Shown here one piece after another: positions 1 to 43,297 of a stretch of DNA of 43,297 bases. The notes beneath the pieces were generated by a model. It had not been told where the DNA came from and did not search any database. It worked only from the letters and a program-made list of their open reading frames with translations. The stretch lies in contig MIAO01000044.1 in the NCBI GenBank assembly GCA_001829155.1, positions 1 through 43,297 on the forward strand, given 5' to 3'. This stretch comes from Spirochaetes bacterium GWB1_36_13. GTDB taxonomy: Bacteria > Spirochaetota > GWB1-36-13. A program made the position numbers and the translations under genes. How positions within the stretch are numbered: the first letter of the stretch is position 1; every line of letters begins with the position of its first letter.

Positions 1-54
1 TAAGAGAGTGGATTGAGGGGATGAGTTCAAAACTCTTTGAATCTTTTTTAAAAA

Positions 55-576
55 ATGCTATCTTTAATAGAAAGGGGAAACAAAAATAAATGTACATTAA
101 TCCGCTTTCTGACATTGTTTTTAAGCGAAAACTTCCAGATTCACTTTATTGAAGTGAAGAAGTATCAAAACAATCTCAATAAACTCAAGAAAACTTTAAA
201 TGACTGGGTCTGTTATTTCTTAAATGAAGGGAAAGATGAGGTAATCATGAAAACAGTTTTAGAACACAATCCGCTACTCAACAAAGTTCATCAGGAATAC
301 AAAAAATTCACTATGAACGATAAAATGAGAGAAATTTATGAATATCAGGAAAAAAAGCGGAAAGATGAAAAATCTTTAATCAACAGTTTTTATAAAAAAG
401 GGGTCAAAGAAGGGATCAATCAAGGAATCAAAGAAGGGGAAATCAAAGGAGAGAAAAAAGGAAAAATCGAAACAGCTCAAAATATGCTGAAAATGAAACT
501 GGATATTCAAACAATCCATCAGGCAACCGGGCTTTCGATTGAAGAAATCCAAAAAATCGTTTCAAAAGACCAATAA
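55..576 (+). pseudogene. Internally deleted copy of an Rpn/YhgA-family PD-(D/E)XK recombination-promoting nuclease/putative transposase. The N-terminal nuclease core is missing; the DUF4351-like C-terminus is retained.
   Basis: The 173-aa ORF matches the first ~15 and last ~160 residues of the full-length paralog at 1727..2641. It lacks the D...E.Q nuclease block. DNA upstream of both copies is near-identical (GATGAGTTCAAAACTCTTTGAATCTTTT...). Confidence 0.6.
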
Positions 577-619
577 TAATCTAAATGAACGGACATTGAG
601 CGGAGCCGAAATGTCTGAG

Positions 620-670
620 ATACTCACCCCTGACCCTTCTCTTTCTCAGTGAAGGGAATTGAGGGGATGA
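620..670. repeat. REP-like palindromic element (CCCTTCTCT-loop-AGAGAAGGG) followed by the conserved tail AATTGAGGGGATGAG.
   Basis: Same architecture and tail at 1..25 (partial), 1436..1503, 1676..1705 (partial), 2690..2745, 3383..3450 and 20163..20222. Confidence 0.6.
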
Positions 671-710
671 GTTCAAAATCGATAAACTTCATCATGAGAA
701 CCAATATCGA

Positions 711-905
711 TTAAAAGATTTCATCGTTTTCAATTTTAAGGAGAAGAATAATCCGGTATTCAAAATTCAAAGAGACCGCCCAGCAATCTCTTAGAACTCC
801 TTTTAATTTATGGAGTTTGAGAGCAGGATCTTTGTAATTTTCAAGTAACCGCTTCAAGACTTTTTTATATTCTTCGAATAAAGACGGTCGTTTTTTAAAA
901 ATTTC
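711..905 (-). pseudogene. Start-less remnant of a RelE/ParE-like toxin (about 64 codons).
   Basis: Minus-strand translation gives KRPSLFEEYKKVLKRLLENYKDPALKLHKLKGVLRDCWAVSLNFEYRIILLLKIENDEIF. This fits the RelE/ParE pattern (..nP...kLkG.l.g.wElRi.gdyRiiY). There is no in-frame ATG, and an in-frame TAA lies at 906..908. It sits downstream and co-directional with the DUF2281-like gene at 1112..1330. Confidence 0.25.
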
Positions 906-927
906 TTAACTCGTTTTATACGCAACT

Positions 928-1090
928 GAATTTAAATTGCAATTTTTTTATAAATCCAATTTGTCATTGTCCGGCTTGACCGGACAATCTATTGAATTGA
1001 TTATCTTTTTCTATAGATTCCCCGGTCAAGCCGTGGAATGACTTGGCTTATACTTCAATTTTTGCAATTTAAAATCATTTCAGTATATAT
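928..1090. mobile_element. MITE-like element. Terminal inverted repeats AATTTAAATTGCAA / TTGCAATTTAAAAT enclose two internal palindromes (ATTGTCCGGcttgaCCGGACAAT and CCCCGGTCAAGCCGTGG).
   Basis: Terminal inverted repeats are read directly at 928..944 and 1063..1080. A second, diverged copy of the same element lies at 23484..23640. No ORF. Confidence 0.45.
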
Positions 1091-1111
1091 AGGTTTGAGT
1101 AAGTATCAGTT

Positions 1112-1330
1112 TTATTTTTCGGATAATAAAGAATTAAAATGCTCATCTAGATCATTTTTATCTCCGATGACAGAAACAAAACCTTGTTTTATTTCTTTTA
1201 GACTTTCTTTGAATCTGGATTGTCTTTTGTTTTTTAATACTAGAAAATCTGTGAAATCAATTATTTCCAAAATCGATTGTTCAGACAAGTTTTTGAGTTT
1301 GCGAATCAATTTTTTCTGGATTAAAGTCAT
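1112..1330 (-). CDS. Small DUF2281-like protein (putative antitoxin).
   Basis: 72 aa, MTLIQKKLIRKLKNLSEQSILEIIDFTDFLVLKNK. This resembles the DUF2281 N-terminus (L.EKLR.LP.E.QQEVLDFVEFL..K). The plus-strand ORF 1038..1349 overlapping it is judged spurious. Confidence 0.35.
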   Translation of the reverse strand: MTLIQKKLIRKLKNLSEQSILEIIDFTDFLVLKNKRQSRFKESLKEIKQGFVSVIGDKNDLDEHFNSLLSEK

Positions 1331-1435
1331 TTACTTCCTCTTTATTTGATTAGTTATATTGAATGATTGTAAATTTAGTTCATTATATAAATAATAACTG
1401 AATTTTAAATCAAAGCCAAGAAAAAATAAAGTAAA

Positions 1436-1503
1436 GTCTTTCGGAACTCACCCCCTGACCCTACCCCCCTTTCTTTCCAAGAGAAGGGAATTGAGGGGAT
1501 GAG
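1436..1503. repeat. REP-like palindromic element with the ATTGAGGGGATGAG tail.
   Basis: CCCCCTTTCTTTCCAAGAGAAGGGAATTGAGGGGATGAG. Same family as 620..670. Confidence 0.55.
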
Positions 1504-1518
1504 CACCCCCCTCCCAGC

Positions 1519-1562
1519 CCTCCTCTCTTAGGAAAAGAGGGGGGAGAAAGAATGATTTTTTT
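1519..1562. repeat. GC-rich hairpin element CCTCTCTTAGGAAAAGAGGGG followed by the conserved AGAATGATTTTTTT.
   Basis: Same hairpin plus AAGAATGATTTT motif at 3313..3352, 6222..6268 and 20085..20133. A variant lies at 16598..16640. Confidence 0.55.
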
Positions 1563-1726
1563 GTTTTTTCTCATTATTTTCTAATTTTTACTTTTAGTTA
1601 ATTTTTGTTTATCTTTTTAAGGGGTCAGTCAACCGAAAACCCCGGGGTCAGAATACCGAATAGTAACACAAAGCAGAAGCGGGGCTGGGTGATGAGTTCA
1701 AAACTCTTTTGAATCTTTTGTAAAAA

Positions 1727-2641
1727 ATGCTATCTTTTATACAAAGAGGAAAATTAAAAATGTACTTTAATCCGCTTTCTGACATTCTTTTTAAATACTT
1801 ACTCGGCAGGGAAGAAACCAAAGACCTGCTTTTGTCTTTTATCAATTCTGTCTTAGAAGACTCCGACCTTGAAACCATGCAGTCTCTTGAAATCAGAAAC
1901 CCTTTCAATCTCAAAGAGTTTAAAGCCGACAAAACCAGTATCTTGGACATCAAGGCAGTGGATAATAAAGGCAAGATTTACAATATCGAGGTGCAGAACA
2001 TCGGCGATGAAGTTTTTGTGAGCCGATCGCTTTACTACTGGGCAAAGCTTTATGCAGGTCAGCTTGAAGAATCTGAAGACTACACCAAACTCCAGCCTGT
2101 CATCTGCATCAATGTCCTAAATTTCGATCTTTTGGAAAAACCTGATCTTCTTCACAGCTGTTTTATGGCTTTTGACAAAAACGACAAAGACATTCTTTTA
2201 AGCGAAAACTTTCAGATTCACTTTATTGAAGTGAAGAAGTATCAAAACAATTTTAACAAACTCAAGAAAACTTTAAATGACTGGGTCTGTTATTTCTTAA
2301 ATGAAGGGAAAGATGAGGTAATCATGAAAACAGTTTTAGAACACAATCCGCTACTCAACAAAGTTCATCGGGAATACAAAAAGTTTACCATGGATGATAA
2401 AATGAGAGAAATTTATGAATATCAGGAAAAAAAACGGAAAGATGAGCAATCTTTAATCAACAGTTTTTATCATAAAGGCATCAAAGAAGGGGAAATTAAA
2501 GGAGAAATCAAAGGAAAGATTGAAGGAAAACTTGAAACGGCGAAAAACTTTTATCGTCTTGGACTTTCTATCGGGCAAATAGCTGAAGGTACAGGGCTTT
2601 CCATTGAAGAAATCCAAAAAATAATTTCAAAAGACCAATAA
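1727..2641 (+). CDS. Rpn/YhgA-family PD-(D/E)XK recombination-promoting nuclease/putative transposase, full length. The probable true start is the ATG at 1760 (MYFNPLSDILFKYL).
   Basis: N-terminal PD-(D/E)XK block (ILDIKAVDNKGKIYNIEVQN) and C-terminal DUF4351-like KGEIKGKIEGKLETAKNF..GLSIEEIQKI. A 306-aa paralog lies at 28632..29552. Confidence 0.75.
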   Translation: MLSFIQRGKLKMYFNPLSDILFKYLLGREETKDLLLSFINSVLEDSDLETMQSLEIRNPFNLKEFKADKTSILDIKAVDNKGKIYNIEVQNIGDEVFVSRSLYYWAKLYAGQLEESEDYTKLQPVICINVLNFDLLEKPDLLHSCFMAFDKNDKDILLSENFQIHFIEVKKYQNNFNKLKKTLNDWVCYFLNEGKDEVIMKTVLEHNPLLNKVHREYKKFTMDDKMREIYEYQEKKRKDEQSLINSFYHKGIKEGEIKGEIKGKIEGKLETAKNFYRLGLSIGQIAEGTGLSIEEIQKIISKDQ

Positions 2642-2689
2642 TAATCTAAAAATTTGAATTGCACGGACATTGAGCAAAGCCGAAATGAG

Positions 2690-2745
2690 GGTGTTGAGAA
2701 CGCGCCCCTTCTCTATCTAAAAGGAAGGAATTGAGGGGATGAGAT
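2690..2745. repeat. REP-like palindromic element with the ATTGAGGGGATGAG tail. It is followed by a C11 homopolymer at 2747..2757.
   Basis: CCCCTTCTCTATCTAAAAGGAAGGAATTGAGGGGATGAG, then CCCCCCCCCCC. Confidence 0.55.
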
Positions 2746-2787
2746 GCCCCCCCCCCCAATCAAGAAATAACCGAATCATCCGATCAT

Positions 2788-3288
2788 CTAATTTCCTCCG
2801 GCAACACAACGGATTTGAAAGGTACCAGTCATATTGCCGTAGTAGACGGCGCCGTTGTTGAAATTGACGATCCACGCGCTGGTTGGATTAGAAACATAGG
2901 GCGAGGACGACCAATAATAGCTTGAAACCGTATTCGGGAAAAGCGCTGTGTCAATTGCGGGATTTGATTTCAAAGGATTCACCAAGGTCAAAAGCTCTTT
3001 GAGAGCGGGAAGCCTCCAGTCGGATCTGCCTCCCAGTGTGAGCCCTTCGCAGTAGGAAAGGGCATCTTTCCAAATTTTCGTCCCCGCAGACCCTGTGCAT
3101 CCGGCATCGTTATTTTGACCATAGCTGCATTTCTGCCAGACCAGTCCTGTCACAGTGTCTTTGACCGTGCCGTTTTCATAATCTAAGTAGGTCCGGACTG
3201 CTGAAAATAACGGATATGAAAGAATCAAAAATAGGAGCAGAAAATAAAACTGCCTGCGAAGAAACGGGTTTTGTTTTTGTGTTTTCAT
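2788..3288 (-). CDS. Exported DUF1566 (Lcl C-terminal domain) protein.
   Basis: N-terminal hydrophobic signal. Motif GLVWQKCSYGQ...C....W..AL.YCEGL.LGG..DWRLP..KEL..L is typical of DUF1566. It is paralogous to the C-terminus of the adjacent 3514..5292 product. Confidence 0.7.
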   Translation of the reverse strand: MKTQKQNPFLRRQFYFLLLFLILSYPLFSAVRTYLDYENGTVKDTVTGLVWQKCSYGQNNDAGCTGSAGTKIWKDALSYCEGLTLGGRSDWRLPALKELLTLVNPLKSNPAIDTALFPNTVSSYYWSSSPYVSNPTSAWIVNFNNGAVYYGNMTGTFQIRCVAGGN

Positions 3289-3304
3289 AAAATCTCCTCA
3301 ACTC

Positions 3305-3450
3305 ACACTAGCCCCTCTCTTTCGAAGAGAGGGGGAAAAGAATGATTTTTTTATTTTTTCTATTTATTTGTGCTTTTTACTTTTTTCTTCCTCCCCTGAT
3401 CTTCCTAAGACTTGTGCTGAACAAAGTCGAAGCAGAAGGGGTCGGGGATG
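3305..3450. repeat. About 145-bp composite intergenic repeat: hairpin CCCCTCTCTT..AGAGAGGGG, then AAGAATGATTTTT, then a T-rich stretch, then CCTAAGACTTGTGCTGARCAAAGTCGAAGYAGAAGGGG..GGGGATGA.
   Basis: A near-identical second copy at 20078..20222 sits in the same position, directly upstream of a surface-lipoprotein gene. Confidence 0.6.
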
Positions 3451-3513
3451 AAATCCTGCTCAATACTCGTATCTCATTATTGAGTCAATAAAATAACCAA
3501 ATCATCAAATCTT

Positions 3514-5292
3514 CTACAATCCTCCGGCAACACAACGGACTTGATAAATATACGTCATATTGGCGCTGCTAGCGTTGCCGCCGGTGAAATAGACGACCCA
3601 CGCGTTGCCCGTAGCAAGCACATAGGGCGAGGACGACCAATACTGTCCTGAAACCGTAGCCGGAAAAACCGCTGTATCAACTGCGGGGTTATTGACTCCC
3701 TGTTTCGTAATCGTAATAAGCTCTTCATAAGACGGCAGTCTCCAGTCCTCTCTTCCTCCGAGAGAAAGCCCATCGCAATAACTGACGGCATTGGCATGGG
3801 TATAAGTCAAAGCTGTCCCTGTGCATTCGGCATCACTATTCTGCCCTGCCGAGCACCTCTGCCAAACTAAGCCCGTCACGATGTCGTTGACAGTTTCATT
3901 CCCGTTTGTGGTCCAGCTGGGGGCATTGGGGGTATTGGGATAGTTTGCGTCCTGACCATAATACCATTCTGTGCTACTTGGACAGGGGATTGAGGTCGAT
4001 CCCCCGTTGCTACAGCTCGTTATGCCGGTATCCGAGACTTTATAAGATTTTGCACTGCTGATATAAAAGCCTGTTTTGGAATAAACGCTCTTGTTGCCTG
4101 CTTGATCTTTCACCACTACAGTGAAATAATACTTGATTTGTGCAGTAAGACCTGAGACGGCTTTTGAGCTGATATTGGATTCATAGCCGGTGCAGGTTTT
4201 GGTTTCTGCAGTGGTGGCATCATTCGTAAAATCTGCATTGGCATAGCAAAGCTGATACTGGAGACTGGCGGCAGTGCTGAGATTATCGCTTCCCGCTGTC
4301 CAAACGGCTGTAAAACTACTTGAAGCAGAAGCAGATAAATCTAAAAGAGGCGTTCCGACTGTGGGGACTGTACTGTCCACTGTCAGGGTTGCAGTTGATC
4401 CGCCTGATACATTTCCCGCCTGATCCACCACAAAGAGTTTATAATTTCCCTGGGTCGTAGGGGCAGTGATACTGGTCGCCGTGCCGAGAGCTTTTGTCAT
4501 TGTAGCCCCTTCGGTGAACACGGTTGTCCCGCTTGGGGCAAACCAGACCGTGTTATTTGCATCCCCGGAGCTGACTATTGTAATCACACTTCCCCCATTC
4601 TGTATTACAATCGAGTTTGGAAAAACTGTGTCCTGATTTGCTGGGGCGGTATTGTCCACTGTCAGAGTGGCACTTGATTCACTTGATACATTTCCCGCCT
4701 GATCCACCACAAAGAGTTTATAATTTCCCCCTGTTGCAGGGGCATTGATACTGGTTGCCGTGCCGGAAGCTTTTGTCATCGTGACCCCTTCCGTAAACAC
4801 AGTTGTCCCGCTTGGGGCAAACCAGACCGTATTATCCGCATCCCCGGAGCTGACTATTGTTACCGCACTTCCCCCATTCTGTATTACAATCGAGTTTGCA
4901 AAAACCGTGTCCTGATTTGCAGGGACTGTATTGTCCACTGTCAGGGTTGCTGTTGATTCACTTGATACATTTCCTGATGGATCGACTACAAAAAGTTTAT
5001 AACTTCCCTCTGTTGCAGGGGCATTGATACTGGTTGCCGTGCCGGAAGCTTTCGTCATGGTGCTTCCTTCTGTAAAGACCGTCGTTCCACTCGGTGCAAG
5101 CCAGACCGTATTACCCGCATCCCCGGAGCTCACTATTGCTACCGCACTTCCCCCGCTTTTCACTGTCGAGCCTGCAAAAACCGTGTCCTGATTTGCCGGG
5201 GCTGTCACATCCCCGATTAAGACTATTTCTTCCTGTTTGTTGATACACCCCAATAAAACGATACTGAATAATATAAAAACTATTTTTTTCAT
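3514..5292 (-). CDS. Surface lipoprotein with three ~93-aa near-identical tandem repeats, an FN3-like region and a C-terminal DUF1566 domain.
   Basis: Lipobox LLGC at the N-terminus. Repeat unit PANQDTVF..GGSAV.IVSSGDA.NTVW.APSGTTVFTEG.TMTKA.GTATSI.AP.T.G.YKLFVVD..GNVS occurs three times. C-terminus GLVWQRC...DWRLPSYEEL matches DUF1566. RBS GGAGGAG lies 7 nt upstream. Confidence 0.75.
   Translation of the reverse strand: MKKIVFILFSIVLLGCINKQEEIVLIGDVTAPANQDTVFAGSTVKSGGSAVAIVSSGDAGNTVWLAPSGTTVFTEGSTMTKASGTATSINAPATEGSYKLFVVDPSGNVSSESTATLTVDNTVPANQDTVFANSIVIQNGGSAVTIVSSGDADNTVWFAPSGTTVFTEGVTMTKASGTATSINAPATGGNYKLFVVDQAGNVSSESSATLTVDNTAPANQDTVFPNSIVIQNGGSVITIVSSGDANNTVWFAPSGTTVFTEGATMTKALGTATSITAPTTQGNYKLFVVDQAGNVSGGSTATLTVDSTVPTVGTPLLDLSASASSSFTAVWTAGSDNLSTAASLQYQLCYANADFTNDATTAETKTCTGYESNISSKAVSGLTAQIKYYFTVVVKDQAGNKSVYSKTGFYISSAKSYKVSDTGITSCSNGGSTSIPCPSSTEWYYGQDANYPNTPNAPSWTTNGNETVNDIVTGLVWQRCSAGQNSDAECTGTALTYTHANAVSYCDGLSLGGREDWRLPSYEELITITKQGVNNPAVDTAVFPATVSGQYWSSSPYVLATGNAWVVYFTGGNASSANMTYIYQVRCVAGGL
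4362..5205. repeat. Three tandem in-frame coding repeats (~279 bp each) inside 3514..5292.
   Basis: DNA-level near-identity between blocks (e.g. CCACAAAGAGTTTATAATTTCCC recurs). The protein repeats are >85% identical. Confidence 0.6.
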
Positions 5293-5315
5293 TTCTTTCT
5301 CCTCCCTTTTTTCTC

Positions 5316-6011
5316 TTAAAAATCAACCTTCATTTTTATCCCCGCTTTCAGCCACAAAATCTCCGACATCATCGATTGAGGACCGGTATCATTGATATTA
5401 TCCAAAAGGTTCATCGAGCTCAGGGTTTTATTTTCATAAAACTTTGTCAAGCTCAGCTTAAAATTAAGCCCTCCAAAAAGCTCAAACTCATCAAAAAGGG
5501 GGATCGCAGCCCCTGCTTCCAAAAGAATACCGATCTCACTTTTGAAATGTTCTTTTGATACTGTTTTGTCTAATATTTTCGGGCTTGATATTGGAAGATG
5601 AATGAACCCTCCGATTCCCGCAGTAAAAATCTTTAAAAATTTTGCCCTTGCTCCCGCTTCCAGACCTAAAAAACTCATAAAAAAATCATAATCTTTGCCG
5701 TTTTGACTGATTTTATAGCTTCTGCCAATCCAGGAGGGTGAAAAAAACACAGAGGCAGAATTTAAAAAAAACCTGTCTTTGGTTTCTTCCGCTGTCAAAA
5801 AAATCCAGGCTAAATCCGCTCCGCCTGTCCAGCCTGCACCTGCCTTTGCCTCTGTTTTAATGCTTGCAAACTGCTTGTCATAAACCAGCTGGGAAGAAAG
5901 ATAATGAAAAACACTCCCGCCGCCATACACTCCAATCTCGGTCTGAATCTTTTGTGCATACCCTGCGAAGGGCAGGAGAAACATTATTGCCAATACTGTT
6001 TTTTTCATCAT
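5316..6011 (-). CDS. Small outer-membrane beta-barrel protein (porin/OmpA-like beta-barrel family). Translationally coupled to the downstream FN3 lipoprotein gene.
   Basis: Signal peptide MMKKTVLAIMFLLPFAGYAQ. Alternating amphipathic beta-strands. C-terminal ...IKMKVDF ending in Phe. RBS AAAGGAG lies 7 nt before the ATG at 6011; the ORF-track start at 6029 is probably too far upstream. Paralog of 20228..20917 (AGIGGFIHLPISSPKILDK versus AGGGLFAGLPVSKPSILSK). Confidence 0.55.
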   Translation of the reverse strand: MMKKTVLAIMFLLPFAGYAQKIQTEIGVYGGGSVFHYLSSQLVYDKQFASIKTEAKAGAGWTGGADLAWIFLTAEETKDRFFLNSASVFFSPSWIGRSYKISQNGKDYDFFMSFLGLEAGARAKFLKIFTAGIGGFIHLPISSPKILDKTVSKEHFKSEIGILLEAGAAIPLFDEFELFGGLNFKLSLTKFYENKTLSSMNLLDNINDTGPQSMMSEILWLKAGIKMKVDF

Positions 6012-6221
6012 AAAAAAACTCCTTTTCATTTTTAAAATAAATTTAAATTTTTGATTTTTTTAGAATAGAATGAAATTAAATGAAAGTGAATAAATTTTCT
6101 CACTATTTCACCTCAAATATCACGAATAATGAAATTTACTCAAATTATAATTCATTGTGAAATCATCTTTCTAAAAAGTATGATTTAAAAACTCAACTCA
6201 TAGCCCTGCTTCGGCAAGCTC

Positions 6222-6268
6222 AGTACACCCCCTCTCTTAGTAAGAGAGGGGGAAAAAAGAATGATTTT
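6222..6268. repeat. GC-rich hairpin element CCCCCTCTCTTAGTAAGAGAGGGGG followed by AAAAAAGAATGATTTTTTGG.
   Basis: Family member; see 1519..1562. Confidence 0.55.
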
Positions 6269-6315
6269 TTGGTTCTTCCTCATCTTCCCTTCATCTCATT
6301 CTCCCCATCCTTCTT

Positions 6316-9303
6316 CTACATCTGTTTCAGATTTTGTGAAAACTGGCGATTTGTGATGCTTTTTATATCTCCTGTTTCTCCGAAAGGAATTTTCACTGTA
6401 AAATAGATTTTATCTGTTTTATAATTCACATTTCTGGCATAGCCGATGGTAAAATCAAGAACCGAATCATAAAAAACCAGAGTGGACAACCCCAGCTCGC
6501 CGCCATAAGAATAAAGCAGTTCTTGATTTTTCAAGTCTTTAAAATTTTTGTTGGAAGTCAGGGCATAGTCAAAAAATCCGTTGATATACAATCCTCTGAT
6601 ATAAAAAGGCCAGCTTTGATACCCTCCTATCATTTCAAATAATGGCAGAAGGTATTCGACTGATCCTGAAAGATAATAGTTTCCGCCTGCCTGTTTTTCT
6701 TCATAGCCTCGTAAAAGAGCTTTATCTCCAAAATATTCTTCGGTCGGAAAATTTTCAAGCCCTGAAAAATAGAGACTTCCAAGATAAGTGTGATATTGGG
6801 TTTGGCTTTCATCGATAAATTTTCCAAAAACTGCTCCGCTTCGGTTTAAAAGAGAAAAAACTGCTTTTTCAAAAATGACCTGACCGATAGAAAAATTAAA
6901 CCTGCCTGATATTTCATGAAAATCAGGTTTCAAATACTTCCGGTAGTCTAAACCAAGGTCGATCCCATCGGATTTTCTAAAAGATTCCCTGAAAAAATCA
7001 CGGTTTGAAAAAGAAGCAACCGCAAGGAGTCCATACATATTCTGGTTCTCGCCGTCGATTTCCATTGTCTTCTGATAGTCCAGAAAACCTCCGCCTTTTA
7101 AATCAAAGGAATAATCAAAAGTATTCCAGCGGTACCCGAAAGCAGCTTCATGGTAAAAATCCTGATACCCCTCTTCTTTTTTTACAAGATTGTTCTTGAT
7201 TGCGATCAGGTTTCCGATAAAACCCTCTTTTCCAGTATAATCATACTCAAAGCGATAATTTATGTTTTTATGGTGAAGGTCATAGTTTGCCATCAAAAAC
7301 AGCGAATGGATTTCCAAAGGATCGTTCCATCCCGTAAACACACCCAGTTGAAAAACATCATAGTCCGTATATTTTTCAAGACGCAGATACGGCAGCCACC
7401 AATAGGGTCTGAGCCATGAAAATGCAGAATAATCTTCAAAATTCTTTTCAACCGAAACTTTTTGGTAGGGTTTTACGGCGATTCTTTCTTCCGCTACCGA
7501 TTCGAGTTTTGAATAAACGGGAATCGACTCGGCTTGAACACTTGCCACATTATAACCAGACACGGCTGAATAGACAAAATAAAGAGTATTTTCGGAAGGG
7601 CGGGGGAAAAACGCCTTTGTTTCCACATTGGTCAATGGAGCCAGCTGTTGATGGGCGATTTCATACTGGTAGATATTATAAATTCCGTTTGTGTCAGCTG
7701 AAAAATAAATCATTTTATTTTTATAGTACGGATCCCTCACTTTTCCTTCTATCCTGCCCAGCTCACTTTTTTCTCCTGTTTCAGTGTCAATCTGAATAAA
7801 AGCCGTTTCCCGTTTTTCAAAATCAAACTCAGGATAAACCACTTTGGTTTCAGAAATAAAAAAAGGCTTAATCCCTCTTGTATTTTTAGCCAGCTGAACC
7901 AACTTTTCTGTCTGAAGATCATAAATTGCAATATTTTTGCTGCCGTCTGTTTCTATTTTGATTCCGACAATTCTTTTCTCATCCGGTGAAGGCGCAATAT
8001 CATAAAAGTGTTTTAAAACTCCCTCACCAATCACAAGCAATTCTTCTTTTTCCAGATCATAAAAAACAGGTAGTGCATAGATTTCCGATTGCGTTTTCCG
8101 GTAAATATGAAAATAGATTTTTTTTCCAGATACTCCAGTTTCCACTCTATGCCCCGTAAAATATCCCTTCAAAAGTTTTACCAGTTCTTTTTTCTCAAGA
8201 TCAAAAGAATAAAGAGCATCCCGGCTGTAACCACCGAAAAAATCAAATTTCAAGTCTGAATCCGTCAGAAAATAGGCTTTTTTCCCATCGGGAGAAACTG
8301 TAAAACCTTTAATATCTTCCCTTTCTTTTTCAAAATTCAGGAGAAGATCGGGCCGGGTAATAGACTGGGAAGCGATTTTCTGAAGTTTTGCCTTCTGTTT
8401 TTCAGATTCATGGGTTTTAAACTGTTCATAAACTTCTGAATAAGTAAAATCATCCCCGTCAGGAATATTTTTTTGTTCAAAAAGGGTTCCGATCCCGCCG
8501 TCAAAAAAGAAATAAAAACGCCCGGCATGGATATACGCAAGCTCTCCGACAAAATTCTCTTTTTTCCCCAGAATTTGATAGATTTCTCCAAAAATCCCGA
8601 CCCCATAAGGATAAGGAGTATTAACCGTATTATAAGCCGTAAACTGAGCCATATCGGCAAACCCGAACAGCGTGTTTTCACGGTACCGGGTATCGTAATC
8701 GGTTGAATTATACCGTCCGTCATAGGCGAAATAACTCTCATTGAAAACAGCTGTTCCTTCATCAAACCAGGTGGGGGTGGTGAGGTTCGGAGCTGTCAGG
8801 AACCCGGGCATAATAAAAGGAGGAAGATTGCGGGCTGTGAGAAGATAAAAAGGATCAATCATTGAAGTGTTCAGAGGGTTGACAGGGGGTTTCCCGAATA
8901 TTGCCCTTAACACCTCGGAATATCCGCGCCTGCCGTCGTTTTCAAAAACATGCGTCAGTTCATGGATAAAAAGAGACTGAGCCCAGTTTCTAAAACCGAT
9001 CTCAGAATCATAATCAGCGCCGGTCAGATAATAGTTGATTTTATTGAAAGGCACCGTGTAGGCATTGCCGTTTGGCACATCGCTATTAGTATGAATCTCT
9101 ACATGGACGGGAGCTACTTCATAGGGAAAGAGTTTTTGGAGCGTTTCATACGCCCCTTCCGCCCATTCTCCCAGATTCAAAATAACTTCCTCTTTGATCC
9201 CTTCGGGATAATGAAGGTAAAAGTGTTTTGTTTTTAGTGTTTTATATCCGAAGCCATATCCCGCTATCCCTATCAAAAAAAGGCATAATAAAATCTTTTT
9301 CAT
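6316..9303 (-). CDS. Large exported protein with an N-terminal HEXXH zinc-metallopeptidase-like motif, central PD40/TolB-like beta-propeller repeats and a C-terminal beta-rich domain.
   Basis: Signal peptide MKKILLCLFLIGIAGYG. FIHELTHVFEN is an HEXXH motif. Repeats of the type VSPDGKKAYFLTDSD / IAPSPDEKRIVGI match PD40-like propeller blades. Long aromatic-rich beta region at the C-terminus. Confidence 0.5.
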   Translation of the reverse strand: MKKILLCLFLIGIAGYGFGYKTLKTKHFYLHYPEGIKEEVILNLGEWAEGAYETLQKLFPYEVAPVHVEIHTNSDVPNGNAYTVPFNKINYYLTGADYDSEIGFRNWAQSLFIHELTHVFENDGRRGYSEVLRAIFGKPPVNPLNTSMIDPFYLLTARNLPPFIMPGFLTAPNLTTPTWFDEGTAVFNESYFAYDGRYNSTDYDTRYRENTLFGFADMAQFTAYNTVNTPYPYGVGIFGEIYQILGKKENFVGELAYIHAGRFYFFFDGGIGTLFEQKNIPDGDDFTYSEVYEQFKTHESEKQKAKLQKIASQSITRPDLLLNFEKEREDIKGFTVSPDGKKAYFLTDSDLKFDFFGGYSRDALYSFDLEKKELVKLLKGYFTGHRVETGVSGKKIYFHIYRKTQSEIYALPVFYDLEKEELLVIGEGVLKHFYDIAPSPDEKRIVGIKIETDGSKNIAIYDLQTEKLVQLAKNTRGIKPFFISETKVVYPEFDFEKRETAFIQIDTETGEKSELGRIEGKVRDPYYKNKMIYFSADTNGIYNIYQYEIAHQQLAPLTNVETKAFFPRPSENTLYFVYSAVSGYNVASVQAESIPVYSKLESVAEERIAVKPYQKVSVEKNFEDYSAFSWLRPYWWLPYLRLEKYTDYDVFQLGVFTGWNDPLEIHSLFLMANYDLHHKNINYRFEYDYTGKEGFIGNLIAIKNNLVKKEEGYQDFYHEAAFGYRWNTFDYSFDLKGGGFLDYQKTMEIDGENQNMYGLLAVASFSNRDFFRESFRKSDGIDLGLDYRKYLKPDFHEISGRFNFSIGQVIFEKAVFSLLNRSGAVFGKFIDESQTQYHTYLGSLYFSGLENFPTEEYFGDKALLRGYEEKQAGGNYYLSGSVEYLLPLFEMIGGYQSWPFYIRGLYINGFFDYALTSNKNFKDLKNQELLYSYGGELGLSTLVFYDSVLDFTIGYARNVNYKTDKIYFTVKIPFGETGDIKSITNRQFSQNLKQM

Positions 9304-9328
9304 CTACTTTTCAACTCCATTTTTATTT

Positions 9329-12300
9329 TTAATATCCATAAACCTCAAACTCGTAGAGAGCCACGCCCGCCGTTCCTTTTGTTCCGTCCGCACTCATTCT
9401 GACATATTGGGTTTGAACATTAAGACCTGTCAAAGTATCGGTGGAATAGTTTGCCCCCGCAGTCAGAGTATTGCCTAAAACTGTCCAATTTGTTCCGTCA
9501 TTGGAAGTCTCAATCCGGTAAGTCGTTGCCGCCGCTTCCCAATAAAGCTTGATTTCAGTAACGGTTTTGACTGCTCCGAGATTAATGGAAATCCATTGGG
9601 GACTAGTAAAATCATTTAGACTTGCCCAGTATGACCCTGTTGTAGCTCCATCAACTGCATAAGTAGGTGTGAAATTTGCTTCCATAGAAGAACTCGCCAC
9701 TTCTTTTCCTAGTGCAAGATTAGGGAGAACCTGTCCATAAATCATAACAGTTCCATACAAAATACTATTACTATCCGTATTACTGCCTATGACTCTAAAT
9801 CCATAAGCCTGCCCCTGCGTAAGATTAACAACAAAAGGAGCTGCGGAATTGAGTTCAAACCAACCATTGGTTGTTATGTTTGGTTGTAAATCAACCGTTG
9901 TAGCTCCATAAAAAAATTGCAGAGTGAATTGGGCTCCAGAGTACATATGGTAAGCAGAAACATGCCAATTAAAATACATTGTTCCAGAAGTAGAAGCATT
10001 TGCTGTAAAAGTCCAAATCTGAGTAGGAACACCGCTCCCGCCAGAAGCACCGTTGTTATTGTAATCTAACCTCAGAGTTTGGGTACTGCTGTCGGGAATA
10101 GCTGACTGGGTTGCTGTATAATTGACATTTCCTCCTGTAACCGACGCAGACCATGAATCATACCAATAAGTAACAGCCATATCCCACACCGCATAAAGAG
10201 TAATATCAGCACCTCCAGAGTAAATTGCATTGTCTGAATATTCTACTGCTCCTCCCTGAGTTGAAGACCACCCCATAAAAATATAGCCTGATTTTGTAAA
10301 TGAATTTGGGGTAAGATTAATCGGCGAAGTAGAATATTCTTCAATTATCTGACTTCCCTGTCCCCCGTTTGGATCGTAAGTAATGGTATAGACCGGAGCA
10401 GGTTCTTTATAAATCAAAAGAGTATAAGTCTGAACCGTTGTCCCGTCTTCGGCAGTGATTATTAAGTCGAGAGGGACTTCCCCACTTTCTATGTTGAGGT
10501 TAATCGGCAGTCCATTCGTTGGAATCGGCATATTATCCCCGCTGCCCTGATAGGAAACAGAGGCATAAGAAGATGTAGTGACGGGAGTTATGGTCAATGT
10601 TGTTGCAGCATAAGGCTGAATAATTTCAAAATGATTATCCCCCATATTTTCATAGCTTCCCGCTGAAAGTCCTAGACTTGAGAGACTCGCATCCGAACTT
10701 GGAGCCTGCCGTGTGATTGCGAGGGTATAGGTCTGAACCGTTGTCCCGTCTTCTGCCGTCACCTGCACTTCTATGGTATTGGATCCCGTAATAAGGGAAA
10801 CTGAGCTGGTAGGAGTTCCGCTGGCAACAGGAATCCAGTTTCCGCTGTTGACTCTCATCTGGATAGAAGCAGCCGCATTTTCCTTGACCGCAGTCAACGA
10901 GAAAGAAGAAACAGCATTGGCAACGCTCACAGTATAGCTAAGCTGGGCATTTGAAAAAACAGGGCTTAAAGAGATCCCTGATAAAGACAAACTCGAGAGG
11001 TTGGCATTTGTACTGACCACCCCGGCTTCTCTGGTAATCACCATCGTATAGGTTTTCACGGTCGTTGTGTTTTCGGCCGTTACTTTAACTGCTATGGTAT
11101 TGACCCCTTCATTCAGGGAAACAGCCCGGCTCGCTGTTCCGCTTTCAATGCTTTCCCAGGTTCCGCTGTTCACCTTCATCTGCAAGACTGCATTGGCATG
11201 ATCTTTTACCGGTGTAAGGGTAATACTGGTTACCGTATTGGGAACTGCGGCTGTATAGGCAATCACTGAACTTGAAAATACAGGGCTTAAGCTTCCGGCT
11301 GAGAGATCGAGGGAGCTTAAAAGCGCATCAGAAGAAAGTGTGGTTCCCCCGTCGTCCTGAATCGAAATCAGTTCTCGTTCATTGGAAGCATAGGTGGTCT
11401 GATAGGTTTCAGGCACTGTTCCGACCGTTTCAATCCCTTCCCCTGCCAGATAGGTAATTTCGTTACTTCCTTCTTCATTCGGTTTTGAAAATCCCACCTG
11501 AACCGGAGTTCCGTTCAGGGTTGCCTCCGCATACCCCCCGTTATTATCGGAAAAACTCTGTACATTCAGGTTGACCGTAGGCGTTGTATAACCCAGAACA
11601 ACGAGCGAGGCATTGTTGGAACCGCTGGTTTGGGGCTTGATATCCAGGTTTCCGGTTTCAGTTCCGTCCGCTTTTTTAAACTTCAATTCCGCTTTGCCGG
11701 TCGAACCGTCCAGAATAAACTCATACACATCGTTATTCGCTAAATCCTTGAGCTCTGTTTTGACATTTTTTGCGTCCGTATGCCAGTAAACTTTAATTTG
11801 AAAGCTCCGGTCAATCTCCTGAATGTCTTTTTCAGTGACCGCAATTTCAAACTTCCGGTTATAAAGAGGATCGCCCGCAACTGTTTCATAAACATAGTCC
11901 GGGAAAAGAAGGCTGGACGGATAGCTTAGAGTAACAAAAGAATAGCCTTTAGTGTTATAAGTTTCAATCTGATTGTCAGGGTTGACCAGTTCAGGCGTCA
12001 GCTCTTCCAGTCTTTTAATCAGAGCATTATCCAGATTGAGTATTTTTCCTTTTTTAAGCCCGGAAGAAGGAGAGAGGTCATTTTGATCAATCATGGCGTC
12101 AATCAAAATATACCATTTTGCCGCCAGTCCCTGCTTCAGGGTGACTGCATCGTTCATATCGCAGAGTTTATCATAAACGGGATTGGTAACGGGGGTTGTA
12201 TCCCTTGTGATTCGTGTGATTCGGGTAATCCGCGTGATACGGGTGATCCGCGTAATTCGGGTTACTCTGGTGACACGGGTCACACGGGTAATCGAGTTGG

Positions 12301-12442
12301 GTCTCGGCACCGTAAAATTGGAAGGGAGGGTTTTCACAGCATAGGAACCCGGTAAAAAATTATCCTGTGCCGGCATACATCCTGCCATAAGAATAAGCAG
12401 GAAAAGTTTTACCAATCCTGTCAGTGTTATTTTTTTTACCAT
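9329..12442 (-). CDS. Giant multidomain lipoprotein. Domains in order: TR(V/I) tripeptide repeat tract, cadherin-like beta-sandwich domains, Listeria-Bacteroides (Flg_new) repeat, C-terminal F5/8 type C (discoidin) domain.
   Basis: Lipobox LMAGC. RVTRVTRVTRITRITRITRITRITRITR tract. Repeated ..LSSL.LSAG.LSPVFS......YT..V domains. TITYDPNGGQG..........GY.F.GW matches the Listeria-Bacteroides repeat. C-terminal LALGKEVASSS...YAVDG....YW...NDFTSPQWISINLG.....EIKLYWE....Y.IE.S.DG.NWT matches discoidin. Confidence 0.7.
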   Translation of the reverse strand: MVKKITLTGLVKLFLLILMAGCMPAQDNFLPGSYAVKTLPSNFTVPRPNSITRVTRVTRVTRITRITRITRITRITRITRDTTPVTNPVYDKLCDMNDAVTLKQGLAAKWYILIDAMIDQNDLSPSSGLKKGKILNLDNALIKRLEELTPELVNPDNQIETYNTKGYSFVTLSYPSSLLFPDYVYETVAGDPLYNRKFEIAVTEKDIQEIDRSFQIKVYWHTDAKNVKTELKDLANNDVYEFILDGSTGKAELKFKKADGTETGNLDIKPQTSGSNNASLVVLGYTTPTVNLNVQSFSDNNGGYAEATLNGTPVQVGFSKPNEEGSNEITYLAGEGIETVGTVPETYQTTYASNERELISIQDDGGTTLSSDALLSSLDLSAGSLSPVFSSSVIAYTAAVPNTVTSITLTPVKDHANAVLQMKVNSGTWESIESGTASRAVSLNEGVNTIAVKVTAENTTTVKTYTMVITREAGVVSTNANLSSLSLSGISLSPVFSNAQLSYTVSVANAVSSFSLTAVKENAAASIQMRVNSGNWIPVASGTPTSSVSLITGSNTIEVQVTAEDGTTVQTYTLAITRQAPSSDASLSSLGLSAGSYENMGDNHFEIIQPYAATTLTITPVTTSSYASVSYQGSGDNMPIPTNGLPINLNIESGEVPLDLIITAEDGTTVQTYTLLIYKEPAPVYTITYDPNGGQGSQIIEEYSTSPINLTPNSFTKSGYIFMGWSSTQGGAVEYSDNAIYSGGADITLYAVWDMAVTYWYDSWSASVTGGNVNYTATQSAIPDSSTQTLRLDYNNNGASGGSGVPTQIWTFTANASTSGTMYFNWHVSAYHMYSGAQFTLQFFYGATTVDLQPNITTNGWFELNSAAPFVVNLTQGQAYGFRVIGSNTDSNSILYGTVMIYGQVLPNLALGKEVASSSMEANFTPTYAVDGATTGSYWASLNDFTSPQWISINLGAVKTVTEIKLYWEAAATTYRIETSNDGTNWTVLGNTLTAGANYSTDTLTGLNVQTQYVRMSADGTKGTAGVALYEFEVYGY
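12204..12284. repeat. About nine tandem 9-nt units (CGNGTRATY) encoding the TR(V/I) repeat, in frame inside 9329..12442.
   Basis: cgtgtgatt cgtgtgatt cgggtaatc cgcgtgata cgggtgatc cgcgtaatt cgggttact ... is read directly. Confidence 0.6.
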
Positions 12443-12482
12443 GGGAAACTCCTGTTTTAGTAAAATTAGGTATTAAAAATTG

Positions 12483-12899
12483 CTATATTTCTTTTAATAA
12501 AATTACTTTTTCCACAGTCTCTGCTATCATTTCTACCTCATATAACCGGGTCGGTTTTGGAAAAATACCGCTATGAGAAGAATCTCTTTGAATCTGCTTC
12601 ACTTGAAAGTATATTTCTTTGTATTTTTTCTCCTTCACTTTTCCAGAATTATGATAAGAAAATACTCCGTTTTTTTTAGGAGTAAACTTTCTTTTTATAA
12701 GCGCTTGTTCTAACATCTGGAAAATTTCTTTTTCCGTTAATTGACTGTTTATTTTCTTAAAATACTCAAACCAGTCAACAGAAATATATTCTTCTCCAAC
12801 CCTTAACTTAAAAGAATCTCCGGTCGGTTTCCCTGATTCATCCAGAGTATATTTCGGACAATACCTTGTTACATGATCATGATTTGGAATATCTATCAT
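12483..12899 (-). CDS. Hypothetical protein (138 aa). Third gene of an AT-rich three-gene cassette.
   Basis: Intact ORF overlapping the upstream ORF by 4 nt (ATGA coupling). No recognizable domain. The local GC is far below the window average. Confidence 0.4.
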   Translation of the reverse strand: MIDIPNHDHVTRYCPKYTLDESGKPTGDSFKLRVGEEYISVDWFEYFKKINSQLTEKEIFQMLEQALIKRKFTPKKNGVFSYHNSGKVKEKKYKEIYFQVKQIQRDSSHSGIFPKPTRLYEVEMIAETVEKVILLKEI

Positions 12900-13453
12900 T
12901 TTCTTATTATCTCATTGAATAAATCTGAAAAACAATTCATAAAACTATCTTTCTTTATAATGCCTTCAAATATTTCTTGATATTCTGAAGATTTATTTAA
13001 AATTAATAAATATTCAATAAATTTTTTTTCTTTAAAAGATAAAACAAATTGATTTTCTTTATTATTCCAGCGCATTGAAAAAAATCCAGAAGGAGATAAA
13101 GTGATTGAAGGATAAAATTTTTTATCAATTTCTGATAAAAATTCCAATAAAAGTTTTTTTGATTCTTGACTTGGTTGTAATGAGGTTTCACTAAAAAATA
13201 AATCAGTTAATTCTTTTATTCTTTCTGATATTTTTTTGTCTCTATTATGGGATTTCATACTTTTAAGCATTGGAAATCGATTTATAAAAAAAGTAGTGCT
13301 TCCGATATTGCCAGGCATTGTGTAATAGCAATTATTTCCTTGAATATCATAATCTTCTTCAATTTTTTTTTCAGGGTAATATTTAACATTATCAGGTGAT
13401 AAACTAAGAATATTATTTTTCATTTTTCTCCATATCCTTGATAATATTTTCAA
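12896..13453 (-). CDS. Hypothetical protein (185 aa). Middle gene of the AT-rich cassette.
   Basis: ORF with coupled overlaps on both sides. No recognizable domain. Confidence 0.4.
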   Translation of the reverse strand: MKILSRIWRKMKNNILSLSPDNVKYYPEKKIEEDYDIQGNNCYYTMPGNIGSTTFFINRFPMLKSMKSHNRDKKISERIKELTDLFFSETSLQPSQESKKLLLEFLSEIDKKFYPSITLSPSGFFSMRWNNKENQFVLSFKEKKFIEYLLILNKSSEYQEIFEGIIKKDSFMNCFSDLFNEIIRK

Positions 13454-13664
13454 TATTTTTCAGTAATTTCTTAGCTTTTTGCAATGGTATCGCATAAGAC
13501 CCGCTGACAAATATTTCTTCTACACCATCCTGTTTTATTTCTGATTGTTCTATAAAATCAATAATGATTATTCTGTTTTCAATATCTGCTCCAAGTCCAA
13601 AACCCATTGGATAAATAACCGGAGATTTTAGATGTTTAATTTGACTGTTTTCTTTTTTTTTCAT
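13413..13664 (-). CDS. Small protein (83 aa), possibly DUF3467-like. First gene of the AT-rich cassette.
   Basis: VIYPMGFGLGADIENRIIIIDF ... YAIPLQKAKKLLKNIENIIKDME weakly resembles the DUF3467 pattern (EGIY.N.A.I.H...EF..DF ... P..AKRL...L..N...YE). Confidence 0.3.
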   Translation of the reverse strand: MKKKENSQIKHLKSPVIYPMGFGLGADIENRIIIIDFIEQSEIKQDGVEEIFVSGSYAIPLQKAKKLLKNIENIIKDMEKNEK

Positions 13665-13916
13665 AATTTCTCCATCAATTATTATCTAAAGGCGAGTTCT
13701 AAAAATTAATTTTCCTGTCATTTCAAACAAAGTGAGAAATCTTAAAACATTGATATTAAAAAAAGATTTCTCTTCGCTTTGCTCATCGAAATGACGATTT
13801 TTTCTATTTTTAGAACTGCCCTAAACTTAACACTTTTATTTTCTACAAATCCAGCTCAGATTATATTATATAATAATCATTTTCAATAAAAAATCAAATC
13901 TATTTTTAAGAAATTC

Positions 13917-16499
13917 TTACAGCTTTCCCTTAAAACTATTCAGGATTTCTTTTACTTTTTCCTCGTCCACTTCAGGAATATTCCCCTGCGCCATCTGGTC
14001 TTTTCCTCCGCCTTTTCCGCCGAATGCTTCATTGATTTTTTTGGCAATCTCTCCTGCCTTCACTTTTGAAACTGTGTCATTTCCGCTTCCAATCACATAA
14101 AAAACCTGATTCTGGCTCTTTCCGAATAAAACCGCTATAAAATCCTTTTCCCGGCTCTTGATATCATCATAAAGTTCTTTCAGAAGATTCGGATTATTGA
14201 CCCCTTCTATGATTTGAAGATAAAAGGCTGTTTGATTTTTTTTATCATAAGGCTTTAATTCTGTTTTTGAAAAACTAACTTCCGCTTTTGCCCCTTCTTT
14301 TTTCAGTTTTTTGATTTCTTTCTGAAAATCCGCCACTTTTCCGGGCACTTCCTCCGGTTCTGTATTCAACGACTTGGCAATAGTATTCATCGATTCATAC
14401 GAAAAAGCAAGCGTTTCAAAAGCAAGCATTCCCGTCATTCCTTCAATTCTTCTGATACCCGAAGCAACAGATGACTCTGAGACAATTTTAAAAACACCGA
14501 TTTCTCCCGTATTGGCCACATGCGTTCCCCCGCAGAACTCCATTGAAAATTCAGGAACCTGTACCACCCGTACCTTGTCTTTGTATTTCTCGCCGAAAAG
14601 AGCGGTTGCTCCCATCGCCTTTGCATCCTCTATATCATGAACACTAATTGAAAGCGCTTTTGCCTTCTGGATTTCTTCATTCACAATCAGTTCAGCTTTT
14701 TTGATTTCTTCAGCCGACATTTTTTCAAAATGAGCGAAGTCAAACCGGAGTTTTTCATCATCCACCAACGATCCCGACTGTTTCACATGCTTTCCGAGAA
14801 CCATCTGAAGCGCTTTATGCAGAAGGTGCGTAGCGGTATGGTTTTTTCTGATTTTGTTTCTTCTTTCCAGATTGACAGAAGCGGTAAAATGATCTGCCGG
14901 ATTCCATTTTCCCTCGATTTCACCCGTATGAATGATATCATCCCCGGATTTTTGGACATCTTTAATCTGAATCAGACATTCTTTTCCCTGAAGAGTCCCT
15001 GTATCAAACGCCTGCCCGCCCGACTCGGCGTAAAAAGGAGTTTCTTTTAAAACAATCCTGATCTCCCCTTCTTCTCCCAGTGCGTATTTTAAAATTTCTA
15101 CCGGCATTTCTGTTTTTTCATATCCCAGAAAAAGGGATTTCCCTTCTTTCACTCCTTTCCACTCGATTTCATCCAGATTCATCCTGAATTTTTTGGATTC
15201 TCTCGCCATTTTTTTCTGTTTATCCATCTCTTTTTTAAACCCGTCAGAATCCACTTTTAAGCCTTTTTCACGGCATAAAAGCTCGGTCAGGTCTAAAGGG
15301 AACCCAAAGGTATCATAGAGGGTAAAGGCTTCTTTTCCGGGGAAAAGATCGGTTTTTACAGTTTTTAAGACTTTTTCAAATAAATCAAGCCCCTTATCCA
15401 GAGTAGAGGCAAAGCGCTCTTCTTCCATTTTTACCATTTTAACAATATTGTCCTGATTTCCTACAAGTTCAGGATACGCTTCTCCCATCATACCGACCAC
15501 AACCGGCACCAGCTGATAGAGAAAAGGCTGATTGAGCCCGATTTTTTTCCCGTAGCGGAAAGCTCTCCTTAAAATACGGCGGATCACATAGCCCCTGCCC
15601 TCGTTGGAAGGGATGACTCCGTCTGAAATAGCAAAAGTCAGGGTTCGGATGTGATCGGAAATGACTCTCATCGGCACCCGGTTTTCATCTTCATATTTTT
15701 TTCCCGTCATTTTGGAAACAGCGTCGATAATCGGGGTAAAAAGATCAGTATCATAATTTGATTTTTTCCCCTGCATAACCGACACCAATCTCTCAAGCCC
15801 TGCTCCGGTATCAACATGCTTATTGGCAAGCGGCTCCAGATCCCCTTTTTCATTGCGGTTGTACTGGATAAAAACCAGGTTCCAAAGCTCGATGTAGCGC
15901 CCGCAGTCTCCGTTGACCCCGCACTGATGACCGGCAATGTGTTTTTTATCGCAGGCCTCGTCTCCCAAGTCGATATGGATTTCAGAACAGGGACCGCAGG
16001 GACCGGCTGCTCCCATCTCCCAGAAGTTTTCTTTTTCCTTAAATCTCATGATATGCTCTTTTTGAATATCCGTGACCGTTTCCCAGAGCTCAAACGCTTC
16101 ATCATCCTGATAATAAACGGTTACATAGAGTTTGTCTTTCGGAAGTTTCAGCCTCTCGGTAAAAAGCTCCCATGCCCAGACAATCGCCTCTTTTTTATAG
16201 TAATCCCCAAAAGACCAGTTTCCCAGCATCTCAAAAAAAGTGTGGTGATAAGTATCCATCCCCACATCTTCCAAGTCATTGTGCTTTCCGCTGACCCGAA
16301 GGCATTTTTGATAATTGGCCGCTCTTTTATATTCAGGTTTTTCTTTTTCAAGAAAAATATCTTTAAACTGGTTCATTCCCGCATTGGAGAAAAGGAGGGT
16401 CGCATCATTGAAAGGTATCAGCGGACTGCTTTTGATAAACTCGTGCCCCTTCTCCTTGAAAAAATCAACAAATAATTTTCTGACTTCAACCGCTTTCAT
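13917..16499 (-). CDS. alaS: Alanine--tRNA ligase.
   Basis: 860 aa. Class II AlaRS catalytic core (HHTFFEMLGNWSFGDYYK, WNLVFIQYNR), editing domain (HTATHLLH, CGGTHV) and C-terminal DHHA1-like GGKGGGK. Confidence 0.95.
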   Translation of the reverse strand: MKAVEVRKLFVDFFKEKGHEFIKSSPLIPFNDATLLFSNAGMNQFKDIFLEKEKPEYKRAANYQKCLRVSGKHNDLEDVGMDTYHHTFFEMLGNWSFGDYYKKEAIVWAWELFTERLKLPKDKLYVTVYYQDDEAFELWETVTDIQKEHIMRFKEKENFWEMGAAGPCGPCSEIHIDLGDEACDKKHIAGHQCGVNGDCGRYIELWNLVFIQYNRNEKGDLEPLANKHVDTGAGLERLVSVMQGKKSNYDTDLFTPIIDAVSKMTGKKYEDENRVPMRVISDHIRTLTFAISDGVIPSNEGRGYVIRRILRRAFRYGKKIGLNQPFLYQLVPVVVGMMGEAYPELVGNQDNIVKMVKMEEERFASTLDKGLDLFEKVLKTVKTDLFPGKEAFTLYDTFGFPLDLTELLCREKGLKVDSDGFKKEMDKQKKMARESKKFRMNLDEIEWKGVKEGKSLFLGYEKTEMPVEILKYALGEEGEIRIVLKETPFYAESGGQAFDTGTLQGKECLIQIKDVQKSGDDIIHTGEIEGKWNPADHFTASVNLERRNKIRKNHTATHLLHKALQMVLGKHVKQSGSLVDDEKLRFDFAHFEKMSAEEIKKAELIVNEEIQKAKALSISVHDIEDAKAMGATALFGEKYKDKVRVVQVPEFSMEFCGGTHVANTGEIGVFKIVSESSVASGIRRIEGMTGMLAFETLAFSYESMNTIAKSLNTEPEEVPGKVADFQKEIKKLKKEGAKAEVSFSKTELKPYDKKNQTAFYLQIIEGVNNPNLLKELYDDIKSREKDFIAVLFGKSQNQVFYVIGSGNDTVSKVKAGEIAKKINEAFGGKGGGKDQMAQGNIPEVDEEKVKEILNSFKGKL

Positions 16500-16597
16500 A
16501 ACAACACCTATTCTTTATTTTTAGTACCTAAAATATAGAAAAATCAGTCTTTTAAAGCAAAGGAATTGTTCTTCATCCCTGAATTTCAGCTTAAAAA

Positions 16598-16640
16598 ACC
16601 CGCTTTTCCCCTTTCTTTCAAAGAGAGGGGAAAGCAAGAA
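16598..16640. repeat. Variant hairpin element TTTTCCCCTTTCTTTCAAAGAGAGGGGAAAG, about 100 nt upstream of the alaS start.
   Basis: Related to the 1519..1562 family but without the AGAATGATTTT tail. Confidence 0.4.
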
Positions 16641-16651
16641 AAAAGTTTATT

Positions 16652-19600
16652 TTATTGTTTGTTTCCGCTGCTGTCATATTGAATCAGAAATCCGCTTCGC
16701 CCCATGTTTGCAAAACTGTCAAATCCTTTATCAGTATTATGACCTACAATCAGGATGTTTCCGCTTCCATCCACGGCAACGCCGTAACCCTGCATATTCA
16801 TATCCCAATAACCCGGCTGACCGTAGCAAAGGACTTTAGTCCACTGGCGGGTTCCCGTGCTGTTAAATTTTGATACAAAGAGACCGGAATTACTGCCTGG
16901 AGCGCTGACACCGTCAATCCAGATTGTAGTATCGCCACTCCCAATTGCCCCTCCTGTGATATAAATATTACCGCTGGTATCCAGAGCAAGCCCCCTCGCT
17001 TGATTAAAATCGGTTTGAACCACTCCGCTGTCATTGACTCCGGGAATAAGTTTGGTAAACAATCTGGTTCCGCTTGAATCGTATTTCATGAGATAAGTGT
17101 TATATTGATTTGCGGTAGGTGTCAATCCGTCAAGCGTACTCTGGGTAAAGCCTGCAATAATAACATTACCGCTTCCATCCACTGTCATATCCGCATATCC
17201 CAAAGATCCTTCAGCATTTGAATAGAGAACTGCCCACTGTTTTGCAAAGGATGAATCCAGTTTGACAATAAACTGATCTGTGCTTGACTGAGTATTTGTT
17301 AGAGGCACGCCGTATAAGCCTCCATAAGTAAATCCTGTAATATAAATATTGTTGGAAGAATCAATCCCGATACCTAGAACCGATACTCCTTTGGCAACAC
17401 CATCCGCTGCCTTGACAAAAACCGACTGTTTAACCCCGCTGGAATTAAATTTTGCCACCAGAATATGCCCTTGTCCACTTGACAAGGTCTGCCCTTCAAA
17501 CTGCCGGCTGGCGTATTGGGAATCTGAAATAACTCCGCCCACAAAAATATTCCCGCTGGTGTCGAGAGCCATAGAATATCCGCGGACAATCACATTGGTA
17601 TCTGTTCCGTCTAAAAGCGTCATCCAATCATTGCCGCCGGTTGATTTATTCAATTTTGCCAAATAAAGGGCATAGGATGCATTAAAAGTCTGTCCGTTAA
17701 AAACATTTGCAGTTGAATTTCTTCGAACAGTTCCGGTAACATAGATCCCATCCGTACCAATGACTATATCGTTAGCTTCAGGTTCGAGCCAATCTCCCCC
17801 GATCATTTTTGTCCATTGCCGGACTCCCAGGCTGTTATACTTGATGACAAAAATATCTGCATAGATTTTAGGTGATGTAAAGGGATCTTCTATAGTATAA
17901 GTGCTTGAATTCAAAACTCCCATCACATACATACTGCCGTCTGTATCCAAAACGATTTTTTGCGGGACCTGATTTGAGATTCTTTTACTGAAAGGTACGA
18001 GCGTGGTCTGGGTTTTTTGGGTATAGGCTTTTATATTTCCTTTTTGATCATGTGCAAAGACTGAAATAGTATAGCTTTGCCCCATGGATAAGCCTGAAAG
18101 AGTATGAGTAGTAAGCCCGTAAATACCCATCTTAGGACAGGTTGTCTGTGATATTGCTGTGTTATAATCATTCGTGAAAGGAGCAGTGTGATAACAGAAA
18201 TCATATGTGATAAGCCCTTGAGTCGTCACATTGTCTGATGCCGCATTCCAGGTGACTGTGAAACCGGATTCGCTCAGATTGCTGATAGAAAGGGTATCGT
18301 CGGAGACAGTCGGAGCTTCAGTGTCATCTAATAAAACCGCCTGAGAGTTTTTCGTATAAATACCCTTATTCCCCCCCGCATCTTTTACAATGACCGTAAA
18401 CGAATAGGTATTGCCGGCTGTGAGTCCTGTCAGAGCTTTACTGGTAATCGCCGTTTCATAGCCTGTGCAGGTTTTTGTTTCGGCAGTAGCCGTGTCATTC
18501 GTAAAATCAGAAGTCGCATAGCAGACTTGATACTGAAGGGCTGAAACAACTGTCGTGTCATCGCTTGCCGCTGTCCAGCTCACTGTAAAGCCTGTTGCAG
18601 ATGCATTTGATACTGTCAAGGAAGGAGTGCCGACCGCAGGGGCTGTCGTATCCGTTCCGGCCGGGTTGGTCTTGGTTGAGTTTTTACTGTAGATCGACTT
18701 GTTATTTTGTTCATCTTTGACCGCAACAGTATAATAATAAGTTGTATCGGCAGTAAGACCAGTAACGGCTTTGGTTGTAATATTGGGGGTATAGCCTGTG
18801 CTTGTCCCGTTGGCTTCCATATCGGCGATAGTCGCAATATTATCACTCGTTGAAGTATAGACCGCATACTCCAGATTGGCAGCCGTTGTCCCGTCATCGC
18901 TTGCCGCTGCCCAGCTCACTGTAAAGCCTGTGGAGGATACACCCGACGGTGTCAAGCTGGGATTTTGAATCGTTGGAGTCTTGTCTGTGGTATTCGTGGT
19001 GGTTGTTTTATTTTTGCTGTAGATTGATTTATTTCCTGAACTGTCTTTTGCCACAACCGTATAAAAATATTCCGTAGAAGGAGCTGCTGCCGGAAGGCTT
19101 ACAGGCGCATAACAGATATCAGGCGTATAATTCACATATACTCCTGTCCCGTTGCTTTCCGCTTCAGTTAAACTGGTAATATTGTCAGTAGTGGAATAAT
19201 AAACCTGATACTGAATATCTGAAGCCGCAGTCCCATTGTCGGTAGCCGGCACCCAGGAAACAGTAAATCCTTGATTATGGACTCCCGATGCTGTGATCGG
19301 TGAGGATGGAATGACCGGCGGAGTCGTTTCACCCGCTGTCGTGGTTTTATTTTTGATGTAAATTGATTTTGCGTTGGCAGAGTCTTTGGCGACCACTGTA
19401 TAATAATACTCGGTGTTGGCATTTAAATTGGTTATTGTTTCGCTTGTGTCTGTCTGATAAGTCCCGGCGGCTGTCCCGTTGGTTTGGGCATCAGCAACAG
19501 TGCTGATATTATCCGCAGCCGAATAATAAACCTGATAGGTGATACCGGAGGATGAACCGGTTGAATCAACGGCAGGGTTCCAGCTGACGGTCAGTCCGTT

Positions 19601-20056
19601 GTAGGTTACAGTCGAAGGCGTAATCACGGCATCCGTCATCTTGGGGGTTGCCGTGCTTCCTGAGGTTCCCGTGGTTTGAGAATTTTTAGTATAAATACTT
19701 TGAGTTCCGCTTGTGTCTTTGGCAACCACGGTATAATAATAAGTGGCGGATGGATTAAGCCCTGTAATGTCTTTTGAAGTGATACCGGAAGCATAACCTC
19801 CAGCCGGGGTTCCGTTTGTTTCGGCATCCGTCACAGTCGCAATATTGTCTGTAGTGGAATAATAAACCAGATACTGGGCTCCCGCATTGCCTGTTCCCGG
19901 TGTCCAGGATACGGTAAATCCGCTTCCCGATACGCCCGAAGCGGTGAGAACGGGATTACTGATTGTAAGTGTTCCTGAACCCACATAGTCTAAGTTTTGT
20001 TTGTTCACACAGGAAAAAAGGAAAACTAGCATTAATAAGAAAAGTATTTTTTTCAT
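16652..20056 (-). CDS. Giant surface lipoprotein: six or more N-terminal FN3-like repeats followed by SBBP-type beta-propeller repeats.
   Basis: Lipobox LFSC. Recurrent GFTVSW..A.D......L.Y.VYYST.DNI.T...A..NGT..G......TGL...T.YYYTV.AKD..G.KSIY.K. C-terminal repeats (DTSGNIYITG....G.....LFVSKFNS.G...W) match SBBP. RBS GAGGAG upstream. Confidence 0.8.
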   Translation of the reverse strand: MKKILFLLMLVFLFSCVNKQNLDYVGSGTLTISNPVLTASGVSGSGFTVSWTPGTGNAGAQYLVYYSTTDNIATVTDAETNGTPAGGYASGITSKDITGLNPSATYYYTVVAKDTSGTQSIYTKNSQTTGTSGSTATPKMTDAVITPSTVTYNGLTVSWNPAVDSTGSSSGITYQVYYSAADNISTVADAQTNGTAAGTYQTDTSETITNLNANTEYYYTVVAKDSANAKSIYIKNKTTTAGETTPPVIPSSPITASGVHNQGFTVSWVPATDNGTAASDIQYQVYYSTTDNITSLTEAESNGTGVYVNYTPDICYAPVSLPAAAPSTEYFYTVVAKDSSGNKSIYSKNKTTTTNTTDKTPTIQNPSLTPSGVSSTGFTVSWAAASDDGTTAANLEYAVYTSTSDNIATIADMEANGTSTGYTPNITTKAVTGLTADTTYYYTVAVKDEQNNKSIYSKNSTKTNPAGTDTTAPAVGTPSLTVSNASATGFTVSWTAASDDTTVVSALQYQVCYATSDFTNDTATAETKTCTGYETAITSKALTGLTAGNTYSFTVIVKDAGGNKGIYTKNSQAVLLDDTEAPTVSDDTLSISNLSESGFTVTWNAASDNVTTQGLITYDFCYHTAPFTNDYNTAISQTTCPKMGIYGLTTHTLSGLSMGQSYTISVFAHDQKGNIKAYTQKTQTTLVPFSKRISNQVPQKIVLDTDGSMYVMGVLNSSTYTIEDPFTSPKIYADIFVIKYNSLGVRQWTKMIGGDWLEPEANDIVIGTDGIYVTGTVRRNSTANVFNGQTFNASYALYLAKLNKSTGGNDWMTLLDGTDTNVIVRGYSMALDTSGNIFVGGVISDSQYASRQFEGQTLSSGQGHILVAKFNSSGVKQSVFVKAADGVAKGVSVLGIGIDSSNNIYITGFTYGGLYGVPLTNTQSSTDQFIVKLDSSFAKQWAVLYSNAEGSLGYADMTVDGSGNVIIAGFTQSTLDGLTPTANQYNTYLMKYDSSGTRLFTKLIPGVNDSGVVQTDFNQARGLALDTSGNIYITGGAIGSGDTTIWIDGVSAPGSNSGLFVSKFNSTGTRQWTKVLCYGQPGYWDMNMQGYGVAVDGSGNILIVGHNTDKGFDSFANMGRSGFLIQYDSSGNKQ

Positions 20057-20077
20057 AGCACACTCCTCATAGATTTT

Positions 20078-20222
20078 TAACTCACCCCCCTGCCCCCCCT
20101 CTCTTAGAAAGAGAGGGGGGAAAGAAAGAATGATTTTACTTTTACTTTTTTTTCTTCTTCTTTATCTCCCCTTCTCTTCCTAAGACTTGTGCTGAGCAAA
20201 GTCGAAGTAGAAGGGGATGAGT
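20078..20222. repeat. Second copy of the ~145-bp composite intergenic repeat.
   Basis: Aligns with 3305..3450 over the hairpin, the AGAATGATTTT motif and CCTAAGACTTGTGCTGAGCAAAGTCGAAGTAGAAGGGGATGAG. Confidence 0.6.
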
Positions 20223-20227
20223 ATTTT

Positions 20228-20917
20228 TTAGTTAAAAAGATCAATCCGGTAAGTCGCGCCAAAAACGATCTGGAAAAGCTGGCTATTGAGGTTTTCCAGG
20301 CTGGAATCGTTGATATTGTTTGATCCGCTGATGCTGGTTCTGAGTTTGTCGTTGTTATAGATTTTATTAAACGCGATATTGAGCCGAATCCCTCCAAACG
20401 CGTCAATCGTCTCATCAATCGGAAGTGAAACTCCAAACTCGCCCCAGAGTCCAAACTCGGCTTTGACATAATCTGATGTTCCGGCTTTGCTTAAAATACT
20501 GGGTTTGGAAACGGGAAGACCGGCAAAAAGTCCCCCGCCGGCATAAAAAATATCCATAAAATAATATTTTGCCCCGGGGTAAAATCCTAAAAATCCGAAA
20601 CTGGCAGTCGTTTCAACTTTCTCAGTGGTCCAGGTTCTGTCCACTGCCACTGATTTGGAGAGGTATCCGATACCAAGGGTTAAGGAAAGTTCAGGAGAAA
20701 GGTAGTAAGCGCCGTCAATTCCGAAAGAGAAAGAACTTTTGGCAGAGACATCCATTTTTGTAGCAGCATATTCGTTGTCAATCAGAGTATTATTAATCTG
20801 ATACTGAAAAATACCGATTCCCAGCATCACGCCTGCTTCAATCGTGTCCGCTTTTTTCACTGCAAAGAGTGAAGAACTGATGATGAGAGTGAAAAGAAGA
20901 GTTAAAATTTTTTTCAT
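20228..20917 (-). CDS. Small outer-membrane beta-barrel protein, paralog of 5316..6011. Probable start MKKILTLLFTLIISSSLFA.
   Basis: Signal peptide and amphipathic beta-strand pattern. Shared motif AGGGLFAGLPVSKPSILSK. Its start region overlaps the stop of the upstream 850-aa gene (TAATG arrangement at the ORF-track start 20992), or lies 75 nt further down at the RBS-supported ATG 20917. Confidence 0.55.
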   Translation of the reverse strand: MKKILTLLFTLIISSSLFAVKKADTIEAGVMLGIGIFQYQINNTLIDNEYAATKMDVSAKSSFSFGIDGAYYLSPELSLTLGIGYLSKSVAVDRTWTTEKVETTASFGFLGFYPGAKYYFMDIFYAGGGLFAGLPVSKPSILSKAGTSDYVKAEFGLWGEFGVSLPIDETIDAFGGIRLNIAFNKIYNNDKLRTSISGSNNINDSSLENLNSQLFQIVFGATYRIDLFN

Positions 20918-20991
20918 AGGTTTTTCCTTTTTGTTTTTTTTATTATAGCCCGGCAGGAGAAGATTTTTCTCAGACTGCCGGATTTTTTCCA

Positions 20992-23463
20992 TTAATTCCA
21001 GAGTTTAACGACTCCGCTTTTCAGACTGGCATTGAAATAGGTAAAAAGACCGCCGGCAGTGATCTTTCCATCTGCACCGATACGGACGCAAAGCACATTA
21101 GCATCCGCACCTGTTCCCGGATCAAAGCTGGTGTCCAGAGTTCCGTCTGTATTGATCCGGGCAATCCGGTTTCGGGCAGTACCCTTATAGTTGGTAAAAA
21201 CTCCGCCGATCACGATCTTGCCGTCAGACTGGACTGCTGCTGAAACAATTGTATTATCCGCGCCAGAAGTAAAAGCAGTTTCAAGTGCACCTGTTGAGGC
21301 ATTGATGAAAGCAATTCTCTGAGAAGCTGTTCCTTTGTAAGAAGTAAAATCTCCTACGACCACAATATTTCCGTTGGATAAAAGACTGATATCGTAAACA
21401 ATATCATTGAATCCTGTTCCGATACCTGTTGTAAAGGCAGAGTCGGGGGCTCCTTCGGAAGAGAGTTTTGCAATGCGGTTGACACTCGTTCCGTTATAAC
21501 TGGTAAAGGTTCCGCCGATCAAGATACTTCCATCTGTAAGGACTTCGATATCATTGACATCAATGTTGGTTCCGCCGGTTCCTGATCCGCCGTTGTTGAA
21601 GGCAGTATCCAGTGTTCCGTCAGAGTAGAGTCTTGCAATACCAGGTTTTGAGGTTCCGTTGTAGGTAGTAAAAGCCCCTCCGATCAGAATTTTTCCGGAT
21701 GAAAGCTGATAAAGGGCTGTCACCGTATTATTGGCAGCCGTTCCTGAATTAAAGCTTGTGTCTCTCGTTCCATCTGCATTGAGCCGGGTAAGATAGTTGA
21801 CGGTGGTTCCGTTGTAAGTGGTGAAATACCCTCCCACGAGAATTTTTCCGTCTGACTGGATTAAAAGTTCATAAACCGCATTGTCAAAACCGGTTCCAAC
21901 TGTAAAACTGGTATCCAGCGTTCCGTCTGTATTGATCCGGGCAATCCGGTTGATCGCCGTTCCCCTGTAGTTTAGAAAACTTCCCCCGATAATCACTTTG
22001 CCGTCTGACTGGACAGCCACTGCAAAAACAGAATCATCGGCACCCGCAGCCGAATCAAAAGCAGAAACCATAATGCCATCGGTGGTTTTGGATGTTTGAG
22101 TATAAACACTCTCATTTCCAGAACCGTCTTTGACCAGAACAGTATAGTAATAAGTCGTGCCGGCGGTCAGTCCAGTCAAGGCTTTGGTTGTCATATTCGT
22201 CTCATAACCCGTGCAGGTTTTGGTCTTAGCAGTCGTTACATCGTTTGTAAAACCTGCAGTCGAATAACAGACTTGATATTGAAGCGTATTGGCAGCATAA
22301 ACAGTATCGCTTGCAGCCGTCCAGTTCACTGTCAATCCTGTCTGGGTCACAGAAGAAGAAGTGAGCGCCGGCGTTCCCACGGTTGGTACTATTGTATCAT
22401 TTGCAGTGGTTTGAGAGTTTTTCGTATAAATACTCTTATTGCCCGCTGCATCTTTCACGACAACTGTATAATAATAGGTTGTGTTATTAGAAAGCCCTGT
22501 AATTGCCTGGCTGGTAATCCCGGAAGCATAGCTTCCAACAGCCGTTCCGTTGGCTTCGGCATCGGCTACAGTGCTGATATTGTCGCTGGTAGAAATATAG
22601 ACTAGATATTCCAAATTTGAGCTTCCTGTGGCATCATCGGCGGCAGCCGTCCAGTTCACTGTCAATCCGGTTGCAGACACACTTCCTGCAGTCAATCCGG
22701 GAGTCCCTACTGTAGGAGCCGTGCTATCGGTTCCGGTTTTTTGATTTCCAGTAGTGTAAATTGCTTCATTATCCGCCGCATCTTTGACTGAAACAGTATA
22801 ATAATAAGTTGTATTGTCATTGAGTCCTGTAACCGCTAAACTGGTCTCTCCCGGCCGATATCCTCCGTGAGGCACCCCGTTGGTTTTGGCATCAGTGACG
22901 GTTGTAATATTATTAGTGGTTGAAGTATAGACTTGATATTGAAGCGAATCACCGCCTGTGGCATCATCGCTAGCAGGCGTCCAATTCACTGTAAAGCCTG
23001 TAGATGAAGGGCTTGAAGCAGTGACGGAAGGAGCGGCTACCACGGGAGCCGTTGAGTCTGTGCCGGTTTTCTGGCTGGATTTGGTATAAACTGTCTTGTT
23101 CCCTTTGGAGTCTTTTACTACCACAGTATAATAATAAGTCTGCCCATCGGTCAAGCCGGTGACAGCCTGGCTGGTAATCCCTGCCGTATAGCTTCCGGCT
23201 GGAGTCCCGTTGTTTTGCGCATCGGCAACCGTTGTAATAGTGTCGCTGGTGGAATAATACACCCGATATTGCAGGTTTGTATCTGTATCCGTTGCAGCCG
23301 TCCAATGGACTGTAAATCCGCTTGCCGATGGAGTGGAAGCGTAGATTTTTGAGACCGAAAGCGTTGGGGCAGTAGAGTCAACCGTCCCGATATATTCCAG
23401 ATTCTGCTTATTGATACAAGCGAGCACTAAGAAGGGTAAAAGAAATAAAAATAGATTCTTCAT
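20992..23463 (-). CDS. Giant surface lipoprotein: four N-terminal FN3-like repeats plus C-terminal delta-60 repeat (DUF5122-type) beta-propeller. True start is the ATG at 23463.
   Basis: Lipobox LVLAC after MKNLFLFLLPF. RBS AAGGAG lies 6 nt upstream of 23463. The ORF-track extension to 23544 runs into the MITE-like repeat. FN3-like repeats as in 16652..20056. The repeats SDGKILVGG.FT.YNGT.....ARLN.DGTLDTSF match delta-60. Confidence 0.8.
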   Translation of the reverse strand: MKNLFLFLLPFLVLACINKQNLEYIGTVDSTAPTLSVSKIYASTPSASGFTVHWTAATDTDTNLQYRVYYSTSDTITTVADAQNNGTPAGSYTAGITSQAVTGLTDGQTYYYTVVVKDSKGNKTVYTKSSQKTGTDSTAPVVAAPSVTASSPSSTGFTVNWTPASDDATGGDSLQYQVYTSTTNNITTVTDAKTNGVPHGGYRPGETSLAVTGLNDNTTYYYTVSVKDAADNEAIYTTGNQKTGTDSTAPTVGTPGLTAGSVSATGLTVNWTAAADDATGSSNLEYLVYISTSDNISTVADAEANGTAVGSYASGITSQAITGLSNNTTYYYTVVVKDAAGNKSIYTKNSQTTANDTIVPTVGTPALTSSSVTQTGLTVNWTAASDTVYAANTLQYQVCYSTAGFTNDVTTAKTKTCTGYETNMTTKALTGLTAGTTYYYTVLVKDGSGNESVYTQTSKTTDGIMVSAFDSAAGADDSVFAVAVQSDGKVIIGGSFLNYRGTAINRIARINTDGTLDTSFTVGTGFDNAVYELLIQSDGKILVGGYFTTYNGTTVNYLTRLNADGTRDTSFNSGTAANNTVTALYQLSSGKILIGGAFTTYNGTSKPGIARLYSDGTLDTAFNNGGSGTGGTNIDVNDIEVLTDGSILIGGTFTSYNGTSVNRIAKLSSEGAPDSAFTTGIGTGFNDIVYDISLLSNGNIVVVGDFTSYKGTASQRIAFINASTGALETAFTSGADNTIVSAAVQSDGKIVIGGVFTNYKGTARNRIARINTDGTLDTSFDPGTGADANVLCVRIGADGKITAGGLFTYFNASLKSGVVKLWN

Positions 23464-23483
23464 AAAAATCTCCTTTGTTGTGT

Positions 23484-23640
23484 TATATACTGAAATGATT
23501 TTAAATTGCAAAAATTTGACCGTTTTTTTTATTCTCTTTGTCATTCCCGCGAAGGCGGGAATCTATTGAAAATAAAATGATTAAATTACAAATTCCGGTC
23601 TTTTACAAGCAAAAACCGGAATGACAATTTTGCATTTTAT
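23484..23640. mobile_element. Second (diverged) copy of the MITE-like element: ATTTTAAATTGCAAAAAT ... TTGTCATTCCCGCGAAGGCGGGAATCTATTGAA ... ATTCCGGTCTTTTACAAGCAAAAACCGGAAT.
   Basis: 23484..23514 is the reverse complement of 1060..1090. Same internal hairpin-plus-CTATTGAA architecture as 928..1090. Confidence 0.45.
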
Positions 23641-23884
23641 ATTCAGCTCCGTATATAACCAGTGTTTCAAATCAGTATAAACACTGGTTTGAATTAAAAA
23701 TTAACCAAAATCGGGATTAACTTATTGTAGAATATAATCAAGTATCTGTCGTAATATTTTTACAAAATAAAAATGCCTATATATTTTACAATCAATTTTA
23801 TTTCAAAATTTAAAGAAAAAAATTAATTTTCAAATGGAAAATAATTATATTTAATTCAATAGTTTCCTTCACAAGGGGTCTTGA

Positions 23885-24526
23885 GTGATTAAGATCATGA
23901 TAGCAGACGATCATGAAATTGTTTTAATTGGATTAAAAAAACTTTTTGAAGATAAAGAAGATATAAAGATTATCGGAACAGCGGCAGACGGCAGACAGCT
24001 TTTAGAACAACTGAACCAAAATGCTCATGAAACCGATGTGGTTATTACAGATATCGGGATGCCGGATATAGACGGTCTTGACCTTATACCCAAGATCAAA
24101 AAAAACTGGCCGCAGCTCAAAATCCTTGTTTTATCCGCCTATACTGAAAGTGAATGGATTGAAAGAGTCTTTAAACTCGGAGCAGACGGCTTTATTCATA
24201 AAAACTCTTCTCACGAAGAAATCCCTCAAGCAATAAGAACTGTTTTACAAAATAAAAAATTTCTTTCCAGAAAAATTGAAAATGATTTATACCTCGAAAC
24301 AATTGAAAAAAAGACTCAAAAACATTCTCTCAGCCGGCTTTCTGAACAAGAATATAGAGTTTTAAAGCTGATTGTTCAGGGAAAATCAAATAAAGAGATT
24401 GCAGCCCATTTATCCCTTCAGGCATCCACTGTTTCGACTTATAAAAACCGTATTTTTGAAAAATTTCATGTCCAGAATCTTTCCGAGTTAATTGCCGTTA
24501 CTTTAAAAAATAAAATCATTCATTAG
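23885..24526 (+). CDS. Two-component response regulator, NarL/FixJ (LuxR-type HTH) family.
   Basis: REC domain (IADDHEIV..., VITDIGMPDIDGL, ILVLSAY) and C-terminal LuxR HTH (LSEQEYRVLKLIVQGKSNKEIAAHLSLQASTVSTYKNRIFEKF). GTG start at 23885 or ATG at 23897. Confidence 0.85.
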   Translation: MIKIMIADDHEIVLIGLKKLFEDKEDIKIIGTAADGRQLLEQLNQNAHETDVVITDIGMPDIDGLDLIPKIKKNWPQLKILVLSAYTESEWIERVFKLGADGFIHKNSSHEEIPQAIRTVLQNKKFLSRKIENDLYLETIEKKTQKHSLSRLSEQEYRVLKLIVQGKSNKEIAAHLSLQASTVSTYKNRIFEKFHVQNLSELIAVTLKNKIIH

Positions 24527-24535
24527 GTTTACAAA

Positions 24536-25873
24536 ATGCTGATTCAAAACTATTTTACAATTATCAGCTATTTTTTTCTCTTCCTTCTTTTTTCTTTTTT
24601 CTTTCTCCGCTACCGGAAACAATTTCCGGGAATGATAGAATGGAGTCTGGCATTTTTCCTTTTTTTTACAGCTATCCTTTGTTTTCTGACTCAAACTTTC
24701 TTGCAAGAACATTTTCTTTTTGTCTTTTTGTCTAATTTATTTTTTTTTACTTCTCAAATCGTTTTCAATATCGGATACCGTAAGTTTACTGATATTCCCT
24801 TTTATAAAAAACACCTATGGATTTATGCAGCGCTCATTCTCTTTTCTCTTTTTTCCGTTCTCGCATTTTCTTTTTGGATCAATTCCCTTGAGATAAGGAT
24901 TCTTTTCTTTAATTTATTGATGATTGGTCTTTTTACTGAAAGCATTTGGATTTTTAAACAAAAATTCAAAAAAAAATACTTTAAAATAACAACGATTTAC
25001 TCTTTACTGATTTTAATTACCTCTATCCGGACAATCCATATCCTCTCTCTGCTTTTCAACAATCAGCTTCTGCAAAAAAATGATGTGATAGAGTTTCTTT
25101 TCTATATCAGCGGACAGATTCTGACTCTTCTGACCGGTTTTTTCCTCATGCTTTTGATTAATGAAAAACTTCAGATTGGATTAAAAGAAACGATACAGAA
25201 AAAAAATCTTGTTTTTTCTATTCTCTCCCATGATCTTTCAGCGCCTCTGCATTCACTCATCCAGTACAACCAGCTGCTGCTTGAAAAAGAAGATTTAAAT
25301 CCCAAACTATGGAAAGAACACTTTGAATTGTATCAAAAAACCTTGAGTAAAGCTGGAGAATTGACAGAAAACCTTTTGAATTGGGGGAAATATGAAGGCG
25401 GACTCGCTCCTCAAAAACAAAAAATCCCTCTTTTTGACTCGGTTGAAGATATTCTCAATCTCTACTCCGAAAAGACGGTTTCAAAAAATATCATCATTGA
25501 AAATAAAATCGACACAATGCTTTTTATTGATTCAGATCCTCTGATTTTCGAGACTATTGTCCGCAACCTGATTTCAAATGCAATTAAATTTACTCCTCAA
25601 AACGGGATGATTAATCTTTCCAGCATTTTGGATCAAGGTTATACGGTTTTATGTATCAGAGATACAGGAATAGGCATGAGTCATGAAATAATCCAAAAAA
25701 TCATGGATATGGAGTTTAAAAGCTTCTCTCTCGGAACAGAAGGAGAAAAAGGAAATGGAATCGGACTGTTTTTTTCCTTTGAACTCTTGAAAAAAATCAA
25801 GGGCAGGTTTGAAATTGAAAGCGCCCCCGGAAAAGGAAGCGCTTTTAAAATCTTTTTTCCTGAATTATTTTGA
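24536..25873 (+). CDS. Membrane-bound sensor histidine kinase.
   Basis: At least six N-terminal TM segments. H-box SILSHDLSAPLHSL, N-box NLISNAIKFT, G1 RDTGIGM, G2 GNGIGL. Confidence 0.8.
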   Translation: MLIQNYFTIISYFFLFLLFSFFFLRYRKQFPGMIEWSLAFFLFFTAILCFLTQTFLQEHFLFVFLSNLFFFTSQIVFNIGYRKFTDIPFYKKHLWIYAALILFSLFSVLAFSFWINSLEIRILFFNLLMIGLFTESIWIFKQKFKKKYFKITTIYSLLILITSIRTIHILSLLFNNQLLQKNDVIEFLFYISGQILTLLTGFFLMLLINEKLQIGLKETIQKKNLVFSILSHDLSAPLHSLIQYNQLLLEKEDLNPKLWKEHFELYQKTLSKAGELTENLLNWGKYEGGLAPQKQKIPLFDSVEDILNLYSEKTVSKNIIIENKIDTMLFIDSDPLIFETIVRNLISNAIKFTPQNGMINLSSILDQGYTVLCIRDTGIGMSHEIIQKIMDMEFKSFSLGTEGEKGNGIGLFFSFELLKKIKGRFEIESAPGKGSAFKIFFPELF

Positions 25874-34818: not shown

Positions 34819-35277
34819 ATGGGAATGTTTCATTCAATCAATATCAGCGCATCAGGACTCGCCGCACAGAAAACCCGGCTTGATGTCATTTCAAACAACC
34901 TGGCCAATGTCAACACTACTAAAACTCCAGAGGGAGGGCCTTTCAGAAGGTCTTTAGTGATCTTACGCCCAAAAGATGAAAACATGACTTTCAAAAGCCA
35001 GTTTCTGCCACTCGGGATGCAGCCGAAACTCGGAGAAGGCGTGAAAGTGGTTAAAATTGAGAAAGACATCGCTCCCGGAAGACTGACCTACGACCCTACC
35101 CACCCGGATGCCTACCAGTACGGACCGAAAAAAGGGTATGTGGAAATGCCGAATGTCAATGTAGTCAAGGAAATGGTGGATATGATCGAAGCGACCCGCG
35201 CCTATGAAGCCAATGTCACCATGCTTTCCGCCTCAAAATCCATGTTTCAAAGAGGCGTCAATATCGGTATGAGATAA
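34819..35277 (+). CDS. flgC: Flagellar basal-body rod protein FlgC. Start at the ATG at 34819, with AGGAGG 7 nt upstream.
   Basis: MGMFHSINISASGLAAQKTRLDVISNNLANVNTT ... GYVEMPNVNVVKEMVDMIEATRAYEANV. The ORF-track start at 34789 is probably an upstream artefact. Confidence 0.9.
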   Translation: MGMFHSINISASGLAAQKTRLDVISNNLANVNTTKTPEGGPFRRSLVILRPKDENMTFKSQFLPLGMQPKLGEGVKVVKIEKDIAPGRLTYDPTHPDAYQYGPKKGYVEMPNVNVVKEMVDMIEATRAYEANVTMLSASKSMFQRGVNIGMR

Positions 35278-35592
35278 TCAGGATTTTTTATTCTTTACCT
35301 TTAATCCGTGAAGCTGGAAGACTCTTTCAGCTTCCTTTGAAAATCCCCGGAACACTATTTTTTCCTTGTAAGTCTGGTAAAATGATAAAAGGATTTGAAA
35401 TACAGAGGAATCCATTTTTTCTACTTCCCGTAAATTCAAGATTATCTTATCCCATTCCTTGATTTTATCAATCTGAAAATGAATCTCCCGATAAATCGAC
35501 TCTGCTTCCAAAACTCCCAGCTCGCCTTCCAGAGTAATAACCTGTTTTTTTTCATCGATAAAAACCATAAAAAATCCTTTTTCTCTTTTCAA
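35278..35592 (-). CDS. STAS-domain protein (anti-sigma-factor antagonist-like).
   Basis: 104 aa. ..VITLEGELGVLEAESI......IILNLREVEKMDSSVFQILLSFYQ......I.F.GFS..........GL matches the SpoIIAA/STAS pattern. Convergent with flgC. Confidence 0.55.
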   Translation of the reverse strand: MKREKGFFMVFIDEKKQVITLEGELGVLEAESIYREIHFQIDKIKEWDKIILNLREVEKMDSSVFQILLSFYQTYKEKIVFRGFSKEAERVFQLHGLKVKNKKS

Positions 35593-35637
35593 CTCTCTCT
35601 CATAAAGCCATTCTCAAAGCTGTAAATTTTAGTTTGC

Positions 35638-36237
35638 CTAATCAAAAATTTTTTTTCTGATAAGTATTCCTTCTAAAATAATTTTATAAAGGGTATCAAA
35701 TTCTTCTTCAGGCGAAAAAGAAAAATCTTTAAAAATATCTTCGATAAAAAGATTAAGCGTTAAATAATTCAAAATAGCCAGCATTATATCCATATTAAAA
35801 TCTTTTCTAATAAGATTTTTTTCCTGTCCCTCTATAATTAGTTTTTTGATATTAGTCGTAAAAAACTGCTTTGAAAAATCATTGATTTTTAAAAACAAAT
35901 CAGGTGCTTCTTTTTTTATATCTTTTAACATTAGTTTGGACTTGTTTCGATAAATATTAATATACTCCCAGATATCTTTTATTTTTAAAAAAAAATTCTT
36001 ATTACTACTATTAATTTCATTTAAAACCTGCATTGCTTCTTCTAAAAGATGATCAACCACCTGCTCCAAAATACTTTTTTTGCTTTCAAAATAAGTATAG
36101 ATTGTTTTTTTACTCCATCCGACCGAAGAAGCAATTTCATCAATATTCACTTTGCTGTAGCCAAATTGAAAAAACTGTTTTTCAGCTTCTTTTAAAATGC
36201 TGTTTTTTATCTCTGTTTTTTTACTTTTTCTAGGCAT
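35638..36237 (-). CDS. TetR-family transcriptional regulator.
   Basis: N-terminal TetR HTH: ILKEAEKQFFQFGYSKVNIDEIASSVGWSKKTIYTYFESKKSIL. Confidence 0.8.
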   Translation of the reverse strand: MPRKSKKTEIKNSILKEAEKQFFQFGYSKVNIDEIASSVGWSKKTIYTYFESKKSILEQVVDHLLEEAMQVLNEINSSNKNFFLKIKDIWEYINIYRNKSKLMLKDIKKEAPDLFLKINDFSKQFFTTNIKKLIIEGQEKNLIRKDFNMDIMLAILNYLTLNLFIEDIFKDFSFSPEEEFDTLYKIILEGILIRKKIFD

Positions 36238-36384
36238 TCTCTTTTCTTTTTTTATTATTTATTCTATAGATATAAAATATATTCACATACTTTTATTTTT
36301 TTTAATTTTGATATAATTTTGAGCCTCTAACCTCTTTTCTATTGTTTTCAATAAAAAAAGAGGTTAGTCTTCTTTTTACTATCC

Positions 36385-37866
36385 TTAAAAAAGATGTTCC
36401 AGTTTTATATATCCATAATCTTTCTCTTTAAACTGCCCCAGATTTGTATTTTGATTTCCTCCAAAAAACATACCTCCAACAATCAGCTTGGTCTCAATAC
36501 CAAGTTTTACTCTGAAATTCGGATTAAAAAAATAATCTTTCTCTTTCAGATTGTACGAACCGGCAAATTCCAGAAAAAACACCGAATTAAACCATTCATA
36601 ATTGACCGCCCAGATCAAAAGATGATTGATTTCATCAGCTGAAATCCCGGAGGCATAGAGCCCGTTTTCGTAATCAAAAATATAGTCAAAACTGTACTGT
36701 ATATTAAGATACAATTTTTGAATCAGAAAATCATTTTTATCAAACCCTAAAGTATTGGAAACCAATTTTTTCTCAACATATCCGTTTGACCCGTGTTTGA
36801 CATAAAGAGGAAAACTCGTATCCGTACCGGTTCCAAAAAGCATCCCTTTTGAAAAATACGCTGATTCGCCCCGAAAAACAAATCCAGCTCCGGCAGCTTT
36901 CTCAAAATCGAACCCCCACATAGTAATTCTGTTTAAGAACGGAGTCATACTATACCCTGCCGTACTTGTGGCATCTGGAGAAATCTTGATAAAAGGCTGA
37001 GGATGATAACCATTGTAAAAAGAAAGAGAAAAATCAATCTCAAACAACTGAAAATAGCCTTTTACAGCCAAATCAGAATGTTCGACTTTTTGATCCGGAA
37101 GCTTGTAAGCATTCATCCCGTAACCTTGTTTCAGCAATCCAAGATAATAAGGCGGCGAAAACGGAGACTGGTCATCCATAGTAAATTCAGCCGTCCTTTG
37201 AAGAGGAAACCAGATGGTTTCAAATCTCATCGTATCTGTGAATGTAAATACCGTCTTGACTCCAAACTTTCCAAACTTTCTGTCATTTCTATCTTCTATA
37301 AACTGGGTTGTTGTATCTTGCGGGCTTAGAATGTCTGTCGGCCTAAACTCATCTGCCTTCCCCCAGTTCACGGTTTGAATTCCTATGATCAGATTAAACT
37401 GATTTAATAAGCTGTCCGGCAGATATTCGCAATTAACACTTGCTTCCGGTATATCCAGCCTGAAATTTTCTCCCCGGCGGTATCCATCTACATTTTCGCC
37501 TGTCAAAGGATTGAGCTGATTTTCATAAAATTTGTTATAACGCGCATTGGCTTTCAGTTTAAAAATAATGTTTTTGTAAATCTGGTTCATTTCCAGCTGA
37601 ATCCGGTCATAATTCAATGAATAAGAATTGGGAGTCTTTATTCCTATTCCAAGAAAAGCCAGTAATTTTCCCTGAAATAAATAAGTTTTGCTTTCAGGGG
37701 ATGAAGCTCCGGTTTTACTATCTCCTCCATTTTTTTGTTCATCCAATTTCAAATCAGATAGTTCGATATCCAAATTTAATTCTTCTTCCACACCGTTTTC
37801 CTCGGAAAAAAGACAGGTAATTTGAAAGAAACTTATTAAAAAAAGGACAAAATAAAACCTTTTCAT
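36385..37866 (-). CDS. Outer-membrane beta-barrel protein, DUF1302-like.
   Basis: Signal peptide, abundant aromatic/Gly beta-strand pattern, C-terminal ...YIKLEHLF ending in Phe. Sits in an MMPL-associated module. Confidence 0.5.
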   Translation of the reverse strand: MKRFYFVLFLISFFQITCLFSEENGVEEELNLDIELSDLKLDEQKNGGDSKTGASSPESKTYLFQGKLLAFLGIGIKTPNSYSLNYDRIQLEMNQIYKNIIFKLKANARYNKFYENQLNPLTGENVDGYRRGENFRLDIPEASVNCEYLPDSLLNQFNLIIGIQTVNWGKADEFRPTDILSPQDTTTQFIEDRNDRKFGKFGVKTVFTFTDTMRFETIWFPLQRTAEFTMDDQSPFSPPYYLGLLKQGYGMNAYKLPDQKVEHSDLAVKGYFQLFEIDFSLSFYNGYHPQPFIKISPDATSTAGYSMTPFLNRITMWGFDFEKAAGAGFVFRGESAYFSKGMLFGTGTDTSFPLYVKHGSNGYVEKKLVSNTLGFDKNDFLIQKLYLNIQYSFDYIFDYENGLYASGISADEINHLLIWAVNYEWFNSVFFLEFAGSYNLKEKDYFFNPNFRVKLGIETKLIVGGMFFGGNQNTNLGQFKEKDYGYIKLEHLF

Positions 37867-38676
37867 TTAGTTCTCCTTCCAGGGTTTTGCCATATTCTGC
37901 TGAGTAAAATCACTTTCCTTAATATCCGAGGAGTCAATCACTATTTTTGTTAATATATTTTTTGTTTCATGATTGGATTCCATGTTTTTGATATAAATAA
38001 ACTGAGGGGTAAAGATTCCTTTTTTTACTTCCTTGATTTTTAAAGAAACCATTATTTTTTTCAGTTTTTGATCTTTTCCGTAAATTTTCATCTGCACCGG
38101 AATCATAGTTTTTTTATCGATCCAGATTTTCTTTTTTGGAAATTTTGCTTCTGAATTTTTATGAAGCGCTGTAATGAAATAACAGTCAAATTCCTCTCCT
38201 GAAATCTTGATTTTTTCATCCTTTTCTCTCTTATATTGATAGTCTTCAATTTTTGCAGATCCCATTTCTTCGTAAGAGAAGTCTGTGTCTTCAAATTCAT
38301 TTTGTTTTTCTGAAGCATCCACCTGTCTGGGTCTTCCTACTCCAGGAACAAACACATACTGAAGATTGTCTTCATTTTCTTCTCTTTCAACTGAAAGACT
38401 GGTCACATTGCGTTTTAAACCATCCATAAAACGAGCCAGCATTTTCTGCTTGCCGTTTATATAAATTGTTTTCTGGATAATCATCCTGCTTTCGATTTCT
38501 TTTCCTTTATCCAAAACCGTCATTTTTGCCCACACAATGGACTTGTCAAGATGATTGGAGTTTTTGGCTAAAACCACAATTTCTTTTCCTGTTAAGGATT
38601 GGTCATCTGCCATTAAAATCAAGCTGGTTGATAATAAGGATACAAGAAAAGTTCCAAGTAAAATTTTTTTCAGCAT
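37867..38676 (-). CDS. LolA-fold outer-membrane lipoprotein-sorting-like protein (DUF1329-like).
   Basis: Signal peptide MLKKILLGTFLVSLLSTSLILMA. Size and position match the LolA-like partner in MMPL/DUF1329/DUF1302 clusters. Adjacent to the next gene with no gap. Confidence 0.5.
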   Translation of the reverse strand: MLKKILLGTFLVSLLSTSLILMADDQSLTGKEIVVLAKNSNHLDKSIVWAKMTVLDKGKEIESRMIIQKTIYINGKQKMLARFMDGLKRNVTSLSVEREENEDNLQYVFVPGVGRPRQVDASEKQNEFEDTDFSYEEMGSAKIEDYQYKREKDEKIKISGEEFDCYFITALHKNSEAKFPKKKIWIDKKTMIPVQMKIYGKDQKLKKIMVSLKIKEVKKGIFTPQFIYIKNMESNHETKNILTKIVIDSSDIKESDFTQQNMAKPWKEN

Positions 38677-38716
38677 AGTTACACCTCTTTTTTTTTATTC
38701 ATAAAGTGATAAAAAA

Positions 38717-41656
38717 TCACTTTAAATTCATTTTTTTATAATGTTTTAATTTTTTTAACAGCAAAGGAATAAGCGTAATGGAAGCAAGTCCAGTAGCAAA
38801 CATCAACACAGTAGTCAATACCCCTACATAAATTAAACTGATTAAGTTACTCAGACAAAGCACTACAAATCCTGCGGAAACCGATAGAACATTGATTAAA
38901 ATCCTTTCTCCTGTAAGATAAACAATGGATGAATGAATAGATTCTGCCTTTGTATTGCCCTCCATAATTTTTTTTGTAAAATCATTATAGAAGTGAATAG
39001 TATAGTCTATTCCTGTTCCAATGGCTATCGCTGAGATAATTGCGCTTACCGCATTCAGTTTAATTCCAAAAAGACTCATGATTCCGTAATTAATTAATAC
39101 TGCCATAAAAAGAGGAAGAATTGCTATCAGCCCCATCATCAAAGAACGCTGCATATAAAACATGACCAAAAAAACGACCAGCATGGCAAGGATAATGCTT
39201 TGAATCTGATCTCTCACTACCATCTTATTGAGAGCTGATAAAATAGTCGAAAATCCTGTTTCCTCTATTTTATTTTTTACTTTCACTTCCTCATGAAAAA
39301 ACTGCTCCAAAAGTTTTCCTGAATGTTTTGTTAAAATTTCAATGCTTTCAGAACTTCCTGACTTTAAAATAAAAGTAACTTTAGTCTTCTGCTTTCCAGA
39401 ATCTAAAATACTCCTTGAATCATCCTGACTTAAAGTGCTGATAAAACTATAACATACTGCTTCTAATGCTTTTTTCTTTTCTTCTTTATCTTTAAAAACA
39501 ATCATATTTCCCTTAAAATCATAGATTTCATCAGGTATCTTATAAAAATCAGGATTGCTGAAATGCTGGGTCTGATTTGATTTTTTAATCATCTGAATGA
39601 GAGAGACTGATTTCCCTACCATTTCCAGTTTATTCATTTCATTTTGAAATGTGTCTATTTTTTTTATCAAACCATAGTCAAAAACTCCGTTCGGCTTCCC
39701 ACTGTCTATAATAATCTCATAGTTTGAGGTTCCGGCAAAATGAGTGCTCAAATAATGATCCGCTTTTTTGATTTTCGATTTTTCCTTAAACTGATCAATC
39801 ATATTGAGATCCACAACTATAAATGGAGCGGAAACAAGGGATAGCGAGATAATACTGATCACAAATATCCAGATTACCTTTGGTTTATGGAGAATCACAT
39901 TACTTAATTTTTCAAGATAGTGAGATATTTTCCCATGCTTTTCTTTCGTATCTTCGTCCTGAAGATTGATTTTGCTCAAAATATTTTTTGGTATCTTAAT
40001 AAAATGAAGAAGGGAAGGAACCAGAAAAAGTGCCAAAAACAATGCGTAAAAAACCCCTATCCCCGTAAAAAGTCCAAAAAACCTGAGAGATACCACTCCA
40101 TTAAAAACCATGGAAAAAAAACCTCCCATAGTGGTAAGGGTAGATAAAAAGACGGCAAAACCGATTCCCTCGACTGTCTTATGAAGCGCTTCCTTTTGCT
40201 CAACCTTGCTTTTTATCAGATAATAATAGCGGTGAACTATATGCACGCTGTATCCCGATGAAACAGCAATCAGAATAACAGGAACAATCGACAAAGCAGA
40301 GGTAACTGTCTTGCCAAAAAGAGCAATGGTTCCGAAAACCCAGATAGTTGCGATAAAGACTGAAAGCAATGGAAGAACTATACCGATCCAGTTTCTAAAA
40401 CTAAGGAAAAGAATCAATGAAAAAACAAGAAGAACTATTGGTACAAGCAGTTTTATATTCTTATAAATACTTTGACTCATTTCGTCTATAATCACTTGTT
40501 CGCCAGATATATAATATGTATATTCATCCTTCAGATTGTTTTTCAGAATATTACTAATATAAGGGGTCAGTTTTGCGATTTCTTCACCTTTTAAAAAAGG
40601 AACCATTTCAATTAAAATAACCGTAGTGTGATCTGGCATTGTCTTGGCAAAGAAAAAATTCTCAAAGAAATCCCATGACAGGAGACGGTTTTTAGACAGA
40701 AAGATTTCTTTTTTAGGATTTAAAGCAAATTGAGATAAATTAATCAGAGTTGTTGATTTAATTTTTTTCGGTGTTTCTTTTAAAATCTGGGACAAATCTT
40801 CAATCATACTTGTATTAAAGTTCTGAAAGATTTTAATTTCAGCCAGCTCAAAACTCATAACTTCGCAGACTTTTTCAAACTCACTGCTTTTCATCCATTC
40901 CTGAATGGTTCCCGGCTTAATAATATTCTTTTCCAGGAGATAATTAGATAGATCTACTCCTTTTTCTGATTTGATTTTATTATGCGCAAAAAAGACTTCT
41001 ATTGAGTCATTTTCTGTATATTCCGCATAAACAGTATTGACATTTATCAAAGAATTCACCTTACGGATTCTCATTTTCCATTCATTGTTTTCATCTGTAT
41101 TATGTTTTATTAATTGATAAACAGCGTCAGTATTTGAAGTCAATAAGTTTTGAATTTTTTTTCTGCCCTCCTCCTGCGGAAAGTTTTCTTCCAAAAGATT
41201 TTCATTGTTAAAAAGATTGGTTAAATCCTCTGATGCTTCAATCTCATAAAAAGCTTCATTGATTATTTTACAGACGGTTTGAAACTCTTCTTCAGATAAG
41301 GATTTGAAAATATTCCGGAGTTCGGATTTAAATATTTCATTGTCAATACTTTCTATTTCATCTGTTATTTTTTTCAGTTTTTCCAGAGTCTTTAGAGTAA
41401 ATATTTCATTTTTGCTTTCAATCGCAATCATCACCCCGCTTCCAGCGCCGAATTCCTTGATGGTCCAATCATAGATTATCTTGACCGGATGATCTTGAGG
41501 AATATCTTTTTTTAAATCATTTTCAATTTTTATTTGAGTTATAGCCGTAAAACCAAAAAATATCGTAAACAAAAAAGTTATTACAATGATTGTCTTTGGA
41601 TATTTCAGCCCCCTTTTTATCATTTCTGTAAAGAACCCATGTTTATTGTTTGACAT
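38717..41656 (-). CDS. MMPL-family RND transporter (two 6-TM bundles with sterol-sensing-domain-like core).
   Basis: 979 aa. Large periplasmic loop followed by a 6-TM cluster, twice. Conserved ...GIDY.IH... motifs in both halves. Confidence 0.85.
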   Translation of the reverse strand: MSNNKHGFFTEMIKRGLKYPKTIIVITFLFTIFFGFTAITQIKIENDLKKDIPQDHPVKIIYDWTIKEFGAGSGVMIAIESKNEIFTLKTLEKLKKITDEIESIDNEIFKSELRNIFKSLSEEEFQTVCKIINEAFYEIEASEDLTNLFNNENLLEENFPQEEGRKKIQNLLTSNTDAVYQLIKHNTDENNEWKMRIRKVNSLINVNTVYAEYTENDSIEVFFAHNKIKSEKGVDLSNYLLEKNIIKPGTIQEWMKSSEFEKVCEVMSFELAEIKIFQNFNTSMIEDLSQILKETPKKIKSTTLINLSQFALNPKKEIFLSKNRLLSWDFFENFFFAKTMPDHTTVILIEMVPFLKGEEIAKLTPYISNILKNNLKDEYTYYISGEQVIIDEMSQSIYKNIKLLVPIVLLVFSLILFLSFRNWIGIVLPLLSVFIATIWVFGTIALFGKTVTSALSIVPVILIAVSSGYSVHIVHRYYYLIKSKVEQKEALHKTVEGIGFAVFLSTLTTMGGFFSMVFNGVVSLRFFGLFTGIGVFYALFLALFLVPSLLHFIKIPKNILSKINLQDEDTKEKHGKISHYLEKLSNVILHKPKVIWIFVISIISLSLVSAPFIVVDLNMIDQFKEKSKIKKADHYLSTHFAGTSNYEIIIDSGKPNGVFDYGLIKKIDTFQNEMNKLEMVGKSVSLIQMIKKSNQTQHFSNPDFYKIPDEIYDFKGNMIVFKDKEEKKKALEAVCYSFISTLSQDDSRSILDSGKQKTKVTFILKSGSSESIEILTKHSGKLLEQFFHEEVKVKNKIEETGFSTILSALNKMVVRDQIQSIILAMLVVFLVMFYMQRSLMMGLIAILPLFMAVLINYGIMSLFGIKLNAVSAIISAIAIGTGIDYTIHFYNDFTKKIMEGNTKAESIHSSIVYLTGERILINVLSVSAGFVVLCLSNLISLIYVGVLTTVLMFATGLASITLIPLLLKKLKHYKKMNLK

Positions 41657-41883
41657 TGTATTCTCCTTTTATTTTTTAAGTTACTCGAGTAACCTTTTTA
41701 GTTTACTTAGTAAGTTTATAAAAAAAATATAACACAATATTTTTTCCCCGTCAAATTTTTTTTTGGAATCATCACAAATTCATGATAAATTTTACACATG
41801 GTTTTCCTTTTCACAGCGTAGATAAAATAGAATCTTTCCCGCCTTAAAATAAATCGAATTTAAAAATCAAGAGGAGTGTTAAA

Positions 41884-42789
41884 TTGGAGAAACAAGAACT
41901 CATTCAGGAAATCATCCGGCTGAAAAAAGAAAAAAACGCGGTTATTCTTGCCCACAATTACCAGACTCCCGAAATTCAGGAAATAGCTGATTTTGTAGGA
42001 GATTCGTTAGAACTTGCAAAAATATCTCATACCATTCCTAATCAAACGATTGTTTTTTGCGGCGTTTTTTTTATGGCTGAAACTGCTCACATTCTCGCCC
42101 CGGAAAAAAAAGTCCTTCTTCCCTCGCTGGATGCAGGCTGCCCCATGGCCGATATGGCGGATCCTCATGAAATCCTTGAGCTGAAAAAAGAACATCCCGA
42201 TGCCGCAGTGGTCACCTATGTCAATTCGACTGCTGAGATTAAAGCAATATCCGATATCTGCTGCACTTCATCCAATGCTTTTCAAGTCTTGAATTCAGTC
42301 AAAGAGAAAAAAATTATTTTTATCCCCGATAGAAATTTGGGTAGAAACCTTGCCCGATTTATTTCGAAAGAATTTTTTTATATTGTAGGATACTGCCCGG
42401 TTCATGAAGCAGTGAAAAAAGAAGAAATTCTGAAACTCAAAGAAATTATGCCCGATGCTGAAATCCTGATGCACCCGGAGGTCAATCCTGAGGTTGCTGT
42501 TTTTGCCGACAAGCTTTTAAGCACTGGAAATATCCTGAAATATGCAATGAATGTATCCAATAAAAACCTGATTATCGCCACCGAAGCAGGACTTCTCTAC
42601 CAGCTTCATAAAAAAGCGCCTCAAAACCGCTACTTCAACATCGGACGCGACATGATCTGCCCGAATATGAAGAAAACCAACCTTCAAAATGTTTATGAAG
42701 TCTTGAAAAACGAAAGCAATCAGGTAGTCCTCGACCCTGAAATCAGGGAAAAAGCAAAAAAATCCATTGTCAGGATGCTGGAAATTTAA
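41884..42789 (+). CDS. nadA: Quinolinate synthase A.
   Basis: 301 aa. ILAHNYQ, FCGV.FMAET, VTYVNSTAEIKA.SDICCTSSNA are canonical NadA motifs. TTG start with GAGGAG 7 nt upstream. Confidence 0.9.
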   Translation: MEKQELIQEIIRLKKEKNAVILAHNYQTPEIQEIADFVGDSLELAKISHTIPNQTIVFCGVFFMAETAHILAPEKKVLLPSLDAGCPMADMADPHEILELKKEHPDAAVVTYVNSTAEIKAISDICCTSSNAFQVLNSVKEKKIIFIPDRNLGRNLARFISKEFFYIVGYCPVHEAVKKEEILKLKEIMPDAEILMHPEVNPEVAVFADKLLSTGNILKYAMNVSNKNLIIATEAGLLYQLHKKAPQNRYFNIGRDMICPNMKKTNLQNVYEVLKNESNQVVLDPEIREKAKKSIVRMLEI

Positions 42790-42844
42790 TTTTTATATAA
42801 AGTCTAAAAACTAACATTAAAATAACCTCTATTTTTTTTCTTCG

Positions 42845-42943
42845 TTTTTATTTCTTCAACTCTGCACGACGCAGAGTTTCCTCGTCCGACTTGATTTCAG
42901 GGATGAAATCACGGAGGACTCCCCCTTGTCCTTAAAGACTTAA
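42845..42943. repeat. Inverted copy (copy B) of the ~100-bp element at 29976..30074. Its hairpin plus UUUCC could also act as a weak nadA terminator.
   Basis: The reverse complement of this region matches copy A. The hairpin CTCTGCACGACGCAGAG carries the compensatory variant. Confidence 0.6.
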
Positions 42944-43063
42944 CCCAACTTGCATTTTAGAATATCTAAGTAATTGATATAAAATATTTTATACATATTT
43001 ACAGGGCACTATAATTAGTTTTTTAAAACACTATATTTGATTATGAATTATTTATATATACTT

Positions 43064-43297
43064 TTATCGCTTTTTTTCATAAATTTTTGTTTTATTTCGT
43101 GCAAGTTGGGTTAATGGAAGGAAATTGTTTTTTGCGTACTTGACACCCGATTCAACCTTGCCTTTATGCTCTGGGGTTGAAGGTTTGCAAGGATTAATCT
43201 GAAACCCGTAATGAGATGCCAAATCAGAGTAAGTGCGGTTGGCAATCGGATCAAACAAAGACGCTTTTGTAATAGCGCTTTTTAAATTATCCGGCAC
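43064..43297 (-). pseudogene. IS21-family transposase (IstA-like) fragment. It runs off the window edge and is truncated about 30 aa after the catalytic E. No istB follows.
   Basis: ...NPCKPSTPEHKGKVESGVKYAKNNF matches the IS21 IstA motif around the DDE glutamate (KP..P.DKAKVE..V.Y...NF). The ORF ends too early for an intact IstA. Confidence 0.55.

Follow-up and report, generated by a model that had tools for sequence, protein, structure and literature searches.

Rpn systems are the closest described counterparts of the genes reported here. In them, the full-length protein, RpnL, is described as a toxic DNA endonuclease of the PD-(D/E)XK type, and RpnS, the C-terminal domain translated from within the same gene, as its antitoxin (Kingston 2017, PMC5350276; Zhong 2023, PMC10400941). 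Zhong et al. left open the origin of duplicated rpn genes, of stand-alone RpnS copies, and of the variation in 12-nt repeats (PMC10400941). We present here a truncated (unit A) and an intact (unit B) rpn copy from the window, a 43,297-nt stretch (MIAO01000044.1) of the uncultured spirochaete Spirochaetes bacterium GWB1_36_13. The locus is a repeat-rich, structurally unstable part of the chromosome. The two copies are probably a paralogous pair (PF12784/TIGR01784) in whose history segmental duplication, deletion at microhomology, gene conversion, and changes in the 12-nt repeats all played a part.

Rpn genes and the core deletion in unit A

The features of the window are collected in the table. 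The product of the intact gene matches PF12784 (E=5.6e-51; 173.9 bits against a cut-off of 27.4) and TIGR01784 (E=2.1e-56; 191.8 bits against 52.1). By inspection, D63...E77-V-Q79 within ILDIKAVDNKGKIYNIEVQ forms a PD-(D/E)XK-type core; D63 and Q84 are given as the residues mutated in RpnA (PMC5350276). The open reading frame (ORF) of unit A aligns only with the C-terminal portion of the profile (TIGR01784 positions 141-273), with 38.6 bits for PF12784 and 74.5 bits for TIGR01784. Both copies thus exceed the curated cut-offs, which bears out their assignment to the Rpn family by the sequence-only reading, an earlier annotation of this DNA. Its YhgA label suits the third Rpn-family gene, the only PF04754 match in the window, and not units A and B, which match PF12784 instead. 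The D...E-x-Q core is missing from unit A (residues ~12-147 deleted), as it is from the homolog P0003.

Both C-terminal domains contain four-residue (12-nt) repeats (394-450 in A and 2487-2536 in B; TRF period 12), with one more repeat in A than in B and 6.2 copies in a fragment on contig L002. Met residues (FTMDDKMREIY) conserved ~26-30 residues ahead of the repeats are a candidate internal RpnS start. PF27070 (HTH_Rpn_C) is precomputed for the close homologs P0002 and P0003. A Pfam profile search with the last 79-83 residues of either protein returned no family at E<=10, PF14261/DUF4351 included, and a PDB sequence search with the domain returned no match.

Aligned with unit B, unit A lacks positions 1795-2201 (407 nt; codons ~12-147, including D63, E77, and Q79), and the gap ends within a direct repeat, GACATTCTTTT(T)AA, starting at 1781 and 2189. 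The proposal that the upstream copy lost its nuclease core by deletion at a direct repeat therefore stands. The repeat is 11 nt when exact and 13 nt with a 1-nt indel, not the 13 bp first given, and its starts had been placed at 1783 and 2190. A repeat of at least 11 nt occurs in 41% of Markov shuffles of the gene and is unremarkable by itself; the informative point is that the gap terminates exactly in it. The deletion is intragenic and unrelated to the palindromes. On inspection, no ribosome-binding site is obvious at ATG 55, where the ORF begins, and this codon is probably upstream of the point where transcription starts.

The locus varies between strains, and related contigs differ in core deletions, in the 3' ends, and, in sibling strains, in the C-terminal domain. 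Contigs L132 and L133, from sibling strains, carry truncated copies with the unit A junction, a 99-100% B-type interior, and a swapped C-terminal domain, and this gene is a gene-conversion mosaic. The downstream contexts of these two copies differ, their 5' element is missing, and upstream an inverted core fragment is joined at an 11-nt AAACTCTTTGA. Contigs L001 and L003 carry an in-frame 246-nt core deletion that is independent of the one in unit A. The L001 copy has an additional frameshift and is followed 25 nt past its stop by the next Rpn gene; L001 11909-12259 is a C-terminal rpn fragment. In L002, the last codons are replaced by a palindrome.

Table. Features of the 43,297-nt window from GWB1_36_13
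Feature	Position	Strand	Remarks
REP-like element, right arm, cut by window start	2-25	+	Ends GGATTGAGGGGATGAG and abuts unit A leader; identical to L002 3219-3245
Unit A 5' leader	26-89	+	TTCAAAACTCTTTGAATC...; homologous to unit B leader 1698-1759
Truncated rpn copy (unit A)	55-576	+	173-aa ORF; 12-nt (4-aa) repeats 394-450 and C-terminal helical domain kept
Remnant of original Rpn start	90-152	+	ATG 90, 11 native codons, then frameshift past junction and stop (MYINPLSDIVFKRKLPDSLY*)
Deletion junction	111-127	+	GACATTGTTTTTAAGCG; identical in sibling-strain contigs L132 and L133
Unit A 3' mini-hairpin	591-615	+	GGACATT-GAGCGGAGCCGA-AATGTC; small family with GAGCRRAGYCGA loop
Complete nested-palindrome REP-like element	620-671	+	ACTCACCCC..CCCTTCTCT..GAAGGG..GGGGATGAG; E=1.1e-11; fold z=-3.35
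RelE/HigB-like toxin, C-terminal fragment	711-857	-	PF05015 E=0.005, below curated cut-off; outside any Rpn unit
Nested inverted-repeat (MITE-like) element	902-1102	.	Between antitoxin-like ORF and toxin fragment; part recurs at 23484-23516
DUF2281/VapB-like antitoxin ORF, 72 aa	1112-1330	-	PF10047 E=4.8e-5 and TA_VapB E=0.003, both below curated cut-offs
REP-like element ending ATTGAGGGGATGAG	1445-1503	+	Weakened pairing; E=1.8e-12; fold z=-0.87
Composite element	1506-1697	+	Abuts unit B leader; left hairpin CCTCCTCTCTT..AAGAGGGGGG, A/T-rich spacer, right end GGGCTGGGTGATGAG; modL E=1.7e-18
Unit B 5' leader	1698-1759	+	Contains 7-bp palindrome TTCAAAA-CTC-TTTTGAA
Intact rpn gene (unit B)	1760-2641	+	293 aa; PF12784 and TIGR01784
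Direct repeat, proximal copy	1781-1794	+	GACATTCTTTTTAA
Direct repeat, distal copy	2189-2201	+	GACATTCTTTTAA
Degenerate 3' mini-hairpin	2665-2687	+	GGACATTGAGCAAAGCCGAAATG; A/B/L133 homology stops here
REP-like element, right half	2701-2743	+	Left outer arm lost; E=1.8e-11; fold z=-0.58
Composite REP-family element	3300-3447	+	Lies between a pair of Lcl_C lipoprotein genes, away from Rpn gene ends
REP-family element, left-hairpin type	6226-6279	+	Away from any Rpn gene
REP-family element	16598-16655	+	Gap between alaS and surface-protein gene
Complete composite REP-family element	20079-20221	+	Away from any Rpn gene; best-folding copy, z=-6.3
Third Rpn-family gene	28632-29552	-	True YhgA-like type; PF04754 E=8e-43

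Unit layout and the palindromic element family

Homology between the two copies is limited to ~17-671 and 1688-2743, with a divergence of 7% or more. The shared segment runs from the right arm of the upstream palindrome to a mini-hairpin ~45 nt beyond the stop codon, where GGACATTGAGC (591 and 2665) and AGCCGAAATG (604 and 2678) occur in both. The ~1 kb between the units (672-1687) is unrelated to them and contains the RelE/HigB-like fragment, the nested inverted-repeat element, the DUF2281-like ORF, and two palindromic elements. The units, for which a tandem arrangement had been proposed (1..~1680 and 1683..2760), are not strictly in tandem, and their 3' ends differ. The sequence GATGAG|TTCAAAA is found at 20, 666, and 1691. 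The sequence-only reading had each unit begin right after one motif and lie between copies of one small palindrome. Unit A does begin so, and unit B is instead preceded by GGGCTGGGTGATGAG (1683-1697), the right end of the composite element. Palindromic elements do stand at both ends of both copies, but the one upstream of B is of a different, composite kind, and of the copies at 620-671, 1445-1503, and 2701-2743, only the first folds as a good nested hairpin.

On the plus strand, ATTGAGGGGATGAG occurs exactly at 12, 658, 1490, and 2730, all within 1-2743, against 0.44 sites expected (0 of 100 shuffles reach four); no further site with up to two mismatches is present in the 43 kb. The element family as a whole has nine sites in the 43 kb, all intergenic and four at a distance from Rpn genes, and occupies 8 of the 16 sizeable intergenic gaps, including that by alaS. 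By class, it fills all four gaps flanking the PF12784 copies, neither of the two flanking the PF04754 gene, and 4 of the 10 others, and a description applying to every Rpn-family gene unit was too broad. ACTCACCCC and GGGGATGAGT, which make up the outer arms, form an inverted repeat, and on inspection the flanks have no consistent duplication. Folding z is -3.35 to -6.3 for intact copies; two copies near Rpn genes are degenerate.

At least 120 unrelated metagenome contigs (GC 0.32-0.67) contain the element core, mostly once each, and an outer arm absent from the search pattern is also present in 113 of the 120 listed. An Rpn gene was detected by tblastn or HMM search in 0 of these 120 contigs, among the matches listed. 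No such element is present at the gene ends in L131 and L134 (~80% identity) or L004 and L005 (40%). Closer PF12784 copies (A, B, L001/L003, and L002) all begin right after the GGGGATGAG palindrome end (4/4), behind two upstream element types, and three different palindrome variants lie behind the same 3' end, GCCGAAATG (A/L132, B, and L133). The L002 site at 3219-3245 is upstream of an intact Rpn gene. In L001, each of the two REP-family elements immediately precedes a PF12784 Rpn gene, in one case a divergent paralog. L001 9817-9938, upstream of its Rpn gene, has the architecture of the composite element at 1506-1697.

With the window, L001, and L002 pooled, an element is present in 9 of 14 Rpn-flanking gaps versus 4 of 16 others (Fisher p ~0.06, calculated by hand), at loci chosen via Rpn homology and in copies related by descent, not independent; these counts therefore leave room for a local association between Rpn genes and the element. 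Sharing of the exact 14-mer reflects the duplication that relates the copies and not an independent association. The palindromes are a general intergenic family of nested-palindrome (REP/MITE-like) repeats, not an Rpn-specific one. The association with Rpn paralogs that had been suggested was not supported when mapped, with half of the window's sizeable gaps filled and Rpn absent from the listed contigs, and the link is not established.

Origin of the gene pair

Duplication of a palindrome-flanked segment probably occurred through ordinary ectopic recombination or template switching and does not require a dedicated mobility mechanism. Either slippage during replication or joining at microhomology probably produced the 407-nt deletion. 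The truncated copy, which keeps the RpnS-like antitoxin part, would then be a pseudogene; with somewhat lower probability, it has been retained as a stand-alone RpnS-like antitoxin in the manner of E. coli ypaA/rpnESs. The reading that it is maintained as such an antitoxin or a decoy, with a C-terminal allele that gene conversion could exchange to match or differ from the neighbouring toxin, is one that we put forward tentatively. Consistent with it, the ORF is open through the C-terminal domain in the window and in L132/L133 despite two C-terminal alleles, the L132/L133 allele is identical to the intact neighbour type, and core losses sparing the C terminus recur (A, L001/L003, and L001 11909-12259). 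Separate rpnSs genes (ypaA) are known and expressed in E. coli, and a difference of one repeat altered RpnS-RpnL specificity (PMC10400941). Weighing against maintenance are the poor placement of ATG 55 described above, the frameshifted original start, the extra frameshift in L001, and the lack of a DUF4351 or other Pfam match in the searches above; the open frame could also be explained by a recent deletion and conversion from an intact donor.

An improbable reading, in line with the self-inflicted or REP-guided rearrangement first suggested, makes the rpn unit a palindrome-delimited cassette, a PD-(D/E)XK counterpart of RAYT-REP, that the Rpn nuclease or palindrome recombination would duplicate, move, and rearrange. 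The constant 5' junction (GGGGATGAG then TTCAAAAC) behind two upstream element types, the single 3' end with three different elements behind it, the L001 elements, both upstream of Rpn genes, and the clustering of several microhomology-type rearrangements in rpn genes would all suit it. It also agrees with published speculation that RpnL may initiate such rearrangements (PMC10400941; PMC5350276). Yet elements of the same family fill half of the sizeable intergenic gaps, that by alaS among them, are absent from the PF04754 gene and the 80%- and 40%-identity relatives, and occur without an Rpn gene in all 120 contigs among the matches listed. Moreover, the 3' ends vary, L132/L133 have no 5' element, the flanking elements are direct rather than inverted repeats without target duplication, no palindrome lies at the junction of the core deletion, and RpnA is described as little sequence-specific in vitro (PMC5350276). 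That a PF12784 Rpn nuclease acts on the flanking hairpins of its own gene, so that cassettes are duplicated, exchanged, and relocated, would be more doubtful still. If true, such action would be a concrete mechanism for the origin of rpn arrays and stand-alone RpnS genes. An rpn-carrying insertion sequence or transposon was rejected, as the flanking elements are direct and the ends differ (3' in A/B, L001, L002, and L133; 5' in L132/L133); variable, non-transposon unit ends agree with PMC10400941. Very unlikely is an integron, with the palindromes as attC-like sites and 0.6-1.2-kb units (rpn, the toxin-antitoxin remnant, and a small Lcl_C gene) as cassettes. All elements point the same way, and the first four segments between them have the size of cassettes (~0.55-1.2 kb) and include toxin-antitoxin genes, a typical cassette cargo. 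The right ends (GAG|TTCAAAA, GAG|CACCCC, GAG|ATGCCC, and GAG|TATTTT), however, misfit a GTTRRRY core site, no integrase was found among the window ORFs, other copies are 3-10 kb apart across housekeeping and surface-protein genes, and the sequence is conserved, mostly in single copies among the matches listed, in contigs of GC 0.32-0.67.

Palindrome-guided mobility, or rearrangement by the nuclease itself, thus appears unlikely, and we regard the locus as a clear, fairly ordinary case of defence-gene duplication, decay, and recombination. Together with the sibling-strain contigs, it captures each process at sequence level within a single population: loss of the core at an 11-13-nt direct repeat with the antitoxin part left in place, another core deletion of independent origin, dodecamer copy-number differences, and gene conversion that exchanged C-terminal specificity domains among paralogs. 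Its value is that of a worked example, and the picture of Rpn biology is unchanged.

Comparison with known systems

Like REP/BIME sequences and REPINs with RAYT (PMC2817692, PMC3116915, PMC3733652), the elements are short, imperfect, multicopy intergenic palindromes, single and composite, in consistent orientation. They differ in their ends, which read (A)ACTCACCCC and GGGGATGAG(TT) and lack the GTAG or CGTC tag (PMC3733652), and in the neighbouring gene, a PD-(D/E)XK nuclease here and a tyrosine (Y1) transposase in RAYT systems; a scan of the window ORFs found no RAYT gene. Vertical inheritance and restriction to particular lineages are described for REPIN-RAYT systems, whereas the same core and arms occur here across contigs of very different GC.

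In REP-mediated tandem duplication in enterobacteria, the duplicated segment ends in dispersed palindromic repeats, as it does here. Unlike in that process, the copies are ~1 kb apart and at least 7% diverged, and because of this unrelated DNA and divergence, the original join point is not reconstructable. In microhomology-mediated (slipped-strand, RecA-independent) deletion, the ends likewise fall inside a direct repeat, here 11-13 nt, of which one copy is kept; the L001/L003 deletion and the L132/L133 inverted junction also lie at short repeats. Nothing sets the present case apart from this generic process, and involvement of the Rpn nuclease in it is speculation.

The closest likeness is to the Rpn/RpnS systems (PMC5350276, PMC10400941), with which the pair shares TIGR01784/PF12784 membership, the D...E-x-Q core, a helical C-terminal domain in which 12-nt (4-aa) repeats vary, clustered paralogs with variable unit ends and no transposon-type ends, and partial copies reduced to the C-terminal part. 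The E. coli proteins belong to PF04754 and units A and B, known here from sequence, to PF12784. The E. coli partial copy lies directly downstream, and here it lies ~1.1 kb upstream with an N-terminal stub and leader. Small palindromic repeats flank A and B, whereas none are identifiable in the Rpn paper. Stand-alone rpnSs genes (E. coli ypaA/rpnESs and rpnCSs; DUF4351/PF14261) are 3'-part duplications, and unit A is an internal deletion of a full copy without a PF14261 match. Like them, it is a small ORF whose sequence derives from the C-terminal portion of an rpn paralog nearby, and in L132/L133 the C-terminal allele is that of the intact neighbour.

The Rpn genes and the deletion in the upstream copy

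The features of the window are listed in the table. The intact Rpn gene (unit B) encodes a full-length family member that has no match to the true YhgA family, PF04754. Its product carries, by inspection, D63, E77 and Q79, fitting the D...E-x-Q core, residues of which were mutated in E. coli RpnA (PMC5350276). The 12-nt repeats of unit A, the truncated copy, number one more than those of unit B, and a related fragment has six (L002, a contig with Rpn relatives). The third Rpn-family gene has no REP-family element (a nested-palindrome intergenic repeat) at its ends. PADLOC returned no match for any Rpn copy or neighbor, and a PDB sequence search with the unit B protein gave no meaningful match. 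Scans of positions 1-3500 called no sigma-70 promoter in the unit leaders and found the palindromes not to be terminator-like.

Features of the window
Feature	Coordinates	Strand	Remarks
REP-family element	2-25		
Truncated rpn copy (unit A)	55-576		173 aa; match limited to C-terminal profile part, TIGR01784 positions 141-273
12-nt repeats	394-450		unit A
Mini-hairpin	591-615		
REP-family element	620-671		good fold, z=-3.35
RelE/HigB-like toxin fragment	711-857	-	between units
Nested inverted-repeat element	902-1102		between units
DUF2281/VapB-like antitoxin ORF	1112-1330	-	between units
REP-family element	1445-1503		within 672-1687; weak fold, z=-0.87
REP-family element, composite	1506-1697		within 672-1687
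Intact rpn gene (unit B)	1760-2641		293 aa; PF12784, E=5.6e-51; TIGR01784, E=2.1e-56
12-nt repeats	2487-2536		unit B
Mini-hairpin	2665-2687		
REP-family element	2701-2743		left arm lost, z=-0.58
REP-family element	3300-3447		away from Rpn gene ends
REP-family element	6226-6279		away from Rpn gene ends
REP-family element	16598-16655		away from Rpn gene ends
REP-family element	20079-20221		away from Rpn gene ends
Vault-domain protein gene	25865-28378	-	837 aa; MVP_shoulder, E=1.9e-29; Vault_3, E=1.1e-5
Third Rpn-family gene	28632-29552	-	PF04754, E=8e-43
Three-hairpin repeat	29947-30074	+	~125 nt
Mini-hairpin	30125-30150		
Three-hairpin repeat	42791-42943	-	~125 nt

The sequence-only reading had proposed aligning the two units. 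In the alignment, ~17-671 and 1688-2743 are homologous and are interrupted just once, where unit A has a gap of 407 nt that corresponds to unit B 1795-2201. The gap ends in GACATTCTTTTTAA (1781-1794) and GACATTCTTTTAA (2189-2201), which have 11 nt exactly in common, and the junction in unit A is GACATTGTTTTTAAGCG (111-127). The claim that the upstream copy lost its nuclease core by deletion at a short direct repeat is therefore upheld; the repeat had been placed at 1783 and 2190 and given as 13 bp, which needs correction. Repeats of at least 11 nt occur in 41% of Markov shuffles of this A/T-rich gene, and the repeat alone is unremarkable; the argument for microhomology comes from the gap ending exactly in it. 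Related intact copies (L001 and L002) have G instead of C as base seven of the proximal site, which suggests that the crossover in the ancestor of unit A may have relied on TTTTAA alone, inside a match of 13 of 14 bases. Past the junction the original frame is shifted and then stops (after MYINPLSDIVFKRKLPDSLY), so the 173-aa ORF starts from an upstream ATG at position 55, without an obvious ribosome-binding site.

The units are not strictly tandem as had been described, since 672-1687, between the homologous parts, holds other features. The stretch 711-1330 is a decayed type II toxin-antitoxin module whose RelE/HigB-like toxin has lost its start; the nested element sits between the antitoxin ORF and the toxin, and part of it recurs at 23484-23516. 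The 9-nt TTCAAAATC following the 620-671 element was considered as the stub of a third unit and rejected as weak, because many family members end in ...GAGTTC and the extra match is only ~6 nt.

The palindrome family and its relation to Rpn genes

Profile searches built from local copies place the REP-family elements in one family with two modules, a left hairpin, (A)ACTCACCCC..CCCCTCTCTT-loop-AAGAGAGGGG, and a right hairpin, CCCTTCTCT-loop-AGAGAAGGG..GGGGATGAG, found singly or linked through an A/T-rich spacer. All nine sites in the window share one orientation, opposite to that of the minus-strand genes at 2788-23544. The GTAG/CGTC tag that characterizes REPs (PMC3733652) is missing from the family, and the window ORFs scanned include neither a RAYT nor any other transposase, and no integrase. 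Rfam matched no family in the whole window, so no repeat there is a described RNA, and a literature search by element sequence strings returned nothing relevant. An integron/attC reading was rejected: the core-site sequence does not fit, an integrase is absent from the window, and the elements are spread among housekeeping genes.

Two other repeats occur in the window. The ~125-nt repeat has three hairpins (CCCCTTATCCTTAAG..CTTAAGGACAAGGGG, GATTTCA..TGAAATC and CCCTGCCTCGTGCAGGG) and no Rfam match; its copies are located close to PF04754 Rpn genes and also downstream of nadA, and those of the window are 88-91% identical to one in L001 (11647-11831). Mini-hairpins with the conserved loop GAGCRRAGYCGA also occur inside composite elements (~3408-3432 and 20186-20210); their stems show compensatory changes (GGACATT..AATGTC versus GGACACC..GGTGTC), and the loop motif recurs in three unrelated contigs from metagenomes (L033, L088 and L101). 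The major-vault-protein domains of the 837-aa protein are unusual in a bacterium.

The Rpn units had been described as bracketed by REP-like palindromes. Elements are indeed present there, but of the three folds assessed there only that of 620-671 is good. The exact motif ATTGAGGGGATGAG occurs four times, each on the + strand (12, 658, 1490 and 2730), with no further site in the 43-kb window at up to 2 mismatches (expected, 0.44; none of 100 shuffles reaches four); the 14-mer in its exact form is found in the Rpn area alone, since duplication relates its copies there. Of the sizeable intergenic gaps in the window, 8/16 carry an element: all four flanking PF12784 Rpn copies, neither of the two flanking the PF04754 gene, and 4 of 10 others. 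Within the window the enrichment at Rpn copies is not significant, and these counts do not support specificity to Rpn boundaries. One of the four sites away from Rpn gene ends is in the gap adjoining alaS, and the others are between surface-protein genes. By position, the left 20 kb (1-20300) has an element in 8/9 sizeable gaps and the right 23 kb (20300-43297) in 0/7.

A local association between Rpn genes and the palindrome is possible but unproven. Units were said to begin directly after a set motif; unit B is instead preceded by GGGCTGGGTGATGAG (1683-1697), the right end of the composite element. All four close PF12784 copies start immediately past a GGGGATGAG palindrome end, though two types of element lie upstream. 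Three different elements come after one and the same 3' end, GCCGAAATG (unit A and L132, unit B, and L133), and in L001 both elements lie upstream of Rpn genes. Pooling the window, L001 and L002 gives an element in 9/14 Rpn-flanking gaps versus 4/16 elsewhere (Fisher p ~0.06), a test biased because the loci were selected by Rpn homology and copies related by descent are not independent. That the Rpn nuclease itself would cause the rearrangements is a speculation already published (PMC10400941, PMC5350276). On the other side, a scan with a pattern of 20 specified bases found the left-hairpin core in at least 120 JGI metagenome contigs (GC 0.32-0.67). Among the matches listed, 113/120 have an outer arm lying outside the search pattern, 16/120 have the composite architecture, and 0/120 have an Rpn gene by tblastn or an HMM built from Rpn homologs. 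The family is therefore a widespread nested-palindrome repeat and not an Rpn accessory. Single and composite elements in these contigs and the window have the form (G)AACTCACCCC..CCCCTCTCTT-NNN-AAGAGAGGGG..GGGG(T/A)GAGTT(C), and some contigs carry arrays (8 copies in 1.5 kb in L118).

Variation among related populations

The closest relatives of the window, which derives from an uncultured spirochaete, are in ENA groundwater assemblies and MAG GCA_003527435.1. An Rpn protein scan of a genome collection whose species representatives lack this lineage gave distant relatives only (≤42% identity). A viral contig scan found no close relatives and thus no sign of a phage-borne unit. In L002 (88% identity), an intact copy has the same short element upstream; at 4150-4211 and 4750-4823, a palindrome replaces the last codons of this copy and of a second Rpn fragment, giving C termini ...KKLTPSPPLLEREGEK. 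The copy in L001 and L003 has a composite element upstream and has likewise lost the nuclease core, here through a distinct in-frame deletion of 246 nt; a PF04754 Rpn gene follows after 25 nt with no palindrome between. The core has been lost twice independently, with the C-terminal part still open. L001 also holds a divergent PF12784 paralog with another composite element upstream, and the C terminus of its PF04754 gene is partially duplicated. Gene ends in L131 and L134 (~80% identity) and in L004 and L005 (~40%) have no REP-family element. In the window (2788-3288 and 3514-5292, minus strand) and in L001 (12684-16062), the genes after the Rpn cluster encode lipoproteins with an Lcl_C domain and share ~70% nucleotide identity, so the neighborhood is partly syntenic, though Rpn content differs.

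Variation between strains, which the sequence-only reading had suggested checking for unit copy number, is present at the locus. Contigs L132 and L133, from sibling populations, carry the truncated gene with exactly the junction of unit A, and match unit B at 99-100% identity through the interior and the C-terminal domain; their assemblies may share one project, and their independence is uncertain. Downstream, L132 runs into the palindrome and flank of unit A and L133 into a different element. Upstream (L132 1-63, L133 1-39) there is no palindrome but part of the Rpn core in reverse complement (window 1973-1911). The join falls at the 11-nt AAACTCTTTGA, which leader and inverted core have in common, and resembles the product of a template switch or an inversion. 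The locus is therefore a strain-variable mosaic produced by gene conversion and short-homology rearrangements.

Proposed origin and known Rpn systems

From the observed anatomy, junctions, mosaic structure and element distribution, we infer a four-step account, which we consider somewhat probable. A palindrome-flanked segment would have been duplicated by ordinary ectopic recombination or template switching, gene conversion would later have made the paralogs mosaic, and a slippage-type deletion would have taken the toxic core from copy A. The remnant would then be a pseudogene or a retained stand-alone antitoxin-like gene, the latter being a tentative and rather unlikely reading. The sequence-only reading was largely correct in its observations, and its interpretation is supported in part. 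The locus is a cluster of rpn paralogs with a core-deleted copy keeping the RpnS-like part, amid common palindromic repeats, and not a new system; it is of moderate interest as a population-level example of how core-deleted rpn copies arise.

Zhong et al. describe Rpn proteins as toxic endonucleases (RpnL, full length), each neutralized by RpnS, a small protein produced from inside the same gene; separate small RpnS genes such as ypaA are also known (PMC10400941). In that study, the two proteins share a C-terminal helix whose variable four-amino-acid repeats determine RpnL-RpnS specificity, and rpn arrays arise from tandem duplication; the array ends vary and show neither inverted terminal repeats nor target duplications (PMC10400941). 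The window copies resemble these systems in their 12-nt repeats, copy-number differences and core losses that keep the C-terminal part.

Follow-up and report, generated by a model that had tools for sequence, protein, structure and literature searches.

A MITE inside a decayed YafQ/RelE-family toxin gene next to an intact antitoxin-like gene in an uncultured groundwater spirochaete

Results

Organization of the locus

The DNA analysed here, which we call the window, is an entire contig of 43,297 bp from the metagenome-assembled genome (MAG) "Spirochaetes bacterium GWB1_36_13". A toxin-antitoxin region is flanked in it by two genes of the Rpn-type PD-(D/E)XK kind, and has the layout of a type II operon: two small co-oriented genes, antitoxin first, with overlapping ends. 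The features discussed below are the following.

1727..2641: Rpn-type PD-(D/E)XK gene, intact
1444..1503: partner copy of the REP-like repeat, upstream of the antitoxin promoter-like site
1382..1409, minus strand: promoter-like site TTTAAA-16-TATAAT (10/12 in a consensus scan, a pattern match only)
1112..1330, minus strand: antitoxin-like gene, intact, 72 aa, with an ATG start and a Shine-Dalgarno-like AGAGGAAG upstream
673..1115, minus strand: toxin pseudogene as a whole
1113..1115, minus strand: lesion, start position ATA, overlapping the antitoxin stop as ATAA
1086..1115, minus strand: toxin codons 1-10, IKLILTQTYI, a direct reading on the antitoxin side of the MITE
917..1087, minus strand: lesion, MITE interrupting the toxin ORF in codon 10 (171 bp with the two terminal TAs; element proper 919..1085, 167 bp)
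673..916, minus strand: toxin codons 11-91 and stop (673..675), in three frames, with two 1-nt deletions
891..896, minus strand: lesion, A6 homopolymer with an inferred -1 frameshift, around codon 20
713..716, minus strand: lesion, T4 homopolymer with a -1 frameshift, near codon 77
673..714, minus strand: last 14 toxin codons, LIDIGSHDEVYRF*, in a frame that differs from that of 711..905
623..678, no strand assigned: REP-like repeat of ~50 nt (direct repeat D1, 80% identity), directly past the toxin stop
55..576: Rpn-type PD-(D/E)XK gene, nuclease half missing
23486..23655, plus strand: second MITE copy, with the same outer ends and another inner hairpin module (bounds taken from the family comparison)

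The core of the REP-like repeat, GGGAATTGAGGGGATGAG, occurs four times in the window (0.06 occurrences being expected). As a separate observation, the toxin-antitoxin cassette, together with the Rpn genes, is bracketed by this 50-nt repeat.

The antitoxin-like gene

The original prediction had seen a DUF2281-like small gene at 1112..1330. The ORF exists and is intact, while its family label falls just short: the 72-aa protein matches DUF2281 (PF10047; residues 7-44 on profile positions 1-38) with E = 4.8e-5 and 24.3 bits, under the Pfam gathering cut-off of 26.5 bits, and in NCBIfam it gives only a weak match to TA_VapB (E = 0.0033). Proteins with DUF2281 are documented antitoxins for PIN/VapC toxins (PMC4963859; PMC12654330). 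The C-terminal tail of the protein reads EIKQG...DLDEHFNSL. With its ORF, ribosome-binding site and promoter-like site all intact, the gene survives as a putative orphan antitoxin. It has no relative but itself among 5.8 billion clustered proteins, and the databases searched contained neither an uninterrupted orthologous antitoxin-toxin locus nor an intact or element-free allele; the contigs that carry the antitoxin (7/7) have the MITE too, wherever the contig extends to its position.

The toxin family and the true extent of the pseudogene

A start-less RelE/ParE-like remnant had been predicted at 711..905. Profile searches with its 64-aa translation (714..905, minus strand) stay below threshold (HigB-like, 17.2 bits in Pfam; RelE_StbE, 15.8 bits in NCBIfam), and a word-indexed homologue search gave zero matches. 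Unfiltered phmmer against 1.84 billion representatives, on the other hand, gave 51 matches with E <= 1e-3, the best at 1.6e-8. Almost all of these proteins have 60-111 aa, the exceptions being three of 450-1167 aa. Of ten homologues scanned, nine match Pfam YafQ_toxin, most of the homologues that were read have ..IDIGTHDEVY as their C-terminus, and the block HKLKGvLrdcWavSLnfeYRII agrees with the family consensus. These matches, mostly to YafQ_toxin, bear out the proposed identity at the level of the RelE/ParE superfamily.

The remnant is, nevertheless, only part of the gene. Its residue 2 aligns with residue ~18 of the homologues and it ends ~10 residues before their C-termini; the homologues, ~90 aa long, have roughly 17 extra N-terminal and 10 extra C-terminal residues compared with 711..905, a frame that runs back to the stop at 906..908 without a start codon. 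The missing ends can be read on either side. Codons 1-10 are given by ATA AAA CTG ATA CTT ACT CAA ACC TAT A on the minus strand, a stretch that sets in 1 nt ahead of the antitoxin stop; beyond the MITE, 673..916 continues in frames B, A and C as KRVKKFLK / EIFKKRPSL...NDEIF* / LIDIGSHDEVYRF*. The toxin is start-less in the sense that ATA occupies its start position (1113..1115), which the insertion has cut off from the remainder of the gene, so this part of the prediction stands with the extent corrected to 673..1115. In its current frame the gene reads IKLILTQTYIY*, with a stop two codons inside the MITE, and the T4 frameshift puts the conserved C-terminus IDIGSHDEVY (with the catalytic motif IGSHDEVY) out of frame.

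Five assemblies (L034, L035, L036, L037 and L039), several of which may share overlapping read sets from one field site, agree at every base of 673..1115, as do both unit copies in L036; the lesions can therefore not be put down to a single faulty assembly. Contig L038, a probable chimera or inter-copy recombinant that diverges at the far MITE end and has four differences in the distal part, was left out of this comparison.

Reconstruction of the toxin

A putative pre-insertion toxin was obtained by removing the MITE with one TA kept, repairing the two 1-nt homopolymer deletions and changing ATA to ATG; the two repairs and the base change are assumptions. It yields 91 aa, MKLILTQTYIKRVKKFLKKRPSLFEEYKKVLKRLLENYKDPALKLHKLKGVLRDCWAVSLNFEYRIILLLKIENDEIFLIDIGSHDEVYRF. 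With the MITE removed and one TA kept, IKLILTQTYI reads on into KRVKKFLK, and one extra A in the A6 run links ..KRVKKFLK to KRPSLFEEY.., giving the family spacing Y-x5-KKF-x-KK-x-P. The versions of the toxin were scored with a family HMM built from 40 homologues, the members having been chosen from the matches of the remnant.

Remnant only: 82.8 bits
Remnant and C-terminal piece from the next frame: 108.0 bits
Full reconstruction: 124.9 bits, gap-free over positions 3-91
Alternative with no target duplication and an in-frame TAA (906..908): 113.8 bits

Because the HMM was built from matches selected with the remnant, the independent evidence consists solely of the bits gained by adding the N- and C-terminal pieces. 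The N-terminal piece beyond the MITE adds 17 bits, above all 300 shuffles: shuffling these 14 residues gives 111.6 ± 1.8 bits (maximum 119.5), against the 124.9 observed. Shuffling the 13 C-terminal residues in the full reconstruction (300 times) gives 101.1 ± 1.5 bits (maximum 108.6), against the same value. Two other treatments of the junction were rejected, namely a 4-bp TATA target duplication, which yields a stop there, and the absence of any target duplication, which scores 11 bits lower.

Unlike the remnant, the reconstruction passes the cut-offs of Pfam YafQ_toxin (PF15738; 31.5 vs 30) and NCBIfam TIGR02385 RelE/StbE (28.3 vs 27.9), and the word-indexed search retrieves 51 homologues with it (vs none for the remnant). 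The best homologue, P0053, shares 60% identity across 98% of the length as well as the MKLIL start, while the closest solved structures, as a sequence match with E of about 4e-4, are HP0892 (4nrn/2otr) and E. coli RelE (4fxe). The pseudogene still encodes every residue that is invariant among the homologues (H46, G50, R65, D81-I-G-S-H85, V88 and Y89). To judge from YafQ, with H50, H87 and F91 as active-site residues, H85 and Y89 probably belong to the active site, with a presumed catalytic role. The gene in the window, as judged from its sequence, is a pseudogene of the YafQ-like toxin family and not a functional member of it.

Pairing of antitoxin and toxin

Genes upstream of the toxin homologues have a common tail motif, (D/E)IKxG…(E)EHFxxL, while their N-terminal domains vary (several are Phd/YefM-like). 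The tail EIKQG…DLDEHFNSL in the window resembles those upstream of six toxin homologues in a comparison made by eye, without statistics. Upstream of the best homologue, a partial gene has NEDLKKHFESLEI* as its end and shares ATGA with the toxin start. The paired genes of homologous loci either adjoin directly or have 1 to 14 nt in common; their junctions comprise ATGA (in two loci), TAATG and simple adjacency. At the corresponding junction in the window the antitoxin stop overlaps toxin codon 1 as ATAA (1112..1115).

Structure and position of the MITE

The original prediction contained a 163-bp element with terminal inverted repeats at 928..1090, lying exactly between the two genes. The element is real and folds beyond chance, with correct bounds of 917..1087; its position between the genes turned out to be false, since toxin codons 1-10 are on the antitoxin side and the MITE, which starts 24 nt past the antitoxin stop, is within the toxin ORF. 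It is flanked by TA at 1086-1087 and 917-918, and its ends read TATAC…GTATA, exactly where homology between copies stops (end sequence TATACTGAAATGATTTTAAATTGCAA). The terminal inverted repeats are imperfect, and a further palindrome, GTCATTCC..GGAATC / ..AATGAC, is nested inside. Folded as RNA, the element forms a single end-to-end hairpin of -65.7 kcal/mol, compared with -26.7 +/- 3.7 for shuffles (z = -10.7); the DNA fold gives z = -10.9.

An Rfam search of the MITE gave no match at gathering thresholds, and the matches obtained permissively (miRNA precursors, U5, WsnRNA46) were rejected as non-specific, generic hairpins far below the cut-offs. Copy 1 has no match in the plasmid collection. 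An integron attC site was also rejected, given ends (TATACTG…/…GCGTATA) without RYYYAAC/GTTRRRY cores, scattered copies (with 22 kb between the two in the window) and an interrupted ORF, as was an intrinsic terminator, no T-tract being found.

Copies of the MITE and target site

At one end, the second copy in the window has 33 nt identical to the first. The nearest copy of all (L003/L004), at an unrelated site, is 97.1% identical to the MITE in the toxin gene. An exact 23-mer of the left end is found in 33 metagenome loci, and about 50 MITE sites were located in 335 kb of related metagenome DNA, 18 of them unique and full-length with the exact 23-mer; TA is outermost at both ends in 17 of these 18 full-length sites, with no longer flanking direct repeat. 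Most other copies are in non-coding DNA, several of them ahead of a gene start, at a distance of between a few and about 20 codon-lengths. The family is modular: its members share their outer ends but differ in the nested inner palindromes and in the right ends.

The copy in L003 is inserted within another repeat of ~90 nt, for which six element-free paralogues are available; these empty sites are paralogous (about 80% identical) rather than a true empty allele, and each shows just one TA where the element went in and matches in length when one TA is kept. Based on this single TA and on the reading-frame fit of the toxin, the sequences support an element of 167 bp that duplicated 2 bp, TA, on insertion, in the manner of IS630/Tc1-mariner-type elements such as RUP (PMC2229807); the TA could alternatively be part of the MITE ends. 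The mobilising transposase would then be IS630/Tc1-mariner-like, the TA target being the sole pointer to that superfamily. A search for a transposase with matching ends found no transposase-like ORF beside the end-only copies in L012, L025 and L028. The exact 23-mer of the MITE end is absent from the collection of species-representative genomes, outside which this MAG and its relatives apparently lie. The copies define a TA-targeting modular MITE family that is previously undescribed and belongs to a well-known kind.

A side observation concerns the 30-nt inner hairpin of the second copy, GTCATTCCCGCGAAGGCGGGAATCTATTGA (23541..23570). Exact matches to it turn up at 28 loci in genomes that are far apart phylogenetically (Proteobacteria, Candidate Phyla Radiation lineages, Zixiibacteriota and Bacteroidota), and in some of these genomes the module lies within elements whose outer inverted repeats are entirely different. 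The plasmid collection gave one weak Legionella match to the inner module of copy 2, and the literature searched contained no match for the module sequence or its translations.

Discussion

The region is best read as a chromosomal type II toxin-antitoxin operon in which an intact antitoxin-like gene precedes a YafQ/RelE-family toxin pseudogene with four lesions, a reading to which we assign a probability of roughly 85%. In the ancestral arrangement, an antitoxin with a DUF2281-like N-terminal domain and a toxin-binding tail would have come first, followed by a YafQ/RelE-family mRNA-interferase toxin, the two genes presumably overlapping as ATGA. A single G->A change in this ATGA would have kept the antitoxin stop (TGA to TAA) while destroying the toxin start. 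The MITE would have been pasted into a TA dinucleotide in codon 10, duplicating the TA and adding a predicted hairpin of -66 kcal/mol to the transcript, and one base would have been lost from the A-run near codon 20 and another from the T-run near codon 77.

The original prediction held that the insertion decoupled, and thereby inactivated, the toxin. The toxin is indeed dead and the insertion is real, but the element interrupts the ORF itself, at codon 10, and three other lesions accompany it. With nothing to order the four lesions, the MITE cannot be named as the inactivating event, and its having inactivated the toxin is only one possibility. The related proposal, that the MITE family was active after the toxin-antitoxin pair had been acquired, is supported, the insertion lying inside the toxin ORF and hence post-dating the gene.

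The strongest rival account of the order, to which we give slightly less than an even chance, is that the toxin had already died through start loss or a frameshift, and that the MITE made a neutral hit into a pseudogene. Three independent inactivating lesions accompany the MITE, the element is young (as its 97.1% identity to another copy indicates), and the preference of the family for non-coding DNA upstream of gene starts is expected if copies landing in functional DNA are purged. Nothing orders the events, however: homopolymer slips are fast and could equally have followed the insertion, and the retention of all family-invariant residues implies that the decay is recent overall.

Whether the palindrome is a transposon at all deserves consideration, given that no transposase with matching ends was found beside the end-only copies in L012, L025 and L028, that inner hairpins are interchangeable and right ends variable, that one inner module also sits inside other elements in unrelated phyla, and that the cassette is framed by a repeat of another, REP-like kind. 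The spread by recombination of an attC site, a terminator or a structural repeat of the REP/BIME type would nevertheless fit poorly with discrete bounds that are the same at no fewer than 18 unrelated sites, with inverted repeats at the termini and a TA at either end (17/18), with the single TA at the junction of the paralogous empty site, and with a split ORF and copies that are dispersed rather than arrayed and have neither attC cores nor a T-tract. We consider this account improbable.

Still harder to sustain is the view that the MITE occupies intergenic space exactly between the genes and alone silenced a complete but start-less toxin at 711..905. It has in its favour that the element begins only 24 nt past the antitoxin stop and that this frame has no start upstream before 906..908. 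Against it, the homologues extend beyond 711..905 at both ends, the IKLILTQTYI on the antitoxin side matches the family (+17 bits, and MKLIL in P0053), the abutting or overlapping genes of homologous loci leave no spacer for an insertion, and three further toxin lesions exist. That the frameshifts and the ATA are assembly or sequencing errors, the MITE alone interrupting the toxin, is hardly credible: both frameshifts do fall in homopolymer runs, but the region is the same in five assemblies and both L036 unit copies, and the data are short-read metagenomes, in which homopolymers of 4-6 nt are not normally error-prone.

Returning to the decayed operon and its MITE, the appropriate annotation is an orphan antitoxin and a YafQ/RelE-family toxin pseudogene split by a MITE, not two genes with an intergenic repeat. 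The locus thus offers a clean worked example of a chromosomal toxin that decays while its antitoxin persists, and it allows a TA-targeting modular MITE family to be defined, with boundaries, copy number and target site, in an uncultured groundwater spirochaete. The decay of a YafQ/RelE-type module is in itself ordinary gene decay and has no bearing on open toxin-antitoxin questions. A more speculative idea, which we regard as doubtful, is that the MITE family is a mosaic and its inner nested-palindrome module an independently spreading unit. If this were true, a tiny hairpin cassette would move, or be captured, across phyla and be recruited by local MITEs, and the insertion into the toxin would be one visible consequence of its spread; the cross-phylum hairpin module alone might merit separate study.

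Comparison with known systems

Among described elements, the MITE is closest in kind to RUP and the Correia elements. Correia elements duplicate TA on insertion. Like the family described here, both are non-autonomous elements of 100-170 bp with terminal inverted repeats, long hairpins, multiple copies and TA insertion, and they are mainly intergenic and occasionally gene-disrupting. The MITE of the window differs in having no sequence similarity to them, another host phylum, unusual modularity and no parent IS found. IS630-Spn1 is the presumed mobiliser of RUP, which inactivates the genes that it enters (PMC2229807).

The toxin-antitoxin pair resembles the YafQ-DinJ and RelE-RelB systems of E. 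coli and HP0892-HP0893 of Helicobacter pylori, in which a small RelE-fold toxin (~91 aa) likewise follows its antitoxin with a stop/start overlap. The conserved motifs of these toxins, H..L.G, YR and the C-terminal GSH..(Y/F), are present in the toxin of the window too. The differences are that the latter is a pseudogene, only distantly similar to the solved proteins (E about 4e-4), and that its antitoxin has a DUF2281-like N-terminal domain, whereas DinJ and RelB have a ribbon-helix-helix. The closest toxin homologues, unlike the locus in the window, mostly pair with Phd/YefM-type antitoxins.

On the antitoxin side, the nearest parallel is given by the VapC/DUF2281 pairs, in which a small DUF2281-type antitoxin is encoded upstream of the toxin, as the DUF2281-like gene of the window is (PMC4963859; PMC12654330). 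Such pairs are known from Synechocystis PCC 6803 (ssl0385, ssl2138 and ssr8013), and a marine VapC/DUF2281 pair is functional (PMC4963859; PMC12654330); this validated marine pair has an inverted gene order (PMC12654330), unlike the window. Their partners are PIN/VapC toxins, whereas the partner in the window is YafQ/RelE-like and the DUF2281 match itself is just sub-threshold. The pairing of a DUF2281-like with a YafQ-like protein is an uncommon combination, which is consistent with the known mix-and-match of antitoxin domains.

Repeats and paralogues around the toxin-antitoxin cassette

The toxin-antitoxin cassette, formed by an antitoxin-like ORF (1112..1330, -) and a YafQ/RelE-family toxin pseudogene (673..1115, -) which carries the first copy of the MITE (917..1087), is flanked by two Rpn-type genes, and the following features accompany it:

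55..576 and 1727..2641, Rpn-type PD-(D/E)XK (PDDEXK_2) paralogues, ~81% identical
8..25, 623..678, 1444..1503 and 2726..2743, REP-like imperfect palindrome, ~50 nt, with the core GGGAATTGAGGGGATGAG
591..615, short hairpin GGACATTGAGCGGAGCCGAAATGTC, in the interval that separates the first Rpn gene from the end of the toxin

The first of the two paralogues (55..576) is devoid of the N-terminal nuclease half, its profile match being limited to positions 141-227. The core GGGAATTGAGGGGATGAG occurs four times in the first 2.8 kb of the window, against 0.06 occurrences expected, and one of the REP-like copies contains the toxin stop codon. We also observed that these copies flank each Rpn gene, as well as the cassette itself. 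The short hairpin was seen again adjoining MITE copies, in the flanks of two other loci (GGTCATTGAGCGGAGCCGAAATGACC and GGTCACTGAGCGGAGCCGAAGTGAC, in L007 and L028), and the changes found in the stem among the three versions are compensating.

On an independent scaffold (L036), the whole unit composed of the antitoxin, the toxin pseudogene with its MITE and the Rpn gene is present twice, the copies being 99.8% identical, which suggests that the unit is duplicated in tandem, or else that assemblers differ in how they resolve it as a repeat. Another metagenomic contig (L038; JGI 3300025009, 1,096 bp) matches the window across the antitoxin and the MITE, with four differences in the distal part of the latter, and is unrelated to it from the far end of the element on; this contig probably reflects either chimeric assembly at the repeat or recombination between MITE copies.

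A dispersed repeat, one copy of which is interrupted by the MITE

30217..30304, dispersed ~90-nt repeat (…AAATATCAATGATAACAAGG…TTTTCAATAATCGACAGCCTGA), with a partial inverted copy at 30096..30117

This repeat, also present in L009, L012, L018, L027 and L031, has at least six copies, with identities of ~80% or above, and no match for it was found in Rfam at the gathering thresholds. Its copy at the site of the nearest MITE copy (L003) is interrupted by the MITE, making an empty-site comparison possible.

The second MITE copy and its inner hairpin module

23486..23655 (+), second MITE copy
23541..23570, inner hairpin module, 30 nt, GTCATTCCCGCGAAGGCGGGAATCTATTGA, within this copy

This copy stops 22 nt upstream of the ATG (23463) at which a large, lipoprotein-like gene with fibronectin-type-III repeats likely starts. 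The longer mechanical ORF start (23544) falls within the MITE, and the promoter of this gene must be located in the MITE or beyond it.

A literature search for the 30-nt module returned no match. Among species-representative genomes, GTCATTCCCGCGAAGGCGGGAATCTATTGA has 28 exact matches (L052-L079) in widely separated lineages, 12 of them in a single unclassified MAG. A full spirochaete MITE copy, with the outer end TATACTGAAATGGTTTTAAATTGCAA, was observed in one of these loci (L065, SRP050083), a 2.8-kb contig binned as 'Candidatus Saccharibacteria' and probably mis-binned. A near reverse complement usually comes after the module, which in some genomes sits within elements whose outer inverted repeats are different. 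The hosts of the module include Gamma- and Alphaproteobacteria represented by MAGs, a 'delta proteobacterium', Ca. Roizmanbacteria, Patescibacteria and Zixiibacteriota, as well as the complete genome of Marivirga tractuosa.

Follow-up and report, generated by a model that had tools for sequence, protein, structure and literature searches.

In the window, i.e. the whole stretch of 43,297 nt of DNA that was analysed, two related elements were found which are best read as members of different subfamilies of a multi-copy MITE family with REP dimers as internal cargo. The source is the Rifle groundwater MAG Spirochaetes bacterium GWB1_36_13, an uncultured spirochaete, whose ENA records belong to the Rifle groundwater project; NCBI lists AlaS and FlgC under this organism. 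We assign a probability of about 75% to the statement that the elements form a family of non-autonomous transposons (MITEs) which duplicate a TA.

Two copies in the window and their family

Both stretches were read and their four ends were aligned in both orientations, which bore out the shared inverted ends and the shared internal architecture described for them in the first-pass annotation. The limits proposed there (928 to 1090 and 23484 to 23640) were too tight, since the four ends align out to TATAC...GTATA, and were corrected to 917-1087 and 23486-23655. The inverted ends, initially taken as 14 nt, comprise about 27 nt (TATAC..TGA.T.TAAA.TGCAA). The exact reverse-complement match between the two stretches also turned out slightly longer than had been claimed, covering 33 nt with 100% identity in the repeat finder (1057-1089 compared to 23484-23516). 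The two copies comprise the following features:

917 to 1087, minus strand: copy 1 (subfamily II), 171 nt when the flanking TA at 917-918 and 1086-1087 is counted
917 to 944, plus strand: B-type terminal inverted repeat of copy 1, TATACGCAACTGAATTTAAATTGCAATT
962 to 992, plus strand: TGTC-tagged REP hairpin of copy 1 with a 9-bp stem ATTGTCCGG/CCGGACAAT and the loop CTTGA, fitting the description of the CGTC family
1013 to 1043, minus strand: the other REP hairpin of copy 1, inverted, GTCATTCCACGGCTTGACCGGGGAATCTAT
1060 to 1087, minus strand: A-type terminal inverted repeat of copy 1, TATACTGAAATGATTTTAAATTGCAAAA
23486 to 23655, plus strand: copy 2 (subfamily I), 170 nt when the TA dinucleotides at its termini are counted
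23486 to 23513, plus strand: A-type terminal inverted repeat of copy 2, from the alignment of the ends
23539 to 23566, plus strand: CGTC-1-type REP hairpin of copy 2, TGTCATTCCCGCGAAGGCGGGAATCTAT, with an 8-bp stem and a 4-nt loop
23589 to 23626, minus strand: second hairpin of copy 2, GTCATTCCGGTTTTTGCTTGTAAAAGACCGGAAT, with the same GTCATT...AAT frame and a longer stem
23628 to 23655, minus strand: B-type terminal inverted repeat of copy 2, TATACGGAGCTGAATATAAAATGCAAAA

Copy 1 has its A-type end on the right and its B-type end on the left, and its two hairpin modules form an 82% inverted pair according to the repeat finder. Folding of copy 1 as single-stranded DNA resulted in a single long hairpin (-37.9 kcal/mol, z = -10.9). 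For copy 2, two local hairpins separate from each other were obtained, with z = -3.6 as DNA and z = -4.7 as RNA. Three instances of the motif GTCATT-N(8-34)-AATCTAT are present in the window (963-992 on the plus strand, 1013-1042 on the minus strand and 23540-23566 on the plus strand), all of them within the two copies. Since shuffled sequences showed a mean of 0.13 occurrences and reached three in 0 of 100 cases, the observation is real and not a product of chance. As stated before for the elements, coding capacity is lacking: both ORFs that overlap copy 1 (34 and 103 aa) are spurious, and the longer one has no Pfam match.

The end pattern was matched by 87 loci on JGI metagenome contigs, mostly from the samples Ga0209518 (the source) and Ga0154385, and many of these loci showed a plus and a minus end match about 130 nt apart. 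Family members were also present on two contigs of another metagenome, Ga0116156 (L042 and L072), and the GC content of all loci amounts to 31-41%, as in the host. Among the species-representative genomes, which do not include the host, the end pattern ATACNNANNTGANTNTAAANTGCAA gave 21 single matches in unrelated taxa, which is about the number expected by chance. Pairing of the ends resulted in 47 elements, with at least 39 non-redundant complete copies on at least 30 contigs, a copy length of 141-264 nt and a mode of 159-160 nt. All paired elements are bounded by TATAC...GTATA, while the flanks of the 39 non-redundant copies are unrelated. The terminal inverted repeats are imperfect, comprise 27-28 bp and are kept across the 39 copies in two forms, of which most elements carry one each: the A form (TACTGAAATGATTTTAAATTGCAAAA, or TATACTGAAATGATTTTAAATTGCAAAA with the terminal TA) and the B form (TAC[AG][CA]AACTGAATATAAAATGCAAAA, or TATAC[AG][CA]AACTGAATATAAAATGCAAAA with the terminal TA).

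In the first-pass annotation, a local segmental duplication had been named as the explanation to be preferred if only these two copies existed and no end or duplication signature was found elsewhere. This is contradicted by at least 39 copies with sharp shared limits and by a TA duplication; the family is therefore real. For a duplication within the window, nothing beyond the shared 33-nt end can be brought forward. The two copies are only 58% identical overall and lie in unrelated flanks, dozens of other copies exist, and closer relatives are found on other contigs of the genome, with 97% identity between copy 1 and L027 and 94% between copy 2 and L037:12220. The low identity together with the nearest relatives lying elsewhere excludes a local duplication, the probability of which we regard as negligible.

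Two main subfamilies can be distinguished by their hairpins. Subfamily I, the type of copy 2 (15 aligned copies), combines GTCATT-CCCGCGAAGGCGGG-AATCTATTGA with an inverted GTCATT-CCGGTTTTTGCTTGCAAAAGACCGG-AATC, and subfamily II, the type of copy 1 (9 aligned copies), combines GTCATT-CCCCGGCTTGACCGGGG-AATC with an inverted GTCATT-GTCCGGCTTGACCGGAC-AATC. While the ends are common to both subfamilies, the internal hairpins differ, and mixed forms exist. Many further copies are truncated or hybrid. Some of them combine the A end with a third, related end type (TATAGTAATTTGATGATAAAATGWCC), and three loci combine it with an unrelated end (GGCGAGTTCTAAAAAT), which also bounds a related element in the window:

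13685 to 13829, no strand assigned: related palindromic element with other ends (GGCGAGTTCTAAAAAT) and two degenerate TGTC-tagged hairpins

Furthermore, one hairpin doublet is bare of long ends (L082:11340-11420), and a copy of 61 nt in L060 consists of the ends alone, which looks like an internal deletion. Altogether, the ends and the hairpin cores behave as reassorting modules. An enzyme requiring a pair of like ends could not move the hybrids with a quite different end type (A plus D), so that some copies have to be recombinants. The shared REP cores would let copies recombine with each other, which would lead to hybrid and truncated forms.

Internal hairpins and CGTC-tagged REPs

Internally, the elements carry hairpins that form head-to-head dimers and belong to the already described superfamily of CGTC-tagged REPs. 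In the description by Di Nocera, De Gregorio and Rocco (2013, PMC3733652), these REPs comprise an unpaired tag (CGTC, TGTC or CCTC), stems of 8-9 bp that begin with A-T pairs, and 4-5-nt loops, and occur mostly as head-to-head dimers with the tags outside. They are reported there from five phyla including the Spirochaetes, and CGTC-1 in Neisseria corresponds to dRS3. In the elements described here, an unpaired TGTC, GGTC or CGTC tag precedes ATT in nearly all modules, and both GTCATT tags face outward in all complete copies. The hairpin ATTCCCGC-GAAG-GCGGGAAT, with its 8-bp stem and 4-nt loop, fits the published criteria, and so do the hairpins ATTCCCCGG-CTTGA-CCGGGGAAT and ATTGTCCGG-CTTGA-CCGGACAAT, with a 9-bp stem and a 5-nt loop. 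In contrast, the hairpin type CCGGTTTTTGC...ACCGG has a much longer stem and lies outside the stem criteria. The GTCATT...AATC frame is kept in all hairpin types while the stems differ, including two compensatory pairs between ATTGTCCGG/CCGGACAAT and ATTCCCCGG/CCGGGGAAT. Inside the subfamilies no covariation was found; there the hairpins are kept by descent, and compensatory changes occur only between hairpin types. The 3-nt tail is CTA here, compared to the superfamily consensus CCA and to CAG or TAG in most of 120 other contigs.

When copy 2 was compared with a plasmid collection by BLASTN, the hairpin alone showed matches. Positions 54-79 of the copy (23539-23564) are 100% identical (26/26) to two records of N. 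gonorrhoeae, where the module corresponds to the Neisseria dRS3, and weaker matches were obtained in Legionella, Sphingobium and Novosphingobium. More than 120 IMG/VR contigs with a GC content of 41-72% contain the 24-mer GTCATTCCCGCGMARGCGGGAATC, usually followed by CAG or TAG. A gonococcal sequence reads CGTCATTCCCGCGAAAGCGGGAATCTAG. A closely similar sequence, ATTCCCGCGCAGGCGGGAATC, has 241 occurrences in N. meningitidis, is also the RS3 primer sequence, and is treated by Bertels and Rainey as a REPIN of a Group 2 RAYT; this Neisseria REPIN master is one base off the hairpin found here and occurs exactly in L039. In the window, a hairpin of this type is also found on its own:

34772 to 34798, minus strand: solo CGTC-1-type hairpin, TATTCCCGCAAAGGCGGGAATCTAT, between flgB and flgC

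Based on these observations, it has to be considered whether the CGTC REP dimer is itself the mobile or recombinogenic core, handled by a single-strand HUH/Y1 enzyme (RAYT, 'TIRYT') or by another enzyme, with the inverted ends as a preferred palindromic target or as a hitch-hiking shell. The head-to-head hairpins of the CGTC superfamily, the folding of copy 1 into one long hairpin, the complete identity of one module to a sequence regarded as a REPIN, and the frame that is kept across differing stems with compensatory pairs would all agree with this. The same holds true for the occurrence of the same hairpins with several end types and once without any. There is also a precedent for REP dimers within TATA-ended palindromes, since PMC3733652 describes REP dimers (GTAG-15) inside the palindrome TATAGGA...TCCTATA in Anabaena variabilis, and CGTC-1 dimers inside a 41-bp palindrome in Halothiobacillus neapolitanus. 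However, the conserved sequence does not break off at the hairpins but reaches 45-60 nt past them to the inverted ends, and the two hairpins of subfamily I differ in sequence and therefore represent no doublet of one REP. Moreover, in the same paper, the CGTC REPs are reported without an associated transposase. Altogether, a spread driven by the REPs is considered unlikely.

The elements share the tag, the stems beginning with AT, the loops and the head-to-head dimers with the CGTC REP superfamily, including dRS3/NIME of Neisseria and RPE-4/RPE-6 of Rickettsia, and their mosaic mixing with other repeat modules recalls NIMEs. In contrast to these, the dimers lie here within a shell of long inverted ends flanked by a duplicated TA, which indicates that the spreading unit exceeds the REP. 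In REPIN-RAYT systems, two inverted copies of one REP can fold into a long hairpin, and this is also seen in copy 1 and subfamily II. Since the conservation reaches well past the doublet to the long ends and the subfamily I hairpins are unlike each other, the elements are no clean REPINs; in addition, no RAYT was found in about 0.9 Mb of fetched host DNA with approximate queries. Compared to the palindromes of A. variabilis and H. neapolitanus, the REP dimer likewise lies inside an inverted repeat, the termini are TATA as in Anabaena, and no shell was found that never held a REP dimer. The differences consist in other end sequences and other hosts, and the text consulted reports neither a target duplication nor subfamilies for those palindromes. 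The elements described here are the same kind of composite as these palindrome-embedded REP dimers.

Target site and candidate enzymes

In the flanks of 39 copies, no direct repeat is visible outside TATAC/GTATA, so that any duplication has to be hidden in the palindromic terminus. The target site could be read from a second repeat family, termed X (30076-30319 in the window, ends TCAGGCTGTCGATTATTG), of which two copies are uninterrupted and one is interrupted:

30204 to 30205, plus strand: unoccupied TA target in the X repeat; the paralogous X in L079 is filled at exactly this TA

The uninterrupted X in the window reads ...CCAAAAAAAGC TA TGAAAGATTGCAT... (in a shorter view ...AAAGC TA TGAAAGATTG), and the uninterrupted X in L027 reads ...AAAGC GA TGAAAGATTGCAT..., while the filled X in L079 reads ...CCAAAATAAAGC TA[TAC...GTA]TA TTAAAGATTGAAT... 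(in a shorter view ...AAAGC TA[TAC...GTA]TA TTAAAGATTG). A gap-free alignment of the flanks of empty and filled X requires the retention of exactly 2 nt, which means that a TA is duplicated around an element of the form TAC...GTA. The first-pass annotation had proposed to look for target-site duplications; the one obtained is TA, based on this single paralogous pair of an empty and a filled site, while the palindromic terminus hides the duplication at the other copies.

No empty sites were found for the two insertions in the window, as every assembly of both sites carries the element, which gives no direct sign of current mobility. The histidine-kinase gene of the window is also present on JGI Ga0209518_1000648, on the NCBI MAG contig DPXE01000145.1 and on one Logan contig, and copy 2 was found on all three (3/3). 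The Logan contig L003 begins within copy 2, which would fit an assembly break at a repeat. In L116, the right flank differs from the other assemblies of the window site, and this contig is either a recombinant or a chimeric assembly.

With a size in the range of about 70-300 bp, the absence of coding capacity, inverted ends in the range of 15-30 bp, dispersed copies and a target duplication, the elements show, apart from the missing autonomous partner, the properties by which MITEs are recognized. RUP of S. pneumoniae and Nezha of cyanobacteria are named as bacterial MITEs in PMC3733652. Both resemble the elements described here in the TA duplication, the short inverted ends, the lack of coding sequence and the high copy number. 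RUP and Nezha are IS630-derived, a TA duplication being linked to IS630 in general, and a parent IS with matching ends is known for them, whereas none was found for the present elements. The likeness is more extensive for the Correia/NEMIS elements, which are also non-coding, about 100-160 bp in length and bounded by 26-27-bp inverted ends beginning with TATA, duplicate a TA, comprise subtypes due to alternative end forms as well as variants with internal deletions, lie mostly in intergenic regions and often by gene starts, and have no identified transposase. In a post hoc comparison of the A end with the Correia end of 27 nt (TATAGTGGATTAAATTTAAATCAGGAC), 15 of the 25 positions that follow the TA were identical, and 257 of 100,000 shuffles did equally well. 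Because the end sequences are only about 60% alike, homology to Correia elements is unproven, and the Correia-specific inverted repeat TATAGTGGATTAA... is not found here, so that the relation is one of resemblance. In addition, the Correia interior carries an IHF site where a REP hairpin dimer is found here, and the host belongs to a different phylum. Outward promoters and RNase III processing are further properties of Correia elements. The elements described here work like Correia elements, yet are not Correia elements.

A TA duplication is typical of IS630/Tc1-mariner-type enzymes. By analogy, the 2-bp TA duplication and the inverted ends of about 27 bp together suggest an enzyme of this type, and we infer, in line with the first-pass annotation, that the transposase is supplied in trans. 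Such a trans-acting transposase would bind the ends and cut and paste (or copy) the element into TA sites. The proposed search for an IS with matching ends came out negative in the 87 metagenome, 2 viral and 21 genome loci, and no transposase-sized ORF lies between matching ends in any of the 87 loci. Two candidates were discarded: a pair of ends 3 kb apart in L060, taken as a possible longer element, turned out to be two separate small elements around ordinary genes, and the ends of an IS3 copy in L042 are unrelated.

The search for Y1-type enzymes bears on the possibility of a REP core discussed above. No Y1 transposase or RAYT was found in about 0.9 Mb of host loci, either by BLASTP with approximate YafM and IS200 TnpA sequences or by HUH/Y motifs, and no Y1-type ORF was found in 1.04 Mb around 120 other CGTC-1 hairpins. 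With such approximate queries, this is a weak negative result. Y1 transposases (IS200/IS605) are not known to leave a 2-bp TA duplication, which also speaks against their involvement.

In the fetched DNA, PD-(D/E)XK proteins (PDDEXK_2, Transposase_31) are the one transposase-like group encoded by multiple gene copies. It was considered whether the elements are mobilised, or spread by recombination, through these Rpn-like 'transposases'. Of about 12 distinct PD-(D/E)XK genes, three (L103, L078 and L072) have their start at a distance of 12-32 nt from an element end, the gene in L072 is bracketed by two direct element copies, and copy 1 lies within a cluster of PD-(D/E)XK genes. On the other hand, most of these genes are more than 300 nt away from any element. 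As the loci were chosen for containing elements, the proximity is a lead and not a result, and about one third of the copies lie within 60 nt of some gene start anyway. To our knowledge, neither a recognition of inverted repeats nor a TA duplication has been established for the Rpn/YhgA family. A mobilisation by these proteins appears very unlikely.

Neighbouring genes and meaning of the family

Copy 1 split a yafQ-like toxin gene, the parts of which are found on both sides of the element:

711 to 916, minus strand: yafQ/relE-like toxin pseudogene broken by copy 1, C-terminal part
1088 to 1111, minus strand: N-terminal toxin piece KLILTQTY on the other side of copy 1
1112 to 1330, minus strand: intact DUF2281-like antitoxin gene, preceding KLILTQTY

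After joining of the pieces, the match to YafQ_toxin increased to 31.5-32 bits compared to 25.7 bits for the C-terminal piece alone, and started at residue 2-3. The pseudogene carries at least two further lesions. One is a frameshift in a T run near 722-730, and the second, near the junction, depends on the reconstruction and is either a frameshift in an A run near 893-899 or an in-frame TAA. Reconstructions with 0 and 2 nt retained resulted in 32.0 and 31.5 bits, respectively, and are not discriminated by BLOSUM and Pfam. L072 contains a homologous toxin-antitoxin pair in intact form; a manual gap-free comparison of the N-terminus with the toxin of this pair seemed better for 2 nt, and was not relied upon. 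A search for homologous proteins with the reconstructed toxin gave no candidates.

Copy 2 adjoins the start of the lipoprotein gene, as had been described: the element ends 22 nt upstream of the ATG at 23463 on the minus strand. The ORF 20992..23544 is over-extended and runs into the copy, while the JGI call of 823 aa starts at this ATG. On the other side of copy 2, an operon of a response regulator and a histidine kinase begins at 23885.

The position of copy 2 raises the question of whether the copies are maintained as regulatory modules, such as promoters, operators, terminators or RNA stabilisers, and not as selfish mobile DNA. Every end reads outward as TTGCAA or TTGCAT, followed by a 16-nt spacer and TATA plus two flank bases, and at copy 2 the outward TTGCAA-N16-TATA is located just upstream of AGGAG and the ATG at 23463. 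Judged from this arrangement, a promoter contribution of the element ends is possible. The hairpins are stable as well. However, the flank bases complete TATAAT at only 6 of 78 ends, which is no enrichment, and a scan for consensus promoters did not pick the sites at the element ends. Almost all copies are intergenic (38/39), and the orientation of the adjacent genes (18 tandem, 11 divergent and 3 convergent) showed no clear difference from the intergenic background (102, 31 and 23, respectively). Copies lie near gene starts about as often as near gene ends. In addition, one copy destroys a gene, and no Rfam family was found at the gathering threshold. The best sub-threshold match, the Wolbachia WsnRNA46, reached 29.6 bits compared to a threshold of 65.3 bits, and the sub-threshold matches concern the palindrome type only. 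A maintenance for regulatory purposes is thus highly improbable. For a MITE family, the effects on neighbouring genes, namely gene disruption, possible outward transcription and RNA hairpins, would be by-products and not the reason for the existence of the element.

The type of element, a MITE with a REP dimer inside a palindrome, is already known and represents a fairly ordinary bacterial repeat. The family itself is previously undescribed and abundant in an uncultured groundwater spirochaete, and in the window it explains the over-extended ORF call, the broken toxin gene and probably some of the contig breaks. Furthermore, it is a clean example of CGTC REP dimers travelling in a TA-duplicating shell, and as such provides a lead on how CGTC REPs spread. 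With a distinctly low probability, the CGTC REPs, a widespread repeat in bacteria, may spread here as cargo of TA-duplicating inverted-repeat elements, or as part of a composite moved by the abundant PD-(D/E)XK proteins that adjoin several of the copies. If true, either route would be a concrete way of mobilisation for an orphan repeat superfamily that is found from Neisseria to Rickettsia.

Toxin-antitoxin locus at the first MITE copy

Copy 1 of the MITE family lies in the following locus.

711-1330, minus strand: toxin-antitoxin module

The DUF2281-like antitoxin of this module is intact. Copy 1 interrupts the yafQ/relE-like toxin, which has additional lesions, a T-run frameshift among them. 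The antitoxin gene and the element found at copy 1 recur at positions 421-1000 of a metagenome locus (L116, sample 3300025009), but the two sites differ in the right-hand portion of the element and in the flank on that side. Either copies in the population have recombined, or the assembly is chimeric at the repeat.

PD-(D/E)XK genes and MITE ends

Multi-copy PD-(D/E)XK 'transposase' (Rpn-like) genes were observed in the window and in other loci:

55-576, 1727-2641 and 28632-29552, minus strand: window genes
L072:359-1258, L078:2897-3778 and L103:2049-2645: genes of other loci

A pair of the window genes has a 300-nt stretch of 93% identity in common. In three loci outside the window, the distance from a MITE end to the start of such a gene is 12-32 nt, and in L072 the gene has a MITE copy on each side, the two in direct orientation.

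Other repeats and hairpins

Several further repeats were determined in the window:

13685-13829: palindromic element, ends GGCGAGTTCTAAAAAT, two degenerate TGTC-tagged hairpins
30076-30319: 'X' repeat, ~244 bp, ends TCAGGCTGTCGATTATTG, internal hairpins GAGCGGAGTCGAGG / GCTCAGTGAC
1520-1552, 3312-3344, 6229-6261, 16608-16640 and 20096-20128: G/C-rich hairpin family, CCCCTCTCTTnnnAAGAGAGGGG then AAAGAATGATTTTTT
34772-34798, minus strand: solo CGTC-1-type hairpin, ATTCCCGCAAAGGCGGGAAT, in the gap separating the flgB stop from the flgC ribosome-binding site

A near-identical copy of the palindromic element is present in a different metagenome (L042), and hybrids join its end type to the A-type MITE end (L039, L084, L098). 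The X repeat, used as the empty-site control for MITE insertion, has further copies in L027, L079 and L096; truncated MITE ends are fused to its fragments in L046, L092 and L096. The window also has a 99-nt inverted repeat (29976-30074 and 42845-42943, 94% complementary, 12.8 kb between) containing GGACAAGGGGGAGTCCTCCGTGATTTCATCCCTGAAATCAAGTCGGACG. All five G/C-rich hairpins are intergenic, the one at 20096 lying ~40 nt upstream of the start of a minus-strand lipoprotein-like gene.

In four IMG/VR loci, the CGTC-1 hairpin forms arrays of 5-13 copies, all on one strand and spaced by ~70-175 nt (L135, L192, L194) or ~0.8-2.8 kb (L132), which resemble the mosaic intergenic regions of Neisseria.

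Follow-up and report, generated by a model that had tools for sequence, protein, structure and literature searches.

Two small paralogous genes, each encoding a predicted eight-stranded outer membrane beta-barrel, adjoin genes for large FN3 lipoproteins in the window (the whole stretch of DNA analysed, 43,297 nt), and wherever relatives of these barrels have recoverable genomic context the arrangement recurs. The recurrence of the pairing in the few known relatives argues that barrel and lipoprotein probably work together, a functional link that is drawn from gene order. The explanation favored here, tentatively and as something less than probable, is an operon-linked and lineage-restricted complex in which the barrel would dock or anchor the lipoprotein.

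The barrel genes and their predicted fold

Barrel 1 (5316..6011, minus strand) encodes a secreted protein of 231 aa with the signal peptide MMKKTVLAIMFLLPFAGYA and the C-terminus ...KVDF; barrel 2 (20228..20917, minus strand) encodes a paralogue of 229 aa with the signal peptide MKKILTLLFTLIISSSLFA and the C-terminus ...RIDLFN. The two align end to end at 29% identity (BLASTP, E 2e-25), in agreement with the preliminary description, which took them to be paralogs with signal peptides, and a family HMM finds exactly two such barrels in the window. In the AF2 model the barrel begins at residue 22 of a protein whose mature form is ~210 aa, and the features of the eight-stranded outer membrane class are all present: eight antiparallel transmembrane strands, a closed barrel, a signal peptide and a C-terminal aromatic residue. 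The beta-barrel character proposed earlier is borne out by the modelled strand count. The reliable model is that obtained from a 12-sequence alignment, a two-sequence alignment having given a pLDDT of 44.5, and its loop topology is a prediction of low confidence in parts (pLDDT 57-75). The model predicts an extracellular position for two long loops, residues 141-158 and 188-210; their conservation equals that of the strands (39%), and no segment is better conserved than strand 5 (69%). Loop conservation of this degree is unusual where an outward orientation is predicted.

The top Foldseek matches of the model are OprG and OmpW, with AlkL matched as well, and the model resembles the eight-stranded proteins OmpA-TM, OprF-N, NspA and OmpX. 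Identity to solved eight-stranded structures is only 8-15%, and a profile search of PDB sequences with the barrel family gave nothing meaningful. The likeness to OmpW is structural only, the barrels having no Pfam match to the OmpW family PF03922. Barrel 2 scores 31.5 bits against PF13568 OMP_b-brl_2, above the gathering cut-off of 27; the barrels of two related loci, L004 and L003, score 25.4 and 18.8 bits, and barrel 1 is without any match to this family in the Pfam scan. Against the TDE1717 family NF049866, with its cut-off of 135 bits, barrel 2 reaches 21.8 bits, and there is no match for barrel 1. Neither barrel matches DUF560 (at E<=0.1), TPR or Omp85 families in Pfam, or PorP/SprF in Pfam or NCBIfam. 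As modelled, the barrels are a very rare, lineage-restricted subfamily of the OmpA/OmpW/OprF-N structural class, at the margin of OMP_b-brl_2.

Lipoprotein neighbors and gene junctions

The lipoprotein genes beside the barrels differ in domain content. Lipoprotein 1 (3514..5292, minus strand; 592 aa) has the lipobox LLGC and the tether CINKQEEIVLIGD, followed by three Big_13 domains, one Cys-pair FN3 domain and a C-terminal Lcl_C/DUF1566 domain; Pfam reports Lcl_C (5.7e-30) together with Big_13, the Ig-like Big_13 repeats being three 279-nt tandem units, and NCBIfam gives a weak match to Lsa25. The description of the module's lipoprotein as a giant FN3/beta-propeller protein does not hold for lipoprotein 1, whose 592 residues of Ig-like, FN3 and DUF1566 domains include no propeller. 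Lipoprotein 2 (20992..23463, minus strand; 823 aa) has the lipobox VLAC, the tether CINKQNLEYIG, four FN3 domains and a DUF5122/delta-60 propeller (Pfam, NCBIfam). Lipoprotein 3 (16652..20056, minus strand; 1134 aa) has the lipobox LFSC, the tether CVNKQNLDYVG, six FN3 domains (Pfam fn3 7.5e-32) and an SBBP propeller (2.7e-13) related to LipL53, its NF047494 match (1.2e-35) falling under the model cut-off. The coordinates and minus strand first given for these genes are right, and each barrel gene does adjoin a lipobox-bearing FN3 lipoprotein gene. The lipoboxes with their invariant cysteine, read from the translations, also include LAGC at L003 and LFGC at L004; the partners are classed as bacterial lipoproteins by signal peptide and lipobox, and their lipidation and surface location are predicted. 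FN3 lipoproteins account for 3 of the ~27 genes of the window, in a region dense in paralogous lipoprotein genes and repeats. One further paralogue of the lipoprotein 1 C-terminus is a stand-alone secreted Lcl_C/DUF1566 protein (2788..3288, minus strand; 166 aa, Pfam Lcl_C 1.7e-37), and the DNA at 2765-2964 is 76% identical to that at 3491-3690 in the repeat search.

Barrel 1 lies 23 nt upstream of lipoprotein 1, as first described. This spacer (5293..5315, minus strand), read directly from the sequence, contains the Shine-Dalgarno-like GGGAGGAG, and the spacing is close and operonic, without overlap. The best sigma-70-like match upstream of barrel 1, a promoter candidate from a consensus scan only, is TAGAAA-18-TATAAT (6144..6173, minus strand; 10/12), which sits in the 304-nt gap following the gene at 6316..9303. 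Downstream of lipoprotein 1 is a composite repeat with a GC hairpin (3309..3441; families D12 and D17) that resembles 20095-20216, the component repeats being 66-84% identical. A search with the hairpin motif found 10 matches over the two strands, at 6 sites, versus 0 expected; neither Rfam nor tRNA scans gave a match in the window.

At the second locus the stop of lipoprotein 2 and the start of barrel 2 at 20917 are 74 nt apart. The TAATG overlap reported here exists only if the barrel 2 frame starts at 20992, which would add 25 non-signal residues (MEKIRQSEKNLL...) before MKKILTLLF and is unsupported by the L004 orthologue; the latter has just 9 codons from the upstream stop to its MKKI start, which favors a start at 20917, the very coordinate of the preliminary description, which itself falls 74 nt past the lipoprotein 2 stop. 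With gaps of 23 nt and 74 nt the claimed translational coupling is therefore not established for either pair. Lipoprotein 3 is, as had been noted, the next gene directly downstream of barrel 2, beyond a 171-nt spacer (20057..20227, minus strand) in which a repeat element forms two strong hairpins (-62.6 kcal/mol, z -4.1; repeats D12 and D17). As an intrinsic terminator the hairpin was rejected: it is followed by no U-tract and was not called by the terminator scan, and consequently transcription may still read through from barrel 2 to lipoprotein 3. The view that one module occurs twice is correct as to adjacency at both loci but not as to order, which was given as barrel-lipoprotein in one case and lipoprotein-barrel in the other; barrel-first order at both is obtained only by pairing barrel 2 with lipoprotein 3 across the repeat hairpin.

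Conserved linkage and its possible explanations

Among 1.84e9 representative proteins a profile search gave 13 matches, 4 of them clear family members. With barrel 1, barrel 2 or the 12-sequence alignment as query, word-indexed searches of proteins returned self or one distant protein only, and scanning a genome collection with the barrel alignment gave no match, the source MAG being evidently absent from that collection. Barrel 2 and the L004 barrel are 54% identical, and the barrels of the window and of the metagenome loci form three clades. An FN3 lipoprotein gene is the next gene downstream, on the same strand, in 4/4 family loci with context: lipoprotein 1 at 23 nt from barrel 1, an FN3/Big_12 lipoprotein at 21 nt in L003, an FN3/delta-60 lipoprotein at 15 nt in L004, and the FN3/SBBP lipoprotein 3 at 171 nt from barrel 2 (L001 repeats the L003 arrangement). 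Adjacency to FN3 lipoprotein genes, on which the earlier proposal of a dedicated partner depended, is thus kept in every family member with recoverable context, and its retention across three clades supports a partner of some kind. Since the clades share only 31-39% identity, it appears that the linkage outlasted a long divergence during which the lipoprotein C-terminal domains were exchanged. However, the four or five loci of the sample come from some three organisms, related and uncultured, and each lies in a region dense in lipoprotein genes, so that shared descent of a duplicated segment could also explain the adjacency.

More distant sequences show a looser picture. Tight lipoprotein pairing is absent in 3 of the 4 distant barrel relatives with context; the distant relative L006 is located after rseP, and P0008 has a propeller-like gene and a lipoprotein gene as its neighbors, at distances of 19 and 35 nt. 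The relatives P0003, P0004 and P0005 offered no usable context, their contigs being too short or their DNA lacking. No FN3-barrel fusion protein is found among the barrel search matches. In the reverse direction, 0/26 related FN3 loci in other genomes, among them Leptospiraceae, Turneriella and Spirochaetes MAGs, have a barrel relative within 10 kb, and to speak of an undescribed surface-exposure system, as was done at first, goes beyond data in which related Leptospiraceae and Turneriella lipoproteins are without a nearby barrel. In a Turneriella MAG a putative barrel of 291 aa precedes a lipoprotein of 1548 aa; hhalign shows no relation of this barrel to the family (probability 0.2%) and Pfam gives no match, so it was not taken as a further example.

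The sequence that immediately follows the lipid-anchor cysteine tracks the barrel clade, judging from the translated lipoproteins: those adjoining barrel 1 and the L003 barrel have the tether QE[ED]x[IV][LI][IM]GD, those adjoining barrel 2 and the L004 barrel have QN[LT][DE]Y[IV], and other lipoproteins of these contigs, away from a barrel gene, begin otherwise (CMPAQ, CFRGE, CQNSF, CSSSS). This similarity may simply reflect paralogy of the lipoprotein genes. If the two proteins are co-produced and form an outer membrane complex, the barrel would be its membrane-embedded dock or anchor, holding the lipoprotein through the two long loops or the conserved strand 5; the lipoprotein would meet it with either its conserved N-terminal tether or its first FN3 domain. 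Other machinery would then carry the lipoprotein through the outer membrane, a task attributed in Borrelia to an LptD homologue, and LptD would be the likely translocation step ahead of the proposed docking. A more specific form of the proposal, and a rather unlikely one, is a hitherto undescribed two-gene display cassette of an uncultured Leptospirales-related lineage: the barrel would recognize the C-[IV]-N-K-Q... tether or first FN3 domain and be needed for holding or exposing the lipoprotein at the surface, and the C-terminal domains (DUF1566, delta-60/SBBP propellers, Ig repeats) would be swapped on a barrel-tether chassis.

The main alternative, doubtful but to be taken seriously, is that there is no specific partnership, the barrels being ordinary small structural or porin-like proteins that were duplicated with lipoprotein genes in a surface-protein island, their adjacency inherited and unselected. 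The resemblance to generic proteins such as OmpA-TM, OprF-N, NspA and OmpX, the wealth of paralogous lipoprotein genes and repeats in the region, the related FN3 lipoproteins without a barrel elsewhere and the unrelated contexts of distant barrel relatives, e.g. L006, would all be expected on these grounds; less readily accommodated are the retention of linkage, strand and 15-23-nt spacing over such diverged clades while the downstream domains changed, the co-variation of tether type with barrel clade, and long loops that are not hypervariable.

A special case of partnership would have the barrel fold around or beside the tether during BAM assembly, in the manner of RcsF with OmpA, OmpC or OmpF, so that the lipoprotein is topologically locked. 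RcsF threads through outer membrane proteins, a short tether after the lipid-modified cysteine is conserved in the barrel-linked lipoproteins, and expression from one operon would favor co-assembly, but an eight-stranded lumen leaves little space for a threaded chain and the passenger is very large, which makes this case improbable. Quite improbable also is a channel of the OmpW/OprG/AlkL type for small hydrophobic molecules, with the lipoprotein as a substrate-capturing partner in a small-scale SusCD-like logic: the best Foldseek matches point in this direction, but the barrels do not belong to the OmpW family by sequence, the FN3, DUF1566 and propeller domains of the partners resemble those of adhesins and there are no linked metabolic genes. 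The eight-stranded barrels matched here have narrow or filled lumens, and none is known as an exporter of folded proteins; a translocon for a 600-1100-aa folded lipoprotein is therefore very unlikely. Passage of the adjacent lipoprotein through the barrel in a Slam-like or autotransporter-like manner would fit the placing of a barrel gene beside a lipoprotein gene (PMC5449769) and the fact that the Leptospirales lipoprotein flippase is unidentified (PMC11358297), but the barrels have eight strands, no periplasmic domain, no DUF560 or Omp85 match and closest folds that are themselves eight-stranded, the cargo would consist of folded Ig, FN3 and propeller domains totalling 590-1130 aa, and the Slam-like reading is strongly disfavored by strand count and domain content. 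The earlier idea of a dedicated partner thus survives in its anchoring or docking version, as a prediction, and not as a translocon.

Relation to known barrel-lipoprotein systems

The surface placement of lipoproteins in spirochaetes other than Borrelia is unsettled. If the docking explanation is true, a minimal eight-stranded barrel would bring a new, very small class to the barrel-lipoprotein pairs already known (Slam-SLP, LptD-LptE, OmpA/C/F-RcsF, SusC-SusD, PorP-type-B cargo), and could provide a compact surface-display chassis. Its impact is limited by the small number of clear members, their origin in uncultured organisms and a link that is one of gene order.

The closest fold class comprises the OprF/OmpA N-terminal domain, NspA, OmpW/OprG and OmpX/Ail, within the Pfam clan of PF13505 OMP_b-brl and PF13568. 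The present family differs from these known proteins in that barrel 1 and the L003 and L004 barrels are under Pfam cut-offs and in the conservation, rather than hypervariability, of the loops; no solved eight-stranded relative is known to serve a large lipoprotein as a dedicated partner encoded in one operon with it. In gene arrangement the nearest parallel is found in the same wider lineage of Leptospirales-like spirochaetes, where an outer membrane barrel gene is likewise directly upstream of a gene for a DUF1566 or large adhesin-like lipoprotein: the noNterm Omp85 paralogues of Leptospira are flanked by the DUF1566 lipoprotein LIC12253/Lsa25, and a part for them in the handling of lipoproteins has been discussed (PMC11358297). 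That barrel is 16-stranded and lacks POTRA domains, and the eight-stranded barrels described here are unrelated to it; such a cassette having already been noted, with a different barrel, the system is less novel than first supposed.

The Slam proteins of Neisseria (type XI secretion) consist of a periplasmic N-terminal TPR domain and a 14-stranded DUF560 barrel, and here too the barrel gene adjoins the lipoprotein gene and paralogous barrels serve different lipoproteins (PMC5449769). The comparison to Slam made at the outset is sound as to gene adjacency but not as to mechanism, the present barrels having no TPR domain, no DUF560 and 8 rather than 14 strands; Slam substrates moreover have a TbpB-like fold, whereas the neighbors here have Big_13, FN3, Lcl_C or propeller domains. 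An anchor function has its nearest model in the PorP/SprF-like barrels of the Bacteroidota T9SS, paralogues of which are encoded beside large adhesin genes and bind type-B-CTD cargo as a cell-surface anchor (PMC9143113). These belong to another phylum and another barrel family, and their cargo depends on a C-terminal signal and the T9SS, unlike the present partners, for which lipidation is predicted at the N-terminus and whose C-terminal domains are of the Lcl_C or propeller type. The LptD-dependent flipping of surface lipoproteins in Borrelia burgdorferi (bioRxiv 10.1101/2022.12.21.521298) is spirochaetal and based on an outer membrane barrel, but LptD is a large general machine and not a small paralogue encoded per cargo. 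Barrel-lipoprotein cassettes are thus already known in kind, and the combination of an eight-stranded barrel with an FN3 lipoprotein is put forward, with some reserve, as a possible new variant among them.

Barrel family: fold, loops and rarity

Barrel 1 (5316..6011) and barrel 2 (20228..20917) and the adjoining lipoprotein genes have the coordinates given in the preliminary description and are all minus-strand genes. The two barrel products, of 231 and 229 residues, are paralogs as it proposed, aligning over their full length with 29% identity (E 2e-25), and both carry a signal peptide and an aromatic-containing C-terminus; searched with a family HMM, the window yields these two copies and no others. 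Barrel 2 scores above the Pfam OMP_b-brl_2 cut-off (31.5 bits vs 27), and barrel 1 has no match in Pfam or NCBIfam. AlphaFold2 failed when given the two paralogs alone as alignment (pLDDT 44.5); a 12-sequence alignment including a few relatives yielded a confident model (pLDDT 83.7, pTM 0.79). The model answers the question of fold and strand count with a barrel of eight strands (22-42, 53-72, 83-103, 106-125, 129-140, 159-171, 176-187 and 211-230), whose structural matches are classic 8-stranded outer-membrane barrels, OprG and OmpW ranking first in Foldseek. The proteins are new, highly divergent members within a known fold and clan.

In the model, two long loops (141-158 and 188-210) project from the side opposite the termini and, by the usual topology of outer-membrane proteins, would be extracellular. 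The most conserved element is strand 5 (FYAGxGxFxGxP, 69%), and the long loops show the same degree of conservation as the strands, 39%. Such conservation is unusual for exposed loops of outer-membrane proteins and, on the modeled topology, gives an indirect hint toward a docking role.

The family is rare. A two-paralog profile gave 13 matches among 1.84 billion representative proteins at E<=1e-3, of which 4 are clear family members: both proteins of the window, P0003, and P0004, a fragment. One low-complexity artefact aside, the other matches are distant OMP_b-brl_2-like barrels with E from 6e-8 to 1e-3. Word-indexed protein searches returned essentially the query only, no member turned up in 185,579 scanned species genomes, and a metagenome scan gave two loci, L003 and L004, both from one sample. 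Three clades can be distinguished, with 31-39% identity between them: barrel 1; barrel 2 with its relatives L004 (54%) and L002 (57%); and L003 with L001 (97%).

Gene order and the adjoining lipoproteins

Adjacency was named beforehand as a check, and in every barrel-family locus with context the barrel gene is indeed followed, in the same orientation, by an FN3 lipoprotein gene as its next neighbor. Barrel 1 is followed after 23 nt by lipoprotein 1 (3514..5292), the L003 barrel after 21 nt (with AGGAGG) by a lipoprotein with lipobox LAGC and FN3 and Big_12 repeats, an arrangement that L001 matches within its 870 bases, the L004 barrel after 15 nt (with AAGGAG) by a 948-aa lipoprotein with lipobox LFGC, FN3 x4-5 and a delta-60 propeller, and barrel 2 after 171 nt by lipoprotein 3 (16652..20056). 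Barrel first, lipoprotein second is thus the consistent architecture, and on this basis the earlier pairing of barrel 2 with lipoprotein 2 (20992..23463) is probably wrong, the latter probably being an extra upstream paralog.

The claimed translational coupling finds support in neither pair, given gaps of 23 nt and 74 nt. Barrel 1 and lipoprotein 1 are closely spaced but do not overlap, the gap holding its own GGGAGGAG, and the TAATG overlap of lipoprotein 2 with barrel 2 arises only if the ORF is taken to begin at 20992 and thereby gains 25 non-signal residues. The barrel 2 start listed in the preliminary description (20917, MKKILTLLF...) lies 74 nt past the lipoprotein 2 stop and is backed by the L004 ortholog, where just 9 codons separate an upstream stop from the MKKI start.

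Lipoprotein 1 (592 aa, lipobox LLGC) consists of Big_13 x3, one FN3 and Lcl_C/DUF1566, with none of the propeller formerly ascribed to it; lipoprotein 2 (823 aa, VLAC) has FN3 x4 and a DUF5122/delta-60 propeller, and lipoprotein 3 (1134 aa, LFSC) FN3 x6 and an SBBP propeller. The closest counterparts of their FN3 modules come from MAGs of Leptospiraceae, Turneriella and 'Spirochaetes', so the organism behind the window, a complete contig of 43,297 bp, is probably Leptospirales-related. A Cys-pair FN3 module (LQYQ[LV]CY...TKTCTGYE; 51-57% identity) is common to the three, at residues ~304-418, ~354-468 and ~467-581 respectively. In lipoproteins 1 and 2 the C-terminal domain, different in each, comes directly after it; in lipoprotein 3 one more FN3-like module follows. 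This arrangement fits a shuffling of domains on a shared stalk. Shortly downstream of lipoprotein 1, gene 2788..3288 (minus strand) encodes a stand-alone secreted DUF1566/Lcl_C protein with 76% DNA identity to the 3' end of the lipoprotein 1 gene (3491-3690), so the head domain has been duplicated locally.

The lipoprotein tethers, the residues right after the lipidated Cys, track the barrel clades: CINKQEEIVLIGD and CFGSQEDRIIMGD beside barrel 1 and the L003 barrel, and CINKQNLEYIG, CVNKQNLDYVG and CINKQNTDYIK in the barrel 2/L004 clade. Lipoproteins of the same contigs that do not adjoin a barrel start CMPAQDNF, CFRGEPVP, CQNSFEPS and CSSSSLSK. The C-terminal domains of the barrel-linked lipoproteins vary (DUF1566, Big_12, delta-60, SBBP), so that barrel, tether and FN3 stalk behave like a constant chassis whose heads can be exchanged. 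Five pairs make a pattern rather than a statistic, and recombination breakpoints situated further downstream could also produce it. Elsewhere, a 9-nt tandem repeat at 12207-12292, in gene 9329..12442 (minus strand), encodes (TRV)n within the N-terminal tether of a Cadherin-like/F5-F8 lipoprotein, and the longer (TRV)n repeat of its L004 homolog (2618..4597) suggests tether length variation.

The 171-nt spacer that separates barrel 2 from lipoprotein 3 is occupied by a repeat element, which forms two strong hairpins (z -4.1) and lacks a U-tract after them. An intergenic GC-hairpin repeat, CCCCTCTCTT-NNN-AAGAGAGGGG with shared flanks, has 10 matches (two strands) at 6 sites (1466-1488, 1520-1542, 3312-3334, 6229-6251, 16608-16630 and 20096-20118) vs 0 expected, with composites at 3309-3441 and 20095-20216; it is found at the ends of genes and in the spacer that follows barrel 2, recurs in L003 (451-473) and, having no Rfam match and no U-tract, looks REP/MITE-type. 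Rpn-type PD-(D/E)XK 'transposase' genes (PDDEXK_2, Transposase_31) lie at 55..576, 1727..2641 (plus strand) and 28632..29552 (minus strand), the first being a truncated copy that matches a portion of the second at 93% identity (119-418 vs 2196-2495), and a homolog is found upstream of the L003 barrel. Other minus-strand genes encode a 995-aa secreted protein 304 nt upstream of barrel 1 (6316..9303; no Pfam match, weak TolB-propeller similarity only), an 837-aa bacterial homolog of the eukaryotic major vault protein (25865..28378; MVP shoulder domain, E 1.9e-29, and a Vault_3 repeat), and a cluster of TetR regulator, DUF1302 outer-membrane protein, LolA-like protein and MMPL/RND transporter (35638..41656) that looks like lipid- or lipoprotein-related export.

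Anchor, inherited neighbor or translocon

The best anatomical fit, tentative and somewhat short of probable, is that barrel and adjacent lipoprotein would be co-expressed and form a complex in which the barrel would be a membrane-embedded dock or anchor. Passage of the lipoprotein across the outer membrane would be left to general machinery such as an LptD homolog, of the kind implicated in lipoprotein translocation in Borrelia (bioRxiv 10.1101/2022.12.21.521298).

That the barrel is a generic small outer-membrane protein whose adjacency was simply inherited is a possible though doubtful alternative. The window is a lipoprotein-rich island (3 FN3 lipoproteins among ~27 genes), so some adjacency is expected by co-duplication alone. 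In a reverse test of 26 genome loci with related FN3 modules, including Leptospiraceae (52% identity), Turneriella (45%) and Spirochaetes (46%) MAGs, no barrel relative was found within 10-kb flanks (0/26, E<=1, family HMM and broader 12-sequence HMM), and the profile-search matches include no FN3-barrel fusion. Among distant relatives, P0012 follows rseP amid housekeeping genes, P0010 has no neighboring lipoprotein gene, the nearest to P0011 is 483 nt off, and only P0008 shows the pattern (propeller-like gene, 19 nt, barrel, 35 nt, lipoprotein gene).

RcsF-like threading and an OmpW-type small-molecule channel are each improbable, and a true translocon likewise has at best a slight chance. 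Classic 8-stranded outer-membrane barrels have narrow or filled lumens and are not known as exporters of folded proteins. A Slam-like translocon in particular is very unlikely because the matched barrels are not known exporters and the adjacent lipoproteins comprise 590-1130 aa of Ig, FN3 and propeller domains. The TPR N-domain and 14-stranded DUF560 barrel that define Slam (PMC5449769) are both lacking in this 8-stranded protein. The observation itself stands, gene order lends the preliminary interpretation partial support, and the Slam-like mechanism is rejected.

Known barrel-lipoprotein gene pairs

The pattern is tidy and testable, on a base of a handful of sequences from uncultured organisms. 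In the Turneriella MAG locus L010, the gene for a 1548-aa lipoprotein (1682..6328, minus strand) is preceded at 7 nt by one (6336..7211, minus strand) for a 291-aa protein whose C-terminus is OMP-like (...VIFKY). This protein is unrelated to the window barrels (hhalign probability 0.2%; no Pfam match), and the pair may be an independent instance of the same gene-pair logic.

A parallel to the logic of the proposed pairing is already published for Leptospira, where noNterm Omp85 barrels invariably have the DUF1566 lipoprotein LIC12253/Lsa25 at their flank and a lipoprotein-handling role is discussed (PMC11358297), one of the closest working models and from the same wider lineage. PorP/SprF-like barrels, each of which binds an adhesin encoded beside it and serves as its anchor (PMC9143113), are among the closest models for a barrel as anchor of an adjacent gene's product. 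The proposed pairing would join known barrel-lipoprotein cassettes rather than found a new category.
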